Origin: Escherichia phage 4MG
Length of the DNA: 64,000 bases
Reading direction: 5' to 3' (one strand)
Sequence record: NC_022968.1
Below are positions 1-64,000 of this stretch, piece after piece. The position numbers were made by a program, and so were the translations under genes. Within the stretch, counting starts at the first letter, position 1; the number at the start of each line of letters is the position of its first letter. The notes beneath the pieces are model-generated. The model was not told the origin of the DNA and did no database searches. It saw only the letters and a list, made by a program, of their open reading frames with translations.

Positions 1-331
1 CACGGAGAGAAGGGTCATTAACAGACCATCCCCCTGCACCAACACCCCCGGTGCTCTCCGGGGTTGAGTTGGCAGGAACCAGCTTAGGATAAGAACCCGT
101 CCACTGGTACACCTTGTTAGTTGTGCGGTCAATTACCTGGTCCTTAGCGGAGGTCAGCGTACCACCATCCTGGAATGAGAACATACGCATGACACCGAAA
201 CGAGAGAACAGGCTGGACCAAGTGGATTTGCGTGTAGCATCCGACTGGTCAACAACCAAGAAATCACCCTCGAAAGAATCCGTCGCGGTCGGAAGGTCCG
301 AAATTTTGACGGTAGGTAATAGATCTGCCAT
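1..331 (-). CDS. tail fiber-associated protein, 5' part only (CDS runs off window start)
   Basis: ATG at 331 with RBS AGAGGA; N-terminus MADLLPTVKISDLPTA...DQSDATRK is paralogous to N-terminus of 3130..3804 product; not in ORF track because stop lies outside window. Confidence 0.45.
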   Translation of the reverse strand, partial: MADLLPTVKISDLPTATDSFEGDFLVVDQSDATRKSTWSSLFSRFGVMRMFSFQDGGTLTSAKDQVIDRTTNKVYQWTGSYPKLVPANSTPESTGGVGAGGWSVNDPSLR

Positions 332-340
332 TAATTCCTC

Positions 341-3130
341 TTATCTTGTAAGGTTTCTGTACATAGCATACAGCCCAAATCCTCGTAACAGTTCTCCGGC
401 GTGGAAGCCAAAGAACATCCCGTTATCAGTATCTGCACGAGGAGCAACAGACCAGCTACCGTTCATCGGATGATTGGCAGTCAGAATGATGTAGTTCTCC
501 TGGATCAGACTGAAACAACGCTCTGCCACAATGTCGATGTTAGGAATACGAGTACGCATCCCAGCCATACCAAGGATGGAACAACCACCCATGAACAGCG
601 CCGACATATGGCTTGTAAAGTCATCCTCTGGTGCCAGAACAGTACCATCCGGGTTAAAGATGGTTGGTGTACGGCCCTCGTTGTTATCCTGGAACCATTT
701 CAGATAGTCAACCCAGTTCTTAGCCACTGTAAACAGCTTGCTAGGAATGGCTTCTCCACGTTGAGAGAGTTCATAGATACAACGACAAACACAGAAGAAC
801 GCACGAGCCTCATATCCGTCCCAAGCCTTCTCGTTCCAGTGTTTCATGGTGAAGGTATTTGGTTCCCCGTACTTACGGGCATCCCAGCGATCCCAGACAA
901 AGGCCTGAGCCATTGGTCCTGGCATAATAGGATGGAATGTGTTATAGAACCACATCTGGGAGTCATACAGGAAATCAATAGTGCTGTTCAATCTTGTCCA
1001 GTCAATGTTTTGACCTTTGAAGCAATACAGCGTAGGATATTGATACCCTGGGTATGGAAGACCACGCCAACCATCATAGAGCGCCGTGTTAGGGTCACTG
1101 ATGTTGGAGAACGGGATCAGTCCCGGAGTGTAGTACAGGCTGTTAAGTTTGTAGTCGATAATTGTACAATCACCAAGCTTCGCATTGTATGCATTATCAC
1201 CAGAAACCGTGATACGGAAGTACATGGTATAGTCGTCACCACCAGTGGAGGTGTACAACTCTGGGACAGCATTGATACAATACCAGTCGATCTTCGCACT
1301 AACACCGTCAACAGGGTCTGTGTCTGGTGCCAAGTTAATCTGTTTAAGATTATGGAGACTGATTTGGTTAGGCTTAGGATCTGTTTCTGGATGGTCTGGT
1401 TGGTAGCTGCTCAGAACGAAGTTGGAAGGACTCAACTGAAGTGTTGTCCATTCTCCGTTGGTTGCAGGAACCATAGCCCACCATCTCCACAGATTGTCAT
1501 CGGTGATTGTGATGTTAAAATTGTCAGCATAGGAACGGTATGTGAATGCTGAAAGGTCAGCAGTTTCAGTATCTGTCAGCCAGAAACCGATTGTGCAACC
1601 ACCATCCGCATCGGTCACAAGCGTACATGCTTGGTCATTGATTCGCCCAAGAATACCAGTCTGGTACTGGAAGTCAATAACTGTGTTTGATCCCCAATCT
1701 ACAACGATACGTGGATCAGCTACAATGTAGCTACCACCACCGGGAGGTGTTAATCTCACAAAGTTGGACAGAGGGATATCCATAGAAACGATGGAGTCTG
1801 TACCGCGTGGAAGGCCACAACGATAGGTCACCCTACCAGTTTCTGATTTGGTCTTGTTAAGGTCTAGTTCTGGTCTGAACAACAACCCATTCCCTGCTTC
1901 ATCCTTTCCTGAGAACTGGACACGCAGTTTTGAAGTGCCGTCAACACGGAACCAAATAGCCTGCTGTTCAAGAGTTGTCTGTGCTGCCACGTTCTGACGA
2001 ATACCAATATATCCTTCTGCGTCACGAGAATACTGTGGAACGGCTGTTGAAGGATAGGAGTAGTCATAGCTGATCCCATCAGTGAACGGGATTGTAGCGA
2101 ACGTAGATTTACGGAAGAACTTATCGAAACGGTCAATGTCTGAATAGTTATCACAAACAATTAATGAAGACTGCCAGCAAAGCCAGTATTTTCTTTCCCC
2201 GGTGATCTGATACATAACATAGTTCGCATCACACCACCATGTTTCTGCGTCAGAAGCATTGTCCTGGAAACCCATTTCAATCGGTACGTTAACAGGTCGG
2301 TTGTGCCACATGGTGTTTCTACCCATCAGGTATCCACCGTGTTCAACAGGATTACAGGTCGCATAGTTGAACTTGTAATTTCCTGTGATTGTGGTATTCT
2401 TTAACTGAACTGTACCCCATTCAGCCTCAGGGAACCCTTCAGCGAGGATATTACCATCCCAGTCAACCTTACGACCAAGACGATCAATGATCCAGTCAAC
2501 ATCCCACTGAGAGCCATACTCATCCCAGTTGGTGCTTCCGTCAGGGTTCTCTTTGTAGACTGTTGCGTTAACAGAGTTCCAACCAAGGTTTCCGTCGAAG
2601 GCAAACCAAGCCTTGTCCAGATATTCCCCCCAGTGAGGCGCTCCGTGCGGGATCAACGTTTTACCATTTGTCCACGTCATAACGCTACCCTTGAAACCAC
2701 CGTGGGTTGGGTATCCATCATCTGTCAATGGGTAGTGGGCGAGGCGTGGCTCTTTTCCGTTAATGATCCAGTTAGGACGATAAACAGCAGGAGGATCTGG
2801 GATTGGCTGACCAGCAAAGAACCAGTCAATATATGCCTGCCAGTATGCCTCTGCAAGTTCCAAGTATTTTGGATCGTTGGATGCCAGGTAAGCATAAGCG
2901 CACCCAAGGATCAGCACTGACTGACCCTCGGTAGTTGCGTCACCATTCGGTTGAGCTTCCTGTGCTGTCCAGTTGATGAAGTGGCGGTTGTTAGCCAAAA
3001 CATTTTGCAAGTTCAGAATGTAGTGCTGAACCGTAGGATCGATTGTCTCTCCGGTGTTTCTCTGAAGAAACTGAATGTGTCCGTCGATCAACTGAAACAC
3101 ATTATCAATGTTGTGGCTTAACTTTGCCAT
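341..3130 (-). CDS. tail fiber / tailspike protein (929 aa), possible carbohydrate-active C-terminal domain
   Basis: long ORF in tail module next to baseplate genes; size and W/Y/G-rich composition typical of receptor-binding proteins; enzymatic role is inference. Confidence 0.6.
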   Translation of the reverse strand: MAKLSHNIDNVFQLIDGHIQFLQRNTGETIDPTVQHYILNLQNVLANNRHFINWTAQEAQPNGDATTEGQSVLILGCAYAYLASNDPKYLELAEAYWQAYIDWFFAGQPIPDPPAVYRPNWIINGKEPRLAHYPLTDDGYPTHGGFKGSVMTWTNGKTLIPHGAPHWGEYLDKAWFAFDGNLGWNSVNATVYKENPDGSTNWDEYGSQWDVDWIIDRLGRKVDWDGNILAEGFPEAEWGTVQLKNTTITGNYKFNYATCNPVEHGGYLMGRNTMWHNRPVNVPIEMGFQDNASDAETWWCDANYVMYQITGERKYWLCWQSSLIVCDNYSDIDRFDKFFRKSTFATIPFTDGISYDYSYPSTAVPQYSRDAEGYIGIRQNVAAQTTLEQQAIWFRVDGTSKLRVQFSGKDEAGNGLLFRPELDLNKTKSETGRVTYRCGLPRGTDSIVSMDIPLSNFVRLTPPGGGSYIVADPRIVVDWGSNTVIDFQYQTGILGRINDQACTLVTDADGGCTIGFWLTDTETADLSAFTYRSYADNFNITITDDNLWRWWAMVPATNGEWTTLQLSPSNFVLSSYQPDHPETDPKPNQISLHNLKQINLAPDTDPVDGVSAKIDWYCINAVPELYTSTGGDDYTMYFRITVSGDNAYNAKLGDCTIIDYKLNSLYYTPGLIPFSNISDPNTALYDGWRGLPYPGYQYPTLYCFKGQNIDWTRLNSTIDFLYDSQMWFYNTFHPIMPGPMAQAFVWDRWDARKYGEPNTFTMKHWNEKAWDGYEARAFFCVCRCIYELSQRGEAIPSKLFTVAKNWVDYLKWFQDNNEGRTPTIFNPDGTVLAPEDDFTSHMSALFMGGCSILGMAGMRTRIPNIDIVAERCFSLIQENYIILTANHPMNGSWSVAPRADTDNGMFFGFHAGELLRGFGLYAMYRNLTR

Positions 3131-3804
3131 TACTCAACTCCTGCCATAATGAGGGAGCCGAACCATGTGTTCCCTCCGTCATAAGTGACGAACTGGAAGA
3201 TGTCTCGTACCCCGGTTTTATATGAAAGAACTGGTTCTCGTCCATAGTTCCACTTGATGTTGCTAGGCCATGAAACAAGGTTGGCCCCTGTCCCCTGAGT
3301 TAAAGATAACTGGAAGGTTTGGGAAATTCCCTGAGCGGTAGATGGGTTGGTGATACCGACCACACACTGCCCTGATGTCAGGTTAGCAAGGAAGGTATCT
3401 CCAAGTGTCAGGTTGCAGGTTGCAGTCCCCTGGACGTTACCCAGATTAACAACCTTACCTGTAGAACTTCCACCACCGCTTGCACCAAACTCCTGCCAAG
3501 CGTTAGAACTGATACCCCCGGTTGTCGCCGGGGATGAAGACATTGGAATTGTCTTTGGATAAGTACCGTTCCATGTGTAATATTTACCATCAGTTGCGAA
3601 GAAGGCGAGATCCTTTTTGGATTCAAGATATCCTCCCTCAGCAAAGAAAACCACTCTTGTCAAGCTCATCTTGGAAACGATTGTGTCCAAAGAGGCCTTT
3701 CTGGTAGTATCTGACTGATCAGTAACAACAAAATCGCCACCTGCAACGGTGACGGCAGTTGGAAGGTCAGAGACCTTCACTGTTGGAAATGCAACATCTG
3801 CCAT
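3130..3804 (-). CDS. tail fiber-associated protein (224 aa)
   Basis: start overlaps stop of upstream gene; N-terminal motif FPTVKVSDLPTA..GDFVVTDQSD shared with partial CDS at 1..331. Confidence 0.5.
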   Translation of the reverse strand: MADVAFPTVKVSDLPTAVTVAGGDFVVTDQSDTTRKASLDTIVSKMSLTRVVFFAEGGYLESKKDLAFFATDGKYYTWNGTYPKTIPMSSSPATTGGISSNAWQEFGASGGGSSTGKVVNLGNVQGTATCNLTLGDTFLANLTSGQCVVGITNPSTAQGISQTFQLSLTQGTGANLVSWPSNIKWNYGREPVLSYKTGVRDIFQFVTYDGGNTWFGSLIMAGVE

Positions 3805-3814
3805 TATTTACCCC

Positions 3815-4432
3815 TTAGTGGTTACGGTTGATGGACTTACCATCTTCGGTGGTGATGACATTACTCTTGTCATCCATCAGGCTACCGACAGGAATTGGGT
3901 TATCAATATCTGTACCAGCCCAGGTGTTCCACCATGTAGCATCGCCAGTGCGAGGCAGACGGAAGTTGATCAGATAGTAGAGCTTGTTAGCCCACGTAAT
4001 CCAACCATCATCGTCACAAAGAACCGTTGCACCTTCATCAGGGATTGGGTAATAATACTCATCCTGACCAACGAAAGCAAGTCGTACAACCTCTTGTTCT
4101 TTGGTGGTCACTTCGAAGAAGGCCTGATAACTACGTGTGGTCCGATCCATTGAAGAGTGGAACGAAGTGATCTCAAGCACATCAGGCTCAAGTCGGGTAA
4201 CTTCCTTGATCTTATTGTCAAGGACTGTTTTCATTACCTTCTTGCTCAGATATGTTCGGTATGGGAAACCAAAGGTTTCATCAAAATACCAGTTGCCAGC
4301 CCAGATATTAAAACGTAGCCACAATCTCTGACGGAGGCTTGTCTGGTTTGACTCAATGATCTGGAGACCCGTGGAGACATCAAGGTCTCCAGTAACAGGG
4401 TCCATAAGAAGGTCAGAATAAAGAGTAGCCAT
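3815..4432 (-). CDS. putative baseplate protein (205 aa)
   Basis: ORF in tight minus-strand operon between tape measure and fibers; function by position only. Confidence 0.4.
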   Translation of the reverse strand: MATLYSDLLMDPVTGDLDVSTGLQIIESNQTSLRQRLWLRFNIWAGNWYFDETFGFPYRTYLSKKVMKTVLDNKIKEVTRLEPDVLEITSFHSSMDRTTRSYQAFFEVTTKEQEVVRLAFVGQDEYYYPIPDEGATVLCDDDGWITWANKLYYLINFRLPRTGDATWWNTWAGTDIDNPIPVGSLMDDKSNVITTEDGKSINRNH

Positions 4433-4441
4433 TTATTCCCC

Positions 4442-5143
4442 TTATGCGTTTGGTGCGGCGGTGTTGCTCTGACCTGAGCCGTCCGTCCAAGTGTAGTGGT
4501 GGGTGTGGCGCATGAAGTAATCATAAAAGTCATTCATGTTGACACCACGGGCGGTGATCAGGTTTCCATCAGGTGTGATCTTTGCCCCGTTCATTTCAAT
4601 ATTCCCGTCAGTTTTCGCTGTCAAGGTTGCTGCTCCGTTAGTGAACTGCATCTGACCAGACTTATCCACCTTGAAAGTACCAACAGGCCCTGTTAAAGTA
4701 AAAGTCCCATCCGGGGTCATCGAGAAGTGAACCGTGTCATTCCACAACTCGACGTTATCAGGGTCGATTGTCATGGCGTTCCCATCACTATGCACACCAA
4801 TGATTGACCAACCAGGAAATAGTCCATGAGTTGTCGTATCGTTAGCATCACCCTCATTACGTTCGGAGAATGAAAGTCCAACCACGTCACCAGGCTTCAC
4901 AGGAAGCGTCAGGCGAGCTTTTCCACCGTTAGCTGAAGGCATGGAAAGGGGGACATCAAAAACCGCAGGATAAGCGTCTACGGTGCCATCATCGAAGTTT
5001 GTAGATGCAAGGGGTTGTACGGTTGCAGAAGGGATGCTGTAATCAACATCAACAACCCTTGCTCTTAGCCCGGTGTGGATATCACGAGCTTGACGGGCGA
5101 ACCACTGGTTCAAGGCAGCATCCATACGTTGAATTGATGCCAT
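4442..5143 (-). CDS. putative baseplate spike/tail protein (233 aa)
   Basis: ORF in baseplate block; C-terminal His-rich motif HTHHYTWTDG; assignment by position. Confidence 0.4.
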   Translation of the reverse strand: MASIQRMDAALNQWFARQARDIHTGLRARVVDVDYSIPSATVQPLASTNFDDGTVDAYPAVFDVPLSMPSANGGKARLTLPVKPGDVVGLSFSERNEGDANDTTTHGLFPGWSIIGVHSDGNAMTIDPDNVELWNDTVHFSMTPDGTFTLTGPVGTFKVDKSGQMQFTNGAATLTAKTDGNIEMNGAKITPDGNLITARGVNMNDFYDYFMRHTHHYTWTDGSGQSNTAAPNA

Positions 5144-6132
5144 TATTCCTCCACAATGCCACCACGGGTTTCTGCAAGTCCGATCTCAGACACCCAATCG
5201 CCACCTTCAAGTTGGCCTTTGTGAGTAAGATAAACTACCTTGTAGAAGCCTGTGTATTTCTGGCTTTTTAGATAAATTGTGCTTTCTGGGATGATCGCAC
5301 CGTTAAGTTCTGTAACAACAACAAGACCTGCGTCCTCTTTGATTTCAGCACGACTTGGACCTTTATTGGTCTTCGGCTTACTTTTAGACTTCTTCTTTTT
5401 CTCAAGGCGGCGTTTTGCAGGCTCTGGGTTTTGCGGGGTTGGTGAATCATGCATCCCAGATTCAGCACTGATCTCAAACACCGCATTGCGGAATCTCTTG
5501 CCCTGTGTAGTCCAGTACACAGCACCGTCCTGAACACTAAAGGTTGATCCGGTGTTTTTGGCAAGGCGTTCGAGATTGTTTGCAGCGTTACCAGTAAATG
5601 CCATAGACTGCTGAAGGGTCTGGTTACCGAACTTAACCACCTTACCAATAGGTAGTTTAAGGTCTGAAACAAGGTCATTAAGAACCGTATCCAGCGGTGT
5701 CCCCTTCTTGTAAGAACGGGCAGTCTTTGCTGTCATGATGTTGGTTGTTGCATCACCCAAGATCATTTTTGTTTGACGAGTATGACCATCCCACTTATCC
5801 TGAACAAACTCTACAGTCCCGGAGAAGATTGTCTGGTTTTCACCATCGAACCCTGCCTCCAGAACAATAGCAATCGACTCACGCTGGTTAGCATCAAGAT
5901 AGCTTACCGTTTCATCAGACAGGTTGTAAAGGGTGACATACCCTTTGTTAGGGTCTTTTGAGTTATCTTTCTTCACCTCGAACTCGATATTTGCTGCCCC
6001 TGTTTCGTTACTGACAACATAGGCATCCTTCGTGTTCTGGTTGGTGTAGTCAGAAATGTTGGTTGGCTTTTGCCCGATGTATACGGGCTTGCCAATAGTA
6101 AGTCTGAATGTTCGTGTTCTGTAAGAAGGCAT
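5143..6132 (-). CDS. putative baseplate protein (329 aa)
   Basis: ORF with start overlapping upstream stop; position downstream of tape measure. Confidence 0.4.
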   Translation of the reverse strand: MPSYRTRTFRLTIGKPVYIGQKPTNISDYTNQNTKDAYVVSNETGAANIEFEVKKDNSKDPNKGYVTLYNLSDETVSYLDANQRESIAIVLEAGFDGENQTIFSGTVEFVQDKWDGHTRQTKMILGDATTNIMTAKTARSYKKGTPLDTVLNDLVSDLKLPIGKVVKFGNQTLQQSMAFTGNAANNLERLAKNTGSTFSVQDGAVYWTTQGKRFRNAVFEISAESGMHDSPTPQNPEPAKRRLEKKKKSKSKPKTNKGPSRAEIKEDAGLVVVTELNGAIIPESTIYLKSQKYTGFYKVVYLTHKGQLEGGDWVSEIGLAETRGGIVEE

Positions 6133-6134
6133 GA

Positions 6135-6485
6135 TTACTCCTCGTCAGTTAACTCTTCGTCAGGAGATGAATAAAGGAGTTGCAAGTCAGACAAGAATCC
6201 GATATTGTATCTACCAACACGTTTGGTTGACTGTGTAAAAGAAAAGACACGCAGTTGTCCGGATGGGATGTTTTCCAAGTATTTAAACGGAGCAAAGATG
6301 TCAAAAATGGTTGTAAGTTTAAAAGAGATTGTTGGTGTTTGACCAACATCACCAAAGGAAACGAGCCAAGACTCATCTCGCTCGTTCCATTGGAAACGCA
6401 TTTCATAGGTTTGACTGTCCAGAACCACACGCATGGTCTGGTCAGCGAAGCCGTCAATGTCCCATGAGAAAGTAATAGCTGACAT
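6135..6485 (-). CDS. hypothetical tail protein (116 aa)
   Basis: compact ORF, stop/start overlap with neighbours in tail operon. Confidence 0.35.
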   Translation of the reverse strand: MSAITFSWDIDGFADQTMRVVLDSQTYEMRFQWNERDESWLVSFGDVGQTPTISFKLTTIFDIFAPFKYLENIPSGQLRVFSFTQSTKRVGRYNIGFLSDLQLLYSSPDEELTDEE

Positions 6486-7357
6486 TAGTTCCCCACTGCT
6501 TTTTTATAGTCCATGATTGAGCCGTCAGTACCACGAATTTTACCATCTGGGGTAATAGTACCAATGACCTGATCTTGTTTTGTGAAGTTACCTGAATCCA
6601 TAGCCTCAGCAATTTTTTGCCACCCATCTTTATTTGGGCCAGCAAACTTGGTGCGTCGGGCAGTTACTTCAACTTCATTATCTGTTGCGGAAGATTGTTG
6701 AGAACCTTTCTGCTTGGTCTTCCCACCAGACTTTTTAGGATCTGAGTAGACTGTCGCGAGGGCTGTTTTACCAAGGGTGAATGTACGGAATTCCGTAAAC
6801 TCAAGCTGGAATACCAGCGCCGCACCGTCAGAGTTGCTACGTGCAGCCTCCATTGAGGTGAGGATATAGTTCTCAATAATTTTGTCTTCGGTAACCAAAG
6901 TCACAATTTGACGATCAGTAATCAGACGTTCCAAGATCTCCAGAGCTTTTTCTGGACGACGAGAAGCAACCGGGTTCTGGTCATCAGTATCTTTGTCAAG
7001 GTAGTTGTTTTCGATAAGGTAAACAGGAGATGAGTTCACTCTGGCACTGAAGGAGAATTTACCATCTTCAATAACACCGTGGTCACTAAATTTTACCTTT
7101 TCTTCAACAGCATATGATGTCTTGTCAACTGTGCGTGTGTAAGAATGTTGTTCAACAACGTCGAAAATGATCGCGAGGTCGTTGGTGTAGTTTTTGTCCT
7201 TGAGTTCTACGTTTCTACCGCCGTAGTTAAGACCGCTGGCGAAGAGCGTATATTGCACCTCACCGCTGGCTTCCTGGGCTGTGTTGACCTTTTTCTCGAC
7301 GTTAGCCGTGGCCTTGCCCTGTTGCGGTTTGGACTGGTTGTTGGATACAAATGCCAT
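6485..7357 (-). CDS. putative tail/baseplate protein (290 aa)
   Basis: ATG at 7357 preceded by RBS GGGAGGA; directly downstream of tape measure gene and terminator hairpin. Confidence 0.4.
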   Translation of the reverse strand: MAFVSNNQSKPQQGKATANVEKKVNTAQEASGEVQYTLFASGLNYGGRNVELKDKNYTNDLAIIFDVVEQHSYTRTVDKTSYAVEEKVKFSDHGVIEDGKFSFSARVNSSPVYLIENNYLDKDTDDQNPVASRRPEKALEILERLITDRQIVTLVTEDKIIENYILTSMEAARSNSDGAALVFQLEFTEFRTFTLGKTALATVYSDPKKSGGKTKQKGSQQSSATDNEVEVTARRTKFAGPNKDGWQKIAEAMDSGNFTKQDQVIGTITPDGKIRGTDGSIMDYKKAVGN

Positions 7358-7412
7358 GAGTCCTCCCATTATACATGTTACGATTTTATCATAAATCTTG
7401 AGATAAAACAAT

Positions 7413-7436
7413 AAAAAAGGGGCCGAAGCCCCTTTA
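7413..7436. terminator. bidirectional hairpin terminator
   Basis: A-run, GGGGC-cgaa-GCCCC, T-run; just downstream of tape measure stop. Confidence 0.5.
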
Positions 7437-7438
7437 AA

Positions 7439-9832
7439 TTATTGAGGAACACCAAGGATTAGGTTGATGTTACCCATGTTCGCAGCTTCAATCTGCTGGT
7501 CGATCATGTTCTTCATTTCGCCTGCGTCGATTTTGATCGTGATCTCACCGCTCACAGGTTCAGTTGGAATCACCATCGGAGGTGTTGCAGCCCCGGCTGG
7601 TCCAGGAACCATTCCATTCTGGTTCAGATAATCAAGTCTGCGCTGGTCAGTCATTGATCTCTGGCCTGTAATGAAGTCCCAAGCCTGTCCCATCCAAGAG
7701 TTTTTCTTCAGGTTACCACCTGCCGTGGTTTCAGTTCCATAAGTCTTATCGCTGTATTCCTGAGCAGAGTCGAAGACGTAATCTCCCAACAGCATACTCT
7801 CACCAGCGATCAGTGCAAACAAACCACCCTTACGTGCAAGCTTATTGCCAAGGCTTAATCCCTTGCCTTTACCCTTCTTCTTGCCCGGACCATCCTCTTC
7901 ACCACCGCCACCATTTCCAACACCAAAGATATCAGAGATAACCTTCAGTGCAGTGGAGAGACCAGCGATCTTAGTCAGGATGTTAAAGACACGAATAAGT
8001 GCAGAAGCGAAGAACAGAGCACCTACGCCCCAGCCTACCCATTTCCATGCAGAGGAAAGCTCTTCACCGTTCTTACGGAAGATCGGGATATAACGCTCCA
8101 TGATGCCTTGGATCAGGACAAAGGTGTTGTAGACAGTATAGACCATCTCCATAAACCCGGCTGTGAATCCAGCAAAGAATTGACCAAGATTTTGCGCAAG
8201 GGGACCGTTGGAGTCAAGAATTTTTGCGAGTTCGTTAAACGCGCTAGTTAATTCTTCACCAAAGCCACTCTGGAATACCTTGTTCTGGAAGTCCATCCAT
8301 GTTAATGTCAGACGCTGCATTGCAACACGGTTACCTTGCAGGGCTTTCTGAAGCGCACCACCCTTGTTTGCTGCCTCTGAGTAATACTTGGCAACGAATG
8401 GCAAGATTTTCGCAGCCTTCAGTTCACCCTTCTGCATCATGTCCATCATCTTGGTTACATCAATGGTGGAATCACCAAAAGCTTCCTGCGTTGCTTTGAG
8501 GAATACCTGTAGAGAACCAGGAATACCTTCCGCAAGCTGTTGCTTAAGTTCTTCAGCCATGATCTGACCTTTACCCATCATCTGTTGGATCGCAGTAATA
8601 CCACGTTGGTATTTAACTGGGTCAACCTGGAGGGCTGTTGAATATTCAGAGAAGGACTTGAATAGCTCATCGTTTTGTGATTTACTAAGAACACCGTTAG
8701 CGGCAATAGCCATTTGGGTGTAACCCTGTGCAGCAACTTTCAGGTCAAGACCTAAACGGTAGGACTGATCACGAACAAATTTCAGACGCTTACCTGCCTC
8801 TGCGGAGTCATCAGAAACCATCAGCATGGTTGCTTCCATACCCTGGAAGAACTGACCTGTTCTTACCACGCTTGCAGCAGCGTTGAATGCACCGTATGCA
8901 GCAGTTACACTCACCAACGTGCTACGCAGGTTCTTCAGCCCATCAGTCAAGGACAGGGTGTTCATGTTTGCTTTACGAAGTCCGGTCTCCATTGCAGCAA
9001 GTTCAGCACGGAAGTTTGAAGACTTCATGGTGTTGCTGTCAAGGAATCTTTCTTTCAGGGAGTCGAAACCCTTAAGTTTGGTTGCGTAGTTGTCACCATA
9101 TTTTGCACGAAGACGTACAGAGGCGTTGGCTACAGTTGATTCTTTACCTGCAAGATAACGAGAGTAACGAAGGTCTTCTGCCTCTTGTTTCTTACGGGCT
9201 TGTTCACGAGCACGAAGTTGCTCTCTGGATGCTTTCTGCTGTTGGCGTTGAACCTGCTGTTGCATTGCACGGTTTTGACGTGCAATCAGTGCCGGATCAG
9301 ATGCAGTACCACTACCAACCATGCCTGAAGCATTCCCTGATTTAGAACGGCGAGCCAGTTCCTCTTGCAGAGCAGCTTGACGTGCAGCAGAGATAGCGGG
9401 GTTTGTACCATAACCACCACCCGTTTTTTCCATTTGACGTAGACGTGCTTTCAGTCCATTATAGTCAGCTTGGGATTCAGGTGAACGTTTGGATGTCAGT
9501 TGAGCAACAGCTTGTTTTCTACGTGCTCTCTGGATCTTGTCAATTGCTTCACGAGCACGAGCCTCTTTCTTCGCCATAGCAATGTTATGGGCTGTGGTCT
9601 TTGCTTGTTCAGCACGTTCAGTTTGTTGCAGTCTTTTGTTGACAAGGCGAGCCTGCATTGCAGAACGCTTCAATGCTGCCGCTGGGTCTGACTTGCTGGC
9701 AGAGAATGCCTTACCAGCTTTTTCCCACTCAGTTTTCAAAGACTTCACAGCTTTCATGGCACGACCGAAGGAGGTCTTGTCCACGTCCCATGTGACTTTG
9801 TTGACTGTCTGGGTTACAATAATGTTCGCCAT
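7439..9832 (-). CDS. tail tape measure protein (797 aa)
   Basis: long A/Q/K/R-rich coiled-coil protein with Gly-rich segment, located after tail tube/chaperone genes. Confidence 0.7.
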   Translation of the reverse strand: MANIIVTQTVNKVTWDVDKTSFGRAMKAVKSLKTEWEKAGKAFSASKSDPAAALKRSAMQARLVNKRLQQTERAEQAKTTAHNIAMAKKEARAREAIDKIQRARRKQAVAQLTSKRSPESQADYNGLKARLRQMEKTGGGYGTNPAISAARQAALQEELARRSKSGNASGMVGSGTASDPALIARQNRAMQQQVQRQQQKASREQLRAREQARKKQEAEDLRYSRYLAGKESTVANASVRLRAKYGDNYATKLKGFDSLKERFLDSNTMKSSNFRAELAAMETGLRKANMNTLSLTDGLKNLRSTLVSVTAAYGAFNAAASVVRTGQFFQGMEATMLMVSDDSAEAGKRLKFVRDQSYRLGLDLKVAAQGYTQMAIAANGVLSKSQNDELFKSFSEYSTALQVDPVKYQRGITAIQQMMGKGQIMAEELKQQLAEGIPGSLQVFLKATQEAFGDSTIDVTKMMDMMQKGELKAAKILPFVAKYYSEAANKGGALQKALQGNRVAMQRLTLTWMDFQNKVFQSGFGEELTSAFNELAKILDSNGPLAQNLGQFFAGFTAGFMEMVYTVYNTFVLIQGIMERYIPIFRKNGEELSSAWKWVGWGVGALFFASALIRVFNILTKIAGLSTALKVISDIFGVGNGGGGEEDGPGKKKGKGKGLSLGNKLARKGGLFALIAGESMLLGDYVFDSAQEYSDKTYGTETTAGGNLKKNSWMGQAWDFITGQRSMTDQRRLDYLNQNGMVPGPAGAATPPMVIPTEPVSGEITIKIDAGEMKNMIDQQIEAANMGNINLILGVPQ

Positions 9833-9885
9833 TGATTTCCTCTCAATAAAAAAGCCAGGTTCCCGAAAAGGAACCCGGCTTGAGA

Positions 9886-10637
9886 TTAACCTCTTCTACC
9901 ACGGCGCGGCTTGCTAGCGGCTTGAGCAGCTTTTGCTTTACTTTCTTCCTCTCTCTCGTGGACATCGTTGACAAACTCTTCCACATCGAGAAACTCATTC
10001 AGCCTGAGCAGATAGGCCATATCCGCATGTTCAAGGGACATATAAGATTCCCCTTTGAAACTTTTCAGAGCACGACACCACAAGTAATCGAACCAAGTCA
10101 GTGAGCTATTTTTCTTTGCATACTCCATAGCCCTCAGGACGACTTTCGAAATTTTGGACGGTGTTACTCCGCTGCCACTTCCGTCGCCTGATCCACCGTA
10201 TTCACTTGATGGGTCTGTCCCAGGCGTCCCAGAAGTCCCTGAAGGTCTGCGAAACCGTCTTTCGTGAAAAAACAGCCGTAGTTGATCTCCAGAACTTTAG
10301 CAACAAGCTTAATGAGGTCTAACATTTTATCTTGGAACAGAGCGTCAATATCTACTTTACCCGCCATACCATCAACGGATACATCCTCAAGAATCAATGC
10401 GAAAAGTTTTTCGATATCATCTTGCTCCATCTGTTCAAAGAGGTATAGAATAGCAGTTGGGAGAGCGTCAGAAAGGTTCTGGCCTCCAGTCATCATGGAA
10501 CCAGAGATGGTTGCCATAGGGACTGCTACATAACGACCGATCTTCGGAAGGTTTTTCATAACCTTGGAAGGAGACCAGTGTGTGATAACAAAGTTGTGAC
10601 CTGCGAGGTCGATGTCAGTTGTTGGTCTGATATTCAT
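9886..10637 (-). CDS. tail assembly chaperone frameshift product (GT-like), made by -1 ribosomal frameshift at 10266..10272
   Basis: -1 frame is open from slippery site TGT TTT TTC through the downstream ORF 9886..10128 with no stop (hand-translated). Confidence 0.5.
10164..10637 (-). CDS. tail assembly chaperone (G-like, 157 aa)
   Basis: ORF between tail tube and tape measure; contains slippery heptamer TTTTTTC near its 3' end. Confidence 0.6.
   Translation of the reverse strand: MNIRPTTDIDLAGHNFVITHWSPSKVMKNLPKIGRYVAVPMATISGSMMTGGQNLSDALPTAILYLFEQMEQDDIEKLFALILEDVSVDGMAGKVDIDALFQDKMLDLIKLVAKVLEINYGCFFTKDGFADLQGLLGRLGQTHQVNTVDQATEVAAE
10266..10272 (-). promoter_or_regulatory. -1 programmed frameshift slippery heptamer T TTT TTC
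   Basis: plus strand reads GAAAAAA; X XXY YYZ pattern in zero frame of chaperone gene. Confidence 0.55.
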
Positions 10638-10712
10638 GTACGCTCCTGCGTCTTTGAGATTGAGAGATCCTTACGTGTTTGAAAGGCCACGTCCATGTGG
10701 CACACGAAACAC

Positions 10713-11186
10713 TTATACGATACCTGCAAGACCAGCAAGACCGAAGCCTGCGGAAGACAGAGTATCTGGGCTTAACCAAGCGTCGAGGATACCGATTTCC
10801 CAGTCCATCTGGCCCACTTCTGTACCGTAGGTCAGGTCTGGTTGTTTCTGAATCCAACCGATAGTGCTGAGACCCATACCCTGAGAACCTTCAAGAAGGA
10901 CAGGGAAGAAGATCAGCCCGGTGATAGAAGCTTGTTTCTGCCAGTTTGCGAAGTTTCCGTTCCAAGAAGCGGTGTTCTGGAGGGAAACCGTCATAACACC
11001 AGATTGGTTACGGGATAGTGCGGCAGACAGTTCACCATCAACCCCCATGTGGGGGATGATGTTATCTTCGTTACGAGCAACGACGATCTTGGTATCTGCG
11101 GCAAATCCGGTAACACGCTGAGTCATCAGGTATAGCTTGACTTTTTTAGGGTCGTAAGCATACGGTGTTAGGATAGCTGTATTCAT
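10713..11186 (-). CDS. tail tube protein (157 aa)
   Basis: small ORF immediately downstream of tail sheath gene. Confidence 0.55.
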   Translation of the reverse strand: MNTAILTPYAYDPKKVKLYLMTQRVTGFAADTKIVVARNEDNIIPHMGVDGELSAALSRNQSGVMTVSLQNTASWNGNFANWQKQASITGLIFFPVLLEGSQGMGLSTIGWIQKQPDLTYGTEVGQMDWEIGILDAWLSPDTLSSAGFGLAGLAGIV

Positions 11187-11189
11187 TTA

Positions 11190-12602
11190 TTACACTCCTG
11201 CTGTTACAGTCTGACCGTTTCCGGAACTAGACCCTGTTTTATCTAACAGAACGGTCATGCGGATCTTAACGAAGTGCAGTGGTGTGTTGTACACAAGTTC
11301 CACTTTCACGTTGTTCAGAGTACGAGCAGCCAGATCGTTAGTCGGGATGTTTGCACGAAGCGGGATAGTGATCACCGGATCGTAGAACACTTTGTTAACG
11401 TCATCGTATCCGGTCAGGATAGAACCGTTAGCGATACCTACGTTGATAGGGTTGTTCAGCATCACAGACTTCAGGTTTGGCAGATCGTCATCACTCATCT
11501 TCATGGACAGGCCCTGATTAGAACGACGAGACATGTAGCCGAACACGCTTTCTTCTGTGCGGAATTTCAGCCAGTGACCGAAACGAACAACGTCAACATA
11601 GTTGCCGGAAGCACATTTGCCTTCGTAGAAGGAACCAACACCGTTAATCATACGGTAGAAGTTCAGGTTCTGACCCCAAATGGTCATACGGTCTGTTGCG
11701 CTCAGAACTGGAGCGATAACACCTTCCATAGTCTTCAGGTGAATAGAGTCACCATAAGAAGGATCGTTGGAAGCCATTGCACCGATGATACCACCTTCGG
11801 AGAACGCGCTATCCGCAAGCGGATCGTACATACCGATAGAGGTGTCGTACTGAAGAGCTTTCAGTTGGTTTGCAATAGAGTTGCTACCCGCTGTTTTAAC
11901 CAGTTCGTCAGCAGTTGCATAGACGTGCAGCTTGTAGTTAGCAGCAGCGAATGATGCAGCAGCCAGAATGGATGCGTTAGTGTGAGATTCGGTGCTCAGG
12001 AAGTACCAGTTCTCAGTTGCAGTCAGGATCTGAGGAAGAACAGAGGATACAGTTTCACTTGAAGTGTTGCTGATCACCATGTTTCCGCTGTCGCGCCCGA
12101 CGCTGAATGCACCACCGTTCTTAGGAACGATTGTTACCACACCTGCGCTTGCAGTTGCAGTCAAAACAGTGGTCAGGGTTGCATCACCGTTCAGAGATGC
12201 TGCCAGAGCGGTAGCAATACTGGTTGGTGTAGATGCACCAGTTACCGCCACGATAACGCTGGTCTGATATGCACCAGAAACTACGTTCAGGGCTACAGGA
12301 GCGTCAGGGTCGGTATTGACCTGTCCGGTGAAGTCCACGATGGTGTTAGTAAAGCCTTGACGACCAACCATCAGGTACTGAGGACGGAATGTTCCAGCGA
12401 ATGCTTTTGTTGCGAAGACATAAGCTGGGGAACCTGGAGCGAATCCATCATCTACTAGCTGATCGAGTTCGGTATAAGCGCGAAAACGTTCAGGGAAGAC
12501 GTTGTGGATAGCCAGGAACAGCGGGGTTTCAAACCCTTTGGTGTCGATTGGTTGAGTACCAAGCGCGACTGTTACGTCAACCACCTTATCATTATAAGCC
12601 AT
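11190..12602 (-). CDS. tail sheath protein (470 aa)
   Basis: 470 aa ORF followed by tube gene; N-terminus MAYNDKVVDVTVALGT typical of contractile sheath proteins. Confidence 0.7.
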   Translation of the reverse strand: MAYNDKVVDVTVALGTQPIDTKGFETPLFLAIHNVFPERFRAYTELDQLVDDGFAPGSPAYVFATKAFAGTFRPQYLMVGRQGFTNTIVDFTGQVNTDPDAPVALNVVSGAYQTSVIVAVTGASTPTSIATALAASLNGDATLTTVLTATASAGVVTIVPKNGGAFSVGRDSGNMVISNTSSETVSSVLPQILTATENWYFLSTESHTNASILAAASFAAANYKLHVYATADELVKTAGSNSIANQLKALQYDTSIGMYDPLADSAFSEGGIIGAMASNDPSYGDSIHLKTMEGVIAPVLSATDRMTIWGQNLNFYRMINGVGSFYEGKCASGNYVDVVRFGHWLKFRTEESVFGYMSRRSNQGLSMKMSDDDLPNLKSVMLNNPINVGIANGSILTGYDDVNKVFYDPVITIPLRANIPTNDLAARTLNNVKVELVYNTPLHFVKIRMTVLLDKTGSSSGNGQTVTAGV

Positions 12603-12642
12603 CGGTTTCCTCTTCTTTATTTCTGTACATACAGTTATTGAC

Positions 12643-12683
12643 CAGCACCTCGTTGTGCTGTATTATGAGGGCCGAAGCCCTCT
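12643..12683 (-). other. pair of stem-loops upstream of tail sheath gene
   Basis: CAGCAC-ctcgtt-GTGCTG and GAGGGC-cgaa-GCCCTC in intergenic region 12603..12732. Confidence 0.3.
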
Positions 12684-12732
12684 TATACGATCACTAATAA
12701 GCGAGAGCTTATCAATAACCGAGTGGTTTTCT

Positions 12733-13263
12733 TTAATCTTGAGCCGGGAAGTGATAAACGATTTGAGCGTTGATCTTCTCCAGGTCCTCGAAAGATCCGG
12801 TATCTGTTTCGATGAAGCATACGTTGAACGTAATCAGCACCACAGCACGGTTTTCGAACTTCTGCACGTTCAATGGGACTCTCAAACGAGAAATCGTCGA
12901 AGAGGATGAGTATGCAAAAGGAGAGTTGGTTGGGAAATACTTATCGTAAATGAACGGTAAGTTCATCGCCTGTAGCACCCTGCTTAAAGCATTGGGGGCC
13001 TTGCCACGGTAAGCTGTCAGAGTATACACAACCTCATAGTTGTGAACTGTCGTAGCGTTTCCGTTTACATCAAGCCCCTCGTCAGATTGCCAGTCAAGCT
13101 GGTCAACTGCTGTTAGGTCTACAAGAATGAATTCACCATCAATTTTGGGGATCTCATCCTCTCCTGCCAGAACCACCTTTCGGCCTGTGGTTTCTTTACA
13201 AAAAGAACCAACCGTTTTGGTAAGAGCATCAAAGATCTCATCGGAATTGGTGAATCCTGCCAT
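12733..13263 (-). CDS. hypothetical neck/tail completion protein (176 aa)
   Basis: ORF between head and sheath genes; function by position. Confidence 0.35.
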   Translation of the reverse strand: MAGFTNSDEIFDALTKTVGSFCKETTGRKVVLAGEDEIPKIDGEFILVDLTAVDQLDWQSDEGLDVNGNATTVHNYEVVYTLTAYRGKAPNALSRVLQAMNLPFIYDKYFPTNSPFAYSSSSTISRLRVPLNVQKFENRAVVLITFNVCFIETDTGSFEDLEKINAQIVYHFPAQD

Positions 13264-13700
13264 TAAATTCCTCCGTTTGTTCCTTCAGGAACAGACACCA
13301 CGTAAGCGCGGAAACGTGCAACACCTGTGGTCTGATATGCATCAGACTTGATCACGGTGAACCACACCATTTCCCCACGGGAATTCATCAGCTTAATTTG
13401 GTCAGCAAGTTCATTAGAACCTTCCACCGGACCGCGTAGCATCACTGAAGAGTACACGGTGAAGGAGTCATATTGTCTCCCACCTTCCTGCATCAGTTGA
13501 GATGTGTAATCTCGTGCGGCCTTACCAGTAAGCGGCTGAACAACGCATTCCAGGACATCAAACTCTTCATAGTCGATTTGGATGCCTTGGTTTTCAAATG
13601 GGTTGTCCATATCCACTTTGGCGTATTCTCTGTGTCGTCCAACAAATGTTGGTCGCGGGATCAGTTTGTTTCTACCAATAAGTCTGTAACCTTGAGCCAT
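13263..13700 (-). CDS. hypothetical neck protein (145 aa)
   Basis: ORF with overlapping stop/start in neck region. Confidence 0.35.
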   Translation of the reverse strand: MAQGYRLIGRNKLIPRPTFVGRHREYAKVDMDNPFENQGIQIDYEEFDVLECVVQPLTGKAARDYTSQLMQEGGRQYDSFTVYSSVMLRGPVEGSNELADQIKLMNSRGEMVWFTVIKSDAYQTTGVARFRAYVVSVPEGTNGGI

Positions 13701-14182
13701 TATACCCCCGAATCCTTACCTTTTGAAATTCTGAATGTTGTGGACTCTTTGAGGTCTCCATAATGGAACATCGCCTCTTTGAATCCCTTGACATCAGCCC
13801 AGGCATCAGATACTGTGTTGTGAGGGAAAAGTCCGGTGTCGATCACGAATTGGATTTTTCTCGCCCCGGCTTTACCAATCCTGTTGAGGATCGGGGTCAG
13901 GTTCTGACCACCCATTGCGAGATATGCAAACAGATCTTTTTGTAGTTTGTTCAGTTCCTTGTTAAAGGCAACTGCGGCACTGGTCATGAATGTACGAGCA
14001 GGTAGCCCGTTCCAGCCCTCTTGGTGAATCGCTGCGAGAGTCGCAGTATTAAGACCTGAGTAGTGAGGGTCATCGTAGTAACCGTATGATACTTGACGAT
14101 AATCAAGCACTTTGGTTGCCTTATAAAAGTTCTCTAACTGACTCAGATCTTGCTTACTTGTGAATTTTGGTCTCATAGCCAC
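13700..14182 (-). CDS. hypothetical neck protein (160 aa)
   Basis: ORF in neck region. Confidence 0.35.
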   Translation of the reverse strand: MAMRPKFTSKQDLSQLENFYKATKVLDYRQVSYGYYDDPHYSGLNTATLAAIHQEGWNGLPARTFMTSAAVAFNKELNKLQKDLFAYLAMGGQNLTPILNRIGKAGARKIQFVIDTGLFPHNTVSDAWADVKGFKEAMFHYGDLKESTTFRISKGKDSGV

Positions 14183-14241
14183 ATCCGTTTAGGTATTTTA
14201 CCACATTATCTTAGCAAAATCAACGATCAAGCGAAGGATAA

Positions 14242-14760
14242 TTAACGAGGCCAGCGGTGAGGGTATCTACGGGGGATTCCCGGTACACCAGTCTGGGGTA
14301 CAATGCCTGCAACATCGAAAGGACCTCTTGAGTTTGGATTCCTTTTAACGCGAAGATATTCATCTTGACGAACACCGCCAACAATGACTAAACTTGATAC
14401 CGCGCTGAGGCAATCATTCACATAATCCGGGTTAGCTTGCAGCCAGTCTAGGAAGTCTTTCCAGTTCTGGTATGTAGATCCACCCTTGACCTGGATAGTC
14501 TCGTCACCGATCTTTTCCAGACGTTCTGTGATAGATGCTTCACCAGAGTTAACTTCTTGCAGGATTAACCAACGAACGACATCCACCATCGTGTTATAGA
14601 TAACACGCCACATGTCGCAAGGGGTTGCATCAGGATTAGGCCACCCGGCCTTTACCTTTTCAATTGCAAGGAATGCCAGAATTGTTTCATCAGGCAAGAC
14701 CTCTGGAGGAATTGACCCAAGGAGCAGTCGAATGTAATCAATAATTTCTTGGTCTGTCAT
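14242..14760 (-). CDS. hypothetical head-tail connector protein (172 aa)
   Basis: ORF in neck region. Confidence 0.35.
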   Translation of the reverse strand: MTDQEIIDYIRLLLGSIPPEVLPDETILAFLAIEKVKAGWPNPDATPCDMWRVIYNTMVDVVRWLILQEVNSGEASITERLEKIGDETIQVKGGSTYQNWKDFLDWLQANPDYVNDCLSAVSSLVIVGGVRQDEYLRVKRNPNSRGPFDVAGIVPQTGVPGIPRRYPHRWPR

Positions 14761-14834
14761 TTTCGCTCCTGTTGGATTGCTCTTCTATTAATCAATATCT
14801 TATCATAAAAGATTCTATTTGTCATTAAAAAGAC

Positions 14835-14862
14835 TTGACAAGGCGTTATCACATGGTATATT
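14835..14862 (+). promoter_or_regulatory. sigma70-like promoter (TTGACA, 16 nt spacer, TATATT)
   Basis: -35 at 14835..14840, -10 at 14857..14862, upstream of RBS TAGGAGAA and ATG 14895. Confidence 0.5.
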
Positions 14863-14894
14863 AACCTTAATTAACGAACATAGGAGAACATTTT

Positions 14895-15299
14895 ATGAAG
14901 AATACTAAGGGAATTGTTTCACTGGCTGTCGGTGCTGTTGTTGCGGCTTTGGTGACGACCACCTACATCATGAAGCATCCAAATCTGGACAACATGCAAG
15001 CCATCGAATCAAGCTGGCTGTCGAAGGAAGAGAAAACAGCAAGTATCCATCGACTTGTGCGTTTGTCTTGCGACCAATCATTTCGTAAGGCATTTAAGCC
15101 TGGGGTGTCTGTAGTGCAGACAGGGGAGATGGATGAGATCACAGAGCAAGCAGAAGGCTATCAATATCTCAACGATGTGGCAATCCTCTATGGAACGAAA
15201 GGTTACAAAGGGGCATACATCTGCACATACTATAAAGATGGTAAAGAGCCTATGGTTAATGTGAATATGGAAGCGGGTGTTAAACCACTCCTAAAATAA
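14895..15299 (+). CDS. membrane-anchored protein (134 aa), plus-strand insert in minus-strand structural block
   Basis: ATG with strong RBS; N-terminal hydrophobic segment IVSLAVGAVVAALVTTTYIM; own promoter and flanking hairpin. Confidence 0.55.
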   Translation: MKNTKGIVSLAVGAVVAALVTTTYIMKHPNLDNMQAIESSWLSKEEKTASIHRLVRLSCDQSFRKAFKPGVSVVQTGEMDEITEQAEGYQYLNDVAILYGTKGYKGAYICTYYKDGKEPMVNVNMEAGVKPLLK

Positions 15300-15300
15300 A

Positions 15301-15316
15301 AGGCCCCGAAGGGCCT
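15301..15316. terminator. bidirectional hairpin terminator
   Basis: AGGCCC-cgaa-GGGCCT, A-run upstream and T-rich downstream on minus strand; between convergent genes 14895..15299 and 15322..15621. Confidence 0.5.
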
Positions 15317-15321
15317 TATGA

Positions 15322-15621
15322 TTACGCCATAATACCAGCGGCTTTTAGTTTTGCCAGCAGAGCGTTAAAGTCAGTAACCAGACCAGCAGCATCAGTTGCT
15401 GTACTGTTTGCCTGAGTTGCAGCCATTTTAACGCCACCAACTACGCTTGTAGTCGCAGCCACAGGTGCGAAAGTGGTTGGTTTGCCTGTGATATCAGCCC
15501 AAGCTACAGAACCACCGCCACCAGATCCTGAGATAATATCAGCAACGCTGATTGATTGTCCAGTACCAAGGTCGATGAGTTTAGTTGCGTAAAGCAGACC
15601 AGCTACACCAGAAGTTGCCAT
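15322..15621 (-). CDS. hypothetical protein, Ala/Gly/Thr-rich (99 aa)
   Basis: ORF with RBS. Confidence 0.35.
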   Translation of the reverse strand: MATSGVAGLLYATKLIDLGTGQSISVADIISGSGGGGSVAWADITGKPTTFAPVAATTSVVGGVKMAATQANSTATDAAGLVTDFNALLAKLKAAGIMA

Positions 15622-15634
15622 ATTTTATTTCTCC

Positions 15635-16279
15635 TTATAGGAATGAGTCGGGTAATGCAGGGATTGTTGCGATTGTGGAAGCTTGTTCCACTTGGTCAAG
15701 GTAAGACCAATAAGACTTCATCATTTCATACTGAGCACGAGAAACCTGTGTTACAAGGTCTTTCATTTCTGCATGGGTGAAGTCAGATTTGTATCCATCA
15801 AGGAATCGGAATGGGTAGACTTCTGAGGACTGATCCCCGTCTGCTTCCAGAACCGACTTAATGGAGAGAAGAGTCGCAAGGTCGAAGCTTTTAACTCTAA
15901 CTTTGTACTCAACATTGTCAACCGGATAAGGAATCCCGATATCAAGATCGCGAGATAGAATATTTTGAGCCGCAGCCTTGTAACTCTGCTTGGCAGATTC
16001 AAGGTTTGCTGCAATTTCTTCTGGCGTAAAATCTCTTGAGTTCCACGTCTGTTCCCATTGCTGAGTTTGGTCGTTGAAATGTGGAGCACCCTCAGTTACC
16101 ACATCACCAGTCGGAGGTGTGACAGGGATTACCGGAAAGTAGCCAAACTCAACAAGGTTCTCAGAATAAATCCAAGTACCGATGCTCACGTTAGGATTGT
16201 CTGCTCTGAAGTCAGCCAAGTAAACCGGATATCTCCCATCAGAAGACCTGATCATGGGTGTGTATGAATATACTACCAT
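15635..16279 (-). CDS. hypothetical tail fiber-associated protein (214 aa)
   Basis: ORF immediately downstream of collagen-like fiber gene, RBS AAGGAGAG. Confidence 0.4.
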   Translation of the reverse strand: MVVYSYTPMIRSSDGRYPVYLADFRADNPNVSIGTWIYSENLVEFGYFPVIPVTPPTGDVVTEGAPHFNDQTQQWEQTWNSRDFTPEEIAANLESAKQSYKAAAQNILSRDLDIGIPYPVDNVEYKVRVKSFDLATLLSIKSVLEADGDQSSEVYPFRFLDGYKSDFTHAEMKDLVTQVSRAQYEMMKSYWSYLDQVEQASTIATIPALPDSFL

Positions 16280-16295
16280 TTACTCTCCTTGAGAA

Positions 16296-16315
16296 GGGGC
16301 CGAAGCCCCTTTATT
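16296..16315. terminator. intergenic hairpin (GGGGC-cgaa-GCCCC) with T-run on plus strand
   Basis: stem-loop directly after stop of fiber gene. Confidence 0.35.
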
Positions 16316-18941
16316 AGTTGACAGTAAGAGAGGTTGTACCTGTCAGGTTTGTACCATCCCAAAGGATCGTAACAACTGTGCGGGTAGTTCCCAAAGTAAC
16401 CGCCGTACCGTTTGACCATGCTAAGTTTCCAGGCCACGTCAGTGACGCACCAGAACCTGTGAACACGATAACGATTGTCATTGCCCTGTTTGCAGGCAAA
16501 TTAGTAAAGCTCATGGTTTTGTTCGCTGTACCATCAACCTTGAAGACCTGAGACACGCTAACATCCATAGCTCCAGTTGAAGAAGTTACCAGAAGGTCGT
16601 AACGATCCAGTTTCTTCCATGCACTGTTTACACGAACGTAATAGCCGCTGTCAGCAGGGGCTTCAAGAACTGGCACATCTACCCAACCAGAACTTGTACG
16701 CGCCTGTGGCGTTGTTGAGGAGGTATCGTAGACGTTACCACCACCCATGTATCCCAGAGAAGCCCATACCGTAGCAGAAGTCTTCTGGAAATACTCAAGG
16801 GTGCTTTTGTTGATGAAGTAGTCACCAACACGTCCATCAGCAGGCCCTGGGTTACGTGGGAAGTTCAACCAAAGCGTACCTTGGTCACCTTTCACACCCT
16901 GGATACCCTGAGTACCTTGTGGACCCTGAGGTCCAGTTGGTCCAGCAGGCCCCGTAGGTCCTACGAATCCACCAACGTTGATCCAGTCATTGTCTGTTAC
17001 ACTCCAAACCCACAGGTCTGTTCCGATGATCCAGCCGTCACCTTCAGTACCTGTTGCTGGTAGATCAGCTTCAGATGCTTTGGTTCCTAGAGGTTTAATA
17101 CCAGCGCCCTGGTCTCCTTTAGGTCCTTGTGGGCCTGTTGGTCCGGTAGGACCTGCATCACCCTTCGGACCCTGTGGTCCATCAACACCTTGGAGTCCTT
17201 GGATACCCTGGTCTCCCTGAGGTCCTCGCATTACACCCAAGTTGGCCCAGTCAGAACCTGTAAAGGCAAAGCCCTCCCCGGTATCTACTGTGGTGTAATA
17301 ATCCCCATGAGATGCCCCAACCGGAAGGTCTGCTTCTGTTGGTACTGTTCCAAGAGGGTTAAGCGGAACACCCATTGGACCCTCAGGCCCTTGAGCACCA
17401 TCAGCACCAGCAGGCCCTGTATCTCCGGTGTCACCTTTAGGACCCTGAGGTCCATCAACACCTTGTGGACCCTGTGGGCCTGTAGGCCCGGTATCACCAG
17501 TGTCACCTTTATCGCCCTTCGGACCTACATATGGACCAACGTTGATCCACTGTGCATCAGATTGACTCCAGACATACAGGTTTGGTACAATGATCCAAGC
17601 ATCACCAGATGTTCCTGTCGCAGGAAGTTCAGATGTGGCACCTTTCGTACCGAGAACGCGAGCACTGTAACCTGTTTCACCACGGTCGCCCTTCGGACCT
17701 ACTGGTCCTTGAGGTCCAACTGGTCCGGTAAGGCCCGTGTCGCCCTTATCTCCTTTCGGACCTACGGGTCCCTGGATACCCTGTGCGCCGTCATTTCCCT
17801 GAGGACCCTGAGGTCCTGTTGGTCCGGTTGGACCTTGATCGCCTTTCTGTCCCTGTGGACCCTGAGGACCAACGTCACCATCGTCGCCTTTTGGCCCCTG
17901 AACAGGACCGATATCTTCCCATGCACCGTCAGAAGTCCACACCCAAACATGATTATCTGTTTGAACAACCCAAGCATCAGCAACGGCGTTGCCGAAAGCA
18001 GGAAGATCTGCGGTGGTGGCTTTTGTACCTTTCAGTTTAACAATGGCGGCATCGTTACCTTTATCGCCCTTCGGACCCTGAGGTCCTTGTGCGCCAGTAA
18101 GCCCTTGGATACCTTGAACACCCTGATCGCCTTTCTCACCACGATCACCTTTGTCACCTTTAGGTCCTTGTGGCCCTGTGGCACCAGTCGCACCCTGAGG
18201 CCCTGTTGGACCTACCTGACCAACTGGTTGCCAACCGTCAGCAGCGCCAGTCCATACCCACATCTGTTCTTGGACGATATAAGTATCACCCTCAGTGTTT
18301 CCTTCTGTAGGCAGGAATGCTGTGTCTGTGAAAGAGCCTTTGATTACAAGACCGATACCGTCCTGCCCTTGTGGACCTGCGAAGTCTCCAAGGTCAACCC
18401 ATTGCTGGTTTACAACAGTCCAGTAGTGTGTTCCAATAACGTATGTGTCGCCTTCCTGCATGGTTGATGCAGGTGGGAGTTGGGAAGGGTCTCCCAGAAT
18501 ACCTTGGATGTAAATACCAACACCCGGTTCACCTTGCGGCCCCTGGTCACCCTTATCCCCCTTTTCACCAGGTGGGACATACAGCCCCTCTTCACCTGGA
18601 TCAGTAACCTCAACAAGGGTGTTTCCATCCTTACTTGAGATCGGAATAACGATTTGAGGAGGAGCAACATACAGCTTTCCACCCGCCAATACAAGCAGGT
18701 TGTCACTGATTGTGCTGACACCAACGGAAAGACCGTCAGCACCAGCCACAAGAGCATTTCCGGAAGCAGGATCTACAATAACAGTTGCCTTCAGTGGGGT
18801 AGTGGATGTACCATTACCGAGAAGTGTGACGGTGGTCGTATCTTCCGTATGGAATTGACCATCATCAACAAAGGTCTCACCTGCACCGCCCTCAGGAAGG
18901 ATCAGTTCAGCGTTGACGACCTTATCATTGTAATCTGCCAT
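16314..18941 (-). CDS. collagen-like tail fiber protein (875 aa)
   Basis: multiple Gly-X-Y runs ([42 protein letters not shown]) separated by non-collagen segments. Confidence 0.65.
16840..18580 (-). repeat. in-frame collagen-like GGN-CCN nucleotide repeats
   Basis: reiterated ggtcc/ggacc motifs encoding G-X-Y triplets. Confidence 0.6.
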
Positions 18942-18950
18942 TTTTACCCC

Positions 18951-19484
18951 TTATTTTGCAGGCTCTAGTTCTTCAAGAGCAGCCTTGAAGTCAGCCATCA
19001 TGTTTTCGAAAGATTTGTTTTTCGCAAGGGTGATACCTTTGGTTGCAGCAAGATCAGCAAGTTTATCTTTGCTTCCTTTCTTATCAGCTTCATCATTAAG
19101 GGCTTCTGCCTGAGCCAGAATAGCTTCATAGCTTGCAGATTTAACCTCAACAACCTCAGTCTTGACATCTTCAACCTTAGGCGCTACAGTCGCTTCTACT
19201 GCCTTACCGCGACGGTTAGGGTTTGGAAGAGCACTGTTGAAAAATACGATGTATGTACCCATACGCAGTGTGGAATGTTCAGCATCAACATCCAGTCCGG
19301 AGATCTCTGCAAGAGCTTTGAAGAAGTCAACGGAGTTGCGGAAAGCTTTGTGCTCTTTTCCAACACAGAATCCATTCAGAGGAAGACGTGCTGATACCCC
19401 AACATTCAGGTCAGGAGCATAAGTGCCGAAGAATTTGAACAGTTCTACTTTGTTCGGGAAAATACGATAGTTTTGATTAGCCAT
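18951..19484 (-). CDS. hypothetical structural protein (177 aa)
   Basis: ATG at 19484 with RBS GGAGA; downstream of major capsid gene. Confidence 0.4.
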   Translation of the reverse strand: MANQNYRIFPNKVELFKFFGTYAPDLNVGVSARLPLNGFCVGKEHKAFRNSVDFFKALAEISGLDVDAEHSTLRMGTYIVFFNSALPNPNRRGKAVEATVAPKVEDVKTEVVEVKSASYEAILAQAEALNDEADKKGSKDKLADLAATKGITLAKNKSFENMMADFKAALEELEPAK

Positions 19485-19617
19485 AAAATCTCCATTGGTT
19501 ACCTTAGTAAAAACCACTTGACACCAGTCATGAAGTGGCTATTATTAAGGTGACGAAAATAAAAAAGGGAGAGGTGAATAATCACCTCCCCCTCTTAGAG
19601 GTAGCAGTTACGCTATC

Positions 19618-20631
19618 TTATGCGAAAGTACCAGTAGAGCGAACAACCAGTTCCGGACGGGTGTTAACAGTCAGGAAGGAAGTTTCGGACTCAACCTTTT
19701 CTTCGCGCAGGTATGCAGAAGATTTGTACCACAGGTACAGTTCTTGTGCAGGAGTGTTCGCGTCACGAACGTCATCTGCTGGTGCATAGTGAATCTGGAA
19801 CATGTCGTCGATTCCTTGCGGCAGAATGTAAGCTTCACCATCAGGGATGTAGTTGGAGATATCCTCGATGTAAGTTACGTTCTTGTGAACAAACATACGG
19901 TTGTTGGCGTTTTCCTGCCCTTGACCCAGACGACGACGAAGCGGCTCTTGAGTAGAAGAGTAGTATTGGTAAGCGTTCATTACCAGCGGATGAGCGATCA
20001 GCGCTGAGAACCACTTACGAGAAGCCAGAACTACGATGTTGTAGTTGTTACCGTTGTCACCAGCATTGTCGATGATGTACGCACGAGCGTCAGCTTCGAT
20101 GATGTCGGTTGGGTCGGTTGCTACATCGGTGAAGTCGATGTTAGCTGTGTGCTGAGTAACACCCCACTCGGTGAAGTAGTTGTACTGAGCAGTTGGGTCC
20201 TGTGGTGCCCAGGATTTACCCATGATCGCCTGAAGCATTGCTTTTTCTTTCAGTTGTTCATGAGAGATGCGGATACGACGAACCACACGAGCAACAACAT
20301 CTTCTACAGTCTTCGGAGCGTCAGCAGTAAAATACTTACGGAAGTTCTGTACGTCTGCCGCTGTGATCTGACGATCCAGTGGGAAGAACGGAATGTTGAA
20401 GTTTCTCAGTTGGGCCTTTTCAGTACCAACGTAGTTACGTTCACCCTGACGACGACGAGCCGGGAAGTCAGTTACAACTTCATCAACACGTTCGATCTGA
20501 GCGATAGTCGTTACACCGTGGTACGCTGTGAACAGGTCCATATTGGTGATCAGACGGTACTGACGTGGTACGATTTCCAGAGTCGCGCCGAGATCGACGA
20601 TCTGGAAGTCATTAGTGCGTACTACTGCCAT
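19618..20631 (-). CDS. major capsid protein, lambda gpE-like (337 aa)
   Basis: length and motifs (DPTDIIEADARAYII, YIPDGEAYILPQG) resemble lambda E family by recall; follows decoration gene. Confidence 0.75.
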   Translation of the reverse strand: MAVVRTNDFQIVDLGATLEIVPRQYRLITNMDLFTAYHGVTTIAQIERVDEVVTDFPARRRQGERNYVGTEKAQLRNFNIPFFPLDRQITAADVQNFRKYFTADAPKTVEDVVARVVRRIRISHEQLKEKAMLQAIMGKSWAPQDPTAQYNYFTEWGVTQHTANIDFTDVATDPTDIIEADARAYIIDNAGDNGNNYNIVVLASRKWFSALIAHPLVMNAYQYYSSTQEPLRRRLGQGQENANNRMFVHKNVTYIEDISNYIPDGEAYILPQGIDDMFQIHYAPADDVRDANTPAQELYLWYKSSAYLREEKVESETSFLTVNTRPELVVRSTGTFA

Positions 20632-20652
20632 TGTTATTCTCCTTGGTGTAGA

Positions 20653-21072
20653 TTAGATAGACGTTACTGGGATCTCAACGGAACCGTCGTAATATTTATC
20701 AGTGATCTTCAGACCTTTGGCCTCAAGAGCAGCGATAGCGGCAGCGTTGATTGCAGTAGTACCGTCAGCGAAAAACAGTTTGGATTTGTTCAGGGTCAGA
20801 CCACGAACAGCCACGACGAAGTTGTACTTCTGTCCTACCACGAAAGGACGTGGAGCAGAGTATGCAGGAACCAGGTCACGGTCAGTGATCACACCAAAAG
20901 CGCTTGCAGCGTCAGCAGTTGCGGCAAGAGTACCGTCTGCCTTAACGATCATACCAGCCTTCAGGCCTGCGGCGTAGGTGATTTCCATTTCTAGGAAGCT
21001 GTAGCCCTGGTCAGAAGAGTCAACTTTACCCAGAACGATGTCAGAGTAGTACCCTTGGATTGGATTAGCCAT
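20653..21072 (-). CDS. head decoration protein, lambda gpD-like (139 aa)
   Basis: small Ala/Gly-rich protein immediately upstream of capsid gene. Confidence 0.55.
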   Translation of the reverse strand: MANPIQGYYSDIVLGKVDSSDQGYSFLEMEITYAAGLKAGMIVKADGTLAATADAASAFGVITDRDLVPAYSAPRPFVVGQKYNFVVAVRGLTLNKSKLFFADGTTAINAAAIAALEAKGLKITDKYYDGSVEIPVTSI

Positions 21073-21092
21073 TTATTTAAATCTCCTCGATA

Positions 21093-22094
21093 TTAGGCGT
21101 TTTGTGCAGCTTCACGAGCGCGAGCTTTCGCTTTCTCGATGTTAGCTTTCAGAATGTCTTCAGCAGACTTGTTGATGTCATCAACAGGCGCTTCAGCACC
21201 AGAGCCGTGTTCAGCAGTGCTGAATTCTTTCTTCACGGTTTCAACTTCTGTTTCCAGTTCGCTAATACGAGCCTGAGCTTTTTCCAGAAGAGCTACTACC
21301 GGAGCGTTAGCTTTTTCGATGATGAAGTCAGCCAGAGCGGAATGGTCTGCATCAGTAGCAAAGGTGAAACCTTTAGCTTTGGTCAGAGCAGCATTCTTTT
21401 CTACTTCCACAGCAGCTTTGATGATTTCATCAGCTTGTGCGGCTTTAGCTTTGGCATCTTCCAGTTGCTTAACCAGGTCAAGATATTCTTGAGACTTGGT
21501 TACATCAGTAACATTATCGGACACTGAGGTCTCCTTATTTTCTTTGGATGTATCAATTACAGGGTCAGTACCTGCTTCTTTGACGACCCCAGTTACCTGG
21601 AGATCTTTGGACTCACCTTCTGTGAAGGTCAGACCTAATTCGCTTACACCTTTTTCAAACAGTTGCTGAAGTTTCAGCAGTTCGTACTGTTTAACAAGGT
21701 CAATTTCTTCACCACTGTTTGCAGCCTTGGCGATGGAGATGGACTCCATACGTTCTTCAAGCCATTCCTGATGTTGTGCATTCCACGCTTGGACCCATTC
21801 ATCGTCAGGATTTTCAGCAGCTTCGTTTTCAAGTTCTGTTTCAAAGCCCAGTAGCTTAGTAAGCAGTTCCGCGTCATCACTCCACATATAGAAGAATCTA
21901 CGCAGGAATTCTTCAAAGCTCATAGAGACAGTAACTTGCTGCAATGCCTTGATAACGTCTTCAGTAATCTGTTCTGGTTTCAGGTCAGACTTCATCAGAA
22001 GTGACACTGGTCTCAGGTTTGCAGAAAAACCTTGACTCTCGTGGCAGAGTGCGATACCCTTCTCTTTAATGGCTTTGGCTTTAGCAATTGTCAT
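21093..22094 (-). CDS. putative scaffolding protein (333 aa)
   Basis: acidic, highly alpha-helical/coiled-coil composition (EAKAKAAQADEIIKAAVEVEK); between portal and capsid. Confidence 0.45.
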   Translation of the reverse strand: MTIAKAKAIKEKGIALCHESQGFSANLRPVSLLMKSDLKPEQITEDVIKALQQVTVSMSFEEFLRRFFYMWSDDAELLTKLLGFETELENEAAENPDDEWVQAWNAQHQEWLEERMESISIAKAANSGEEIDLVKQYELLKLQQLFEKGVSELGLTFTEGESKDLQVTGVVKEAGTDPVIDTSKENKETSVSDNVTDVTKSQEYLDLVKQLEDAKAKAAQADEIIKAAVEVEKNAALTKAKGFTFATDADHSALADFIIEKANAPVVALLEKAQARISELETEVETVKKEFSTAEHGSGAEAPVDDINKSAEDILKANIEKAKARAREAAQNA

Positions 22095-22720
22095 TCGCCA
22101 TCTTCCTCAACATATTCGACACCGAAATCAACGTTGGTGATCTCACCTGTTTCTTTGTCGATAGAACCGGAGCACTGAATGCTTAGGCCACCAACAACAT
22201 TGGACTTTTTGAGGTCCCAGAGAACAGGGTCGTTATATTTAACTTTAGCTACCCAGGTGCCAGCTTTAATTACTTGCTCGGTCCCGATAACCACCACATC
22301 AAATTCTTCCTGAATCCAAGTCTTCTCGATTGTGAAAGAGTCAGTCTCAATCATGTGGAAGAGGTTCTCTTTAACAATGCCAGCTTCGTGTGCCTTATCA
22401 AAAGACTGCTTCGCTTTGGCGATTGTATCAGCAGACATCCATTCGCCGTGAGCATCTTTGGCATCTGGTTCATAAATGACCTCGTAAGAAATCATTTGTT
22501 CTCCAGCATCCTTTTGGACACTTACAACAGATGTTGACTTGTTGATTTCAGTTTTAACGTTCACGTTTAGAACGTCTTTGGAAGCCTTCTCGATAGCGGC
22601 TTCAGGAGATTGGCCTGAAGCAATCAGGCCATTTGCAATATTCAGTACCTTGCTCTTCTGAACGAGAGACAGATCAGATACTGATGCAGGAAGGTCAGCA
22701 ATACTTGTGTATTTCATCAT
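22091..22720 (-). CDS. head morphogenesis protein, possible prohead protease (209 aa)
   Basis: position between portal and scaffold; stop overlaps start of scaffold gene; function unverified. Confidence 0.35.
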   Translation of the reverse strand: MMKYTSIADLPASVSDLSLVQKSKVLNIANGLIASGQSPEAAIEKASKDVLNVNVKTEINKSTSVVSVQKDAGEQMISYEVIYEPDAKDAHGEWMSADTIAKAKQSFDKAHEAGIVKENLFHMIETDSFTIEKTWIQEEFDVVVIGTEQVIKAGTWVAKVKYNDPVLWDLKKSNVVGGLSIQCSGSIDKETGEITNVDFGVEYVEEDGE

Positions 22721-22786
22721 TTTCCCCGTTGATAGTTATTTTAACACCGTTCATTTTCTTTTGCAAGCTATTTCAGTAAGTTGAAA

Positions 22787-24337
22787 TTAATTATCCATAT
22801 TGGATACGGAATTGTCTCTTGTTGAGGAGATTTTTCCAGTTCCATTACCGCTAGAGCCTGCTGCCATACCATCACCGGAGCGACTGACATCCTGACCAAG
22901 GAGTTTCAGAAGTTCGTCGGTAGACATGTCCTCAGGAATCTCCTCATCAAAGCCACCAACTTCAAGGATCTTGTTGATAACAGTAGGAGTTTTAGGTAAG
23001 TACCCAACAGCACCAATACGCTGAACAAACTTGGAGAACCCTTCCATATCCACTTCTTGAATCAGTCCCGGCTTCAGTTTAGGCATGTCTTCGTCGGAAA
23101 GACGAATGTCATTTAGTGCCAGAAGCTGCGGGATCAGGTTCTTGTTGAACGCTTCAACAATGATGTCGATATCGCGTTGAACGAAGTGTCCGTGAATAGA
23201 TTGCTTGGATTCTGACAGGTTGTAGGAACCCTGACCATCGTTACCAAGGTTGATGAAACCAGCACCAAAACGGTCAAGGATCGCCTTTTTACGTGAGTTC
23301 ACCAGTTCTTGTGTGCTATACTGCTTACCAGCACCGTCAATGCCCTTCAGAGCCATCTTGTACTGTTCACCACCCTGAGCGTTCATATCTGAAGGTAGGA
23401 TGAAGTAAGCTTGCTCACCTGCGTGTGCGTTTGCAGCGTCAGCCATTAATCCTTGAACCATATCGGCTTCTGGGGATTTAGGGTCCATTGCTGCTTTGTT
23501 CAGAATCTGAGAAGGGATCTTAAGTTCAATGATACCACCAAGGTCTTTAGATGCCCCGATAGTCTCAAGGTTTTCAATCAAGATCTTCTCACGGAAGGCA
23601 CGATAACATCCAACCAAAGGAGATACACCCGCCGGGTTGGATTCTGTACCACCCAGACTCATCACCATCAATTTGTTGATAGGGATAAATACTTCATCAG
23701 CAGAGGATGTCAGGTTGGTAACCAGAGACATTGCAGAAGAAATCTGGGTCAATCCGTTCTGGAAGTTAGCAAAAGCCAGTTGGCTTTGGTAAATCCCTTT
23801 CAGTGTACGACCATCATCGTCGAAAACCCAAGGCTTAGAACGAGACAGGCTTGACTGAGGACGGAAAGCAATCTTATCAATAGTGATGTACCCTGCATAC
23901 TTTGACGGAGCAGATTCAGTACGGTATACTTTCTCAAAGATGGAAAAACCATATTCGTTGAAAGTTGCTGCACTACGAGCAACGTCACGAAGGGTTTGCT
24001 GGTTGGCAAGGTTCTTCAGGGCGTACTCTACAAACTCTGCGGCATCTTTGGAAGCTTGGCTATCACGATTGAACAGGATTTTAAAATCGTTGAATGCTTT
24101 AGTTACGAATACGTATTTCGTATCAAGCGCCGTGGAGACAGTATGATCCTGTTTCATCGCCTCTACGGTAGCCAGGAAGCAAGGCCAGCGTAGCTCTTCT
24201 ACCTTCATCACTTCGGACTCTGCACGAAGCTGGGAGAGAGCACCAGAGCCTAATTCCCCGGTACGGAGGCGGCTAACCGCAAGGTTTTCATTCCCTGCTT
24301 TTACAACCGCCCCTGGTTGTGCAAATCTTGTTGACAC
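22787..24337 (-). CDS. portal protein (516 aa)
   Basis: ~500 aa ORF immediately downstream of large terminase. Confidence 0.65.
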   Translation of the reverse strand: MSTRFAQPGAVVKAGNENLAVSRLRTGELGSGALSQLRAESEVMKVEELRWPCFLATVEAMKQDHTVSTALDTKYVFVTKAFNDFKILFNRDSQASKDAAEFVEYALKNLANQQTLRDVARSAATFNEYGFSIFEKVYRTESAPSKYAGYITIDKIAFRPQSSLSRSKPWVFDDDGRTLKGIYQSQLAFANFQNGLTQISSAMSLVTNLTSSADEVFIPINKLMVMSLGGTESNPAGVSPLVGCYRAFREKILIENLETIGASKDLGGIIELKIPSQILNKAAMDPKSPEADMVQGLMADAANAHAGEQAYFILPSDMNAQGGEQYKMALKGIDGAGKQYSTQELVNSRKKAILDRFGAGFINLGNDGQGSYNLSESKQSIHGHFVQRDIDIIVEAFNKNLIPQLLALNDIRLSDEDMPKLKPGLIQEVDMEGFSKFVQRIGAVGYLPKTPTVINKILEVGGFDEEIPEDMSTDELLKLLGQDVSRSGDGMAAGSSGNGTGKISSTRDNSVSNMDN

Positions 24338-24352
24338 GAGTTATCCCCTCTG

Positions 24353-25909
24353 TTAAAGTCTTTTATACAAGGTCGGAGCAACAATTTTCGGGATTACGAC
24401 AGGTCTGATGACTTCGTTCTTCTCAAGGTAGTTAATACCGGAAGCTACGCAGTCGGCCCAGTCATCCTTACGGGTTGTTGTGCTTCGCTCACCATTGAAC
24501 TTTTCAAGTTCGGTCATAAGGGCTTCGTAAGTTTTAGCATCAAAGCTGTCTCTTACGACACGTACCATTCCGGACTGTGCAAGTTTTGCAAATGGGGTGA
24601 AGCGGGTAAGTTTTGATTTGTTACCCGGCGTTGGATCTCGCTCAACGATAAATCCTTCAGCCAGAAGCTCACGAGAACTTGTTGTGAATTCACTAATACC
24701 AGCCTGACCAGGGTCAACGTTGAAAATGATAACAACGTCATCACCATCGTAATGGGCTTGCTTTTTAATGATCACATCACGTTCGCCAGCTTTTTTACAG
24801 AAACGACCTTGTGTTTGTGTTGAGTACATTCCGTCATCAACGAACTCAGGGCAATAGTCACCGGACAGGTAGTAGAACCCGTCACTATCCTTACTGATCT
24901 TGACAGACGCTGTAAAGTCGGGATATCTGTTGCCAGAGGTTCTCTCTGTACCCGCCTTATCGTAAGGACGGACAGATGTCACACCCAAAGGAAGGCAAGG
25001 AACTTCTTTCAAATAAGATCGTTGGAAATAGTTTGCACCTTCAGGGCGAACTTTCCAGTTACCGTGAAGTAGCTGTGCCTTTTCGATTTCAGGTAGACCT
25101 TCAAGGAACGCAAGGTAATCAGGGTTGTTGTCAAGCATCGGTGGGTTATCAAAGATAGTCGCACTGATGAATGAGAATGATAGTGGTTTTGGTTTCTTAC
25201 GAACGTCAAGACCATCCCAATACTGCTCGATCAGTTCCTCTGCACTCTCTCCCCAAATGAATTCACCATCACGACGAATGAACCAGCGAATAACACCGTC
25301 ACGTTCAGGGATAGGGAAACCATCATCATCAAGATACCATTCGATAAGCTCTTTGATCTTGTGATCTGGGTCCGGGTTACAAGAGATAACCATGCGGCTT
25401 GGGTATTTGGATTCAGAACGAAGACGAGACATAAGGTATTCGATCTGAGACCATTCAAACTGTGTTCCTTCGTCAAAACCGACAAAGGTATATTGCAGAC
25501 CCTGGTGAGAATACTTATCTTTCTCATATTCCATGTGGGACCACTTAACTTTAGCACCGGAAGGGAAAATTGCCTCTAGGTCTTTCTCCCTGAAGCGTGG
25601 CTTCCATTCAGGAGCAAGCTGTGTGTAAATGCCTCGTGCAGTATCATACAGACCACCACCACCTTTCAACTGAGGTGTGTTTCTACGGAACATAATACAG
25701 TTCGTTCTTGGGTCGTCGATAATGTTGAGGGGCATTAATTGAAGCAGGTAAGATTTACCTGACCCCGCCGCACCCCCAATGATCAGGATTTGTGCGTTGT
25801 TTTCCAGGATCATTTTCTGCTTGGGGCTGGCAGGTCCGAATGTTTTACTCAAAAGACCTCCATATTGTGCCTTAAATTGGCCTATAGGAGGTAGTTTACC
25901 ATGAAACAT
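24353..25909 (-). CDS. terminase large subunit
   Basis: Walker A IIGGAAGSGKS near N-terminus; start codon uncertain (ATG 25909, or alternative TTG at 25951). Confidence 0.75.
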   Translation of the reverse strand: MFHGKLPPIGQFKAQYGGLLSKTFGPASPKQKMILENNAQILIIGGAAGSGKSYLLQLMPLNIIDDPRTNCIMFRRNTPQLKGGGGLYDTARGIYTQLAPEWKPRFREKDLEAIFPSGAKVKWSHMEYEKDKYSHQGLQYTFVGFDEGTQFEWSQIEYLMSRLRSESKYPSRMVISCNPDPDHKIKELIEWYLDDDGFPIPERDGVIRWFIRRDGEFIWGESAEELIEQYWDGLDVRKKPKPLSFSFISATIFDNPPMLDNNPDYLAFLEGLPEIEKAQLLHGNWKVRPEGANYFQRSYLKEVPCLPLGVTSVRPYDKAGTERTSGNRYPDFTASVKISKDSDGFYYLSGDYCPEFVDDGMYSTQTQGRFCKKAGERDVIIKKQAHYDGDDVVIIFNVDPGQAGISEFTTSSRELLAEGFIVERDPTPGNKSKLTRFTPFAKLAQSGMVRVVRDSFDAKTYEALMTELEKFNGERSTTTRKDDWADCVASGINYLEKNEVIRPVVIPKIVAPTLYKRL

Positions 25910-25951
25910 GATAAAAATAAAGCCCTTATCACAAAATAAGGGCCTTGTCAA

Positions 25952-26242
25952 TCACTTTTTAGGATCAAATATGTTGCGAATATACTGCTGAAGGATGCGA
26001 AGTTTGCTACGATCATTTGCTCCGTCGAGGTTGTTCTTCTTCATGATCGCACTGTTAACCGAGTTGTCAGCACCATAAGGAAGAGGTGTAGGCTCAACAG
26101 GGTCAACCATAGCCGCAGCAGGAGGCTTTGCAAGGACTTCTGCTGGGTCAAACTTCTGCACCACTGGAACAACCTCAGGTGCATTTCTGCACCCGCTTAT
26201 AAGCGCTGTAGCAACCAGCACTGCGATTATCGTCTTTCTCAT
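25952..26242 (-). CDS. outer-membrane spanin lipoprotein (Rz1-like, 96 aa)
   Basis: signal peptide with lipobox LISGC, Pro-rich mature part; follows i-spanin with 4-nt overlap. Confidence 0.55.
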   Translation of the reverse strand: MRKTIIAVLVATALISGCRNAPEVVPVVQKFDPAEVLAKPPAAAMVDPVEPTPLPYGADNSVNSAIMKKNNLDGANDRSKLRILQQYIRNIFDPKK

Positions 26243-26643
26243 TTCAACCCCAGGCTCTCGTTATAAATATCCACAAAGTCATTATCCAGACCCTTCTTCT
26301 TTCCGTTATCAGAGTTTCGATAAGCGTCTTGCTTCTTGTCAAGCTCTGATTGCAGTTTTGCATTCTTTGCTTTCTCTTCCTCAAGTTGCTTACTTAACTC
26401 ATCAGAAGACTTCTGCTGGTTGTCTTTGTAGTCATGATTGGCATTCTTGTTTTCCTGTTGTTTGGCAGTCCACTTATCATCAGTATCTTTCACACCACGA
26501 TTGTAAGAAGCTGTGATTTGGTCATTGTACCAGTGCTTAGTATAAACCGCCCCGGAGAACAGGGCGATTGCTAAGATTGCTGCGATGACTAATTTAGTGT
26601 TGTTCCTGATAAAGGCAACCACCATTCTAACTACATCTATCAT
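26239..26643 (-). CDS. inner-membrane spanin (Rz-like, 134 aa)
   Basis: N-terminal TM helix then charged coiled-coil (EEEKAKNAKLQSELDKKQ). Confidence 0.55.
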   Translation of the reverse strand: MIDVVRMVVAFIRNNTKLVIAAILAIALFSGAVYTKHWYNDQITASYNRGVKDTDDKWTAKQQENKNANHDYKDNQQKSSDELSKQLEEEKAKNAKLQSELDKKQDAYRNSDNGKKKGLDNDFVDIYNESLGLK

Positions 26644-28064
26644 GAGATATCCCCATTTGATTCAATAAGACGTTCTATTCTGAGAAGAGTTTCTTCATCG
26701 TCAAGGATCTCAACCTGTGCATCATCATACGCGATCTTTGTTGGATCAAGCACGGTCACCTCAAGCAAAACAGCGCCCGGTTTGGAGAGTCTGTCGCCCC
26801 AACGTCCTGTTTTACCCTTCTCACCCCAAGACTTATAAACATCGTATGCTTCTTTCTCATCTACATACAGATTCATTACATCAAGGAATTCATCAGCAGG
26901 TTTTGTCTCCAGAAGCCCTACAGACTGGTTTGGGTTGGTTGCCTGCATCAGGTAGAAATTCTCTGCTGGACAAACACCCCATAACTTTGAGAAGTAAGGC
27001 CTGCCCGTATTCATACGGAGGCGTTGATACATAGAGAAGATGTTTTCCGGCTTTAACCCTCGGTATCGGCTGAACTGACCCTTTTCAGATTCCGTTGCGA
27101 TGCTGGAGATCATGTAATCACCCGCTGAATCCAGTTTATCAAATAATAGGTCAAATGAAAATGGTTTAGTTTCATTGAAAAGCTCTTCAACGTTTGTACC
27201 ATACATCCCACTCAGGTGTGCCTTGGCATCTTCCCACGATTCAATATTAAGACCTGTCGCTGCGATACCGAGCTTCATTGTTTCACGACGAGAGATCGTG
27301 TACCCACGGGCGCGGTATTTGTCTGAGCGAAGCATACTGATAATGGGGTAATCTGTGCCGGGATTAATCACCAGCACCTTTTGTGCTAAGTGCTTGAGGA
27401 ATCGGCTATCAAACTCCCATTTCTCGCTGGCAAAGCTGAAGGCACCCATATTGATCGTAAAGTCAAATTTATCGAAGATCGCCTGAGAATCCTGGAACAC
27501 ATCGAAAGCAATAACCTGCATCACCGGGGACGACTGATTGGTGAACATAACGCTCTTATCCGTCATACCGAGGTTGTAGATGTTGTCTGGTTTATTATCT
27601 TCAGTTGCCTTCTGGATAGCCTTGAATACATTCCCGTTTCTCTCCCGGAGCAGAGAATACAGCTTTGAAAGCTGAGATGCGGAGAGCGGGGTTGGTTGGC
27701 GCTCTTTCTTCTCACATACCAATGCGTTCACGTAATCTTTGTGGCAACCAGGGTTATCCAGTTCAAGGAAATAGACGAACGAACGTTTTGAATTGCCCCA
27801 GTTGTTACTTGTAGGGGTTAGGTCGCTGTCACCAATAAGTAGACCGCGATCAGTCATGTATGCGAGGAAGATCTCTAAGTTTTCCCATGATGGGAAGTAG
27901 AGGTCAAGGTCGTTGACTTCACGATTAGAGAACAGAGAGGTGAGCGTACCACCCGCAATACGGGCATCAAGACGCTTGAGGATCTCGTACACGCCCTTAG
28001 GGATCAGGCTGTTGAGGATATTGAATTCACGCTGGAAGTCTTCTTTTGGGTAAATATGAAGCAT
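26640..28064 (-). CDS. hypothetical protein with Pol-beta-type nucleotidyltransferase signature (474 aa)
   Basis: motif GGTLTSLFSNREVNDLDLYF fits G[GS]x9-13-DhDh; otherwise unassigned. Confidence 0.4.
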   Translation of the reverse strand: MLHIYPKEDFQREFNILNSLIPKGVYEILKRLDARIAGGTLTSLFSNREVNDLDLYFPSWENLEIFLAYMTDRGLLIGDSDLTPTSNNWGNSKRSFVYFLELDNPGCHKDYVNALVCEKKERQPTPLSASQLSKLYSLLRERNGNVFKAIQKATEDNKPDNIYNLGMTDKSVMFTNQSSPVMQVIAFDVFQDSQAIFDKFDFTINMGAFSFASEKWEFDSRFLKHLAQKVLVINPGTDYPIISMLRSDKYRARGYTISRRETMKLGIAATGLNIESWEDAKAHLSGMYGTNVEELFNETKPFSFDLLFDKLDSAGDYMISSIATESEKGQFSRYRGLKPENIFSMYQRLRMNTGRPYFSKLWGVCPAENFYLMQATNPNQSVGLLETKPADEFLDVMNLYVDEKEAYDVYKSWGEKGKTGRWGDRLSKPGAVLLEVTVLDPTKIAYDDAQVEILDDEETLLRIERLIESNGDIS

Positions 28065-28102
28065 GGTTTTCTCCTTTAGTTAGTTAACTATTGGAGTGTA
28101 CC

Positions 28103-28133
28103 AGAAAAAGAAAAGCCCCGCAAGAGCGGGGCG
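28103..28133 (-). terminator. rho-independent terminator at downstream end of tRNA cluster
   Basis: hairpin GCCCCGC-aaga-GCGGGGC with run of T on minus strand (A-run 28105..28114 on plus). Confidence 0.6.
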
Positions 28134-28178
28134 AGGCAAAGGAGAGGAGATTGAATATTTATTATTATTAGAATTTGG

Positions 28179-28257
28179 ATGCGTGGATGGGAGTCGAACC
28201 CACAATTTTCGGCTTATGAGGCCAACGTGATCTATATATCCGTTTCACTAACACGCA
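28179..28257 (-). tRNA. tRNA-Met or Ile2 (anticodon CAT), extended D-region
   Basis: hand-folded: T-loop TTCGACT, anticodon loop CTCATAA, CCA encoded; D-loop about 14 nt. Confidence 0.55.
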
Positions 28258-28266
28258 ATTGTTTGG

Positions 28267-28339
28267 TGGGACCGGGTGGACTCGAACCACCGACCATCTG
28301 CTCTTCAGGCAGGCACTCTACCAACTGAGTTACAATCCC
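28267..28339 (-). tRNA. tRNA-Phe (GAA)
   Basis: T-arm GGTGG/TTCGAGT/CCACC, anticodon loop CTGAAGA, A73, CCA encoded. Confidence 0.75.
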
Positions 28340-28349
28340 ATAAGATTGG

Positions 28350-28420
28350 TACTTCCTGGTAGAATCGAACTACCGCAACTGCCGTGTAAAGACAGGGTTC
28401 TACCATTAAACTAAGGAAGC
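28350..28420 (-). tRNA. tRNA-Val (TAC)
   Basis: T-loop TTCGATT, anticodon loop TTTACAC, CCA encoded. Confidence 0.7.
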
Positions 28421-28430
28421 ATTAAGGTGG

Positions 28431-28504
28431 TGGGCGACAGGGGACTCGAACCCCCAAAATTCGGAATCTAAATCCGACACGTATACCAATTCCATCAATC
28501 GCCC
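28431..28504 (-). tRNA. tRNA with Leu-type anticodon TAG but short (5 nt) variable arm
   Basis: 74 nt cloverleaf, anticodon stem TCGGA/TCCGA, loop TTTAGAT, A73, CCA encoded. Confidence 0.55.
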
Positions 28505-28616
28505 ATAAATGTTTGGAAGCCCATACTGTCTTCCTGATCAGCCAGAATCCTTTTCTAGCATTATCATCGGCCCTGTAGATCCTATCATTAGCCAGGGGAT
28601 CGACGCCTTAATTTGG

Positions 28617-28689
28617 TGGAGCCACTGAGAATCGAACTCAGTTCTACAAGGTGCAAGCCTGTGATTTTATCCAAATAAACTACAGCCCC
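28617..28689 (-). tRNA. tRNA-Ala (TGC)
   Basis: anticodon loop CTTGCAC; G3:U70 pair present; CCA encoded. Confidence 0.75.
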
Positions 28690-28696
28690 ATGTTGG

Positions 28697-28769
28697 TGCA
28701 AGTACAGGGATTCGAACCCCGATTCTCAGCTTCGTAAACTGATGCTCTGTCCAGTTGAACTATACCTGC
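28697..28769 (-). tRNA. tRNA-Arg (ACG)
   Basis: T-loop TTCGAAT, anticodon loop TTACGAA, CCA encoded. Confidence 0.7.
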
Positions 28770-28778
28770 TAAAATTGG

Positions 28779-28853
28779 TCGGAGCGGCAGGATTCGAACC
28801 TGCGACCCAGTGCATCCAAGGCACCCACGCTGACCAGACTGCGCTACGCTCCG
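28779..28853 (-). tRNA. tRNA-Pro (TGG)
   Basis: T-arm GCAGG/TTCGAAT/CCTGC, anticodon loop CTTGGAT, perfect acceptor pairing, CCA encoded. Confidence 0.75.
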
Positions 28854-29040
28854 AAGGTGCAGAATTTTAATTATCCCAGATACTGCAACTGGTATCGCTG
28901 GCTAGCTAATTTGATCCGCTCTGGTCACCTCGTGTGACATTGCAGACAGGCTAACCTATTCTGCAAGAGCGTATTGGGTTTGATACGTCGAACTCATTTT
29001 GAGTGCCTTCCGGCAATTTACATCAACATATCAAATTTGG

Positions 29041-29111
29041 CGGGAACTTCCTGACTCGAACAGGAGACAACCGCAGCACAAGCGGCCATTATGCCCCTTA
29101 ACTAAATTCCC
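29041..29111 (-). tRNA. tRNA with anticodon GTG (His-type) but G73 and C37, atypical
   Basis: T-arm TCCTG/actcgaa/CAGGA on plus strand, anticodon loop TTGTGCT, CCA encoded. Confidence 0.45.
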
Positions 29112-29118
29112 AATTTGG

Positions 29119-36117: not shown

Positions 36118-36140
36118 AGAAAAGCCCCCGAAGGGGCTTG
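36118..36140 (-). terminator. rho-independent terminator after NAMPT-like gene
   Basis: hairpin AGCCCC-cgaa-GGGGCT followed by TTTT on minus strand. Confidence 0.6.
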
Positions 36141-36144
36141 TGGA

Positions 36145-37827
36145 TTACAGTTGAGCGGCTGCTCGTTCACGAATCGTTGTCAGGTCTTCATCGACAATCA
36201 GTTTGCCGTTGTAGAACACACGACGCAGTTCGTTATCGTCAGACTGTACATCTTCAAGCTGACAATTGTCAATCAGTTCTAGCTGACCAAACATATTGCG
36301 AACAACCTTCAGGAAACCTTTTGCAGACTTCTTACCGAGGTCAGTCTTAGGTTCTTTGACAACCATGATCTGCTGACCATCAATAACCGCACCAGTTGCC
36401 TTCACAGCCATACCCAGTGAATCGCGGGTTGTGTACTGGGTAGTAAAGGAACCAACACCGTACACGATATTGCTGGATGCAAAGCCTTTATCTTTCAGAC
36501 GTTCAAAGATGTCTTTTGCACGAGCAACAGTGATAGAGTCACCGTAGATCAGGCCAACATGACTATCCAGAACTTTGTAACCCTTGGAGTTAACTTCACC
36601 ACCAAAGATTTCCCACAGACACTGGATTGCACCTTTGACTTCATGGTCTTGCAGATCGGAAGGCTCAAGATCAAGGTAATCCGTATCTTCATCGAATTCG
36701 ATGTTGTAATACTTACCTTTGACTGATACAACTTCACCTTTCTCGCTTTCCCATGCTGCGTCTTTGGCTTCAGACAGCGTTTCGAAATCACCAATATAAC
36801 GATACCCCGCAATGATATGTTCCGGAATGCCTGAATCAGGACGGAACACAACACGACCGTCACGAGCCATGATTTCTTCTTTCAGAATCAGTGCTGCACG
36901 GGTAATAATCGCCCAGAAGTCATAGCTGTCTGCTACGTAGGAAACAAAACCTTTCGGGAAAATTTCCGTGATGTAGCGTTTCAGGAATTCAACTTCAGCC
37001 AGGAAACGCAGTTCATCCAGGGACAAATCAGGATTTTCAGTTTTCAGGCGACCGACGATAAAGCCAATGTTAGTTGTTGCAACACTGTGTTCTGATGCAG
37101 GAATAGAACCAGCAACGAACTTACCTTTCATGTTGTAATAACGGTTCGCATACAGAATCGCAGGAATGGTATCTGTACCCATTGAGTTGATCAGTTGACC
37201 AAACTCACTCTGTGCCGCGTCGTGAGTACCAGATTCACCGCGATAAGCGAAGCAGTGGTTCTGGAACGGAACATGCAGGTTGTTATCACAAGTTTCGGCA
37301 GCGTATGCTTCAGACAGTTTGCGATACTGCCAGAAGGTAGTTGCAGTTGTGATGGTTTTCCATGTCTCTGCGGAGATCACGCTTTCCAGGAAGTTCGGCA
37401 ACCAGTAAAAATCAGGGTGCGTGTTCTGAATGGTGAACAGCGGAACCTGTACCGGGGACAGAGTGCCTTCAGGAATCGAACGGATTTCCAGTGGCAGGTA
37501 ACCAAGGTCATGCAGCTTTTCAAAGCCCCAGGTTTCAACCATGTCCGGGCCGATGCTCAGTTCACAAATTTCTTTGTACTGTGCGATAGCCGCTTTCTTT
37601 TTCATTTTGAAAAAGTTTTCGTTGAACAGGTCGATCAGGAACCATTTGATGAAACCTTGCAAGCCAGCCATCATCACACGCTGATCGTTATCAGCGAAGT
37701 GAATGAAGTGCTTTGCATTGCGTGGTGTCATGTTGTCCTGAACAATTTCAGAACGTCGGTCATACATGGAGATGTGTGAAGGTTTGTAAAAGTCAGCGAA
37801 TACGAGTGGGCTTTCTTTATGCAGCAT
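36145..37827 (-). CDS. nicotinamide phosphoribosyltransferase family protein (560 aa)
   Basis: NAMPT-like sequence features across ORF by recall; adjacent to PRS-like gene. Confidence 0.7.
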   Translation of the reverse strand: MLHKESPLVFADFYKPSHISMYDRRSEIVQDNMTPRNAKHFIHFADNDQRVMMAGLQGFIKWFLIDLFNENFFKMKKKAAIAQYKEICELSIGPDMVETWGFEKLHDLGYLPLEIRSIPEGTLSPVQVPLFTIQNTHPDFYWLPNFLESVISAETWKTITTATTFWQYRKLSEAYAAETCDNNLHVPFQNHCFAYRGESGTHDAAQSEFGQLINSMGTDTIPAILYANRYYNMKGKFVAGSIPASEHSVATTNIGFIVGRLKTENPDLSLDELRFLAEVEFLKRYITEIFPKGFVSYVADSYDFWAIITRAALILKEEIMARDGRVVFRPDSGIPEHIIAGYRYIGDFETLSEAKDAAWESEKGEVVSVKGKYYNIEFDEDTDYLDLEPSDLQDHEVKGAIQCLWEIFGGEVNSKGYKVLDSHVGLIYGDSITVARAKDIFERLKDKGFASSNIVYGVGSFTTQYTTRDSLGMAVKATGAVIDGQQIMVVKEPKTDLGKKSAKGFLKVVRNMFGQLELIDNCQLEDVQSDDNELRRVFYNGKLIVDEDLTTIRERAAAQL

Positions 37828-37880
37828 GTTTTGTTTCTCCTTTGTGTGTTTTGATGGGGTGATTCTACACCCCGTTTCGT

Positions 37881-38414
37881 TTAGATGTCAAGTGAAAAAT
37901 CTAAAGATTTAGATTCTTCTGTTACAACCGTTGTTTCTTTAACCAGACGACAGCCTTTCACCTTGATTTCTTTGGCTGGTGACCACTTAGTCGCACGGAT
38001 ATAGAATGTGTTTGCACGAATAACCATGAACCGGGCTACATCTTCAGGTGGTTCCTCGTTAATAAAAATCGCAACACTTTCGTATGCAGGCCACTTCATA
38101 GGGTTTTCATCGGTAACATCGGAATGTATACCATTACCGTTGTTAGTGCGACCCGGTGTAGGCCAGATAGTACAAGGTCGATAGCAGGCGTGGTCATCAG
38201 GAACCTGAATAACGTGATTTTCTAACCACGAGCAAATTTTTTCCAGGTCAAAATCATAATGGTCTTCTTTCAGGTCTTCAATATCTGTACGATATTCAGC
38301 CCCAACACCACACTCACCGATTTGCCCGGTAATATGAGCGCACATGTCACGCTCAAAGTTTCCTGCGTATGAGTCAGTATCGACAACAAAAATAAAACGA
38401 GTTGATTCAGTCAT
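37881..38414 (-). CDS. hypothetical protein (177 aa) between NAMPT-like and PRS-like genes
   Basis: ORF track; Cys/His-containing, no family recognised. Confidence 0.45.
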   Translation of the reverse strand: MTESTRFIFVVDTDSYAGNFERDMCAHITGQIGECGVGAEYRTDIEDLKEDHYDFDLEKICSWLENHVIQVPDDHACYRPCTIWPTPGRTNNGNGIHSDVTDENPMKWPAYESVAIFINEEPPEDVARFMVIRANTFYIRATKWSPAKEIKVKGCRLVKETTVVTEESKSLDFSLDI

Positions 38415-39214
38415 TAAAAATTCTCCGTCCAGTCATGGTATGCGTAGATTTCATCAACCCCGCCATCGAGGATGATTTGTTTCCCGAATGAGAAAATGCC
38501 GTGCGTAACGTAAAGGATAACACGTTTTGCACCATTCTCTTTCAGGGCTTTAGCCAGGGCGATGAAGGTACGACCACCATCACAGATATCATCGACGACA
38601 ACGCATTCGCGTCCTTCAACATCACCAAAGATTGCTGTCCCCGTAATTTCGTTTGTTTTCAGGTCACGAACCTTACCAGCTTCAACCAGAGGGAGTCGCA
38701 TACGGTCGGCAACCTTCTGTGCCTTCTTGCGAGCGCCTGCGTCTGGTGCAACAATGGTCACATCTTTCCCGGCAAGTTGATCATGGAATTCTGCAACAAG
38801 AATCTCTTGTCCACGAATCTGAACATTGTCCAGCAGTGCAGCAGAAACATCACTGTGTGGGTCATCAACAATCACTTTGTCGAAGCCAAGCGAGTTGACG
38901 AGGTTTGCAAAAACCTTGATAGATAGTGACTGTCCAGGTTGCATCACGCGATCCTGACGGGCATACGGGATGTATGGCAGGTGCAGGGTAAACTCAGCAT
39001 GGTTATGCAGCCCTTCAAGACGGGAACATGCATCCACCAACATAGCTAATGCCATGACATCGGTGGAGTTTTTGATTTTTGCAGTGATATCGACGAAACC
39101 AATACCGCCTTTTGGGGCATGTTTCAGATCAATCTCAACCTGTTCCTCACCACCCTTGAAGGTGAAGTGGTTAACAGGCACTTCCAGTTTGTTCAAGCGT
39201 AATTCAATACTCAT
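38414..39214 (-). CDS. ribose-phosphate pyrophosphokinase family protein (266 aa)
   Basis: PRPP-binding motif CVVVDDICDGGRT; shorter than typical bacterial Prs. Confidence 0.7.
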   Translation of the reverse strand: MSIELRLNKLEVPVNHFTFKGGEEQVEIDLKHAPKGGIGFVDITAKIKNSTDVMALAMLVDACSRLEGLHNHAEFTLHLPYIPYARQDRVMQPGQSLSIKVFANLVNSLGFDKVIVDDPHSDVSAALLDNVQIRGQEILVAEFHDQLAGKDVTIVAPDAGARKKAQKVADRMRLPLVEAGKVRDLKTNEITGTAIFGDVEGRECVVVDDICDGGRTFIALAKALKENGAKRVILYVTHGIFSFGKQIILDGGVDEIYAYHDWTENF

Positions 39215-39215
39215 T

Positions 39216-39533
39216 TTATTTCTCCTCTATCCAATCGTGAATTTCGTAAACCGTTTTGTTGTGGCCCATATTGGTGCGTGTTGTATCCTTTGTCAACCAT
39301 TTTATTTTCTCAAGGTTACCCACACACCGGGCAACAGTCGCCCTCGATAATCCTGTGGCATCAGCGATACTATCAAGTGACTCATGGTAAGTTTTCCGGA
39401 GAGACTTGAAGTAATGATACTGATGACGCATGTAGAGGTACACAATCTTGTCGTTGGACGAGGCGCAGGTCACCGACAGCAACTTCAGTTCGAAGTTACC
39501 GTAGATGTGCTTACCTGACGCGATGTACCCCAT
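39216..39533 (-). CDS. helix-turn-helix DNA-binding regulator (105 aa)
   Basis: HTH segment LDSIADATGLSRATVARCVGNLEKIKWL; first minus-strand gene next to divergent control region. Confidence 0.5.
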   Translation of the reverse strand: MGYIASGKHIYGNFELKLLSVTCASSNDKIVYLYMRHQYHYFKSLRKTYHESLDSIADATGLSRATVARCVGNLEKIKWLTKDTTRTNMGHNKTVYEIHDWIEEK

Positions 39534-39539
39534 GTCTCT

Positions 39540-39805
39540 CCTCCATAGCCTATACTCAAATTGACACTAAGCCTAGTCTCAAATTGATAACAGAAATAAA
39601 TACTATATAAAATAAATAAAACAATACTCTTTTAAAAAACAATAAAACATAAGATCTAAAAACAAGATCTTTTAGTATGATCTATATATTCTACTATCAA
39701 AGAGTCGCTGACTCGATGGAACGCAGTATGAATGAACAAAAATGTGCTGTCAAGTGGTTGACTTGAGATTTTGTTCATGTAGAATGCTCGTATTGTTAAA
39801 GGAGA
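39540..39805. promoter_or_regulatory. AT-rich divergent control region with direct repeats and palindromes
   Basis: direct repeat CTCAAATTGA(C/T)A twice, two AAGATCT palindromes, sigma70-like promoter at 39758..39785. Confidence 0.5.
39758..39785 (+). promoter_or_regulatory. sigma70-like early promoter (TTGACT, 16 nt spacer, TAGAAT)
   Basis: -35 39758..39763, -10 39780..39785, upstream of RBS AAAGGAGA and ATG 39812. Confidence 0.55.
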
Positions 39806-39811
39806 TTGTTA

Positions 39812-40135
39812 ATGTTGTCAAGTAAACAAACAAAAGATATTGGTGATATGGTATGTGGAAAACCTCGTCGTAAACCTGAACAGACTGACGAGGAGAAGTC
39901 AAGACTTATGTTAATTCGTGATGTTTTTCATGAAACAATGAAAGAACAAAATGTGTGTGTTGTGTTACCAGATGGTAAGTCCGAGCAGGAAGTGTTCGGA
40001 GATTACCTCACGTCATTGCGTGGTCGATTAAGACGTAGAAATGTGACTGTGGTGTGGTATAAAGACTTGACAGTGGAACACATCGAGAGTAATAATTGTG
40101 TGGTGGATCTCAGTGAGATTCGTATAACGCTCTAG
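39812..40135 (+). CDS. hypothetical early protein (107 aa)
   Basis: ATG 39812 after strong RBS. Confidence 0.45.
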   Translation: MLSSKQTKDIGDMVCGKPRRKPEQTDEEKSRLMLIRDVFHETMKEQNVCVVLPDGKSEQEVFGDYLTSLRGRLRRRNVTVVWYKDLTVEHIESNNCVVDLSEIRITL

Positions 40136-40252
40136 GAAGCGTTGTAAGACGTTTTTATTGTGTGGTAGTACACTTGGGTTACCAACACCTGTTTAATTCA
40201 ATACAGGGCCGCTCAGAGGCTCTGAGGGCTATTGTGGAGGGTTAATTTGGAT

Positions 40253-40522
40253 ATGAAAAGCATTAGCAGTGAAAACTCCATCTACAAAGATGCGTATGAC
40301 GCTTTGGTGGGGTTCATGAAAGCTGCTGAGAAGCGGTATGGTGTGAAACTATACCTTGACAGCAAGGTTGACTGGGGTAAGACATGGATGGACTCCAGTG
40401 TGTACATTCATGGTGATCGCCATGTGGTTAATTTGGTGTGCATGAAACTGATTGTGTGGCAACACCAACAGAAGATTCTGGACGGTATTCTGTACGCTTA
40501 CCCGGCATCGGAGATGAAATGA
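40253..40522 (+). CDS. hypothetical protein (89 aa)
   Basis: ORF track 40232..40522; ATG 40253 after GGAGGG. Confidence 0.4.
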   Translation: MKSISSENSIYKDAYDALVGFMKAAEKRYGVKLYLDSKVDWGKTWMDSSVYIHGDRHVVNLVCMKLIVWQHQQKILDGILYAYPASEMK

Positions 40523-40803
40523 AAAAGGATATCAAGAAACCAGTTCGTGAGAAGTTCGATACCGAGGCGTTTGTGTTCACAACCGATATTGGTGTGATCA
40601 AAGAGGCGCTTCAGCGACTACATGACCAGGAGGCAGATCCTGAAGCAGAACCACTGACCAAAGACCAGATCTACTGGATGGGTTGGTGGGAGCTTAACAT
40701 GCCGGAGGTTGATCGTCGTAAGATCGAAAAGGTACTCACCTGCGCTAAAGAGAATGCGGCCTTGGGCCTGTATAAGAAAACCACAAAGAGGAAGAAAAAA
40801 TGA
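40519..40803 (+). CDS. hypothetical protein (94 aa)
   Basis: ATGA start/stop overlap, RBS GGAG. Confidence 0.4.
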   Translation: MKKDIKKPVREKFDTEAFVFTTDIGVIKEALQRLHDQEADPEAEPLTKDQIYWMGWWELNMPEVDRRKIEKVLTCAKENAALGLYKKTTKRKKK

Positions 40804-41039
40804 GCAGACTTTCAAAGCTTCACAGACGAAAGAACATGCTGAAAGAAAAGCAGAAAAATATCACCGCAACTTTCCAAGTGTGCCGTGAAGCTATGAAGGC
40901 AAATCTGATAACGCCTTCACAGAGGCAGATTATCCGTGATATACTCCGGCCTGTGCTGCACGACCTGGAGGGCGAGGTTCGTGATGTTTTATGCCACATT
41001 CAAGAAGAACTTGAAAAATTAAATCAGGAGAATACATGA
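40800..41039 (+). CDS. hypothetical protein (79 aa)
   Basis: ATGA overlap with upstream gene. Confidence 0.4.
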   Translation: MSRLSKLHRRKNMLKEKQKNITATFQVCREAMKANLITPSQRQIIRDILRPVLHDLEGEVRDVLCHIQEELEKLNQENT

Positions 41040-41629
41040 TCGACCACGTTACATCAGACACGCATTGGTGGCACACCAATATTCTGGGTTTTCCCTCGTG
41101 TGATAAATTCCGGAAAAACCTGTACGGTCCAAAGGAAGTCCGTGAAAGTCTGTATGCCATGAATGCTGGCATGATTGAAATCTGGAATAAGCACGTCAAA
41201 CCAGATGATGTCGTAGCACACCTCGGTGATTTCGTGATTGCTTACGGACGCTACATGGAGCCTCGCGTTCGTGACATCTTGGAAAAGATCAACGGAAAGA
41301 TCATTCTGGTTGGTGGAAACCATGACAACCGAGATACGAAACGTATCTTCCGTGAGTTTGGTCACGAAGTTGTTGATTATAAAGAGATTAACTTCAGCAC
41401 TGGAAAAGAGAAGGTGCATGTGTGTATGTCTCACTATCCGTTTGCATCGTGGAATAAAGCTCACCACGGGTCAGTTATGCTGCACGGTCATAGCCACGGC
41501 TCCTATACAGCCCCTGGTGGACGTATTCTGGATGTGGGTTGGGATGTACATGGTCGTCCTCTGACGATGCGTGAAGCCGTCCTGATGTGCCTTGAAAAAC
41601 CAATTTACACTGCTGATCACGGAGAATAA
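41036..41629 (+). CDS. calcineurin-like metallophosphoesterase (197 aa)
   Basis: motifs HLGDF, GGNHD, HGHSH typical of Ser/Thr phosphatase-type phosphoesterases. Confidence 0.65.
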   Translation: MIDHVTSDTHWWHTNILGFPSCDKFRKNLYGPKEVRESLYAMNAGMIEIWNKHVKPDDVVAHLGDFVIAYGRYMEPRVRDILEKINGKIILVGGNHDNRDTKRIFREFGHEVVDYKEINFSTGKEKVHVCMSHYPFASWNKAHHGSVMLHGHSHGSYTAPGGRILDVGWDVHGRPLTMREAVLMCLEKPIYTADHGE

Positions 41630-41630
41630 T

Positions 41631-41987
41631 ATGCACAACAAAGTACGTAATTTCTTACCTAAGAAAACATCTAAGTCTTTTTATGCTACGATACACATTG
41701 CTGGGGATCTGGAATCAGCAAGACCATTGCTCCGTCAATGGACTATGCGTGGTGCTTGTGTACAACTAGTCGGGTGTGATTACATCTACACTGGCGGCTC
41801 TGAACGGGGTATGACAGTTCGCATCATGCAGTATCCTCGTTTTGAACGACCGGAGCACGAGATCCTTGAAATGGCGGTTGAACTTGCTAACTTTTTAGCT
41901 CAGGAACTCTGCCAGATCAGTTTCAGCATTGAAACTCCTTACAATACAACGTATTACCAAGCAGAAGGTTACGAAAAGCGATCATGA
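41631..41987 (+). CDS. hypothetical protein (118 aa)
   Basis: ATG 41631 after RBS GGAGA. Confidence 0.4.
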   Translation: MHNKVRNFLPKKTSKSFYATIHIAGDLESARPLLRQWTMRGACVQLVGCDYIYTGGSERGMTVRIMQYPRFERPEHEILEMAVELANFLAQELCQISFSIETPYNTTYYQAEGYEKRS

Positions 41988-42187
41988 AAATTCACAACAT
42001 AACCAAGGACAGGATTCATTTCATAATGGATTCAGGGGCTTACGGTTCAATTTCAAAGGTGGATGCCATGAAGTTTCTGTATGCTTCAAATATTCCTCAG
42101 GCAAAGCTTGACTCCCGTTCAGGAGAGTGTATTATTGACTCTATTACGAATACACAAGAACTGTGGGAGATATATCATGAAATTTAA
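41984..42187 (+). CDS. hypothetical protein (67 aa)
   Basis: ATGA overlap. Confidence 0.35.
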   Translation: MKIHNITKDRIHFIMDSGAYGSISKVDAMKFLYASNIPQAKLDSRSGECIIDSITNTQELWEIYHEI

Positions 42188-43097
42188 CGTAGATGATCTG
42201 GTTGCTAAAAAGCTGGTAACCAAAAAGACTTACACCGAAGGCCCGTTCGCGGGTCTGTCTGTACTGAAATATAAGAACAATGTGTTCTGGGATAACCTGT
42301 GGCACACAGATGCGCGTCTGCTTGAGTGCCGTGGCATGGTTGTTGATGCAGAGGACAACGTTGTTATCTGGCCTTTCACGAAGATTTTCAATCGCTTCGA
42401 GAACAACACTGATGTCCCACAGGACAAGTTGGTGTGCGTACCTCGTAAAGTCAATGGCTTTATGGCAGCAATGAGTGTTTACAATGGTGAAGTAATTGTG
42501 TCTACCACAGGAACACTTGATTCTGAGTTTGCACAAATGGCAAAAGATAAGATCACTGGTTCCATGCCTGAAGGGATGCTTGACTATTTCGTGAAGAATG
42601 CTGGACCTTGCACACTTATCTTTGAAATATGTGATGAGAGTGATCCCCACATTGTCGCAGAAGAAGCGGGTGCTTATCTGATTGGTTGCCGGGTCCACTT
42701 AAGTGGTGGTATGCTTCCAGAGTGGGACCTTGATAGAGTTGCAAATCGTTATGGTTGGAAACGTGCTGACTGGGACAACATGATCTTCAGCGATGTTGTT
42801 AAGGCTTCCAAGTCAGTTAATCATGAAGGTTTTGTTGTTCGTGATGTTGACACCAATGAGCTACTGCTGAAAATTAAGTCTCCACATTACCTGGCGAAGA
42901 AGTTCCTGATGCGTGGTAGCCAGAACAAGTGGGACCTGATTTGGGACAACCCGAAAGAAGCCAAAAAACGTATCGACGAAGAGTTCTACGAACTTCTTGA
43001 CTGGCTGCGCTGGGCTTACGAAAAAGATGAGTGGGCGGCTAAGGACTCTCAGTATCGTCGTATGATTATTGAAAAATATTTTGAGGATCGCAAATGA
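42177..43097 (+). CDS. ATP-dependent ligase-like nucleotidyltransferase, putative RNA ligase (306 aa)
   Basis: covalent nucleotidyltransferase motifs I KVNG, IV EGFVVR, V LLKIK; start ATG 42177 within ORF 42081..43097. Confidence 0.5.
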   Translation: MKFNVDDLVAKKLVTKKTYTEGPFAGLSVLKYKNNVFWDNLWHTDARLLECRGMVVDAEDNVVIWPFTKIFNRFENNTDVPQDKLVCVPRKVNGFMAAMSVYNGEVIVSTTGTLDSEFAQMAKDKITGSMPEGMLDYFVKNAGPCTLIFEICDESDPHIVAEEAGAYLIGCRVHLSGGMLPEWDLDRVANRYGWKRADWDNMIFSDVVKASKSVNHEGFVVRDVDTNELLLKIKSPHYLAKKFLMRGSQNKWDLIWDNPKEAKKRIDEEFYELLDWLRWAYEKDEWAAKDSQYRRMIIEKYFEDRK

Positions 43098-43330
43098 CAC
43101 TCATGTCAATCAAGAACAAACTTGACCGGGCTGTTTCCATAATTACCAGACTTATCATTGGGTTATCTGTGTTTATCTTCTTATTTGCACTGATAATCTT
43201 TGTGAATTGGGTTATCGAAACTCTGGGTGGTAAAGTAATATTCGGTGGAATTCTGCTCATCATTGCGGTGATTGGCTGTTATGGTGTTGGATGTTCCATC
43301 TACCCACACAAAGAAAAGGGTGAAAAATGA
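43094..43330 (+). CDS. small membrane protein (78 aa)
   Basis: two hydrophobic helices. Confidence 0.4.
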   Translation: MTLMSIKNKLDRAVSIITRLIIGLSVFIFLFALIIFVNWVIETLGGKVIFGGILLIIAVIGCYGVGCSIYPHKEKGEK

Positions 43331-43671
43331 TCATCTGGCTTGATGACTTGAGAGACCCAAAAGACTACGGGTATCCTGATGCCTTGTGGTTCAAGACCTC
43401 TCAGAAGTTTATGGATTTTCTTGATAATCGGTCAAAGTTCTATCGTTATGTCACAGAGTGGCATTTTGATAATGACCTAGGTGAAGATTCAGAAAAGGAG
43501 GGCTATGACTGCCTACTGGCCTTGGAAGAGAAGCTTGTGTATGGGAAACTTCCTGTGCATGATGCTAAACTCTATGTCCATACGTCTAACCCTTCTGCGG
43601 CACAAAAGTTCATGCTTGCAAAAGAGAGCTTCTTGAAGTATCGTATCACGATCTTAAGAAACAATTACTGA
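43327..43671 (+). CDS. hypothetical protein (114 aa)
   Basis: ORF track, ATGA overlap. Confidence 0.4.
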   Translation: MIIWLDDLRDPKDYGYPDALWFKTSQKFMDFLDNRSKFYRYVTEWHFDNDLGEDSEKEGYDCLLALEEKLVYGKLPVHDAKLYVHTSNPSAAQKFMLAKESFLKYRITILRNNY

Positions 43672-43680
43672 GGAGAAGAG

Positions 43681-44088
43681 ATGGAAAAGACTCTGATCAT
43701 CCTGCGTGGTGTGTCTGGTGCTGGTAAGTCTACAGTAGCAGATATGCTGGCAGAGGATTTGTGGCCTGTCTATGAAGCAGATAAATTCCACTACACAGAA
43801 GATGGCGTGTACGACTGGAAACCTGAAAACATGCAGGCTGCACACGCATGGTGTCAGTCAGAGGTCAAAGATATGATGGGGTGGAATATCAGCAGGATCA
43901 TCGTATCTAACACCTCTACCAGTGAAAAAGAACTGAAGCCGTATCTTGATCTCGCAGCGGAGAACGGGTATCGTGTCATCAGCTTGGTGGTAGAAAACCG
44001 TCATGGCAATGACTCCATTCACAGCGTTCCGCAGGAAACCCGCGATGCTCAAGAGCGTCGTCTGCGTAACTCATTGAAATTACAGTAA
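43681..44088 (+). CDS. P-loop kinase, polynucleotide-kinase-like (135 aa)
   Basis: Walker A GVSGAGKST at N-terminus; small AAA-kinase architecture. Confidence 0.55.
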   Translation: MEKTLIILRGVSGAGKSTVADMLAEDLWPVYEADKFHYTEDGVYDWKPENMQAAHAWCQSEVKDMMGWNISRIIVSNTSTSEKELKPYLDLAAENGYRVISLVVENRHGNDSIHSVPQETRDAQERRLRNSLKLQ

Positions 44089-44098
44089 GGGGAAACAA

Positions 44099-44875
44099 TT
44101 GAGGCGTTTAATTGTTATTAGTGGTGCAGGCTTCTCTGCTGAAAGCGGTGTTCGTACATTCCGTACTGATACAGACTCCGGAAAGGCTTTGTGGGATGAG
44201 TACGACCTTGAAGAGGTCTGTAATATCCATGCTTTCCGTGGTAATTTCTATCACAAAACGCACATGTTTTATAACAAGCGTCGTGTAGAACTGCAAACTG
44301 TGCATCCGAATGCTGCACATATGCGTGTTGCTGAGTGGTATAAAAACTACCCAAAACAGGTTGTTAATCTGACGACAAACGTAGATGACCTGCTGGAACG
44401 TGCTGGTGTTCCTAAGGAAGATACTCTGTATATCCACGGATATCTGAAAGAACTTCGGTATAAACTTCACGAAGATTCTGAAGAGCAGTTAGTTGACATT
44501 GGTTACAATGAAGTAGATCCTGATGAATTTCACTGGTGCAAACCAAATGTGGTCTTCTTTGGTGAGGCTGCTCCAGCATATAACGACCTATACTCAACCC
44601 TAGATAGCCTGACATCTGAAGACATGGTGATTGTTGTTGGATGCTCAAACACAGTTATCAACTTCAACTGGGAGCTTTTCCCAGCATCAAGGATGGGTAC
44701 TAAGATTGTTGTGGTTAACCCTAATGTTCGCTACGATGAACAGTTGATGTACGAAGACGCTGGTGTTGTTGTATACCGAACTGGTGCTGTAGATGCGTTC
44801 AGCAACCCTGGTCTCATCAAAATGGTTGAGGATCACCTTGAAGGTAAAACCTCATTGCAGAAGAAGGAGAAATAA
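44099..44875 (+). CDS. Sir2-family (sirtuin-like) NAD-binding protein (258 aa)
   Basis: motifs GAGFSAESGVRTFR, TTNVDDL, YIHG, VVFFGE; canonical Zn-binding Cys pairs not evident; TTG start. Confidence 0.6.
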   Translation: MRRLIVISGAGFSAESGVRTFRTDTDSGKALWDEYDLEEVCNIHAFRGNFYHKTHMFYNKRRVELQTVHPNAAHMRVAEWYKNYPKQVVNLTTNVDDLLERAGVPKEDTLYIHGYLKELRYKLHEDSEEQLVDIGYNEVDPDEFHWCKPNVVFFGEAAPAYNDLYSTLDSLTSEDMVIVVGCSNTVINFNWELFPASRMGTKIVVVNPNVRYDEQLMYEDAGVVVYRTGAVDAFSNPGLIKMVEDHLEGKTSLQKKEK

Positions 44876-46179
44876 TGTCAATTAGTTTAGACACACCAAC
44901 ACTATACGCCATTAACAAGGACGGATCGTATCAAGTTTGGAATGTAACCACAGAAGGTGATGAGGTTGTCGTTTCTTTCGGTAAGGAAAATGGAAAGATT
45001 CAACAAAAGCGCACCAAGTGTGAAATGAAAAACATTGGTCGTTCCAATGAAACCACCGCTGAGTTCCAGGCCGTCCTGGAGGCCCGGTCTAAGTGGGAGA
45101 AACAGGTCCGTTTAGGTTATCGTGAGACCAAAGAGGAGTTACAGACGGAAGAGAACTTCTCTCCTATGCTGGCACACGATGCGATCAAACGGTCAAAGTC
45201 AATCGTCTATCCTGCGTATATTCAGCCAAAGCTCGATGGTGTTCGTGCTCTTGTGACGCTTGACAAGGACGGCATCCCGGTGTTTAATAGCCGTGGCAAC
45301 AAAACATACCCAGTACAGGGCGCTTTATTGCAGCAAGTTAAAGAACTTGCAGAGCACACAGGGTTTGACAAGTTCGATGGTGAACTGTATATTCATGGTC
45401 TAAGCCTTCAGAAGATTGTTGCTTTGGCTAAGAAGTGGCGCACCCCTGAACAGATTGAAGCTGAGATCGAGAAAGACTATCAGGCTGATATCAAGCGCTG
45501 TAATAAGGCGGTTGCCGATGGTGAGCATCTCTGGAAAGACTTTGATGGTAATGTGTGGGCTGTTTCCACGTATAAACCAGTAAAAGACGTTGACCGCTTC
45601 AGTGGTTATTCCAGTCTTGACCTAGAGTATCACATCTTTGACATTCCTGTGAATGCACAAAGCCCTTGGTACTCTTATGAGCATGATAAGACCAGACATC
45701 AAGATCTGTTGGTGGTTGCCGATGCTGTTGAATGTGAACTTAACGTACCTATGGTGAAAGTTATCCACGGGATCGTGGTATCTTCTGAAAGGGAAGTTAA
45801 ATGGTCCATCGGTAAATACATGGAGCAGGGATTTGAAGGTTCAATCATCCGAAACTTCAAAGGTGTCTACGAATTTGGTCAACGATCCTCTGATCTCCAA
45901 AAATGGAAACAGTTCCAGGATGGTGAGGCAAAAGTTCTTGATTCTGTAGAGGATAAGAACGGTGAGGGTGTCCTGCTCTGTGAAGAAAGAGATGGTACTC
46001 GATTCAACTGCAAAATGAAAGGCACTCACGCAGAGCGTTCTCAGGCGAAGATGCTATTGTTGGTTGGCGATTTCATCAACTTTACATTCCAGTCGCGTAC
46101 TGATGATGGTGTACCTCAGTTCCCGGTGGGGCAGAGTGTACGTGAACTTGATACATTAACATGGGAGCCAGTATACTAA
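44875..46179 (+). CDS. ATP-dependent DNA ligase (434 aa)
   Basis: motif I KLDGVR, motif III DGELY, motif IV EGSIIR. Confidence 0.7.
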   Translation: MSISLDTPTLYAINKDGSYQVWNVTTEGDEVVVSFGKENGKIQQKRTKCEMKNIGRSNETTAEFQAVLEARSKWEKQVRLGYRETKEELQTEENFSPMLAHDAIKRSKSIVYPAYIQPKLDGVRALVTLDKDGIPVFNSRGNKTYPVQGALLQQVKELAEHTGFDKFDGELYIHGLSLQKIVALAKKWRTPEQIEAEIEKDYQADIKRCNKAVADGEHLWKDFDGNVWAVSTYKPVKDVDRFSGYSSLDLEYHIFDIPVNAQSPWYSYEHDKTRHQDLLVVADAVECELNVPMVKVIHGIVVSSEREVKWSIGKYMEQGFEGSIIRNFKGVYEFGQRSSDLQKWKQFQDGEAKVLDSVEDKNGEGVLLCEERDGTRFNCKMKGTHAERSQAKMLLLVGDFINFTFQSRTDDGVPQFPVGQSVRELDTLTWEPVY

Positions 46180-46625
46180 TGGGATTCTATAAACGTAAAC
46201 CTCAGGAAGTTGAAGCACACGTATTCAACGGATCGAGCACAGGGGTTGGTCAGGTGACCAAGTGGATCGAGACCGGGGTCTGGAAAGACGCTGAGATCCA
46301 CACACGGGATATCCGAAATATGGACGTGAATGGCGTTCAGGCGTTTCCTGGTGATTACATAGTAAAAGTGGGTGACCAGTTCACAGCAATGTCCCCACAA
46401 GCGTTCAGCGACCTTTATGAGGCTGTTAGCGATGAAGATCGTCTTCCAGGGGACTACAAAGCAAAGAACGTAGTGATGGGTGACAAAGTTGAGATGTGGG
46501 GTAAAGACTACATCGTAAAAGGTCACAAAATCAGTGGTGACGATATTATCCTCACCCTTGATGACGGATCTAACATTCAGCTTCGCGGCGAAGCAACCGT
46601 GAAGGTAACAGAGGTACGTGCATAA
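46179..46625 (+). CDS. hypothetical protein (148 aa)
   Basis: ORF track 46161..46625, ATG overlapping ligase stop. Confidence 0.4.
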   Translation: MGFYKRKPQEVEAHVFNGSSTGVGQVTKWIETGVWKDAEIHTRDIRNMDVNGVQAFPGDYIVKVGDQFTAMSPQAFSDLYEAVSDEDRLPGDYKAKNVVMGDKVEMWGKDYIVKGHKISGDDIILTLDDGSNIQLRGEATVKVTEVRA

Positions 46626-46996
46626 TGATCTGGTACTGGCTGGCGCTCTTAGGCGCAACACTGGTCACAGGGGGCGGTATTTATACCGCTTTCCGTTTCC
46701 GGAAAGACAAGCTCGATGACTTTATCGACTGGATTCAGGGTAAAGTAAAACGACTGCTGTTGATTTGGGCTGTGGTGTTGGGCCTGGTAACGCTGGCCCT
46801 TACCAAACCGTTGTGGAACACCATGACCTGTCAGTTCGACGGCATGGCCTACAAGGTGAATACGTCTTATTCTTGGTATAAGAATGGGACATATGGCGAC
46901 AAATGCCTGTTCGTTGCTAAGAACGGTGCTCTTTTGCCATTACGAATTATCCGTGACCAACCGGAAGGTGATCACGCAACAGATGTAATTAATTAA
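46625..46996 (+). CDS. membrane protein (123 aa)
   Basis: two N-terminal TM helices. Confidence 0.4.
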   Translation: MIWYWLALLGATLVTGGGIYTAFRFRKDKLDDFIDWIQGKVKRLLLIWAVVLGLVTLALTKPLWNTMTCQFDGMAYKVNTSYSWYKNGTYGDKCLFVAKNGALLPLRIIRDQPEGDHATDVIN

Positions 46997-47005
46997 GGAG
47001 AATCA

Positions 47006-47695
47006 ATGAGTAAGGTTTACGAAACACTTTTAGCGATGACAAAACCAACAGATCTGTACGCATATGCGGAGCATGTTATCGAATGGAACCATGTTGCATA
47101 TCGTGCTCGCAATAATGTGGCAACACCATTCGATCTGCAATGGGGCTTTATTCGTGAAGAATTCAACGAACTCGTTGACGCACTCCGTGTTGGTGACCGT
47201 ATCGAAACTGTTGACGCTGCCTGTGATCTCTTTGTTGTAGCTTCATACGCTTGCCAGTTGAAGAGTCCTGAGTATCTTCGTGAAGCCTGTATTCCTTCAC
47301 CGACACTGACGTTCACTATTGGCGATCTTGAGCACAACCTGTATGGCAATATGCGAGACCCGGTTTATGTTCTTAAGCTGGTAACTGCATTATGTTATCG
47401 CCTTGATATTAATCTTGACTACAATATGCGACAGGTGTTACATTCAAACGATACCAAATACCCATATGTGCAAGATATCCTTGCCTTGTGGCCTGGTAAG
47501 GCGAAAGCCGAAGCTTTACGTCAAGAATGTAAGGCAATCGAAGATCGTTCCAATGGTCGTTATGAGGGTGTTGGTTTCCGCGAGGTAATTGATATCCGCA
47601 ACCCGGATGTTAAAGGTTCACGCCTTGTCTTCTTCGATAGAAACGGAAAAATCATGAAGCCAAGCACTTTCGAAAGTCCGAAAATTATTGCTTGA
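47006..47695 (+). CDS. hypothetical protein, possible MazG-like NTP pyrophosphohydrolase (229 aa)
   Basis: segment IREEFNELVDALRVGDRIETVDAACDL resembles EExxE...D motif; weak. Confidence 0.35.
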   Translation: MSKVYETLLAMTKPTDLYAYAEHVIEWNHVAYRARNNVATPFDLQWGFIREEFNELVDALRVGDRIETVDAACDLFVVASYACQLKSPEYLREACIPSPTLTFTIGDLEHNLYGNMRDPVYVLKLVTALCYRLDINLDYNMRQVLHSNDTKYPYVQDILALWPGKAKAEALRQECKAIEDRSNGRYEGVGFREVIDIRNPDVKGSRLVFFDRNGKIMKPSTFESPKIIA

Positions 47696-47719
47696 CAATG
47701 GATAAGGGGTCTGTATAAT
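47692..47719 (+). promoter_or_regulatory. consensus sigma70 promoter (TTGACA, 16 nt spacer, TATAAT)
   Basis: -35 47692..47697, -10 47714..47719; upstream of RBS GAGGAGAA and gene 47750. Confidence 0.65.
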
Positions 47720-47749
47720 GGCCCCTATCAAGACAGAGAGGAGAAAGCA

Positions 47750-47971
47750 GTGGAAGAAATTATTGATTACCCAGAGATTATTGCGTTAGCTAATCGCCTC
47801 GGCATTACTATCGTCAGTCGTGGTCCAAATACACGTTATCTGATCCGCTTCACCATGAAACGTCGCTGGGGTGGCGCTAAGAAGTACGCTTACGAATGTA
47901 CGCTTGGCACACTGACAGCGTATGTTGACCAGATTGAGCGCTCTGGTGGAAAGATTGTCGGCATTGATTAA
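47750..47971 (+). CDS. hypothetical protein (73 aa)
   Basis: ORF track; GTG start with RBS. Confidence 0.4.
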   Translation: MEEIIDYPEIIALANRLGITIVSRGPNTRYLIRFTMKRRWGGAKKYAYECTLGTLTAYVDQIERSGGKIVGID

Positions 47972-47977
47972 AAGTGT

Positions 47978-48005
47978 TTGACAAAAAGAATTAAAAAGCT
48001 ATACT
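47978..48005 (+). promoter_or_regulatory. sigma70-like promoter (TTGACA, 16 nt spacer, TATACT)
   Basis: -35 47978..47983, -10 48000..48005; upstream of RBS AGAGGAGA and ATG 48039. Confidence 0.6.
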
Positions 48006-48038
48006 GAACAGACTAAATAAACAGAGGAGAAACAAAAC

Positions 48039-48401
48039 ATGGCACGTACCGCAAAAATCAAAGTAGCACTGATCACCTCCCTGCCTTCTGACCCGGCATC
48101 CCGCGAGCGTCTGAAGTCAACCGTTAACGAAATCGTTGATCTACAGCGTCAAATCGCTGACCTGAAAGACCAGATCAAGGACATTCGTGCTGTGGAAAAA
48201 GAAAACCACAACATCTCTCCTAAGTTCCTGAATTCTCTGGTAAAACGTGAGTACGATGTGCGTTATGAAGCAGAGAAGAAGACTGCTGCACTCGATGCAG
48301 AGCAAGAGATCTTCACCGAAGCGGATATCCTGTTCGGTCGCGGCAAGCCTGCAAATGTCGCACAAACCGAAGAAGATGACGGTGCTGAGGACGCTGAATA
48401 A
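48039..48401 (+). CDS. hypothetical acidic protein (120 aa)
   Basis: ORF track. Confidence 0.4.
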   Translation: MARTAKIKVALITSLPSDPASRERLKSTVNEIVDLQRQIADLKDQIKDIRAVEKENHNISPKFLNSLVKREYDVRYEAEKKTAALDAEQEIFTEADILFGRGKPANVAQTEEDDGAEDAE

Positions 48402-48592
48402 TGAAACACTACCTTAACGCTGTTGGTATCTTCCTGTTTATCTGCATCACCTTTGGCGTCGGTGTTCCGACGCTGGTGTCAGCGAAAGATACCCTGATGC
48501 TGTGTGCTGGTTTTGCATGGATCATCGCAACACCTGCAATCGTGTGGTATTGGGCGAGAAAAGCGTTCTTCCCTAAAAAATCGGAGGCGTAA
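48401..48592 (+). CDS. small membrane protein (63 aa)
   Basis: two hydrophobic segments. Confidence 0.4.
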   Translation: MKHYLNAVGIFLFICITFGVGVPTLVSAKDTLMLCAGFAWIIATPAIVWYWARKAFFPKKSEA

Positions 48593-48756
48593 TGTTACTA
48601 AACCTGAAAGCGTCTACCTGGGAAAAGTTGCAGCACTTAGCGCGAGTTAAGAATAAGTCTGCTGCTGCCCTTGTAGCAAAAATTGTTGACGAACATGTTG
48701 ACGAGAAAGTAAAAACTACCTATAAAATTGAAGAGGAGAACCAAACCAATGCTTAA
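48592..48756 (+). CDS. small ribbon-helix-helix-like DNA-binding protein (54 aa)
   Basis: ATG 48592 after RBS GGAGG; LNLKASTWEKLQHLAR..SAAALVAKIV pattern; hand-translated. Confidence 0.35.
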   Translation: MLLNLKASTWEKLQHLARVKNKSAAALVAKIVDEHVDEKVKTTYKIEEENQTNA

Positions 48757-49639
48757 GAATATCAAACGTGTGATTTTTGCTGGCCTGATCGCTCTGGGTG
48801 CCGTTGGCCTGACTGGTTGTGAACGTGCAACTGTCCCGGCAGGTTATGTGGGTGTGAAGGTTGACCTGTATGGCGACGAAAAGGGTGTTCAGCAGCAGGA
48901 AGTGGGTGTTGGTAAATACTGGCTGACCTGGAACGAAGAAATCTATCAGTTCCCTACATTCAACCAGTTAAACAACTACGACCAACCGTTTAACTTCCAG
49001 ACCAAGGATTCTATGACGGTCTCTGCGAAGGTTGGTGTTGAGTATTACGTTGACCGCTCCAAGGTCACCAAGATCTTCCAGACCTACCGTAAAGGTGTTC
49101 AGGAAATCACTGATGTCAACATTCGTCAGAACATCTCTGATGCACTGATCAAAGAAGCGGGTACGATGGATATCGGTACGCTGGCTGGCGATGGTAAATC
49201 TCAGCTTCTGGATCGTGTGACGAAGACCCTGAAAGCGAAGCTTGACCCGATTGGTATCGTGATCGTGAAACTGTCTTACACTGATGATCTGCGTTATCCA
49301 CCACAGGTAACCGCATCCATCAACGCGAAGATCGAAGCGACTCAGAAAGCGCTGCTGCGTGAAAACGAAATCCAGCAGACCAAAGCTGAAGCTCAGAAAC
49401 AGATCGAAGCCGCTCGCGGTGAAGCTGAATCTAAGCGACTGCAAGCTCAGGGTGAGGCAGATGCTAAAGTAGCACTGGCAAAAGGTGAAGCAGAATCCAT
49501 CCAACTGCGTGGTGATTCTCTCCGCAAAAACCCAGAAATTATGCAACTGGAAGCGATCAACAAGTGGAACGGTGTGACCCCGGTCTATATGACCAGCGGT
49601 TCTCAGACCCCATTCGTTACCCTGCCAGCAGGTAAATAA
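48749..49639 (+). CDS. SPFH/band-7 domain lipoprotein (296 aa)
   Basis: signal peptide with lipobox LTGC, then SPFH-like core and C-terminal coiled coil; start within ORF 48728..49639. Confidence 0.55.
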   Translation: MLKNIKRVIFAGLIALGAVGLTGCERATVPAGYVGVKVDLYGDEKGVQQQEVGVGKYWLTWNEEIYQFPTFNQLNNYDQPFNFQTKDSMTVSAKVGVEYYVDRSKVTKIFQTYRKGVQEITDVNIRQNISDALIKEAGTMDIGTLAGDGKSQLLDRVTKTLKAKLDPIGIVIVKLSYTDDLRYPPQVTASINAKIEATQKALLRENEIQQTKAEAQKQIEAARGEAESKRLQAQGEADAKVALAKGEAESIQLRGDSLRKNPEIMQLEAINKWNGVTPVYMTSGSQTPFVTLPAGK

Positions 49640-49642
49640 GAG

Positions 49643-49675
49643 TTGACAAAAGGCCCGGTGATAGATTATCATCGG
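49643..49675 (+). promoter_or_regulatory. TTGACA box overlapping near-perfect inverted repeat CCCGGTGATA...TATCATCGGG
   Basis: intergenic between 49639 and 49703; possible promoter/operator. Confidence 0.35.
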
Positions 49676-49702
49676 GTCTCAACTTAACAAAGGAGATACA
49701 AA

Positions 49703-49897
49703 ATGATCCGCACAACAATTCTTTTAGCAGTAGCTCTGCTCTCTTCTCCGGCGTTCGCCACAGTTAATACACTCTCTTTGGTAGATGAATACACCGATGG
49801 GAGTTCTAAAGTATGCATCTACAGCGACGGTAACCGTACCGAAAGCGTTGTGAAAGAAGGTGCTGGCTCATGTCCGTCTAAAAAGACGTTCCACTAA
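49703..49897 (+). CDS. small secreted protein (64 aa)
   Basis: N-terminal signal peptide MIRTTILLAVALLSSPAFA. Confidence 0.4.
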   Translation: MIRTTILLAVALLSSPAFATVNTLSLVDEYTDGSSKVCIYSDGNRTESVVKEGAGSCPSKKTFH

Positions 49898-49908
49898 GAG
49901 GATGAACC

Positions 49909-50415
49909 ATGAGAGTAACTGATCAGCATGTTTTCTTCTTCACTTATCGTGATATGTTCAGCAACCACTTTCGACAGATAATTCCTATTCGTTGTGGTGG
50001 CTATGAGTTCTTCACGGTGGAGCACTTTATGATGTTCCAAAAAGCAATGCTCTTTGATGACAAAGAGATTGCTGCACGTATTGCCACAGTTGATAATCCA
50101 AACGAGGCAAAAGCGCTGGGTCGTAAAGTCAGGGACTTTGACAACAGTGTTTGGGAAGAAAACAGAATGGACATTGTAACAAACGGTCTTGTTCTGAAAA
50201 TGAAGGCTAACCGCTCTATTCTGGAGTCTGCACTGACTCACAGAGATGCTGGGCGGCGATTTGTAGAGGCATCCCCGTATGATGCAATCTGGGGTGTAAA
50301 ACTGAATGAATATGATCCACGCATTGATGATCCTGCTAACTGGCAAGGTCTTAATCTTCTCGGTGAGTGCTGGGAAAGAGCAATTGATGTTGTGATCGCA
50401 GCTTCGTGGAGGTGA
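49909..50415 (+). CDS. NADAR-domain protein (YbiA-like, DUF1768) (168 aa)
   Basis: N-terminal FFFTYRDMFSNHF, EHFMMFQKAML, later WGVKLNEY block characteristic of YbiA/NADAR family by recall. Confidence 0.6.
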   Translation: MRVTDQHVFFFTYRDMFSNHFRQIIPIRCGGYEFFTVEHFMMFQKAMLFDDKEIAARIATVDNPNEAKALGRKVRDFDNSVWEENRMDIVTNGLVLKMKANRSILESALTHRDAGRRFVEASPYDAIWGVKLNEYDPRIDDPANWQGLNLLGECWERAIDVVIAASWR

Positions 50416-50416
50416 G

Positions 50417-50854
50417 TTGAAATTAGAGATTGAACTTGTTCCAAAAACAGCTTGGTTTACTAACTTACGCTCTCACCTCACTAAATCCCAATGGGATGTC
50501 GTAAGAAAGAAATGCTATGCCAAAGCCAATTACAGATGTGAGATTTGTGGTGGTAAAGGGAATAAGCACCCTGTTGAGTGTCACGAAATCTGGGACTTTG
50601 GTAATGGTAAGATCACGCTGAAAGGTCTTATCGCGCTCTGCCCGTCATGTCACGAAGTAAAACATATCGGCCTTGCTGGTATTCGTGGAAGAGGAGAGAT
50701 TGCCCTTCGTCACTTCATGAGGGTCAACAATGTCTCCCGACAGGTTGCAGAGAAATACGTGAGCGAGGCATTTGCCTTGTATCATGAACGGAGTAAGCGA
50801 GAGAAATGGGAACTGGATGTCCGGTATTTGGACGAGTATTTGAGTAACGATTGA
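50417..50854 (+). CDS. HNH-like zinc-finger nuclease (145 aa)
   Basis: TTG start after RBS GGAGG; CEICGG...ECHEIWDF...CPSCHEVKH. Confidence 0.45.
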   Translation: MKLEIELVPKTAWFTNLRSHLTKSQWDVVRKKCYAKANYRCEICGGKGNKHPVECHEIWDFGNGKITLKGLIALCPSCHEVKHIGLAGIRGRGEIALRHFMRVNNVSRQVAEKYVSEAFALYHERSKREKWELDVRYLDEYLSND

Positions 50855-50862
50855 GAGGGCTA

Positions 50863-51984
50863 GTGGGATATCCGTATGATAAAGATTGGAAAAATAAAGT
50901 CACGAATGACTGTGTGATCGCTTTAGACCTTGACCAGACTTGCTTTGTGTCTGCTGCTGGCGCTGAGAAGCGCACAATTAAGGCAACACACATCGCCTCT
51001 GGCAGGGAAAAGATCTTCAAAAACAGAACAGAATTCTGGGGTTCCACCAAAAGGGTGGTGGGCGGTTGGCTAAAAGACCAAAACGCCAATATGGAAATTA
51101 AGGCAAAATCCGAGGGTCGTGAATTCACACCTTGGGGACGCGATGACTTCCTGATTGAGGATATTCAGACTCCGGAACCTGTTGAAAACTGTCTGCACAT
51201 CCTGAAAACAAAGATCAACGCGATCTTTGAGCACTTAGAGATGGACAGCCAGTATGGTATGGGCGTGTTGGGTGGGGAAAATAACTTCCGTCTACTACTG
51301 CCTGCACCAGAACGCTATAAGGGTAACCGTGAGGACACCCTACGTCCTAAACTGTTACAGGAAACGCGTGATTACGTCAAGAAGAAGTACAAGGCAAAGG
51401 TAATTGACGGAGTAGAGGCAGATGATTATCTTTCTGTCCTGATGAATACCGGGTGGGAGTTCTACCAGGCGACTGGCAAGTTCAACTACATGGTTGCATC
51501 CTTCGACAAAGACCAGAAAGGAACGCCGGGGCTTCTGTTCGACACCATGCGGGACAGTGAAGAGAGATCATGGAAACATCCTATCCCTATGGTCATTGAT
51601 GACTCTATGGGTGAGATTTGGATGGAAGGTAATAAGGTTAAGGGTTGGGGACGTAAGTTCTTCGGCTACCAGATGCTCTGTGGCGATAGCTCAGATAACA
51701 TCAAGCCTTATCAGTGCTTTGACATCTCCGGACGATTTGGTGATACCGCCGCATTCAACCTAATCGGTCATTTACAGACTGAAAAGGATATGTGGACAGC
51801 TATTGTTGACCAGTATAAGACCTGGTTCCCTCAGGGTGTGGAGTTTACATCGTGGGATGGAACACAGCGTAAAATGAGTGCTGGTCAGTGGGCTTCGATC
51901 ATCTTCCAGATGGTATACATGAAGCGCACAGCCAACGATCCAACAACTCTGGCAACAGAACTGCGTCGTGTGGGGGTTTTATGA
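50863..51984 (+). CDS. 5'-3' exonuclease / flap endonuclease (FEN family)
   Basis: motifs YKGNR, GVEADDYLSV, GDSSDNIKP; start codon uncertain (GTG 50863 or TTG 50851). Confidence 0.6.
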   Translation: MGYPYDKDWKNKVTNDCVIALDLDQTCFVSAAGAEKRTIKATHIASGREKIFKNRTEFWGSTKRVVGGWLKDQNANMEIKAKSEGREFTPWGRDDFLIEDIQTPEPVENCLHILKTKINAIFEHLEMDSQYGMGVLGGENNFRLLLPAPERYKGNREDTLRPKLLQETRDYVKKKYKAKVIDGVEADDYLSVLMNTGWEFYQATGKFNYMVASFDKDQKGTPGLLFDTMRDSEERSWKHPIPMVIDDSMGEIWMEGNKVKGWGRKFFGYQMLCGDSSDNIKPYQCFDISGRFGDTAAFNLIGHLQTEKDMWTAIVDQYKTWFPQGVEFTSWDGTQRKMSAGQWASIIFQMVYMKRTANDPTTLATELRRVGVL

Positions 51985-52286
51985 TTGATGGGATGATCAT
52001 GGAAGCAGTAATGAGGGACTCCAAGGCCCTCGCTGTTTCTTCTCTGAAGCCTAAGTTCATAGTTGGAACAGGTATTTGGCGTATGCTTGAGACAGACCAC
52101 GGTGACTACGTGGTCTTCACAGATGACTTTATTGACCCGGATAAGGCCTTCACGGTACTTCTTCTTGAAGATTGTGAGCTTGTTGAAGGTGAGAAGTTGC
52201 TGTTGTTGACAAGCGTTGCCTATGGAGACCTTGAATGCTCCCTTGTTCTTTTCCGTGAAAATGCTGTGGATGGGAATGATGAGTGA
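51981..52286 (+). CDS. hypothetical protein (101 aa)
   Basis: ATG 51981 overlapping upstream stop. Confidence 0.4.
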   Translation: MIDGMIMEAVMRDSKALAVSSLKPKFIVGTGIWRMLETDHGDYVVFTDDFIDPDKAFTVLLLEDCELVEGEKLLLLTSVAYGDLECSLVLFRENAVDGNDE

Positions 52287-52914
52287 TTTCCCATATGTAC
52301 TGATGTCTGTTGACCAGTCGCTATCCCATTGTGCTGTTGTTATCTGGCGCGATGGGGTGCCAATCTACAGGGAGATGATCAGGACAGGGTCTACAAAGAG
52401 TAAAGGGAAGCAAAGCCCGGATGTCTACTACTTTGACACTGTTTATGAGCAGATAGAGCACATCTGTAAGCGCATAAATGAACTCTGTGAAGAGTATTCA
52501 CCCGATGACTATGTGATGGAAGCACTAAGTCTTGGATCGATTGGTAGCGCAACAAGGGACCTTGCTGGACTGTTTTATTGTATTGCTCTCAGTCTGGATG
52601 ATTGCGGTAATCATTTTATTGAATACTTCAATATCCACACTGTTGCACCAACTTCTGTTAAGTCTTTTGCCCGTAGTCTGCTCCCGGAAGATGAGCAATG
52701 GGAAGTTAAGGAAAAGCTTGACAAAAAGAAGAATAAAATGGTATCATCCAAGTCCAAAGTTAAGATGGACAAAGCCATGATGGTTAAGGCTGTCAATTAC
52801 GACTGCCCTGGCTGGTTGGATGGTGTTACTCTTGCAGCAGGAAAGGCTGACTATGCAGATGCATATTTGATTGGGAAAAAGTTCTTGGAGGACCTATCCG
52901 CAGGAAAAGAGTAA
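52276..52914 (+). CDS. RuvC-like Holliday junction resolvase
   Basis: N-terminal LMSVDQSLSHCAVVIWRDG, central DYVMEAL, C-terminal ADYADAYLIG match RuvC catalytic blocks by recall; start approximate. Confidence 0.5.
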   Translation: MMSDFPYVLMSVDQSLSHCAVVIWRDGVPIYREMIRTGSTKSKGKQSPDVYYFDTVYEQIEHICKRINELCEEYSPDDYVMEALSLGSIGSATRDLAGLFYCIALSLDDCGNHFIEYFNIHTVAPTSVKSFARSLLPEDEQWEVKEKLDKKKNKMVSSKSKVKMDKAMMVKAVNYDCPGWLDGVTLAAGKADYADAYLIGKKFLEDLSAGKE

Positions 52915-52955
52915 AGAGTCCTGCATCTAAACCCAAGGCAAGGAAGAAACCTGTC

Positions 52956-53444
52956 GTGGTGCCATTGACGGCAGAACTTTGGGTTAAGGATGCAAGACAG
53001 ATAGCAGCATTCAGGGAGAAGTTAATTCTGGAACAAGGCGGTCTTGATCCTGTACTTGGTGAGCCACTTCGCAAACCATGTCTCGATCATGATCACTTCG
53101 ACGGAAAGTGTCGAGGAGTCCTTAGCCAGTGTGTGAATACGTTTGAAGGATATGTCCTGAAGGCTTGGATGAAGTACGTTTCTGCTTACACAGAGACCTC
53201 GTTGTCCACAGCGCTTAGAAATCTTGCTGACTACTTGGAACAAGATTTCAGTGGGTATCCTATTCATGCTGGCTACAAGGACGACATGCTGAAGTTTTTG
53301 AGAAGATGTACCAATGAGAAGATCATTGAAAGGGCTGAGTCGGATCTCGGCCTCATCATTCCGAAAGGAACTCAGAAGCATGACAGCATCACACTTTACC
53401 TTACGGAGTTTGTCAGACAGACGGAGGAAAGATTTGCTGAATAA
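52956..53444 (+). CDS. endonuclease VII-like recombination nuclease (162 aa)
   Basis: CLDHDHFDGKCRGVLSQCVN and YLE blocks resemble T4 endonuclease VII by recall; GTG start. Confidence 0.5.
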   Translation: MVPLTAELWVKDARQIAAFREKLILEQGGLDPVLGEPLRKPCLDHDHFDGKCRGVLSQCVNTFEGYVLKAWMKYVSAYTETSLSTALRNLADYLEQDFSGYPIHAGYKDDMLKFLRRCTNEKIIERAESDLGLIIPKGTQKHDSITLYLTEFVRQTEERFAE

Positions 53445-53645
53445 TTTGAGTAAGCCCCTGAAGTTCTATTACAAGAACTGGCGCGGGGAATACGGTTACC
53501 GTACCGTGGTGGACCCGGTGATGTGGTATGGGTCTACAGAGTTTCACAAAAAGCCTCAATGGATGATCAAGGCATATGATGTCGAGAAAGATGCCGTGCG
53601 AGACTTTGCTGTGAATGATATCGTTGAATTTATCCGAGAGGTGTA

Positions 53646-54620
53646 ATGCTGAGTGCAGAAGAAATCCTTGATTTAAAAGCTAAAGGCCTGAGTAACCGTG
53701 AAATTGCTCGTCGTTATCTGGGAAAAGAAAGCAAGGAATCCCACATCCGTCTTATTCTTAAGGCGCATGAGTATAACAAGGAAGCTGAGAGAGTGATCAG
53801 TGATGTTATTGAGCAGCATCCCGGTGCTAAGATCTTCCTCGGTGACGTAGAAGTATCACCAACACTGGCTTGGGTCTTTAACCGATTCAAGGCGTTTGTA
53901 ACACCTTCCCACGTAGAGCATGAACCTTACATGTACACATGGGCTGGTAAGTGGTTACATAACCCTGCGATCATCAGTCGCAAACTTCCTGACTACGAAA
54001 CGTTCAAAACAGATATCCACGACGACCGTGAACTGGTTGAAGAACTGTGGCATATTTTGGATGAGTGTGATATCTTCATCGCACACAACGCTCGCTTCGA
54101 CAAAGGTTGGGCTAACCAGCGTTTCGCGTTCCACGGAATGAAACCGCCATCTCCGTACATCGTGATCGATACGCTTGCAGAACTCAAGTCAGCATTCTCC
54201 TTGCCTTCTAACGCTCTGGAAGCTGCGTGTAATTACTTCCAACTGGACGCTCGTAAGCGCCACCACGAAGGTATCACGCTGTGGATTCGTTGTTTCCACG
54301 GAGAGATTGAAGCATTCGAAGAAATGGAATACTACAACATCGGGGATATCCCGACACTTGAAGGTATCTACTTGAAAGTCCGTCCTTTCATGAAGAAACA
54401 CCCTAACGTGACCCTGTACAATGATGAAGACGAAAACACGGTCCTGCGCTGTGTCCGTTGTAACTCTGATCAGGTTGTTGAGATGCCGGGTAAGGTCGGT
54501 ACTACGTACCTGTCTAAGTTCCAGGCATACCGTTGTGAGTGCTGCGGTTCTGTGATGCGTGACCGCCGTAACATCCGTACTAAGGAAGAAATGGCTAACA
54601 CGCTTGTGAATATCATTTAA
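53646..54620 (+). CDS. DnaQ-like 3'-5' exonuclease with N-terminal HTH and C-terminal zinc ribbon (324 aa)
   Basis: HTH LSNREIARRY; exonuclease motifs FLGDVEV, FIAHNARFD, YYNIGD; CxxC...CECC. Confidence 0.5.
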   Translation: MLSAEEILDLKAKGLSNREIARRYLGKESKESHIRLILKAHEYNKEAERVISDVIEQHPGAKIFLGDVEVSPTLAWVFNRFKAFVTPSHVEHEPYMYTWAGKWLHNPAIISRKLPDYETFKTDIHDDRELVEELWHILDECDIFIAHNARFDKGWANQRFAFHGMKPPSPYIVIDTLAELKSAFSLPSNALEAACNYFQLDARKRHHEGITLWIRCFHGEIEAFEEMEYYNIGDIPTLEGIYLKVRPFMKKHPNVTLYNDEDENTVLRCVRCNSDQVVEMPGKVGTTYLSKFQAYRCECCGSVMRDRRNIRTKEEMANTLVNII

Positions 54621-54636
54621 GGGCTTCGGCCCTTTT
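54619..54636 (+). terminator. rho-independent terminator
   Basis: AAGGGC-ttcg-GCCCTT followed by TT(T)G after stop at 54620. Confidence 0.55.
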
Positions 54637-54651
54637 GCAAAGGAGAGAAGA

Positions 54652-55257
54652 TTGGATATTATTGTTCTTAACGCCCCGCCACAAAGCGGTAAAGATGAGA
54701 TCTCTGCGTATCTGTGCAAAGGTAATCCCAACATCAACCACGAAGAGGTAAAGGAACTCCTGTTTGAGGTTGCTATTCGTTCAGCGGGGATTTCCCGTGA
54801 GTTGTGGGATGCAATGTATACTCGTCGGTATAAAGAGATCCCAAGCCCATATCTGATGATTGATGGTGTGAATGTATCTCCACGTCAGTGGATGATCCAT
54901 TGCTCTGAGAAGGTTATCAAGCCGTTGTTTGGTAAGTCTGCATTTGGTAAGGCCGCTGTAGAGCACCTGAAAAAGACCTATGCGAATGATGAAGTCATTG
55001 TGTATTCTGATGGTGGTTTCAGGGAAGAAATCAAAGAGTTATCCGATTACGCATATTCAACTGGTGGTGAATTCTTCCTTGCACGTATCCACCGAAAAGG
55101 TTATGATTGGGGTAATGACAGTCGTAACTGGTTGTACCTTGATGGTATCAGAGGCCACGAACGTGACTTTGACAACAAAGAGGGCGGCATGATAGACTGT
55201 GCTGAAGAGGTTCTCGAATGGGCGAGAACTATTAGCTACGGAGAAGAGAATGCGTAA
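54652..55257 (+). CDS. deoxynucleoside monophosphate kinase-like protein (201 aa)
   Basis: TTG start after RBS AAGGAGAG; N-terminal IIVLNAPPQSGKDE resembles T4 gp1-type P-loop. Confidence 0.5.
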   Translation: MDIIVLNAPPQSGKDEISAYLCKGNPNINHEEVKELLFEVAIRSAGISRELWDAMYTRRYKEIPSPYLMIDGVNVSPRQWMIHCSEKVIKPLFGKSAFGKAAVEHLKKTYANDEVIVYSDGGFREEIKELSDYAYSTGGEFFLARIHRKGYDWGNDSRNWLYLDGIRGHERDFDNKEGGMIDCAEEVLEWARTISYGEENA

Positions 55258-55852
55258 ACCGCTAAATATCGGTATTGATGTTGACCTGACTTTTGTCGAT
55301 TCAGGGTCCCCTTGGATTCTATGGATGGAACAGGTGTATGGTGTGAGTGCTGACTACAAGCTTCCACCACCAAACCCACAAGGGAAACTCTACTACAACG
55401 TTTCCAAGTATTTTCCACCTGCAAAGGTAAATCAGGTTCCACCATACGAGTTCTGGGAAGACCCATACCTCTATGACAAACTGAAGCCTCTGCCTGGTGC
55501 AGTTGAAGCAGTAGCGGCTTGGGCCGAAGCTGGACACTTCAACCAGTTTGTGTCTTACTGTAAGAAAGGCCACTTCTCGTCTAAGGTGCGATTCCTGAAA
55601 CGTGAAACGGAAGAGTTTTTCAGTATCGAGCCAGGCTCAGGCCACGGGTTCTATGCAACGAAAAACAAAGCTGGTATCAAACTCGATGTCATCATTGATG
55701 ACCGCAACGAGTTCCTGAATCAGTTCGGTCCTGAAGTGATCAAGATTAAGTTCAAGACACCTTACGATCAGTCCGAAGAACTTCGTGTCTCGATTGACCT
55801 TGAGACCGATAACTGGGACGACATCCGGAAGTTTGTTCTGGACATTGCATAA
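55250..55852 (+). CDS. HAD-superfamily 5'-deoxyribonucleotidase (200 aa)
   Basis: HAD motif I IGIDVDLTFVD near N-terminus; ATG 55250 within ORF 55199..55852. Confidence 0.5.
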   Translation: MRKPLNIGIDVDLTFVDSGSPWILWMEQVYGVSADYKLPPPNPQGKLYYNVSKYFPPAKVNQVPPYEFWEDPYLYDKLKPLPGAVEAVAAWAEAGHFNQFVSYCKKGHFSSKVRFLKRETEEFFSIEPGSGHGFYATKNKAGIKLDVIIDDRNEFLNQFGPEVIKIKFKTPYDQSEELRVSIDLETDNWDDIRKFVLDIA

Positions 55853-56046
55853 TGAAGAGATGCCCCACAGGAGACTTCGTTGTCCACTATGGGGATTGGG
55901 TGGAGGTTTTCACCGAGGACGGAACCTTCCTCATATCCTTCAAAGCAACAAGCGACATGTGTCAGGACATCCTGACACGTTATCTGGTGTTTAAAGCAGG
56001 AATGAACCCTGAGACACCATATCGAATCAAAAGGAGAGGCAAATGA
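55852..56046 (+). CDS. hypothetical protein (64 aa)
   Basis: ORF track. Confidence 0.35.
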   Translation: MKRCPTGDFVVHYGDWVEVFTEDGTFLISFKATSDMCQDILTRYLVFKAGMNPETPYRIKRRGK

Positions 56047-56366
56047 CATTAAAACAAGAATCTTTCGACATCCTGAAAAATGAATTGCAACGCCGTGTGG
56101 ATAAGGTTCCACAGGTTATGGGGTTTGATGCCTATGGTATCACCGCCGCAGATATGGGTCTCGATGCCGATTTCATTAACCGACTGATCACTGAAGCCTA
56201 CCTTGGTATCTTCACTGCCGAAGAAGCTGAAGAAATGATCGCATTCCAGCAACGCTTTGCTGATCGCACCGCGATCCTTGAAAAGGTTGTGGAAGAAGCT
56301 GTTGGAAAGGTAATGGAAGCCAACAAAGAAAACATCCTGAAAAAACTGCAAGAAGGGGTTAAGTAA
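56043..56366 (+). CDS. hypothetical protein (107 aa)
   Basis: ORF track. Confidence 0.4.
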   Translation: MTLKQESFDILKNELQRRVDKVPQVMGFDAYGITAADMGLDADFINRLITEAYLGIFTAEEAEEMIAFQQRFADRTAILEKVVEEAVGKVMEANKENILKKLQEGVK

Positions 56367-57331
56367 TGACAGAAGCTGTAATCGCTCGCGTAGTAGCGGA
56401 TAGTGTTTCTCCGCAGGGACAACGTATTACAACTTTTGAGCTTGAATACCCGCGTATCATCCACAGTGAGTTGATGACGCACCGACTATTCAGTCGTAAT
56501 GCTATGAGTAGCCGTGCAATTCCGATCAAGAAGATGATCGAGCAGGTTCAGCAAAATCCAGCAATGCCTGTTAAGTTCGGGAAGAACCAGCCCGGTATGC
56601 AAGATGCAGGTGACCATAACCAGTTGATCGATGCGGGTTATGAACCCGCAACTTGGTGGGGACTAGCAGGGCTGAGTGCAGCACGATTTGCTGAGGCATT
56701 TGCAGAAGCTGGGTATCATAAGCAGATTGCAAACCGCCTTCTGGAGCCATTCCAGCGTATGAAGACGGTCCTGACTGCTACCGACTTCGAGAACTTCTGG
56801 TGGTTGCGTGTGGATAAGGATGCAGATCCTACCATCTTCGCACTGGCTGAAGCCATGAAGAAGGCCTTTGATGAGTCCTTACCAGAACTTCTGGAACCGG
56901 GACAGTGGCATACGCCGTATGTTGATCACGTCTACGAATACGAAGACATTGACGACAAAGAATGTGTTGTGTTTGTTGGGTATTGTGTTCTTGACGAGAA
57001 CGACAAGCCTGTTATGCTTACCGTTGAGGAAGCAAAGGCAATATCTGCCTCGTGTTGTGCTCAGGTCTCTTACCGTGTCCTGAACAACACAAAAGATAAG
57101 GCGCTGGACATTTATGGGAAACTTTTGAGCGGTAATAAGGTTCATGCTTCTCCGTTCGAACACCAGGCTACGCCACTTGTTCATGCTTCCTGTGATGAAC
57201 TGGAGAATGGGGCATTCGCTTGGGAAGAGGGCGTTACCCACGTTGACCGGAATGGGATGTTCTGGAGTGGTAATTTCCGTGGTTGGTCACAACACCGCCA
57301 GTTAGTTCCCAACAACGTAGTTTCAGGTTGA
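56366..57331 (+). CDS. thyX: flavin-dependent thymidylate synthase ThyX
   Basis: ThyX signature HSELMTHRLFSRNAMSSRAIP (RHR-S motif region). Confidence 0.75.
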   Translation: MTEAVIARVVADSVSPQGQRITTFELEYPRIIHSELMTHRLFSRNAMSSRAIPIKKMIEQVQQNPAMPVKFGKNQPGMQDAGDHNQLIDAGYEPATWWGLAGLSAARFAEAFAEAGYHKQIANRLLEPFQRMKTVLTATDFENFWWLRVDKDADPTIFALAEAMKKAFDESLPELLEPGQWHTPYVDHVYEYEDIDDKECVVFVGYCVLDENDKPVMLTVEEAKAISASCCAQVSYRVLNNTKDKALDIYGKLLSGNKVHASPFEHQATPLVHASCDELENGAFAWEEGVTHVDRNGMFWSGNFRGWSQHRQLVPNNVVSG

Positions 57332-57356
57332 CAAAGGTTCCAGTAATCCGTATCTT
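57328..57356 (+). promoter_or_regulatory. sigma70-like promoter (TTGACA, 17 nt spacer, TATCTT)
   Basis: -35 57328..57333, -10 57351..57356. Confidence 0.45.
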
Positions 57357-57412
57357 GGTTGTATGAATTGCGGGGAGAGTTTCTCCCCGATTATAGGCAG
57401 AATGGAGAATAC

Positions 57413-57889
57413 ATGAGTAAAACAAAACGCAAACCTACCCAACACATTTCGGTCACTTTGGACTTCCTGAGAACCGTTCCTGGATTCGATGTGACACAAG
57501 AAAGTGGACTCCGCGCTGCCCTTTATGCAGTAGGATTCCAAGTCTCCGACAGTGAGGGTAATCCTAAGCAAGTAACTATGCTTAACAACAAAAATGTACG
57601 ATGTGCTAATTTGCCATATTTGTACCGTAAGACCACGATCTTTGTCGGTGACATGCGTCCGGACTATCCGTATGCAAAAATTTATAACGGCGTTGACATC
57701 CTTGATGTCGGTGTGTATTCAGAGCGCGACATGGAGTTCGTTATCGACTTGCCTTATGACATCCCGGTAAACGAAAAAGTCAACACCCGTAAGTACACAA
57801 AACGCGGTGACCGCCCAGACTCGTTCGATATTACGTTCAATAGTGAAGATGAAGCACGTCTGAGTGACGCATTTGGTCTGGGGGACTAA
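57413..57889 (+). CDS. hypothetical protein (158 aa)
   Basis: ATG 57413 after GGAGA within ORF 57359..57889. Confidence 0.4.
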   Translation: MSKTKRKPTQHISVTLDFLRTVPGFDVTQESGLRAALYAVGFQVSDSEGNPKQVTMLNNKNVRCANLPYLYRKTTIFVGDMRPDYPYAKIYNGVDILDVGVYSERDMEFVIDLPYDIPVNEKVNTRKYTKRGDRPDSFDITFNSEDEARLSDAFGLGD

Positions 57890-58119
57890 TGAGTAAAGAG
57901 AAGACCAAGTGGAAAGACCGTGGCTTTGATGATAAGCATCACTACGCCGGGTGGCTCTACTTCAATGATTTGACCGATGACAGTAAGATGTACGATGATG
58001 TTTACTATGATCAATATTCTGGTAAAATAATCAATGTCACTGCTCCGTCTGAAGAAACACCTCAAGACGAGGAAGTTGACGAAGCCGATAAATATCTTGC
58101 TCAATTCGAAGAGAAATAA
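57889..58119 (+). CDS. hypothetical acidic protein (76 aa)
   Basis: ORF track. Confidence 0.4.
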   Translation: MSKEKTKWKDRGFDDKHHYAGWLYFNDLTDDSKMYDDVYYDQYSGKIINVTAPSEETPQDEEVDEADKYLAQFEEK

Positions 58120-58128
58120 GGAGAAAGT

Positions 58129-60444
58129 TTGATCAATACAGTTGTAAAGAGTGATGGAACAGAAGTTGTGTTCGAGCCGGAACGTCTTAACAAAGCAGCA
58201 ATCTTTGGTGATGACGGCAATGGCAACTGGTCACATATCTCAATGGACGCTTACAAGCGTCTGTATGACGGTTGCACCACTCGTGAAGTAAACCAGGCAT
58301 TGATCGACGCTTGTGTAAGTCGTAAAGATGAAGCTCACTCCCGCATGGCTGGACGTGTTCTCATCGGGCAGATCTACAAAGAGGCGTATGGTGGTTTTAC
58401 AAAGATCCCTACGCTGTTTAACTTCTACCACTACATGACCAATATCGGCTACTGGGAAGATATGGGTTATGACTCTTTCGACCTGATTAAGCTGGAAGAA
58501 GCTATTGATCACTCGAAAGACCTGAGTTATGGTTATGCGGTTCTGAAACAGTTCCGCGATAAGTACGGTATCAAGGACAACATCAACGATGTTCTGTTTG
58601 AATCTCCGCAGATGATGTTCATGGGTATCGCAATGGCAGTAATGAAACGTATGCCGAAGGAACGCCGTATCAATGACGTTATCCAACTGTACACGTACCT
58701 GTCTGATCTGAAGATCAATGCTCCAACGCCGTACCTGAATGGTCTGCGTACTGGTCGCACTGGCTATGCGTCATGTTGCATCATCAAAGCAGACGACACA
58801 GCTAAGAGCATCGGTGTTGCTCGTGAAGTTGCGTACACAATGACGGTTGCACAGGCCGGGATTGGGTATTACCTGTCCTCCCGTTCAATCGGTGATGGTG
58901 TCCGTGGCAATACGATCAAACACATGGGTAAAATCCCATATTACCGTGGGATTGACTCTGGTGTGAAAGAGAACCGTCAGTCAACTCGTGGTGGCTCTGC
59001 AACAGTTTCGTTCTTGGCTATCGACCCACAAGTCGAAGACCTGATGAAGCTGAAGAACCCGCTCACAGTGACCTCTAAACGCCTGAACACAATGGATTAC
59101 TCCATCGGTATTAACCAGTCGTTCATGAACCGTGTGGCTAAGAACCTTGACTGGATGCTGGTCTCTTACAAGGATGCACCTCAGTTACACGAGGGTATGT
59201 TTAAGATGACCATGCAGGAGTTCGATGCGGAAGTTGCTCGTATCGCAGCGGATAAGAAGATCCCTAAGACTTGGGTTAAAGCCCGTGACTTAGCTCTGGA
59301 GATCATCACACAACGAGCAGAAACAGGTCGCCTGTACGTGTACTGGCCTGATGAGATGAACCGACACACGCCGTTCCTGGAGACAATTTACTCCTCTAAC
59401 CTGTGTCAGGAAATCTGTCTGCCGACCAAGGGCTACAAAGATATGCGTAATATCTTCAACCCTGTTGCAGACGATGGTGAGGTTGCGCTATGCTTCCTGT
59501 CCTCTTTGGTTGCTGGTCGTGTTACTCCTGAAGAGTACGAGGATGTTGCTTACTACACCGTCCTGATGATCGATAACGTTATGGATATCATGGAATATCC
59601 GTATGAGAACATGAAGCACACAGCCGAATCTCGTCGTTCGATTGGTGTTGGCCTGACTAACCTTGCTCACTACATCGCGAAACACAAAGTCGCGTATGGT
59701 TCTCCGGAAAGCAAGCAGTTGGTTCACGATCTGGCAGAACTGCACAGCTACAGCCTGCACAAGGCAAGCTTGCGACTGGCGAAAGAGCGTGGTGTGGCAC
59801 CGTGGATGCATAAGACCAAATACCCTCAGGGTTGGTTGCCTATCGACACCTATAACAAGGCAGTTGATAGTGTTGTGAAGAATCCGAGTCTGAAGCAGGA
59901 CTGGGAAACTCTGCGACAGGAAATCATCAAGAATGGTGGTATTCGTAACAGTGTTCTGGAAGCGTATATGCCGAACGAAAGTTCCTCATTGGCTACCAAC
60001 ACAACCAACGGTCTGTATCCGGTACGTGATCATGTGATCTTCAAGAAATCGCCTCAAGGCTCTGTGCTGTTTATTGTGCCTGAGTATGAAGAACTGAAGG
60101 ATTACTACACCTCTGCGTGGGATATCAACACAAACGACCTGATTGACATTTACGCCATCATTCAGAAGTTCGCAGGCCAGGCAATCAGTGCTGACCTCTA
60201 CATCGACTACACCCAGTTGAAAGACGGGAAGATTTCGATGAAAGACCAGATTGGTTATCTGATCCGTGCGACGAAGATGGGGATGAAGACCTGGTACTAC
60301 CTGAACTCGAAGGTTGGTGCTGGCGACTCCCTCACCGCAGAACTTCAGGCGAAGAAAGAAGCAGAAGAGGCCACCCGCAAGGATTATCCTCTGATCGCTG
60401 ACAACTCTGTCGAAGATCCGTACTGTGAAGGTTGTGCATTGTAA
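58129..60444 (+). CDS. nrdA: ribonucleotide reductase class Ia large subunit
   Basis: TTG start after RBS; N-terminal ATP-cone, active-site SSNLCQEI, C-terminal CEGCAL. Confidence 0.85.
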   Translation: MINTVVKSDGTEVVFEPERLNKAAIFGDDGNGNWSHISMDAYKRLYDGCTTREVNQALIDACVSRKDEAHSRMAGRVLIGQIYKEAYGGFTKIPTLFNFYHYMTNIGYWEDMGYDSFDLIKLEEAIDHSKDLSYGYAVLKQFRDKYGIKDNINDVLFESPQMMFMGIAMAVMKRMPKERRINDVIQLYTYLSDLKINAPTPYLNGLRTGRTGYASCCIIKADDTAKSIGVAREVAYTMTVAQAGIGYYLSSRSIGDGVRGNTIKHMGKIPYYRGIDSGVKENRQSTRGGSATVSFLAIDPQVEDLMKLKNPLTVTSKRLNTMDYSIGINQSFMNRVAKNLDWMLVSYKDAPQLHEGMFKMTMQEFDAEVARIAADKKIPKTWVKARDLALEIITQRAETGRLYVYWPDEMNRHTPFLETIYSSNLCQEICLPTKGYKDMRNIFNPVADDGEVALCFLSSLVAGRVTPEEYEDVAYYTVLMIDNVMDIMEYPYENMKHTAESRRSIGVGLTNLAHYIAKHKVAYGSPESKQLVHDLAELHSYSLHKASLRLAKERGVAPWMHKTKYPQGWLPIDTYNKAVDSVVKNPSLKQDWETLRQEIIKNGGIRNSVLEAYMPNESSSLATNTTNGLYPVRDHVIFKKSPQGSVLFIVPEYEELKDYYTSAWDINTNDLIDIYAIIQKFAGQAISADLYIDYTQLKDGKISMKDQIGYLIRATKMGMKTWYYLNSKVGAGDSLTAELQAKKEAEEATRKDYPLIADNSVEDPYCEGCAL

Positions 60445-60451
60445 TTCTTAT

Positions 60452-60470
60452 GGGGCTTCGGCCCCGTTTT
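60452..60470 (+). terminator. rho-independent terminator after nrdA
   Basis: GGGGC-ttcg-GCCCC followed by GTTTT. Confidence 0.55.
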
Positions 60471-60481
60471 AGAGGGGAATA

Positions 60482-61570
60482 ATGGCTGTATTTAACGTTG
60501 AGAACACCGCTCATAAAACTGGTGACTATCCGCTGTTCTTAGGGCAGCAAATGGGGATGTATGACTCCATCAACAAAAAGTACCCGCAACTGTTCGACCT
60601 GTACAAAAAGCAGAAAGAGCAGGACTGGTCTGAAGATGAAGTTGAACTGAACCAATCCATTACCGATTTCGCGACCTGTAGCAAATCAACCTACGATGTC
60701 ATGGTCCAGACGATCATGTGGCAGTGGGAAGCCGACAGCGTTGCAGCACAGGCGATTATTTGTCTGTTCGCACCATTCATCACCAATAGTGAACTGTTTG
60801 CTATGATGATGAAGCAATCTGAGATTGAAGTTCTTCATGCTTTAACGTATTCTGATATTGTCCGTCAGTGTCTGCCAAACTCACGACAGATCATTGAAGA
60901 CATTCAGAATAACCAAGCTGTTCTCGAACGCTCTGGTGTAATCGTGAAGTATATGCGTGAACTGGAAGTTCTCGGTGCAAAATACCGTATCGATCCTGAG
61001 TCCGTGGACAAAGAAGAGATTCGCCGTGGTATTCTGCGAGCGCTGTTCTCTCTGCTTGGTCTTGAAGGTATCGAGTTCATCTCCAGCTTTGCATGTACCT
61101 TTGCACTGGCAGAACAGGGTGTGTTCGTTCAGGTCGGTCAGCTTGTCCAGAAAATCATGCTGGATGAAATGCTGCACACCAAGATGGACTTCGGTGTTAT
61201 TGACATTCTCCTGAAAGACCCTGTGTGGAAAGATAGTTTCTACGCTATCAAGTCAGAACTGAAGGCGATCCTCGATGAGGTACGTACAAACGAGTATGCA
61301 TGGGGTGATTACCTGTTCAGTGAAGGCCGTGCGATCATCGGGCTTAACGCTCCATTACTGAAGGACTGGACAGACTGGAACTGCGCCCCGATCTACGATT
61401 ACTACGGTATCGAACGTGACTTCGAAGCACCAAAACGCGATCCTCTTCCGTTCATGGACACTTGGATGAACCCAAGCAAACAGCAGAATGCGAATCAGGA
61501 ACAAACCAACACCGATTATCGTGTCAACGCGGCAATTGATGACACTGAAGGCGAAACCTGGGATTTCTAA
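60482..61570 (+). CDS. nrdB: ribonucleotide reductase small subunit
   Basis: 362 aa ferritin-like ORF directly after nrdA; family assigned by recall. Confidence 0.8.
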   Translation: MAVFNVENTAHKTGDYPLFLGQQMGMYDSINKKYPQLFDLYKKQKEQDWSEDEVELNQSITDFATCSKSTYDVMVQTIMWQWEADSVAAQAIICLFAPFITNSELFAMMMKQSEIEVLHALTYSDIVRQCLPNSRQIIEDIQNNQAVLERSGVIVKYMRELEVLGAKYRIDPESVDKEEIRRGILRALFSLLGLEGIEFISSFACTFALAEQGVFVQVGQLVQKIMLDEMLHTKMDFGVIDILLKDPVWKDSFYAIKSELKAILDEVRTNEYAWGDYLFSEGRAIIGLNAPLLKDWTDWNCAPIYDYYGIERDFEAPKRDPLPFMDTWMNPSKQQNANQEQTNTDYRVNAAIDDTEGETWDF

Positions 61571-61580
61571 GGAGAAAAAT

Positions 61581-61937
61581 ATGACAGTGCAAGACAACGT
61601 TCCACTTAAACCGCTACGCTTAGTGGCTTACGACCCACAGAAACTCCATCTTTTCCTTGGTGGCGAACGGGTTAGTGGATTCATGCCATACCGTAAGATT
61701 TCCTTGCGCCGTGGTCTGAACGGCACGTTTGAAATGGAAATTTTCCTAAGTGGGGTGTCTTCTTGGGTCCCTAAGTTGCGTCAACTTTTAGGTTATGAAA
61801 TGGCTATCAGTGTTCAGTATCCAAATGAATTTGCTGATAATCTTGGTTTTGAGGATGTTGGTGTCCTCTCCGGATTCGACCTGCACTTCACCAACGAAGT
61901 TCCGGAAATTGTGTTCTACTTTAAAAATAAGGATTGA
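61581..61937 (+). CDS. hypothetical protein (118 aa)
   Basis: ATG 61581 after AAGGAGAAA. Confidence 0.4.
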   Translation: MTVQDNVPLKPLRLVAYDPQKLHLFLGGERVSGFMPYRKISLRRGLNGTFEMEIFLSGVSSWVPKLRQLLGYEMAISVQYPNEFADNLGFEDVGVLSGFDLHFTNEVPEIVFYFKNKD

Positions 61938-61938
61938 T

Positions 61939-62205
61939 ATGAGTATCAAAGACAATACCTTCGTGATCTATGGCAAAGATAGCTGCCCTCACTGTGTTCG
62001 TGCGAAAGAATTCGCAAAGTCAAAAGGTCTTGACTTCCTGTACATGACCCTTGACAAGAACTATACAAAGGAAGAACTGGTTGCCAAATGTGCTCCAGTG
62101 ATCCCGACAACCGTCCCACGCGTATTTATGGAAGTAGACGGTACTGAGCGTTATGTAGGGACCGCAGATGAGTTTATCGCATTTGTGAAATCTCATAACA
62201 TCTGA
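61939..62205 (+). CDS. glutaredoxin/NrdH-like redoxin (88 aa)
   Basis: CPHC active-site motif near N-terminus; adjacent to nrdAB. Confidence 0.6.
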   Translation: MSIKDNTFVIYGKDSCPHCVRAKEFAKSKGLDFLYMTLDKNYTKEELVAKCAPVIPTTVPRVFMEVDGTERYVGTADEFIAFVKSHNI

Positions 62206-62234
62206 TTGACAGTCGTCTAAAAACCATATAAGAT
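62206..62234 (+). promoter_or_regulatory. sigma70-like promoter (TTGACA, 17 nt spacer, TAAGAT)
   Basis: -35 62206..62211 immediately after redoxin stop. Confidence 0.4.
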
Positions 62235-62282
62235 TAACTAAGCCCATCCTCATGTTGTTGGTGGGCCACAAAGGAGAAAAGA

Positions 62283-62423
62283 ATGAGCAAACGTACTCTG
62301 CGTAAGGCATATCAAAAGGAACTGGCACTGGAACTGCGTGGTAAAAAGCGTAAGACTAAACGTGCCACTGAAGACGAACTCCTGCAACTGGTAGCTGACG
62401 CTGCTGCCCGTAGCACATACTGA
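62283..62423 (+). CDS. small basic protein (46 aa)
   Basis: ATG after RBS AAAGGAGAAAAG; hand-translated. Confidence 0.3.
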   Translation: MSKRTLRKAYQKELALELRGKKRKTKRATEDELLQLVADAAARSTY

Positions 62424-62431
62424 GGTAACCC

Positions 62432-62857
62432 ATGACTGACGTTATCAATGATGAAGGACAAACATTCGTCCCAATGCCACAATCAGAGCTTGACACTATT
62501 CTGTTTGGTGACCACGAGCAACTGGCCCGTGACTTTGTTGGTCTTGTATTCCCACGACTGATTAATCAGTTCAGTGAACAGACTCAATACCAGATCGAGG
62601 CAATGCGCCAGATGAAGTCTAGTTCAAAAGACCCGGCTTTCGAAAAGGAACTGAATGCCGCTCAGGTTCGCCTGAAAAAGGCTCTTTCCGAAGAGGTTAT
62701 GCAAAAAGTTATGGATAAGATGGTCTATCTCCTGAAAGAAGAGCTTGCGCCACATGAGCTGGCCTATGCTATCTACCAGGAACGTATTACCATCAAGATC
62801 TCTGGGATTGCCGCCCAACTTGAAACGGCTTTTGAAGAGGCGCTAGGAGAGGGTTAA
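62432..62857 (+). CDS. hypothetical protein (141 aa)
   Basis: ORF track. Confidence 0.4.
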   Translation: MTDVINDEGQTFVPMPQSELDTILFGDHEQLARDFVGLVFPRLINQFSEQTQYQIEAMRQMKSSSKDPAFEKELNAAQVRLKKALSEEVMQKVMDKMVYLLKEELAPHELAYAIYQERITIKISGIAAQLETAFEEALGEG

Positions 62858-62876
62858 TCCGTAAGGAGGTCTTCTT

Positions 62877-63431
62877 TTGAAACTAACGCTTGAACAACTC
62901 AACAAGATTTTTCCAGTAGGTGCATCCGCTGGGCGTAACGCAAAGTTCATTGATGCACTGAACGACTTGTTTGAGAAGGGTGGTATTAATACTGTCAACC
63001 GTATCGCCGGATTCCTCTCCCAAATTGGTGTGGAGTCTGCCGAGTTCCGTTACGTCAAGGAGCTTGGGAAGGATTCGTACTTTGATAAGTATGATACTGG
63101 CTCTATCGCAAAGCGTCTTGGTAACACCCCAGAGAAGGATGGGGATGGGGCCAAGTACAAGGGGAGAGGCCTGATTCAGGTAACCGGACTTGCAAACTAC
63201 AAAGCTTGCGGTAAGGCACTTGGTCTGGACCTCGTTAACCACCCAGAATTGCTTGAACAGCCTAAGTATGCAGTTGCCAGCGCTGGTTGGTATTGGAACA
63301 TGAGAAACATCAACGCCGCTTGCGATGCTGATGATATCGTTAAGATTACCAAGCTGGTAAACGGTGGTACAAACCACCTGGCCGAGCGCACAGCCTATTA
63401 CAAAAAGGCAAAATCTGTTCTAACCTCGTAA
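62877..63431 (+). CDS. GH19 chitinase-like endolysin (184 aa)
   Basis: TTG start after AAGGAGG; motifs AGFLSQIGVESAEF and YKGRGLIQVTGLANY typical of family 19 lysozymes. Confidence 0.65.
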   Translation: MKLTLEQLNKIFPVGASAGRNAKFIDALNDLFEKGGINTVNRIAGFLSQIGVESAEFRYVKELGKDSYFDKYDTGSIAKRLGNTPEKDGDGAKYKGRGLIQVTGLANYKACGKALGLDLVNHPELLEQPKYAVASAGWYWNMRNINAACDADDIVKITKLVNGGTNHLAERTAYYKKAKSVLTS

Positions 63432-63443
63432 GGAGAACCAATA

Positions 63444-64000: not shown

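Follow-up and report, generated by a model that had tools for sequence, protein, structure and literature searches.

Genes, promoters and repeats of the divergent region

The window, by which we mean the whole stretch of 64,000 nucleotides analysed here, derives from a large lytic enterobacterial phage of the Seunavirus-like type (Vequintavirinae), and its genes diverge at a single point, positions 39534 to 39811. The leftward genes run from 39533 down to 341, in the order of a winged helix-turn-helix (wHTH) gene, PRPP synthetase, NadV, 25 tRNAs and the structural genes, the latter being on the same strand, past the metabolic and tRNA genes and up to 39 kb away from the divergence point. The rightward genes begin at 39812, and the first of them (39812 to 40135, plus strand) encodes a 107-aa protein of phrog_4868 with a Shine-Dalgarno sequence, AGGAG, at 39800-39804. 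The wHTH gene (39216 to 39533, minus strand) starts with an ATG at 39533, is preceded by a Shine-Dalgarno sequence, GGAGG, at 39544-39540, and specifies a stand-alone protein of 105 aa, a candidate origin-binding protein or regulator. The initial annotation had placed a gap of 270 bp between the two gene blocks; the gap is present, but its length is 278 bp. An Rfam scan of 39300-40300 returned no match.

Over 2.6 kb around this region, the phage is 86% identical to Cronobacter phage GAP31 and 78-80% identical to Klebsiella, Proteus, Salmonella and other Cronobacter phages (Vequintavirinae genera Seunavirus and Mydovirus). Identity to GAP31 reaches 96.4% in the divergent region itself and 95% in the wHTH gene, both of which are part of a block (39216-40252) of 93-96% identity within flanks of 80-86%, the latter range also applying to the genes on either side of the block. 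A 39-bp core of the region is invariant in two genera. Together with the repeat statistics given below, this conservation is far beyond chance.

The best promoter match in the region is a rightward sigma-70-like promoter, TTGACT-16-TAGAAT, at 39758 to 39785 (plus strand; -35 at 39758-39763, -10 at 39780-39785), which is kept in BIS47, KB57, PVP-SE1, FENT2 and the Erwinia phage in the form TTGAC(T/A)-16-TA(G/C)AAT. Back to back with it stands a leftward sigma-70-like promoter, TTGACA-17-CATACT, at 39725 to 39753 (minus strand; TTGACA at 39753-39748, CATACT at 39730-39725), the two showing mirror symmetry between 39723-39741 and 39769-39787. The leftward -10 reads GATAAT in BIS47 and KB57, still a good -10. 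Because these two back-to-back sigma-70-like promoters are conserved, 39534-39811 is, judging from the alignments, a genuine divergent promoter region, and the earlier description of a divergent control region with a sigma70-like promoter is borne out. At the equivalent junction of phage rV5, the authors of the genome paper expected bidirectional promoters, and their stringent scan found none (PMC3606486).

Between the wHTH start codon and the leftward promoters, thus downstream of the latter, lie two intergenic tandem repeats. The repeat unit is 18 nt long, AGCCTAnnCTCAAATTGA, that is AGCCTA(TA/GT)CTCAAATTGA, with a period of 23 bp; copy 1, AGCCTATACTCAAATTGA, occupies 39547 to 39564 and copy 2, AGCCTAGTCTCAAATTGA, 39570 to 39587, with 16 of the 18 positions identical. 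The initial annotation had reported a shorter unit in two copies about 22 bp apart; both copies exist, as CTCAAATTGACA at 39555-39566 and CTCAAATTGATA at 39578-39589, with a start-to-start spacing of 23 bp. Even when one mismatch is allowed, this 12-mer has only these two matches in 64 kb, and the repeat core TCAAATTGA, a 9-bp palindrome (39556-39564 in copy 1), is absent from the rest of the window. When the 278-bp region was shuffled 2000 times with its dinucleotides kept, a direct repeat as good as this one, with a period of 10-40, arose only twice. The TTGATA of copy 2 (39584-39589) doubles as the -35 of a weak predicted rightward promoter, TTGATA-18-TAAAAT, at 39584-39613 (plus strand).

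The repeats are followed by an AT-rich tract, 39594 to 39693, a candidate DNA-unwinding element (DUE). Its A+T content is 85%, and its duplex stability is below that of any other 100-mer in the 64 kb, with a nearest-neighbour dG of -101.4 kcal/mol as compared to a window mean of -137.0 (sd 5.8) and a next lowest value of -112.7, which puts it 6 sd off the mean. The initial annotation had pointed to two AAGATCT palindromes here; both are present (39651 and 39664), but the palindrome proper is the hexamer AGATCT, at 39652 to 39657 and, 13 bp further on, at 39665 to 39670. A third GATCT (39679-39683) makes the spacing of the three exactly 13 bp and is followed by TATATATTCTAC, the element as a whole spanning 39679 to 39694; its minus strand carries a conserved -10-like TAGAAT (39693-39688). 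BIS47 and KB57 lack the third GATC, and both have the minus-strand TAGAAT. The oriC-like 13-mer register is true in the window, yet it was left out as evidence, given the missing third GATC in these two phages, the one AGATCT of Erwinia phages and the different spacing in the second-locus modules described below. A further palindrome, GAGTC-GCT-GACTC (39702 to 39714), is conserved in outline as GAGTCGnTGACTC in the alignments.

AGATCT occurs twice in the tract against 0.09 expected (P 0.002), and its enrichment in the AT-rich tracts described below, relative to dinucleotide shuffles, has a P of 0.06 in the second module of GAP31 and of 0.04 in rV5. The two tract hexamers are the only AGATCT sites of the window in a context of at least 70% A+T; in GAP31, 3 of 67 sites are in such a context, all within its two modules. 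AAGATCT was also considered as a general phage promoter motif and rejected: it occurs 24 times in the window against 11 expected, but nearly all occurrences are coding and the AT-rich context is found only in the module. Scans of 39500-39830 for DnaA 9-mer, IHF and Fis consensus sequences gave nothing convincing, and 39200-40100 contains no DnaA-box cluster. AGATCT is known as an atypical 6-mer DnaA box in the DUE of Escherichia coli oriC, the single-stranded form of which is bound by ATP-DnaA (reviewed in PMC4285127). The hosts of these phages are Enterobacteriaceae.

The winged-helix protein and matching modules in related phages

The adjoining minus-strand gene does encode a HTH protein, as first annotated: its 105-aa product is modelled confidently as a single winged helix (pLDDT 80.7). 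The protein matches the N-terminal third of phrog_8102, "replication initiation protein" (6e-37), and weakly matches lambda-O-like and other initiator PHROGs. Pfam gave generic wHTH matches only, with HTH_IclR (residues 52-83) just over its cut-off (23.9 bits vs 22), Phage_rep_O below threshold and no match to Rep_3. An exhaustive profile search yielded 197 relatives, mostly of 95-190 aa, equally short and without context, the longer ones carrying DUF6945, HTH_36, DnaD_N, RepL or Phage_rep_O domains; a word-indexed protein search retrieved 9 close relatives only. Matches in a PDB sequence search were marginal (best 4ro3, E 0.007), and the named fold neighbours among predicted viral structures are replication proteins (lambda GpO-N, replisome organiser, replication initiator). 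Overall, the named neighbours in sequence and structure are mostly initiator DNA-binding domains (lambda O N-terminal, DnaD-N and RepA_N). The modelled fold appears to lean towards such initiator domains, a regulator being also possible. Homology-based pipelines already label these proteins "replication initiation protein", and several GenBank records label the protein a transcriptional regulator.

Every relative examined has a cassette of this family at the window position and another at a fixed second locus; a search with the family profile gave exactly one member for the window and two for GAP31. The small winged-helix proteins of these modules are all homologous to each other. Eight protein alleles were distinguished, each with its own tandem repeats, the period of which is constant at 21-24 bp. 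The loci of Aeromonas phage 4L372D and Salmonella phage 19 were left out as too distant or poorly assembled.

At the window position, the type A repeat, CTCAAWTTGA, is shared by the window, GAP31, BIS47 and the Erwinia phage. The repeats are kept with the same 23-bp period in GAP31, EC152, LNA4, EspYZU15, KE22, BIS47 and Erwinia phage pEp_SNUABM_01, and among seven type-A phages there is hardly any variation in the repeats, in the AT-rich centre or in the two AGATCT hexamers. The pEp_SNUABM_01 protein, 68% identical to that of the window, goes with two copies of CTCAAATTGA at 23 bp; Erwinia phages have one AGATCT. A metagenomic relative (61% identity; recognition helix ARSTLKRS vs SRATVARC) has CCAAGGTTCATTTTGGACCTA twice at 23 bp. 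In the type B phages (PVP-SE1, KB57 and FENT2), the wHTH gene is replaced by one for a phrog_8453 winged-helix protein of 118-123 aa, which has weak matches to DnaD-like loader and initiator PHROGs, and the repeats are two copies of CTAATTATTCCCAAnnGGGAAT with a period of 24 bp. Homology of these three phages to the window begins only at 39589 or 39632, leaving the right two-thirds of the region unchanged, and the block AAAACAATAAAACATAAGATCTA..AAGATCTTT of the AT-rich tract is invariant in type-A and type-B phages.

In rV5, the corresponding protein is gp075 (116 aa, annotated "replication initiation protein"), which is 35% identical to the window protein over 48 aa and is encoded within a leftward operon, 1.1 kb from the divergent junction. 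Directly 3' of its gene are four tandem palindromic repeats, GTGTCCGTATCACGGACAGTTA, at 21-22 bp, and then an AT-rich tract with AGATCT. Beside the rV5 repeats there is also a motif like 39679-39694 of the window (local alignment TAGGATCTAGTATATTCTAC; a score reached by 0 of 300 shuffles). Common descent of the rV5 and window tracts was considered and not retained, as only the 19-nt motif GATCTA(g)TATATTCTAC aligns above shuffles, which is too little.

The second GAP31 member, GAP31_035, has 98 aa, is 35% identical to the window protein and is likewise annotated "replication initiation protein". After its stop codon, on the 3' side, come two copies of TGACAAAAACG at 23 bp, then an AT-rich stretch of about 65 bp, and finally AAGATCT and a TTGATCT-16-TATAGT promoter. 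Relatives have at least four protein alleles at this locus, each with its own repeats at about 23 bp (CCCCGGACAnnGnTGA in KB57, ATGCAAAWTTTGCA in PVP-SE1 and BIS47, TTTTGACAAATTTGTC in Hena1), followed by an AT-rich tract and one to three AGATCT; the GATCT spacing differs among these modules.

As allele and repeat change together in every relative examined, the repeats are, on this comparative evidence, almost certainly the cognate binding sites of the adjacent winged-helix protein. The order within the module is constant: repeats (two to four), 40-70 bp of 82-90% A+T, and AGATCT. The relation to genes and promoters varies, as the repeats are 5' of the gene in the window and 3' of the gene in rV5 and at GAP31_035, and about 100 bp separate them from the next -35 downstream in the second-locus modules of GAP31, PVP-SE1, KB57 and Hena1. 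Duplex instability follows the module. In GAP31 (reassembled; 147,940 bp), the least stable 100-mer is the homologue of the window region (79455-79554) and the second lowest is the second module (17126-17225); in the 7-kb rV5 locus, it is the tract beside the repeats and not the divergent promoter gap.

A candidate replication origin and its alternatives

We consider that the region is best read as an iteron-type replication-origin module overlapped by divergent sigma-70 promoters, a reading that the sequence data allow us to hold with about even confidence. The initial annotation had proposed either an early/late switch or a replication origin. The switch is not supported, the motif being confined to this spot in the 64 kb and absent from the portion of GAP31 scanned, and the origin, as a candidate, is the better supported of the two because of: the iteron-like sites; the least stable DNA; the initiator-related protein; and the occurrence of the module away from divergent promoters in rV5 and at the second GAP31 locus. 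We infer that such an origin would fire in the following manner: dimers of the 105-aa winged-helix protein would bind the two 23-bp tandem repeats with their palindromes (39547-39587); the nucleoprotein complex, bordering on the tract that melts more easily than any other DNA of the genome (39594-39693), would help to open this tract; opening might be aided by transcription that enters it from the promoters on its flanks, and by ATP-DnaA of the host acting at AGATCT; and the phage primase-helicase and polymerase would then load. Through the same repeats, the protein probably also regulates its own transcription unit, in the manner of plasmid initiators.

The main rival, less probable but to be taken seriously, is that the repeats are a local transcriptional operator, with which the winged-helix protein represses or tunes its own leftward unit (wHTH, PRPP synthetase, NadV and tRNAs) and/or the weak rightward promoter, while the AT-rich tract is only promoter-associated curved or UP-element DNA; this could coexist with an origin. 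In the window, every candidate leftward promoter is separated from the start codon by the repeats, and the TTGATA of repeat 2 is the -35 of the predicted TTGATA-18-TAAAAT promoter. In type B, the repeats adjoin a strong proximal promoter, TTGACA-17-TAnnnT, and a third copy, weak and inverted, is found between the -10 of this promoter and the gene. Both arrangements also fit plain autoregulation, and the HTH_IclR match just above cut-off and the "transcriptional regulator" labels in GenBank point in the same direction. However, the repeats of rV5 and of the second-locus modules are placed 3' of the gene, with about 100 bp between them and the next -35 downstream, too great a distance for occlusion or for class I/II activation, and P76, the annotated rV5 promoter upstream of gp075, carries no iteron copy. 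An operator would also leave unexplained why both of the least stable 100-mers of a 148-kb genome are beside such repeats, and why the unstable tract of rV5 goes with the iterons instead of the divergent promoters. A constant unit of repeats, weakest DNA and AGATCT in a variable relation to genes and promoters is what an origin unit (iterons plus DUE) predicts, and it is hard to explain by a simple operator.

Transposon sequencing of Bas54, an rV5-like phage, bears on this choice. The gp075 homologue, bas54_0212, was hit at 17 of 20 TA sites and classified as "Intermediate", with a mean read count of 13.6 as compared to 135-400 in its neighbours, i.e. about 10-fold fewer (bioRxiv 10.1101/2025.11.20.689424). 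A small ORF just downstream, bas54_0213, which from its position would overlie the iterons, was also "Intermediate" (4 of 7 sites hit; mean 18.1) in the same study (bioRxiv 10.1101/2025.11.20.689424). Loss of a pure autorepressor should be cost-free, and the approximately 10-fold depletion argues against an operator of that kind. The data fit a protein and a site that are jointly beneficial yet dispensable in Bas54, as might be expected with several initiation routes, and they also fit a useful regulator.

Several observations count against an origin. The protein consists of the DNA-binding domain only and is without the C-terminal part that recruits a helicase or loader; there are two repeats only, where classic origins have at least four; neither a DnaA 9-mer cluster nor an IHF consensus is present; the GATCT spacing of 13 bp is not kept among relatives; and the Bas54 homologue is non-essential. 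Moreover, between convergent genes of Bas54 there is a stretch of about 2 kb, or 2.5 kb when measured from the supplementary coordinates, that is free of both transposons and genes (bioRxiv 10.1101/2025.11.20.689424). This other candidate, which could be the main cis-essential element, is outside the part of the genome covered by our window.

The GC-skew check that the initial annotation had suggested turned out to be uninformative. The cumulative GC-skew minimum does fall at the window region, but skew tracks gene orientation and transcription: in the full GAP31 genome it flips at 13.7 and 79.5 kb, which are changes of gene orientation, and not at the second module at 17.1 kb. Skew was consequently rejected as an origin marker, in agreement with the rV5 genome paper, in which skew analysis failed to define an origin (PMC3606486). 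The literature that we searched held no replication mapping, iterons, transcriptomics or DNA-element description for Vequintavirinae.

An improbable explanation is a selfish or accessory cassette, in which the wHTH gene and its repeats would be mobile and swappable (for instance homing-associated, or related to superinfection exclusion or incompatibility) and the sites would benefit the cassette itself and not replication or transcription of the phage. It would account for the exchange of the cassette between otherwise collinear phages with sharp boundaries, for the wHTH-T5orf172/GIY-YIG-like nuclease gene that adjoins the type-B cassette, and for the 93-96% identity of 39216-40252 to GAP31 inside flanks of 80-86%. 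On the other hand, all relatives examined carry a family cassette here, and another at a fixed second locus; the shared AT/AGATCT part is strongly conserved; and disruption in Bas54 is costly. Swapping of alleles of origin and initiator specificity is well known in lambdoid phages, which also counts against a selfish cassette.

A global early/late (temporal) switch, with the protein controlling many promoters genome-wide, would suit a region at the start of both large opposed gene blocks but is very improbable. In the sequences scanned, nothing points to a regulon: within 64 kb, the two repeats are the only places where the 12-mer (even with one mismatch) or the 9-bp palindrome occurs, and CTCAAWTTGA is without a match in positions 1-50,000 of GAP31, the portion scanned. 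The structural genes, at distances of up to 39 kb on the same strand, come after the metabolic and tRNA genes, and sister phages carry an allele of unrelated specificity with the rest of the region unchanged.

If the module is an origin, it may be part of a wider scheme, which we put forward as a doubtful extension: Vequintavirinae would replicate from two private origins (at least one in the rV5-like phages), each consisting of a binder of about 100 aa, two or four swappable iterons of its own and a DUE with host-type AGATCT boxes for ATP-DnaA. In that case, a large virulent phage would combine lambda-like specificity cassettes with hijacked host DnaA for strand opening, and both gene blocks would be co-directional, leading away from the origins. 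The rV5-like phages (Vequintavirinae) are a large group of therapeutic candidates against E. coli, Salmonella, Klebsiella and Cronobacter. A recognisable module, made up of a mini winged-helix protein, cognate iterons, the weakest duplex and AGATCT, would give origin candidates in more than 100 sequenced phages, and also a natural series of orthogonal protein/site pairs, with at least eight specificities on one scaffold. An origin module would account for the "replication initiation protein" label given by the pipelines; should the repeats be an autoregulatory operator only, the feature would be an ordinary one. With the protein label already known from homology-based annotation, what appears to be new here, as read from the sequences, are the DNA elements of the module.

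Comparison with known systems

The closest likeness is to lambda ori and its O protein. Common to both are: a winged-helix domain, a putative origin binder here; tandem iterons of about two helical turns with internal dyad symmetry, which by the sequence comparisons appear to co-vary with the protein in eight pairs here, as iteron sequence and protein specificity co-vary among lambda's relatives; an adjoining AT-rich unwinding region, which flanks the iterons in rV5 and in the second-locus modules as well; and nearby transcription that could activate the origin. The profile and fold neighbours of the 105-aa protein also include proteins with the lambda GpO N-terminal domain. However, a protein of about 100 aa corresponds to the N-terminal DNA-binding part of O, without the C-terminal domain that recruits a P-like loader, and its match to the Pfam Phage_rep_O family is below threshold. 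The iterons lie outside the gene and not inside it as in lambda, in two copies here and four in rV5, and there are two separate modules per genome (GAP31), each with its own paralogue.

DnaD and RepA_N initiators (the N-domains of Firmicute DnaD/DnaB, and RepA_N of staphylococcal multiresistance plasmids, PDB 4pta) were also compared. Unlike these, the 105-aa protein has no detectable sequence membership and no second domain, and it belongs to phages of Enterobacteriaceae; RepA_N iterons are inside the rep gene, whereas the window repeats are intergenic. With the DUE of E. coli oriC, the region shares a weakest, AT-rich tract with AGATCT and, in the window, three GATCT at 13-bp spacing. However, 9-mer DnaA boxes do not adjoin it, relatives differ in how many AGATCT they have and in the 13-bp spacing, and a role of DnaA would be purely inferential.

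In iteron plasmids and P1 oriR, as here, the rep gene, iterons and an AT-rich tract with GATC adjoin, and the sites are placed for possible self-repression. Those replicons have a Rep_3 protein with two winged-helix domains, 4-7 iterons and host DnaA boxes, whereas the window has a single-domain protein without a Rep_3 match, two repeats and no DnaA-box cluster. The autorepressors of the wHTH type (N-domains of MarR, IclR and GntR) likewise have a small winged helix and palindromic sites by their own gene, and the HTH_IclR match is marginal. The phage protein differs from them in that only the HTH part matches and the chain ends at residue 105, without an effector or dimerisation domain, and in that the sites of the sister modules are 3' of the gene and far from promoters.

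By these analogies, the module resembles both lambda ori/O and iteron replicons but lacks defining features of each. It would be best described as a variation on the iteron origin in which the binder is minimal, the iterons number two to four, each genome has two private modules and the specificity alleles can be swapped.

Repeats and symmetry at the divergent promoters

Identity to Cronobacter phage GAP31 (NC_019400) is 93-96% in a block of about 1 kb (39216-40252), compared with 80-86% in its flanks. The block runs from the winged-helix (wHTH) gene across the intergenic region and the first rightward gene to the gap that follows, and its higher identity indicates that it was either exchanged recently by recombination or is under stronger constraint.

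Two direct copies of TG(C/T)TGTCAAGT, at 39745-39755 and 39813-39823, lie 68 bp apart. The former copy covers the back-to-back -35 hexamers, and the latter begins at the first rightward gene's ATG; PVP-SE1 also has this pair, spaced 69 bp. In addition, the divergent promoters mirror each other in 19-nt arms (39723-39741 and 39769-39787) that are 79% complementary, and in PVP-SE1 the pair ATGAACAAAA/TTTTGTTCAT is perfect. This suggests either duplication of a promoter or a regulator site that is itself symmetric.

Across the whole window, AAGATCT occurs 24 times, versus 10.9 ± 3.9 expected from shuffles. The copies lie mainly in coding DNA, and five of them form the full palindrome AAGATCTT. 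The segment ranking second in the window for both AT-richness and low stability, 14772-14900, corresponds to a short divergent gap carrying a promoter-like site (TTGACA...TATATT), and it contains neither AGATCT nor tandem repeats.

The leftward unit

Directly downstream of the wHTH gene are NAD+ salvage genes (36145-39214) that encode a nicotinamide phosphoribosyltransferase (560 aa) and a ribose-phosphate pyrophosphokinase (266 aa), and such genes are typical of this phage group. The downstream part of the leftward unit, which begins at the divergent gap (39534-39811), includes a minus-strand cluster of 25 tRNA genes (28264-34878), one of which has an odd 2-nt anticodon call.

Related modules and junctions in other phages

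In GAP31, a second module consisting of a wHTH gene, tandem repeats, AT-rich DNA and AGATCT is located at 16780-17230, 3' of GAP31_035, and is also present at loci L018-L021. It ranks second for lowest stability among the 100-mers of the GAP31 genome, and related phages carry at least four protein/repeat alleles at this locus.

The type-B cassette, a different small winged-helix gene with its own tandem repeats, is adjoined by a 186-189-aa protein in PVP-SE1 (gp97; locus L007, 471-1031) and FENT2 (locus L009, 420-989). With a wHTH at its N-terminus and a T5orf172/MUG113 (GIY-YIG-like) endonuclease-type domain at its C-terminus (phrog_25806, phrog_681), this protein may be a homing-type nuclease able to mobilise the cassette.

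Gene-free convergent junctions are found outside the window, in GAP31 (31790-32660) and in the rV5-like phage Bas54 (92785-95298, coordinates as published). At the GAP31 junction, GCGACACAATAACACGGGG forms a perfect inverted repeat of 19 nt whose arms are separated by 173 nt, and several direct repeats are present as well. The equivalent 2.5-kb junction of Bas54 received zero transposon insertions in HIDEN-SEQ, the transposon-insertion study of that phage, and is a further cis element that may be essential.

Follow-up and report, generated by a model that had tools for sequence, protein, structure and literature searches.

The 64,000 nt long window of Escherichia phage 4MG analyzed here (NC_022968.1) encodes a Sir2-family protein within an operon of RNA-end repair enzymes. 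Phage sirtuins, including that of the model phage T5, have been called "enigmatic" by authors since the genomes of KVP40 and T5, and no published biochemical or genetic test of any of them was found in the literature.

The gene (44099..44875; this and all further features lie on the plus strand unless stated otherwise) codes for 258 amino acids and starts with a TTG codon, with the sequence AAGGGG located 6 nt upstream. The start is supported by homologues of equal length, which open with MRRLI. In Pfam, the ORF matched PF02146 (SIR2) alone, with no SIR2_2 reported, at E = 2.3e-23 and 83.5 bits (cut-off 24) over profile positions 1-178 of 180, and it matched PHROG 2162 ("Sir2") at E = 1.5e-111. 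The solved relative nearest in sequence is E. coli CobB (E = 4e-20), followed by Sir2Af2 and Sir2Af1 (E = 1e-17 to 1e-15) and SIRT5 (E = 2e-12). The CobB equivalog cut-offs of the NCBIfam NF040867 and PRK00481 models were not reached, with 97 bits against a cut-off of 320 for NF040867 and 118 bits against 243 for NF001753, the best of them. By these sequence scores, the protein is related to CobB but is not its orthologue. The AlphaFold2 model has a pLDDT of 89.5 and predicts a sirtuin fold. Foldseek placed CobB first (TM 0.75-0.86), then Sir2Af1/Af2, SIRT5, and Sir2Tm, and the top 50 matches are canonical deacylases of these kinds throughout.

The sirtuin NAD-binding blocks that the first-pass annotation had pointed out are all present, namely GAGFSAESGVRTFR (residues 9-22; 44123..44164), TTNVDDL (residues 92-98), and VVFFGE (residues 151-156). 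Conservation was analyzed over 121 relatives with 53-86% identity and 120 more distant cluster representatives. In the NAD-binding loop GAGFSAESGVRTFR, G9, A10, G11, S13, S16, F21, and R22 are invariant in the 121 relatives. Directly after its FR motif follows a clade-specific insertion of four residues (TDTD, residues 23-26), which is missing from the zinc-bearing relatives including CobB and is the only segment of the AlphaFold2 model with a pLDDT below 50. TTNVD (residues 92-96; 44372..44386) corresponds to the canonical TQNxD, found as TQN in CobB-type enzymes, with a change of glutamine to threonine, and T93, N94, and D96 do not vary within the clade. The same position is occupied by serine in the jumbo phage 121Q and by alanine in the KVP40-like phage. 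Among 146 cluster representatives, a residue other than glutamine accompanies the loss of the zinc cysteines (counts 78/13/13/42). Position 93 (Gln to Thr) is also the only one that separates all zinc-free from all zinc-bearing members, a distinction which is partly circular, as the position was used to define the groups; the remaining signature residues belong to the T5/rV5 core clade only.

The HG motif with the catalytic His113 (44435..44440) is invariant in the 121 relatives and aligned to H147 of CobB. Together with G114, N94, and D96, which are likewise invariant, His113 is conserved to at least 85% in the distant representatives. The FFGE motif (residues 153-156; 44555..44566) forms the sirtuin substrate-cleft loop and is aligned to W189, F190, G191, and E192 of CobB, with F153, F154, and E156 being invariant. 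The residues predicted to serve NAD+ binding, nicotinamide cleavage, and activation of the 2'-OH (F21, R22, N94, D96, H113, and FGE) are thus invariant, so that the protein is predicted to be catalytically intact, and the gene apparently encodes an active, NAD-using sirtuin. The predicted lining of the acyl-lysine tunnel is conserved as well. The acyl-pocket residues A76, I131, and V187 of CobB, which were mutated to re-engineer acyl specificity according to PDB titles, correspond to C41, V95, and V151, all of them invariant. Past the GxS motif, however, a clade-specific segment with N184, F189, W191, and P195 gives GCSNxVINFNWELFP in place of the CobB-type GTSxxVYPAA. The lost glutamine of TQN, the insertion in the cofactor loop, and this segment indicate that the chemistry or the substrate may differ from those of a canonical enzyme.

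The motif FYNKRR (residues 57-62; 44267..44284) contains Tyr58 and Arg61, the determinant for negatively charged acyl groups, and both are invariant in the 121 relatives. They align with Y92 and R95 of CobB, which are required for desuccinylation (PMC6636992), and equivalent pairs are Y102/R105 in SIRT5 and Y64/R67 in Sir2Af1 (PMC4253809). The window protein shares this pair, the catalytic His, Asn, and Asp, and the FGE motif with CobB, SIRT5, and Sir2Af1, and is a single-domain protein of similar size, whereas the basic N-terminal extension of CobB is missing. Judged by sequence and fold, it represents an offshoot of the class III (CobB/SIRT5-like) lineage which is almost wholly confined to phages. 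The invariance of the anionic-group determinant in the clade narrows the range of substrates worth testing.

In the zinc ribbon, the protein departs from CobB, which has C155, C174, C176, and C177. The absence of the CxxC pairs had already been noticed in the first-pass annotation and holds: the protein has three scattered cysteines (C41, C147, and C182) and no CxxC, and none of the 121 clade members contains one. Y121, H124, H145, and C147 align with C155, S158, C174, and C176 of CobB at the zinc-ligand positions, which vary freely over the clade (V/Y/I; E/A/H; D/H/G; C/V/A). H124, H145, and C147 were considered as alternative zinc ligands and rejected, as their positions are not conserved. 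The zinc cysteines are also missing in the sirtuins of T5, 121Q, and the KVP40-like phage. What is left of the module (residues 114-151; 44438..44551) is predicted as a three-stranded sheet with strands at 114-122, 130-133, and 146-151 and a pLDDT of about 97 for the block. Within it Y/F144, W146, Y136, and G135 are conserved, and the sheet is probably held by hydrophobic residues instead of zinc.

Zinc loss in phage Sir2/CobB proteins was published in 2016 for the KVP40-like Vibrio phages phiSt2 and phiGrn1, whose sirtuins have the conserved histidine and the acetyl-lysine site but no zinc site and are co-encoded with NAD salvage genes (Skliros et al., 2016; PMC5107563). Salt bridges were proposed as the stabilizer there (PMC5107563), whereas in the window protein the conserved aromatic residues Y/F144, W146, and Y136 are the more obvious candidates. 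The KVP40-like sirtuin and the window protein have an identity of about 42% and share FYNxRR and the non-glutamine residue at the TQN position, but the KVP40-like loci have different neighbors, with no recognizable RNA-repair genes.

The PHROG 2162 family is represented in some 1000 records of phages, among them T5, rV5, PVP-SE1, and jumbo phages, and is nearly absent from cells (185,579 cellular species genomes). The window protein is 89.5% identical to its counterpart in Klebsiella phage DP, 86% to that of KpS8, 61.5% to that of T5, and 56.5% to that of rV5. It is orthologous to the family members T5 "cobb" (AAX12033), rV5 ORF84, PVP-SE1 gp109, and those of KpS8 and DP, with which it has the zinc-free module and TTN in common. 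No substantive difference was found, and it is one further member of this family. The clade of zinc-free phage sirtuins is acidic (pI 4.6-6.05) and has no recognizable RNA-binding extension; longer distant relatives (n = 10, 297-528 amino acids), considered for domain fusions that might hint at a function, gave no lead, as SIR2 and one WG repeat were all they showed.

The gene belongs to a compact operon spanning about 7 kb (41036-47695), in which the genes overlap or are separated by at most about 10 nt. It contains genes for a calcineurin-like metallophosphoesterase (41036..41629; PF00149, E = 2.7e-6), whose orthologue is annotated as phosphoesterase in Enterobacter phage EC152 and rV5, and for a T4 RnlA-type RNA ligase 1 (42177..43097; phrog_562 "RNA ligase and tail fiber protein attachment catalyst", E = 2e-64), which the annotations of the same two phages call RNA ligase 1. 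These are followed by a cREC (cyclic-phosphate processing receiver domain) protein (43327..43671; PF20274, E = 6.9e-18) and a stand-alone P-loop kinase related to polynucleotide kinase (43681..44088; PF13671 AAA_33, E = 5e-8; phrog_2071, E = 3e-57; polynucleotide kinase phrog_505, E = 7e-8), to which no 3'-phosphatase is fused. The kinase gene ends 10 nt before the sirtuin gene, whose stop codon overlaps the start of an ATP-dependent DNA ligase gene by one base (TAATG; 44875..46179; PF01068, E = 1.6e-11; PF14743, E = 3.7e-7). The final gene codes for a MazG/PRA-PH-like nucleotide pyrophosphohydrolase (47006..47695; PF01503, E = 1.8e-4; phrog_671, E = 7.8e-25), and a perfect sigma-70 consensus promoter lies behind it at 47692-47719.

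An operon of RNA ligase, cREC, kinase, Sir2, DNA ligase, and MazG was described in 2022 by Iyer, Burroughs, Anantharaman, and Aravind (PMC9503650). Their neighborhood type 2 combines the sirtuin with a T4-like RNA ligase, cREC, a nucleotide kinase, MazG, and sometimes a calcineurin-like phosphoesterase (PMC9503650), and all five of these partners are found in the operon of the window. The same gene order is repeated in EC152, in rV5, and in 13 of the 66 surveyed loci.

The context claimed in the first-pass annotation, i.e., the adjoining DNA ligase, an NAD salvage module, and a NADAR protein, is correct. The salvage module is located upstream of the operon in divergent orientation (36145..39214, minus strand) and consists of NAMPT (36145-37827), an unknown protein of 176 amino acids, and PRPP synthetase (38414-39214), with matches to PF04095 (E = 1.6e-27), PF00156, PF14572, PF13793, and phrog_23621. 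The NADAR-domain protein is encoded at 49909..50415 (PF08719, E = 6.2e-34).

Other phage loci combine the sirtuin with related enzymes. In T5 it is followed by HAD_SAK_2 ("HAD domain in Swiss Army Knife RNA repair proteins", E = 4e-20), and in 121Q by a Nudt16-like Nudix protein and then, two genes downstream of Sir2, by cREC (E = 3.5e-22). In PHA46, a protein of 148 amino acids annotated as "RNA ligase" precedes Sir2, and a Nudix and a cREC-like protein come after it. Sir2 is thus linked repeatedly, in three unrelated phage families, to cREC, HAD_SAK, Nudix, RNA ligase, and kinase. However, the linkage is not universal: several lineages, among them Phapecoctavirus and the KVP40-like phages, have no RNA-repair neighbors of Sir2, and in Phapecoctavirus and six metagenomic lineages no Pfam domains were found beside it except DNA ligase and endonuclease VII. 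Likewise, the T5-type sirtuin has no RNA ligase gene in the 6-7 kb around it.

The function which is tentatively favored for the window protein, with somewhat less than even confidence, is that of a zinc-independent deacylase of the class III lineage acting on lysines with anionic acyl groups. Such an enzyme would bind NAD+ and an acyl-lysine, of the anionic succinyl or malonyl type or acetylated, on a host or phage protein, free nicotinamide, and move the acyl group onto ADP-ribose. The nicotinamide could be recycled through the NAMPT and PRPP synthetase module of the phage. The O-acyl-ADP-ribose or ADP-ribose may be processed by the neighboring phosphoesterases, which in the window would be cREC, the metallophosphoesterase, and MazG, and in other phage families the Nudix, 2H-like, and HAD proteins beside the sirtuin. 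Ligases are plausible targets, because the sirtuin shares its tight operon with RNA-end repair enzymes and a DNA ligase, and it may be speculated that lysine-adenylating ligases are deacylated in the way that CobB reactivates acetyl-CoA synthetase. The sirtuin of the KVP40-type phage was also read as a deacylase in an in-silico study, in which its transcription during infection was measured (PMC5107563). On the other hand, T4 and lambda are restricted by the host CobB (PMC4271551), so that an additional CobB-like activity is of no obvious use to a phage. The repeated pairing of Sir2 with cREC, HAD_SAK, Nudix, RNA ligase, and kinase, which points to the RNA-repair role proposed by Iyer et al. 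(2022; PMC9503650), counts against a deacylase, too. If the deacylase is real, phages would reprogram the protein acylation of their host, backed by an NAD supply of their own.

This RNA-repair role, which would make the sirtuin a functional counterpart of Tpt1/KptA (Iyer et al., 2022; PMC9503650), is possible but somewhat doubtful. Host anticodon nucleases would leave ends with 2',3'-cyclic phosphate and 5'-OH, of which cREC would convert the former to a 2'-phosphate, while the 5' end would receive a phosphate from the P-loop kinase and the break would be closed by the RnlA-type ligase. The residual 2'-phosphate would then be passed by the sirtuin to NAD+, with release of nicotinamide and of ADP-ribose 1''-2'' cyclic phosphate, the latter to be degraded by the neighboring phosphoesterases. 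The chemistries of sirtuins and of Tpt1 are formally parallel, as the attack on C1'' of NAD+ by an oxygen nucleophile is followed by an attack of the ribose 2''-OH, and this parallel speaks for the proposal. Tpt1/KptA also uses NAD+, releases nicotinamide, and works in two steps via an ADP-ribosylated intermediate, whereas this activity is only predicted for the window protein, and both have an RNA ligase, a kinase, and an analogue of a cyclic phosphodiesterase as genomic partners (PMC9503650). The window reproduces the published type 2 neighborhood exactly (metallophosphoesterase, RnlA, cREC, kinase, Sir2, DNA ligase, and MazG), the configurations of T5, 121Q, and PHA46 were independently confirmed here, and an array of 25 tRNA genes lies 6 kb upstream. 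A kinase without fused 3'-phosphatase makes a fungal-type healing that leaves a 2'-phosphate conceivable, and the invariant Tyr/Arg pair could hold a phosphate in place of a carboxylate.

However, the proposal is based on gene context, and cREC and HAD_SAK are themselves uncharacterized. Tpt1/KptA is not homologous to the window protein, for which Pfam reported PF02146 alone, and has an ART fold instead of a Rossmann fold. The acidic character of the clade and its lack of a recognizable RNA-binding extension do not favor RNA as a substrate either, and a 2'-phosphate attached directly to the backbone of an RNA would have difficulty entering the narrow acyl-lysine tunnel with its conserved lining. 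Moreover, the metallophosphoesterase could heal the ends fully, which would make a 2'-phosphotransferase unneeded, and the T5-type sirtuin as well as several lineages lack the expected neighbors. More doubtful still is the specific form of this idea, in which zinc-free sirtuins are NAD+-dependent RNA 2'-phosphotransferases that grip the phosphate with Tyr/Arg and complete a fungal-type tRNA repair in phages such as T5, rV5, and PVP-SE1. Here, tRNAs cut by host anticodon nucleases would be processed by cyclic phosphodiesterase, kinase, and ligase, in this order, before the 2'-phosphate is removed. With an RNA 2'-phosphotransferase, a nucleic acid would for the first time be shown as the substrate of a sirtuin. 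As a Tpt1 analogue, the protein would extend sirtuin chemistry to RNA and provide phages with a second means of repairing tRNAs, dependent on NAD, against anticodon-nuclease defenses.

An NAD+ glycohydrolase, or an ADP-ribosyltransferase which acts on host proteins or nucleic acids, serving host takeover or the blunting of NAD-based immunity, is an unlikely reading of the protein. Like the window protein, the defense SIR2 NADases (ThsA, DSR1/2, SIR2-HerA, and SPARSA) lack a zinc ribbon, and they and SirTM share with it the Sir2-type Rossmann NAD site. Sirtuin folds can hydrolyze NAD+ or ADP-ribosylate, as the defense SIR2s and SirTM do (PMC4518038, PMC9503650), the change of glutamine to threonine and the altered loops at the NAD site depart from the canonical enzyme, and the presence of NADAR and NAD salvage genes would be in keeping with a phage manipulating the chemistry of ADP-ribose. 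The first-pass annotation had assigned the protein to the reduced Sir2 domains at work in bacterial immunity. This was not borne out, since no PADLOC match was found at E ≤ 1, PF02146 was the only Pfam family, and no defense structure is among the top fold matches. Structure prediction and mapping of the catalytic residues also speak against the immunity type, with the HG histidine and the desuccinylase Tyr/Arg pair retained. Of the intact deacetylase site with zinc ribbon which had been named as evidence against that assignment, the deacylase active site is present and intact, and the ribbon is absent. A sensor or partner as expected for defense SIR2s (SLOG, HerA, pAgo, or a large C-terminal domain) is neither fused nor adjacent to the window protein, a single domain whose neighbors are enzymes of RNA and DNA repair.

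A SirTM-type ADP-ribosyltransferase was rejected as well. SirTM, the one characterized dedicated class, has QG for HG, keeps its zinc domain, and has a macrodomain partner (PMC4518038), whereas the zinc-free window protein has the invariant HG and no macrodomain gene is located within its operon. A wholesale destruction of NAD+ would oppose the phage's own investment in NAD salvage, and a simple NADase leaves the strict conservation of Tyr/Arg and FGE unexplained. The role in counter-defense suggested by the first-pass annotation is plausible via the adjacent RNA-repair genes (PMC9503650), not via NAD depletion.

Phage sponges for nucleotide signals exist and sirtuins are usually destabilized by zinc loss, but a protein that binds NAD+ or ADP-ribose with little or no turnover, as a sponge or sensor of NAD-derived immune signals, or a decaying gene is very improbable, since the catalytic His, Asn, and Asp kept across about 1000 records of several phage families, the confident model, and the uniform ORF length argue for selection for catalysis and not for binding alone.

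Both the zinc loss and the RNA-repair neighborhood of phage sirtuins are already published (2016, 2022), and the window presents no new kind of object but a clean and complete example of the Sir2 RNA-repair operon. The phage that carries it is Seunavirus-like (Vequintavirinae), and its nearest record has 83% DNA identity.

The Sir2-family ORF (44099-44875, + strand) comprises 258 codons and starts with TTG, with AAGGGG located 6 nt upstream of the start. Its N-terminus (MRRLI...) is common to homologues of equal length, and the nearest phage with a sequenced genome has an orthologue annotated at the identical length. The protein matches the Pfam SIR2 profile (PF02146) with 83.5 bits (cut-off 24) over nearly the complete profile, and PHROG 2162, "Sir2 (NAD-dependent deacetylase)", with E=1.5e-111. 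The three sirtuin motifs quoted in the first-pass annotation were all found, and the claim that the zinc-ribbon cysteines are missing was confirmed: the sequence contains three cysteines (C41, C147, and C182) and no CxxC. In an alignment with full-length E. coli CobB, taken from a prophage record containing the host cobB locus, the zinc-site positions C155/S158/C174/C176 of CobB correspond to Y121/H124/H145/C147, which are among the least conserved positions across 121 aligned relatives of the clade (53-86% identity). CxxC was found in none of these 121 sequences, and zinc cysteines are also absent from the orthologue in T5 and from the sirtuins of jumbo phage 121Q and a KVP40-like phage. The absence is a property of the whole clade and not peculiar to the 4MG gene.

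A sheet of three strands is still predicted for the zinc module (residues 114-151; block pLDDT ~97). Within this segment all 121 relatives share G135, with conservation also at Y136, Y/F144, and W146. The most straightforward interpretation is that the metal gave way to a small hydrophobic core.

The active site is preserved. G9, A10, G11, S13, S16, F21, R22, Y58, R61, R62, N94, D96, H113, G114, F153, F154, E156, G181, and S183 are invariant in all 121 relatives, and most of them are at least 85% conserved in 120 more distant cluster representatives. The catalytic histidine is H113, the counterpart of CobB H147. Every residue for NAD+ binding, nicotinamide expulsion and ribose-hydroxyl activation is strictly conserved. 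Y58 and R61 align with Y92 and R95, which CobB needs for desuccinylation (PMC6636992), and according to PMC4253809 the presence of the equivalent pair (Y102/R105 in SIRT5, Y64/R67 in Sir2Af1) suffices to predict that negatively charged acyl chains are preferred. This class III determinant for anionic groups is invariant in the clade. CobB A76, I131, and V187, which according to PDB titles are pocket residues mutated for altered acyl selectivity, have C41, V95, and V151 as their counterparts, all three invariant.

Three departures were identified. The first is the replacement of the TQN glutamine by threonine in the core clade (T5/rV5 group) and by serine or alanine in more distant phage members. 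The second is a 4-residue insertion behind the FR motif, the sole low-confidence segment of the structural model, and the third is the exchange of the loop past GxS for a conserved SN-x-VINFNWELFP segment. In a set of 146 full-length sequences, each representing a 50%-identity cluster, a non-Gln residue at the TQN position co-occurs with the loss of zinc cysteines (counts of 78, 13, 13, and 42; Fisher p ~8e-14, phylogeny ignored). The exceptions among these representatives (P0121-P0270) are 13 TQN sequences without zinc cysteines and 13 non-Gln sequences with them, and zinc cysteines have been lost repeatedly in this set. Many of the zinc-bearing relatives also have the VCNI and FFGE motifs seen in the phage proteins.

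The best solved sequence relatives are E. coli CobB (E=4e-20), Archaeoglobus Sir2Af2, Sir2Af1, and SIRT5. The AlphaFold2 model, for which 75 relatives were used, is of high confidence (pLDDT 89.5, pTM 0.87) and has the sirtuin fold; its top Foldseek matches in the PDB are CobB (TM 0.75-0.86), Sir2Af1/Af2, SIRT5, and Sir2Tm. No defence-type SIR2 was among the top 50 of these matches, and the PADLOC defence models gave zero matches, even at E<=1. Given these relatives and the missing defence matches, the protein is not the "reduced" immune SIR2 that had been proposed from the sequence, and derives from a canonical, class III-like deacylase lineage. An identity with the SIR2 proteins of Thoeris, DSR or SIR2-HerA was rejected on the same grounds. 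The protein is not a CobB orthologue either, because the NCBIfam CobB models all score it far under their cut-offs.

Homologues were found in 1004 phage records (tblastn), among them those of T5 and other Demerecviridae, Vequintavirinae, Phapecoctavirus, KVP40-like phages, and jumbo phages. One genome per bacterial or archaeal species (185,579 species) was scanned with a pattern, an approach that divergent members can escape, and only three relatives were revealed, all with at most 39% identity, so that the clade is essentially confined to phages. One of the three is zinc-free with TTN and located on a MAG contig; another, from Sulfurospirillum (37% identity), carries TQN together with two CxxC pairs. 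The sirtuin match in ON470612.1 ("Escherichia phage vB_EcoS-640R1") is the chromosomal cobB of E. coli, flanked by lolCDE, nagK, and potCD; this "partial genome" therefore contains host DNA beside an integrase.

In 4MG the Sir2 gene is part of an operon (41036-47695), whose genes overlap or are at most ~10 nt apart. It encodes a calcineurin-like phosphoesterase, two proteins without assigned function, an RnlA-type RNA ligase (phrog_562, E=2e-64), a small membrane protein, a cyclic-phosphate processing receiver domain (cREC; PF20274, E=7e-18), a stand-alone P-loop kinase related to polynucleotide kinase (43681-44088, + strand), Sir2, a DNA ligase, two further proteins without assigned function and, as the last one, a MazG-like pyrophosphohydrolase. 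The adjoining DNA ligase mentioned in the first-pass annotation is ATP-dependent and begins at the final base of the Sir2 stop codon. The kinase (135 aa) covers only the N-terminal half of its PHROG profile (14-148 of 282) and also matches the polynucleotide kinase phrog_505; it thus lacks the fused 3'-phosphatase of T4 Pnkp. A promoter-like site with an 11/12 match (40067-40096, + strand) upstream of the operon and a perfect sigma-70 consensus promoter (TTGACA-16-TATAAT; 47692-47719, + strand) directly after the MazG-like gene bracket a predicted transcription unit of ~7.5 kb, and no convincing terminator was found inside the operon. This gene order corresponds exactly to "configuration 2" in the study by Iyer, Burroughs, Anantharaman, and Aravind (Viruses 2022, PMC9503650), who set phage sirtuins apart as a clade of their own. 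The context that matters here is RNA repair. Both the zinc loss (PMC5107563) and the neighbourhood have already been described, and the 4MG gene is an ordinary representative of a family that has carried annotation since the T5 genome.

In T5, where the gene is annotated as "cobb: putative transferase", the genes after the sirtuin encode a HAD_SAK_2 protein (E=4e-20), with a HAD domain of Swiss Army Knife RNA repair proteins, and two DUF7415 proteins. The tandem DUF7415 genes always follow the Sir2-HAD_SAK pair in T5 (8661-9482 of its locus) and the T5-like loci (L018-L060); in Klebsiella T5-like phages (L058, L059) DUF7415 directly follows Sir2 and no HAD_SAK was detected. In jumbo phage 121Q a Nudt16-like Nudix and a cREC (E=3.5e-22) follow the sirtuin, and in PHA46 it is preceded by a 148-aa protein annotated as "RNA ligase" and followed by a Nudix and a cREC-like protein. 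Across the 66 loci surveyed, the Vequintavirinae-type and T5-type arrangements are uniform inside their own lineages. No recognisable domains were found in the neighbours in Phapecoctavirus, KVP40-like and several metagenomic lineages.

The NAD salvage module noted earlier is present upstream as a divergent group (36145-39214, - strand) of a NAMPT-family gene and a PRPP synthetase gene flanking a conserved 176-aa protein (phrog_23621, E=1.6e-109; function not assigned). No NMN adenylyltransferase was seen within this region, so the phage may encode the final step of NAD synthesis at another place or rely on the host for it.

Two sharply different and easily distinguished activities have been proposed for phage sirtuins, whose genes occur in T5 and in hundreds of phages that are candidates for therapy; a full-text search of the published literature turned up no study testing any of them enzymatically or genetically. 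Skliros et al. (Front Microbiol 2016, PMC5107563) took CobB as the basis of their model of the Sir2/CobB from KVP40-like phages and suggested that it deacetylates enzymes of the host, e.g., acetyl-CoA synthetase. For the 4MG protein we tentatively place first a lysine deacylase preferring negatively charged acyl groups, inferred from the apparent retention of the CobB pocket and tunnel residues and from the fact that every characterised relative with the same residue set is such an enzyme. The nicotinamide released would be passed to the phage NAMPT, the ADP-ribose product could go to the neighbouring phosphoesterases, and the handling of this product would explain the Nudix, cREC, 2H-like or HAD proteins beside the sirtuin in unrelated phages.

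A somewhat less probable reading is the KptA/Tpt1-like removal of RNA 2'-phosphates in repair, as proposed by Iyer et al. (PMC9503650). It best explains the linkage with RNA ligase and kinase, and the Tyr/Arg pair could hold a phosphate, but it is based on gene context, the proteins of the clade are acidic (pI 4.6-6.05), and a backbone-attached phosphate would seem difficult to pass through a lysine-sized tunnel. The NADase or ADP-ribosyltransferase suggested in the first-pass annotation is improbable: it has no specific support, the HG motif is kept, whereas SirTM enzymes have QG, and there is no resemblance to defence SIR2 proteins. Of that interpretation the lack of zinc holds and a counter-defence role is plausible, but the immune NADase type does not stand. 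T4 and lambda were reported to be restricted by host CobB (PMC4271551). A non-catalytic binder or a decaying gene is very unlikely given the conservation of the Sir2 residues.

The DNA closest to the window is that of Enterobacter phage EC152 (Vequintavirinae, Seunavirus; 83% identical), followed by PVP-SE1, KpS8, Ro1, and related phages (~76-80%). Downstream of the operon, a SPFH/Band 7 family protein (48728-49639, + strand; PF01145, E=2e-21) precedes the NADAR-domain protein (49909-50415, + strand; PF08719, E=6e-34), whose presence had been noted correctly. Its EC152 orthologue (18915-19421 of that locus) is labelled "GTP cyclohydrolase II", probably in error. Finally, 25 tRNA genes for most amino acids (28264-34878, - strand) are located ~6 kb upstream of the RNA-repair/Sir2 operon, and this array includes an ARAGORN call "tRNA-???" with a two-base anticodon (30264-30333).

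Follow-up and report, generated by a model that had tools for sequence, protein, structure and literature searches.

A two-gene SPFH cassette with a predicted membrane-cage role in a putative early operon of Escherichia phage 4MG

Scaffold proteins of the SPFH family are structurally understood as membrane cages, and operons that join an SPFH gene to an NfeD gene are known (PMC13086221). In such operons, of which QmcA-YbbJ (PDB 8z5g) and stomatin PH1511-PH1510 are examples, the NfeD partner has been proposed to promote oligomerisation of the SPFH protein (PMC13086221). The other system that concerns us here is HflK/HflC-FtsH of E. coli. From 2006 onwards, papers on phage genomes have recorded SPFH genes (PMC1524935, PMC3220722), and those reports state neither a function nor a conserved two-transmembrane (2-TM) partner. 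Our search of the literature found genome-annotation mentions only and no experiment or functional study of any phage SPFH protein, so we infer the cage, its client and its biological role from homology. One prophage HflK/C-like protein has been studied as a virulence factor of Pasteurella (PMC9872710). At the level of the genome, T4-type phages carry composite promoter/terminator motifs known as PeSL (Arbiol 2010; Comeau 2014, PMC4122927), which will serve as a comparison for the element that closes the locus described below.

The window, 64,000 nucleotides of an Escherichia phage 4MG-like Vequintavirinae genome (NC_022968.1), contains four plus-strand genes that are coupled in series between 48039 and 49639. 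At the head of this predicted operon lies a conserved, predicted sigma70-like early promoter (47978..48005, plus strand; TTGACA-16-TATACT, 11 of 12 consensus matches), and its -35 and -10 hexamers are kept 5' of the same first gene in relatives from Seuna-, Mydo- and Henunavirus. The first gene (48039..48401) encodes a 120-aa DsbA-like coiled-coil protein that matches the 'transcriptional regulator' family phrog_639 (E=6.5e-22), scores under the cut-off against Pfam Phage_DsbA (E=0.0039), and is found in 231 phage records, including SPFH-less Vequintavirus and Certrevirus genomes. A TAATG junction at 48399-48403 leads into the gene for a 63-aa two-TM membrane protein (48401..48592; phrog_1130, E=6.3e-25), and a second TAATG at 48590-48594 leads into a 54-aa ORF resembling ribbon-helix-helix (RHH) proteins (48592..48756; phrog_13358, E=3.9e-37). 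The latter shares 8 nt, ATGCTTAA, with the fourth gene, which encodes a 296-aa SPFH/Band-7 lipoprotein (48749..49639; Pfam Band_7, E=1.9e-21; phrog_200, E=7.7e-91). A two-tier GC-rich hairpin follows at 49640..49685, interlaced with the sigma70-like promoter of the next transcription unit, to which a 64-aa signal-peptide protein with two Cys belongs (49703..49897; phrog_4641, E=9.1e-32); both lie on the plus strand. The 8-nt overlap claimed by the initial annotation of this DNA was confirmed, and it is a layout that would suit translational coupling of the two genes, which together form the distal half of the chain. That annotation mentioned neither the four-gene chain nor the upstream ORF at 48401..48592 as the conserved SPFH partner. 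We consider the locus most likely to be an early four-gene operon that carries a widespread 2-TM+SPFH membrane-cage cassette, the role of the cassette being predicted. Towards the complete account, in which the RHH-like protein is an independent regulator and the hairpin works at the RNA level, we lean with modest confidence.

The identity of the fourth gene product is the firmest part of this account. Pfam Band_7 (PF01145) matches it at residues 28-215 with 77.3 bits (gathering score 23.6), and in the AlphaFold2 (AF2) model (pLDDT 81.4) strands at 26-101 and helices at 103-165 are followed by a continuous helix at 185-260. The SPFH domain and this 75-residue helix together give the model a full-length cage-type fold, and Foldseek aligned it over the full length with HflC (7vhq_G, E=1.6e-14) as well as HflK, prohibitin, stomatin, erlin and QmcA. 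An SPFH/band-7 lipoprotein had been proposed from the start, with the fold as one of the two points on which the proposal would stand or fall, and the fold is present. We place the start at the ATG that gives 296 aa; the mechanical ORF list has a TTG at 48728, all annotated relatives use the ATG, and a Shine-Dalgarno sequence, AGAGGAG, lies 10 nt 5' of it. Among named families, hflK and hflC are the best NCBIfam matches, and both equivalog cut-offs are missed (43.8 bits against 159.4 for hflK, 26.2 against 134.4 for hflC). The protein is a direct member of the phage SPFH 'lipoprotein' family phrog_200 (N4 gp20-type, phi1026b gp48, RB43 ORF139c and Vi01-like proteins), homologues of which occur in 557 phage records. 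It matched no toxin family and nothing in PADLOC.

How the protein is held in the membrane bears on where a cage could form. Counting as a lipobox any signal peptide that ends in [LVI][ASTVI][GAS]C, we find one (L-T-G-C, at MLKNIKRVIFAGLIALGAVGLTG-C24), which predicts lipidation of Cys at residue 24. Of 55 SPFH homologues, 44 have a lipobox and 11 a plain hydrophobic anchor, and this interchangeability argues for an inner-membrane, periplasm-facing location. In E. coli, an Asp after the lipidated Cys keeps lipoproteins in the inner membrane. Here that residue is Glu, not Asp, so sorting to the outer membrane is conceivable; the Pasteurella prophage HflK/C-like protein has been reported in outer-membrane vesicles (PMC9872710). 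With HflK/C, whose HflC is the best structural match, the phage protein shares an N-terminal anchor, a body predicted to lie outside the cytoplasm, and an extended C-terminal helix of the kind that builds cage walls. It differs in its sequence (about 18% identity), in being encoded by one SPFH gene rather than a K/C pair, in its predicted lipid anchor where HflK/C have a TM helix, and in having a dedicated 2-TM partner, and for the FtsH link of HflK/C it has only a proposed counterpart.

That partner is the product of the second gene of the chain. In 79 of 80 IMG/VR loci (56 by HMM and 23 by inspection; clustering the SPFH proteins of the 80 loci leaves 23 groups at 90% identity and 8 groups at 70%), the gene abutting SPFH encodes a two-TM protein of 55-100 aa homologous to window ORF 48401-48592. 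A small 2-TM ORF directly 5' of SPFH, and overlapping it, was likewise seen in all five unrelated annotated phages considered (P18-100, a P1-like phage, N4, Hali and Paxi), every one of them matching phrog_1130. The two genes are also adjacent in phi1026b and in Pseudomonas, Stenotrophomonas and Salmonella phages or prophages, and in the Salmonella prophages the pair is flanked by a gene for ssDNA binding on one side and polA on the other. The 2-TM homologues have the loop motif P-x-[LIM]-[VLIM]-S-[SA] in common. SPFH and 2-TM make up a cassette of two genes that travels among unrelated phages, namely N4-like and P1-like phages, lambdoid prophages, and phages of Pseudomonas, Stenotrophomonas and Burkholderia, and sequence comparison identifies the upstream 63-aa protein as the conserved partner of SPFH. 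At greater distance the partner is not universal: in Erwinia phage M7 (35% identity) the upstream ORF encodes a soluble helical protein, and in Bacillus phage AR9 it encodes a protein with 1 TM.

The closest parallel to this arrangement is the SPFH-NfeD operon, in which the SPFH gene overlaps a small membrane-protein gene and the two are co-transcribed, as is predicted here, and QmcA is a match to the phage SPFH protein in both sequence and fold. The resemblance is by arrangement only. The 63-aa protein lacks an NfeD/OB-fold domain, its gene is located 5' of the SPFH gene, and QmcA cages face the cytoplasm whereas the phage SPFH protein carries an export signal. Searches of Pfam and NCBIfam, NfeD included, returned no match for the 63-aa protein, and we rejected an NfeD identity for either small ORF (48401-48592 and 48592-48756), neither of which matched NfeD or any membrane family in the two databases. 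P1 has a 54-aa 2-TM protein, TciB, in the equivalent slot of its genome. We do not treat our 2-TM protein as a TciB homologue, because the two belong to different PHROGs (1130 and 1470).

By analogy with HflK/C, the SPFH protein would be exported and lipid-anchored to the inner membrane on its periplasmic side, an uncleaved TM helix serving as the anchor in some homologues, and would there oligomerise into a domed cage. The 2-TM partner would be the membrane-embedded component, with its conserved P-x-L-V-S-S loop directed toward the periplasm, in a role that may be likened to that of NfeD/YbbJ for QmcA or of HflK/C's own TM helices. A cage expressed early would close off a region of the inner membrane. 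As a guess, we favour a cage that confines or shields a client protein in this membrane, for example FtsH, or one that stabilises the membrane; the main alternative is that it blocks DNA entry by a superinfecting phage. Membrane remodelling or exclusion had already been offered as the role of the RHH-like and SPFH pair, and as a prediction for the SPFH part it is a reasonable guess. The stronger proposal, that the cassette is chiefly a superinfection-exclusion or defence device and not a regulator of a protease or a microdomain, seems to us unlikely, if far from fanciful. It fits the apparently early expression (3' of a sigma70-like promoter here, and within early or replication modules) and a cassette that faces the envelope. 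The P1-like phage carries the cassette in the slot of P1 tciABC, a variable accessory region (PMC9603915), and N4-type and Vi01-type cassettes lie near genes annotated as superinfection exclusion. Those labels, however, are annotations by similarity only, PADLOC gave no match and the literature search no experimental report, and in the Salmonella prophages examined the cassette occupies a lytic early/replication operon 3' of the repressor switch, not the position of a lysogen-expressed moron.

The third gene poses a different question, since it was this neighbour that had been presented as the regulator of the SPFH gene. Its reality is well supported, as had been supposed: the ORF starts with ATG behind a conserved Shine-Dalgarno sequence (GGAGG, 4 nt upstream), has homologues in 64 phage records, tightly coupled to SPFH, and shows a dN/dS of 0.03-0.10 (pN 0.008-0.13 against pS 0.15-0.74). 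This pattern of substitution indicates that it is a real gene under purifying selection, not a chance ORF, and one that looks translated. Its assignment as RHH is plausible from the convergence of many weak matches, every one of them below the curated thresholds. The window protein reaches 15.4 bits against RHH_4 (cut-off 25); among 12 members of its family, RHH_5 is matched by 7 (best E 9.4e-5), RHH_4 by 7 and ParG by 3, all below gathering scores; and remote relatives match RHH_5, RHH_7, ParG and FitA-like models at 13-19 bits, against cut-offs of 26-27. The best four PDB profile matches, all of them RHH proteins, align in register, and Foldseek gave a top list made up mostly of RHH domains, with a best E-value of 1.2. 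Set against the RHH regulators (CopG, Arc, ParG and AvtR; Pfam RHH_4 and RHH_5), the protein agrees in length and aligns in register through an alternating L-N-L-K segment at the N-terminus, helix A, the turn and helix B, the in-register comparators being ParG, AvtR, HP0222 and CopG-type domains. The sequence itself runs LNLK, helix, G/N-K-S turn, helix, with the turn where RHH proteins carry G-x-S/T/N. It departs from them in its sub-threshold scores, in a model that has no strand, and in a family-specific C-terminal tail of about 18 residues. The AF2 monomer (pLDDT 66) has helices at 2-19 and 24-53 without an N-terminal strand; the RHH strand forms only in the dimer, and the monomer, being of low confidence, neither confirms nor refutes the fold. 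On balance the 54-aa protein probably belongs to the RHH family.

An alternative that makes use of the same doubts is that the protein does not bind DNA at all. Gained in one phage lineage, it would serve the membrane cassette from the cytoplasm as an accessory, for example by binding the 2-TM protein at its basic C-terminal tail or by escorting the SPFH precursor. The gene is embedded between both cassette genes and coupled to both, its RHH matches are sub-threshold and its modelled monomer is a plain helical hairpin, and tail residues V40, T42 and Y44 are conserved beyond the RHH core. Part of the tail conservation (EEEN), however, coincides with the SPFH Shine-Dalgarno AGAGGAG, the weak matches all point to DNA-binding domains of the RHH type and share one register, homologues exist in phages with neither cassette gene, and at least 70 cassettes do without the 54-aa gene; we judge an accessory role improbable. 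The order of the two genes and their overlap also recall type II toxin-antitoxin loci; the RHH protein would be the antitoxin, and the gene that follows and overlaps it would encode a membrane toxin. A RelB-like antitoxin model of NCBIfam gives a sub-threshold match (E=0.004), and the antitoxins CopA_SO, FitA, KacA and AtaR appear in the Foldseek list. The downstream product, however, is an exported SPFH scaffold outside all toxin families, for which PADLOC was empty; because it is exported, a cytoplasmic antitoxin cannot contact it, and hundreds of phages carry SPFH without the RHH gene. We rejected a type II pair on these grounds, and to any toxin-antitoxin-like unit we give next to no credence.

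Returning to an RHH protein that is probably a regulator, its distribution sets it apart from the cassette. An exhaustive profile search of 1.84 billion representative proteins gave 14 matches, 3 of them long repetitive proteins that we take as spurious, and limited the family to the Vequintavirinae; a word-indexed homologue search with both small proteins found only close relatives. Among the cassettes examined, the RHH-like ORF stands between 2-TM and SPFH only in Seuna-, Mydo- and Henunavirus, and Certrevirus relatives retain it without either the 2-TM gene or SPFH. In SSBI34 and PBES 02, both without SPFH, phrog_4641 homologues come after the RHH-like gene. Within phrog_200 carriers the extra RHH-like gene is thus peculiar to this lineage, and because the constant partner of SPFH is the upstream 2-TM protein, we regard the 54-aa gene as probably a lineage-specific addition, not SPFH's own regulator, and its product as probably an independent small regulator. 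We caution that the order 2-TM, RHH, SPFH cannot have arisen by a single insertion of the cassette beside a pre-existing RHH gene, and since this order is kept across three genera, a functional tie is possibly underestimated.

The remaining claim to be weighed is that the RHH protein acts as a dedicated regulator of an RHH+SPFH module by binding the inverted repeat at 49643-49675. Inverted repeats are commonly bound by RHH proteins, the 54-aa protein has RHH-like features, its gene stays tightly coupled to SPFH across 64 phage records, and a strong inverted repeat overlapping a promoter is close by. The promoter/inverted-repeat element does exist and extends further than had been noted: the hairpin at 49640..49685 has a dG of -23.9 kcal/mol (z = -6.0; none of 200 shuffles folds as well) and overlaps a predicted promoter at 49643..49672, TTGACA-18-TATCAT (49643-49648 and 49667-49672; 11 of 12 matches). 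The repeat, however, comes after the stop codon of SPFH and is part of the next gene's promoter. Seuna- and Mydovirus keep the hairpin, with a G->A substitution in FENT2 that converts a G.U pair into A-U, and in Hena1, SNUABM01 and L019 an unrelated GC hairpin, GCCCCGG-UUCG-CCGGGGC, takes its place, with a compensatory CCCCAG/CUGGGG change in L019. These Henunavirus-type relatives keep the RHH-like gene and have no promoter at the replacement hairpin. A replacement of unrelated sequence that has a UUCG loop and compensatory change in its stem fits an RNA structure, not a protein operator. Promoter and hairpin elements with stems of no common sequence occur also at 47692 and 37891(-), the intergenic promoters at 47978 and 52718 have no hairpin, and a comparison of the operon promoter between RHH-containing and RHH-less genomes gave no convincing operator-like repeat. 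With SPFH cassettes elsewhere lacking the RHH gene and Certrevirus phages having it without SPFH, neither the initial annotation's module 'with its own regulator' nor the action of the protein on this repeat is upheld, and we hold such a dedicated regulator to be very improbable.

The pattern of substitutions instead suggests that the inverted repeat works as a hairpin in RNA, joined to the promoter of the gene that follows. It lacks a U-tract, so termination is not predicted, and an Rfam search of 47500-50100 gave no match at E<=1. Like PeSL, the element combines a predicted intergenic sigma70-type early promoter with a stable stem-loop, recurs several times in the genome (49643, 47692 and 37891), and stands at the border of a block of accessory genes; unlike PeSL, its stem wraps the -10 box, its stems are mutually dissimilar in sequence, and it occurs in a different phage subfamily. 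It would act on the RNA as a 3'-end barrier or a partial terminator of the operon, in either case joined to a restart promoter in the manner of PeSL. The 54-aa protein would probably be a dimeric DNA-binding RHH protein specific to Vequintavirinae and most likely serves, alongside the DsbA-like protein, as a small regulator of transcription in the early/middle programme. Its gene would have come to lie inside the cassette by a lineage-specific rearrangement rather than by dedication to SPFH, and its coupling to SPFH would reflect the general gene packing of the operon.

A bolder reading, which we offer as speculation and think rather unlikely, is that 2-TM+SPFH is a mobile phage membrane-cage system, early and periplasmic, that would capture a host machine of the inner membrane, for instance FtsH, or seal the membrane against rival phages, the inserted RHH protein tying the cage to the phage programme in Seuna-, Mydo- and Henunavirus. 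As part of the same conjecture, the pair would be a viral counterpart of HflK/C or of SPFH-NfeD in hundreds of virulent and temperate phages.

Many phage-borne SPFH copies have no assigned role, and the 2-TM partner spans unrelated phage families. The view of the adjacent RHH-like gene as the key partner of SPFH is corrected here, and the window can now be annotated with a putative early operon of four genes, a small protein that is probably a regulator, and a boundary element made up of promoter and hairpin. For the biology of these phages, 2-TM+SPFH becomes a defined two-gene unit that can be studied for interaction with FtsH, lysis timing, exclusion and membrane integrity.

Around the locus, Cronobacter phage GAP31, Enterobacter phage EC152 and the Klebsiella Mydovirus phages, all of them Vequintavirinae, retain 80-85% DNA identity over 2.5 kb, and in all these genomes the locus is flanked by DNA ligase and MazG-like pyrophosphohydrolase genes on one side and by NADAR, HNH and exonuclease genes on the other. 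It holds genes for a 120-aa DsbA-like protein (48039-48401), a 63-aa protein with two transmembrane segments (2-TM; 48401-48592), a 54-aa ribbon-helix-helix (RHH)-like protein (48592-48756, + strand) and a 296-aa lipoprotein of the SPFH (Band_7) class of membrane scaffolds (48749-49639, + strand). A conserved predicted promoter, TTGACA-16-TATACT at 47978, precedes the chain. The stop/start overlap TAATG is found at the 120-aa/63-aa junction and again at the 63-aa/54-aa junction, and the last two reading frames overlap by the 8 nt ATGCTTAA; since the upstream junctions are overlaps as well, this one is a single link in a chain of four. Shine-Dalgarno-type signals lie 4 nt upstream of the small ORF's ATG (GGAGG) and 10 nt upstream of the SPFH ATG (AGAGGAG), and both are kept in relatives of three genera. 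The genes at 48039-49639 are a coupled four-gene operon.

An HNH endonuclease-like ORF (50417-50854, + strand; Pfam HNH E=0.009, under the cut-off) lies between the NADAR and exonuclease genes, and in Certrevirus PBES 02 a different HNH gene stands directly upstream of the DsbA-like gene, so mobile nucleases flank this variable block. Elsewhere in the window is a large tRNA gene array (28179-34878, - strand), with 25 genes by ARAGORN and 22 by Rfam; the ARAGORN call at 30264-30333 is odd in having a two-base "anticodon", and the tRNAs at 28179-28257 and 29459-29542 were found by Rfam and not by ARAGORN.

The 296-aa protein clearly belongs to the SPFH superfamily and to PHROG 200 (labeled "lipoprotein"; E=7.7e-91), judged from its sequence matches: it reaches 77.3 bits with Pfam Band_7, whose cut-off is 23.6, and QmcA, HflC and prohibitin-2 are matched in the PDB. 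A check for a missing SPFH fold, run with AlphaFold on an alignment of 55 homologues and with Foldseek, found the fold present: the model (pLDDT 81.4) starts with a signal helix, which is followed by a beta-rich SPFH domain, helices and then a single unbroken helix at 185-260, and its entire length aligns with HflC, HflK, prohibitin, stomatin, erlin and QmcA (E down to 1.6e-14), bearing out the initial annotation. The N-terminal signal ends in the lipobox LTGC, which is present in 44 of the 55 homologues, the other 11 having an N-terminal hydrophobic segment instead. Because some homologues thus seem to be anchored by a hydrophobic N-terminus rather than by lipid, we infer that the family acts on the inner membrane, at its periplasmic face; in the 296-aa protein residue +2 is Glu and not Asp, so sorting of this protein to the outer membrane is possible. 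One IMG/VR sub-clade (L041-L052, L054 and L062-L068) has the hydrophobic segment in place of the lipobox and keeps the upstream 2-TM partner.

Phage records with SPFH homologues number 557 and come from very diverse hosts. The upstream genes were compared in five annotated phages (Klebsiella phage P18-100, a P1-like phage, an N4 isolate, Pseudomonas phage Hali and Stenotrophomonas phage Paxi), and in every one a two-TM ORF of 58-84 aa, not RHH-like, shares 4-20 nt with the beginning of the SPFH gene and matches PHROG 1130, the family of the window's ORF at 48401-48592. Among 80 IMG/VR loci with SPFH relatives of at least 48% identity (23 clusters at 90% identity, 8 at 70%), an HMM-detectable 2-TM ORF ends at the SPFH start in 56, a more divergent 2-TM ORF of 55-84 aa with the same loop motif occupies the same position in 23, and the remaining locus is truncated; the RHH-like ORF is found in nine, the Vequintavirinae ones only. 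The pair is also carried by phi1026b and by Salmonella prophages, where it sits between the ssDNA-binding and polA genes. More distant SPFH relatives have other upstream ORFs, soluble and helical in Erwinia phage M7 and 1-TM in Bacillus phage AR9. By gene order and homology, then, the SPFH and 2-TM proteins form a cassette.

In the P1-like phage (L006, 1284-2328) the cassette lies in the slot between tRNA genes and ban, which in phage P1 (L010, 12234-12930) is taken by tciA-tciB-tciC; TciB is a 54-aa 2-TM protein whose loop is similar to that of the cassette protein and whose PHROG differs. Against GAP31 and Seu621, the window's SPFH protein is 97-98% identical (pS 0.28-0.35) and its 2-TM protein 54-58% identical (pS ~0.8); the DsbA-like protein of GAP31 has just 56% identity. 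Such a sharp contrast between adjacent genes suggests either that the SPFH gene has been exchanged between genera in mosaic fashion or that the genes are under very different constraints.

The small ORF between the 2-TM and SPFH genes, proposed as a gene in the initial annotation, is a real one: homologues occur in 64 phage records, it matches PHROG 13358 end to end, and its non-synonymous divergence is 0.008-0.13 against 0.15-0.74 at synonymous sites (dN/dS 0.03-0.10). Its product shares 100% identity with a hypothetical protein from Escherichia phage 4MG. The family is very small, with 14 matches among 1.84 billion representative proteins in an exhaustive profile search, three of them long repetitive proteins taken to be spurious. 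Its RHH-type matches converge, and none reaches a curated family threshold. The window protein matches RHH_4 (E=0.02) and a RelB-like antitoxin model (E=0.004), and the matches of 12 family members (RHH_5 in seven, best E=9.4e-5; RHH_4 in seven; the RHH-type family ParG in three) and of remote relatives from the exhaustive search (RHH_5, RHH_7, ParG, FitA-like) are likewise sub-threshold. The family profile's top four PDB matches, all aligned from residue 1-3, are ParG and an Acr protein, AvtR and HP0222, the last three of which we take to be RHH proteins. The monomer model has no strand and a low confidence, with pLDDT 66; RHH domains dominate its Foldseek top list (CopA_SO, PutA, AvtR, ORF56, FitA, CopG, Arc). 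RHH proteins have G-x-S/T/N at the turn between their helices, and here the turn reads G/N-K-S. A ribbon-helix-helix fold is therefore quite probable. Near the C-terminus, the conserved codons for Glu-Glu-(Glu)-Asn (48733-48738, residues 48-50) coincide with the SPFH Shine-Dalgarno AGAGGAG, so conservation of the tail may in part reflect nucleotide-level constraint.

Within the Vequintavirinae the RHH-like gene goes its own way. All four genes are present in Seuna-, Mydo- and Henunavirus and the DsbA-like gene alone in Vequintavirus JES2013; in PBES 02 and the related SSBI34 the DsbA-like gene is followed by an RHH-like homologue (93 aa, HMM E=1.3e-19, and 76 aa, tblastn 37% identity, E=5e-3, respectively) and a small secreted protein, the 2-TM and SPFH genes being absent from both. 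By this distribution the 2-TM and SPFH genes come and go jointly, and the presence of the RHH-like gene does not depend on theirs. Most simply, the RHH-like protein would be a small transcription regulator alongside the DsbA-like protein.

The pair of RHH-like and SPFH genes had been proposed as a possible module with its own regulator, acting on an inverted repeat beyond the SPFH gene. The repeat is real and larger than described: 49640-49685 folds into a 7-bp outer and a 12-bp inner stem (dG -23.9 kcal/mol; mean of 200 shuffles -9.1, none as stable). Interlaced with it is a predicted promoter, TTGACA-18-TATCAT, which would serve the next gene, encoding a 64-aa signal-peptide protein with two conserved Cys (49703-49897, + strand; phrog_4641) that adjoins the cassette on its 3' side and is also retained in Certrevirus phages without SPFH. 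Seuna- and Mydovirus keep the -35 box, the -10 box and both hairpin arms, a G->A change in FENT2 turning a G.U pair into A-U. In Hena1, SNUABM01 and the IMG/VR locus L019 the promoter is lost and a different hairpin, GCCCCGG-UUCG-CCGGGGC, stands at the same site, with a double change in L019 (CCCCAG/CUGGGG) that preserves pairing. All genomes compared here encode the RHH-like protein, including those with the unrelated hairpin. Conservation of structure but not sequence, together with the UUCG tetraloop, points to a function at the RNA level and not as an operator, leaving regulator action on the repeat unsupported; the gene identities of the initial annotation stand. No U-tract follows the hairpin, which is why the terminator scan makes no call, and an Rfam search of 47500-50100 (E<=1) returned no matching family. 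Two further intergenic elements have the same architecture, with a GC-rich hairpin around the -10 box of a sigma70-like promoter, and unrelated stem sequences: TTGACA-16-TATAAT with GGGGTC...GGCCCC (47692-47735, + strand) and TTGACA-18-TAGAAT with GGGGTG...CACCCC (37891-37850, - strand). The window's elements resemble the PeSL elements in which T4-type phages combine a promoter with a stem-loop (PMC4122927), and the hairpin with its promoter is a boundary element of the operon.

Genome papers have included SPFH genes in their lists of phage genes since 2006 (PMC1524935, PMC3220722), RefSeq annotates the proteins as lipoproteins, and over 60 genomes already carry annotations for the genes of this locus; our literature search found neither a functional study of a phage SPFH protein nor a description of its 2-TM partner. 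The 296-aa protein is not an equivalog of HflK/HflC, and the operon, in which NfeD is absent, is not an SPFH-NfeD operon, yet the protein belongs to SPFH and PHROG 200; the locus is thus a phage-specific form of an SPFH gene with a small membrane partner, carrying a lineage-specific RHH-like insert. By analogy with what is known of the HflK/C-FtsH and QmcA-YbbJ cages and of SPFH-NfeD operons (PMC13086221; PDB entries), the lipoprotein could assemble with the 2-TM protein into a domed oligomer on the inner membrane's periplasmic side, the 2-TM protein placing its basic C-terminal tail in the cytoplasm and its conserved loop in the periplasm. Early in infection this cage might sequester or shield an inner-membrane client, or stabilize the membrane. 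Superinfection exclusion is the main alternative role for the cassette and seems to us unlikely. The widespread pairing of 2-TM and SPFH genes offers a concrete lead that is open to testing.

Follow-up and report, generated by a model that had tools for sequence, protein, structure and literature searches.

The gene considered here (49909..50415, plus strand) encodes a NADAR-domain protein of 168 amino acids and lies within a window, by which we mean the whole 64-kb stretch of DNA that was analysed, that belongs to a Seunavirus-like phage (Vequintavirinae). It starts with ATG and ends with TGA, the stop codon being included in the coordinates. A Shine-Dalgarno element, AAGAGGA (49896..49902, plus strand), can be read directly from the sequence 6 nt 5' of the ATG and overlaps the stop codon of a small upstream ORF. 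The 3 kb surrounding the gene exhibit 92% DNA identity with Enterobacter phage EC152, Escherichia phage LNA4, and Cronobacter phage GAP31, and approximately 80% identity with Klebsiella Mydovirus phages. Gene order is also conserved, in that an SPFH lipoprotein gene, a small ORF for a putative membrane or secreted protein, the NADAR gene, an HNH endonuclease gene, and an exonuclease gene follow one another in GAP31, EC152, PVP-SE1, KB57, and FENT2.

The small ORF directly upstream (49703..49897, plus strand) encodes 64 amino acids with a hydrophobic, signal-like N-terminus and corresponds to phrog_4641. It is present in GAP31, EC152, KB57, and FENT2 at 81%–95% identity, while the ORF occupying this position in PVP-SE1 is only 15% identical. 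The small ORF and the NADAR gene are probably carried on the same transcript. Downstream, the conserved neighbour is the HNH endonuclease gene (50417..50854, plus strand; phrog_5200), which uses a TTG start codon located 1 nt past the NADAR stop codon, and it is therefore probably translationally coupled to the NADAR gene. A functional linkage between the two genes is not supported by the comparisons made here. No ADP-ribosyltransferase gene was found adjacent to the NADAR gene among the Pfam and PHROG assignments of its neighbours or in the GAP31 annotation, and the gene is an orphan phage NADAR in this respect.

Upstream of both the small ORF and the NADAR gene, we identified a sigma-70-like promoter sequence, TTGACA-N18-TATCAT (49643..49672, plus strand), with 11 of 12 consensus matches. 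Its spacer contains an imperfect inverted repeat, and its -35 and -10 hexamers are invariant among the window, GAP31, EC152, KB57, and PVP-SE1. We infer that this element functions as a promoter. The genes surrounding the GAP31 orthologue encode DNA ligase, an exonuclease, endonuclease VII, DNA polymerase, ThyX, and ribonucleotide reductase. Taken together, the conserved promoter-like site and the neighbouring DNA-metabolism genes make it reasonable to place the NADAR gene in an early or middle region of the genome.

The NADAR ORF is a real and well-conserved phage gene. Relative to the EC152 and GAP31 orthologues, its dN/dS is 0.04–0.05 at a dS of approximately 0.5, which indicates that the ORF codes for protein and is subject to strong purifying selection. 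An antisense ORF that overlaps it (49894..50346) was rejected as a gene, as it is interrupted by stop codons in KB57. A search for structured RNA across positions 47000–52500 returned no Rfam match at E≤0.1.

The original prediction had called a NADAR domain in this protein and had suggested a profile search for DUF1768/NADAR as a check, and the call is borne out by sequence profiles, fold, and residues alike. Pfam NADAR PF08719 (DUF1768) matched with E=6.2e-34 and a score of 118.1 bits, where the cutoff is 35.1; the match spans profile positions 13–155 of 163, and the protein consists of this single domain. Further matches were obtained to NCBIfam TIGR02464 (120 bits against a cutoff of 73.7), to phrog_1017 (E=1.6e-50), and to the PADLOC NADAR-like model PDC-M42C (E=2e-28). 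An AlphaFold2 model built from 47 homologues reached a mean pLDDT of 97.5 and a pTM of 0.92. It contains strands at residues 7–10, 27–29, 32–34, and 117–120 together with six helices, and displays the NADAR fold, an alpha-helical core with two small flanking beta-sheets. In Foldseek comparisons, the model matched the PDB entries 8BAU (TM 0.81) and 2B3W (TM 0.76), both of which are NADAR proteins, and neither the family profile nor the model matched any PDB structure beyond these two.

The residues expected of an active NADAR enzyme are also present. In 8BAU, ADP-ribose is contacted by E43, K50, R79, W89, R93, E125, D130, and W133 (Schuller et al. 2023, PMC11543638). HMMER and multiple alignments place E38, K45, R72, W82, R86, E120, D125, and W128 of the phage protein at the corresponding positions, the codon of the predicted catalytic residue E38 being 50020–50022 (plus strand). 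Six of these eight contact residues (E38, K45, R72, W82, E120, and D125) are invariant in an alignment of 49 family sequences. The active site is intact, since all ADP-ribose contact and catalytic residues have been kept, and the protein is a confirmed member of the NADAR superfamily.

Four groups of NADAR proteins are distinguished in the literature, namely YbiA-type proteins, DarT1-associated DarG1 proteins, T4-like phage NADARs, and 'NADAR proper' (PMC11543638, PMC12945103). In phmmer comparisons, the phage protein matched the Phytophthora nicotianae NADAR (8BAU) with E=5e-15 and E. coli YbiA (2B3W) with E=2e-3, and the family profile scored 130 bits against the former versus 75 bits against the latter. 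In a neighbour-joining tree of 162 columns and 200 bootstraps, which is a rough distance tree and not a maximum-likelihood one, the clade of the phage protein received 99% support and the clade of the phage protein AdfN-Bas60 received 100%; the two joined at 86%, with both YbiA and T4 gp30.3 falling outside. By these measures, the protein belongs, like the Phytophthora enzyme, to the stand-alone NADARs termed 'NADAR proper' and not to the YbiA subfamily. It had originally been described as YbiA-like, and the NADAR half of that description stands while the subfamily half is imprecise. Membership in the YbiA subfamily was rejected on the relative scores and the tree despite the TIGR02464 match, and that model is thus broader than the subfamily.

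These comparisons also bear on the possibility that the product is a housekeeping N-glycosidase of the YbiA type, which would destroy reactive intermediates of the riboflavin pathway. The TIGR02464 model, which scores well above its cutoff, is named 'riboflavin biosynthesis intermediates N-glycosidase', and the glutamate used by de Souza and Aravind to define the YbiA family is kept in the phage protein (PMC11543638). However, the same glutamate is found in non-YbiA NADARs that hydrolyse guanine-ADPr (PMC11543638), the Phytophthora NADAR is matched far more strongly than YbiA, YbiA lies outside the clade, and no rib genes occur among the 103 features annotated in 43 kb around the GAP31 orthologue. 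YbiA itself shares the fold and the conserved E/K/R/W/E/D/W residues with the phage protein, but it is a chromosomal gene product with only 22% identity; its role in riboflavin metabolism has been demonstrated, and it gave no protection against DarT1 in cells (PMC11125620). Several records nonetheless label orthologues 'GTP cyclohydrolase II' or 'YbiA-like N-glycosidase', which would favour such a role at face value; other records give 'hypothetical protein', the RefSeq name of the GAP31 and KB57 orthologues is 'NADAR family protein', and relatives in JGI carry the name 'ribA/ribD-fused uncharacterized protein'. The most likely source of the 'GTP cyclohydrolase II' labels is the origin of the TIGR02464 model in a ribA/ribD fusion, and both these and the 'YbiA-like N-glycosidase' labels are probably misleading for this gene. 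We consider a riboflavin-directed role hardly probable at all. The name of TIGR02464 is, in itself, an observation that runs against a function in counter-defence.

Phage-encoded NADARs with an established role against toxins are known as AdfN ('anti-DarT factor NADAR') proteins. Johannesman et al. 2025 described AdfN-Bas32 from T5-like phages and AdfN-Bas60 from phi92-like phages as the second and third phage NADAR types (PMC11825919). Our comparison with validated members covered AdfN-Bas60 and AdfN-T4. AdfN-Bas60 was identified through the BASEL genome records as bas60_0111 of Escherichia phage PaulScherrer (Justusliebigvirus). The phage protein is 39% identical to it over the full length (E=2e-35) and occupies the sister clade to it in the tree. 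Both are orphan, stand-alone NADARs of large virulent enterobacterial myoviruses, and they share the N-terminal motifs MR[VI]TD..VFFF and VEASPYD along with the same catalytic residues. They differ in that the AdfN-Bas60 gene follows genes for an FtsH-like protease and a large hypothetical protein, that the Bas60 protein has two insertions, after residue 24 and after residue 60, and that it has Tyr where the phage protein has W128. The Phytophthora NADAR, which hydrolyses guanine-ADPr (PMC11543638), was both the best structural match and the best PDB match by sequence, and all of its ADP-ribose-contacting residues are identical to those of the phage protein, including a glutamate at the E125 position. 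It is, however, a eukaryotic protein with only 26% identity that has an additional segment at its N-terminus and an internal insertion beside the active site (PMC11543638).

Two other assignments were tried and rejected. T4 gp30.3 (AdfN-T4) is likewise an orphan NADAR of a phage and counteracts DarTG1, but it could not be accepted as the closest phage relative because no BLASTP alignment was obtained; it also carries His at the position of E120 and is basic, with a pI of 9.0 as compared with 5.8 for the phage protein. T4 gp30.3 works only within the context of T-even phages (PMC11825919). The DarG1 proteins of E. coli C7 and Geobacter lovleyi belong to the same superfamily and are proposed to catalyse the same reaction, in which guanine in DNA is freed of ADP-ribose. 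DarG1, however, adjoins DarT1, has Asp (D171) at the second catalytic position, and carries a basic N-terminal beta-beta-alpha extension that has been proposed to bind single-stranded DNA (PMC11543638). The phage protein shows none of these distinguishing features, as it has no neighbouring toxin gene, possesses Glu instead of Asp, and starts at the first core strand without any basic N-terminal extension, and the idea that it is a DarG1-type antitoxin was dismissed. We note that its acidic pI and the missing counterpart of DarG1's putative single-stranded DNA-binding segment are features that speak against an AdfN function.

The original prediction had proposed that the protein serves as an antidote to ADP-ribosylating toxins, and this proposal gains support from AdfN-Bas60, which on its own, with no further phage factor, neutralises DarT1 in E. 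coli and which allowed RB69, T5, and Bas25 to plate again on hosts with DarTG1, while providing no rescue against the thymine-modifying DarTG2 (PMC11825919). We think it fairly likely that the product is an ADP-ribosyl N-glycohydrolase of the AdfN type, a stand-alone NADAR that undoes a host toxin defence. Besides the relationship to AdfN-Bas60, this reading draws on the profile matches, the fold, the intact active site, the orphan status, the purifying selection, the promoter-like site, and the allele swapping described below. Host RNA polymerase would transcribe the gene from the sigma-70-like promoter, together with the genes for DNA replication and repair. The enzyme would then bind the ADP-ribose that guanines of phage DNA carry on their exocyclic N2, and its substrates may possibly include ADP-ribose linked to cytosine or to RNA bases. 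A Glu38/Lys45/Glu120 centre is predicted to hydrolyse the N-glycosidic bond, which would free ADP-ribose and leave an unmodified base behind; a replication block imposed by a host DNA ADP-ribosyltransferase of the DarT1 type (or of the pierisin/ScARP type) would thereby be lifted. Every NADAR subfamily tested hydrolyses guanine-ADPr in vitro (PMC11125620, PMC12945103). However, neither E. coli YbiA nor T4 gp30.3 alone rescued DarT1 toxicity (PMC11125620), and hydrolysis in vitro is thus no guarantee of protection in the cell.

The family and its anti-toxin role have already been described in related phages, and near-identical orthologues are annotated as NADAR. If the phage protein acts like AdfN-Bas60, the anti-DarTG1 strategy would extend to Seunavirus and Mydovirus phages, whose hosts include Enterobacter, Cronobacter, Klebsiella, and Salmonella and which comprise candidates for phage therapy. 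Host systems of the DarTG1 type would in that case not be expected to restrict these phages.

It is also conceivable that the targets of the protein are RNA bases (guanosine or cytidine of tRNA, rRNA, or mRNA) to which host ADP-ribosyltransferases directed at RNA have added ADP-ribose, in which case it would restore these bases and protect phage translation instead of replication. All NADAR families tested remove guanosine-ADPr from RNA (PMC11833690), and the 'NADAR proper' and YbiA-type enzymes, unlike DarG1 and the T4 NADAR, also remove cytidine-ADPr, both in DNA and in RNA (PMC12945103). Glu120, which is present in the phage protein, is a signature of these groups of broader specificity. 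Nevertheless, the sole antiphage RNA ADP-ribosyltransferase in the consulted literature, CmdT, targets the N6 of adenine, and NADAR is not among the activities that reverse its modification (PMC12945103). The NADAR gene also resides among genes of DNA metabolism, away from the RNA ligase and tRNA genes. A primary role on RNA appears decidedly improbable to us, and the AdfN-type function on DNA is the reading that we favour.

The NADAR gene had further been proposed to form, together with Sir2-like and NAMPT/PRS genes, a multi-gene NAD/ADP-ribose arsenal dispersed over about 14 kb. The genes themselves were recovered by Pfam matches, and the distance from 36145 to 50415 amounts to 14.3 kb. The Sir2-family protein (44099..44875, plus strand; 258 amino acids) has a canonical sirtuin profile (PF02146, E=2e-23; phrog_2162, E=1.5e-111) and no match among the PADLOC defence-Sir2 models. 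Its gene lies separately, 5 kb upstream of the NADAR gene, and is present in EC152 and absent from GAP31. The PRS-like gene (38414..39214, minus strand; Pfam Pribosyltran and Pribosyl_synth) probably encodes Adps, the ADP-ribose pyrophosphorylase of NARP1, its product exhibiting 41% identity (E=2e-54) with the Adps encoded by Bas63 gene 79. The NAMPT-like gene (36145..37827, minus strand; Pfam NAPRTase) probably encodes Namat, the nicotinamide ADP-ribose transferase of NARP1, with 42% identity (E=1e-130) to the product of Bas63 gene 80. A 177-aa ORF (phrog_23621) separates the two. The pair is homologous to the validated Adps and Namat of NARP1, a pathway that uses ADP-ribose and nicotinamide to regenerate NAD+ and that defeats NAD+-depleting defences (bioRxiv 10.1101/2024.02.11.579819). 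Given the homology to AdfN-Bas60 and to Namat and Adps, homologues with an experimentally proven counter-defence function exist for two of the three NAD-related components.

The presence of these genes brings up the question of whether the NADAR protein might act mainly on soluble small molecules derived from NAD+ or ADP-ribose, feeding the NAD+ economy of the phage through NARP1 instead of repairing DNA. Candidate substrates would be N-glycosidically linked ADPr derivatives, immune signals, or by-products of RNA repair. Such a role has been argued from context by Iyer et al., and the NARP1 homologues, the Sir2 gene, and an RNA ligase gene all lie within 14 kb of the phage genome. Moreover, P0078, a bacterial relative that aligns with 73% of the query at 48% identity, is found within an NAD-salvage operon with no adjoining toxin, its gene string being NrtR-NADAR-PnuC-NadR-like-ADP-ribosylglycohydrolase-NAPRTase-nicotinamidase, which suggests that members of this clade may have small-molecule substrates. 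However, the consulted literature on NADARs demonstrates no soluble ADPr-derived substrate, and the closest tested relative, AdfN-Bas60, acts on DNA-linked ADPr in cells (PMC11825919). The NADAR and NARP1 genes are also located in different transcription units on opposite strands, and their distributions among phages overlap only in part. Adps homologues are found in 1421 phage records, as compared with 715 for NADAR homologues, in lineages that coincide only partly; neither of the phage groups of the Adps carriers, FelixO1-like Bas63 and ICP1, turned up in those NADAR matches for which a listing or a tally by organism was obtained. A role confined mainly to soluble substrates seems unlikely on balance.

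An obligatory NADAR-NARP1 module was also considered and is not supported, given the partial overlap between the Adps and NADAR lineages. As regards the arsenal, the term is fair for co-residence in one early or middle genome arm, but the separate transcription units and the partly differing phage distributions provide no evidence of a single system, and the genes do not form an operon. Free ADP-ribose, the product of NADAR hydrolysis, is the substrate of Adps. Co-residence with the NARP1 homologues suggests a testable link that would lead from de-ADP-ribosylation to the reconstitution of NAD+.

Comparison of related phages reveals a further pattern at the NADAR locus. The lipoprotein, HNH endonuclease, and exonuclease of FENT2 are 95%–98% identical to those encoded in the window at the amino acid level, whereas its NADAR protein is 54.5% identical; the corresponding values in PVP-SE1 are 92%–95% and 58.7%. 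In FENT2, DNA identity upstream of the NADAR gene is 83%–96%, with 74% in the short intergenic segment 49628–49727. It drops to 55%–66% across 49928–50330 and returns to 98% at 50428. Both allele types are found in Seunavirus and in Mydovirus, as KB57 carries the window-type allele at 87% identity while that of Proteus phage Mydo is only 57.5% identical. The NADAR gene behaves, in these alignments, as a gene-precise allelic cassette, a pattern that is not described in the consulted literature. Gene-precise swaps within backbones of 92%–98% identity are expected of counter-defence genes, and the combination of diversifying exchange with purifying selection within an allele (dN/dS of approximately 0.04) would fit such a gene without proving it.

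One might extend this pattern to a joint reading in which the locus is a swappable specificity cassette that feeds NARP1, which we regard as quite unlikely when taken as a whole. At least two deeply diverged alleles (55%–59% identity) may be exchanged precisely at gene boundaries among Seunavirus and Mydovirus phages whose backbones are nearly identical. It is possible that these alleles counter different host base-ADP-ribosyltransferases (acting on guanine or cytosine, on DNA or RNA, of the DarT1 or pierisin-like type) or that they escape a host inhibitor, and the ADP-ribose released by NADAR may be the direct substrate of the phage Adps and Namat. Were this so, the phage would repair its DNA and, at the same time, rebuild the NAD+ consumed by the toxin.

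The allelic cassette constitutes a natural experiment on NADAR substrate specificity. The largest differences between the alleles are located in the beta-hairpin just N-terminal of E38 and include a 5-residue insertion, with an overall length greater by 6 residues. The insertion that AdfN-Bas60 carries at the hairpin before E38 is longer still.

P0078, a bacterial relative of the NADAR protein encoded in the window, falls in the same clade and is encoded within a gene string (contig L014, 4294-10328) that comprises an NrtR-like regulator, the NADAR gene itself, a PnuC-like transporter, a NadR-like kinase, an ADP-ribosylglycohydrolase, an NAPRTase and an isochorismatase/nicotinamidase. The setting of P0078 is an NAD-salvage and ADP-ribose context and not a toxin-antitoxin one.

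NAD-related genes are also found in the window itself. A string of four genes on the minus strand (36145-39533) encodes a wHTH protein, an Adps-like PRS, a 177-aa ORF assigned to phrog_23621, and a Namat-like NAMPT; Adps and Namat form NARP1, an NAD+-reconstitution pathway. The PRS-like and NAMPT-like proteins exhibit 41-42% identity with the NARP1 enzymes of phage Bas63; in the window an additional gene, the 177-aa ORF, lies between the two. The match of the wHTH protein to the Pfam 'wHTH-PRTase associated' family is weak and under cutoff.

A canonical Sir2-family gene (44099-44875, plus strand; 258 aa; Pfam SIR2, E=2e-23; phrog_2162) is flanked in the window by an AAA_33 ATPase-like gene on one side and a DNA ligase gene on the other, and it matched none of the PADLOC defence-Sir2 models. 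This gene represents a presence/absence polymorphism, because the related Enterobacter phage EC152 has a counterpart whereas the Cronobacter phage GAP31 carries only a 225-bp ORF at the same position. Directly upstream of Sir2 (41036-44088, plus strand), genes for a metallophosphoesterase, an RNA ligase 1-like protein (so called from the annotation of GAP31) and a small kinase-like ATPase of the AAA_33 type look like an RNA-repair module.

Upstream of NADAR, the small ORF at 49703-49897 (plus strand) is also unusually variable, with 84% identity to FENT2 and 15% to PVP-SE1; the larger neighbours of the two genes show 92-98% in these comparisons. Therefore, the variable patch may reach slightly past NADAR. 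Both genes are preceded by a conserved promoter-like site, whose spacer and -10 region are taken up by an imperfect inverted repeat, GGCCCGGTGAT ... ATCATCGGGTC (49651-49680, plus strand). This repeat is kept in five phages and may be a lipoprotein-gene terminator or an operator.

In Escherichia phage A7_1 (unclassified Vequintavirinae), the NADAR homologue (2908-3551) is annotated as two ORFs and its tblastn match likewise falls into two pieces, which suggests that this copy is frameshifted and possibly inactivated; a homing endonuclease gene comes next. Four 146-kb records labelled 'Campylobacter phage' (MG065639, MG065645, MG065656, and MG065689) each carry a NADAR that is 98.3% identical to that of E. 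coli phi92-like phages (Justusliebigvirus), and their 'Campylobacter' host labels look doubtful.
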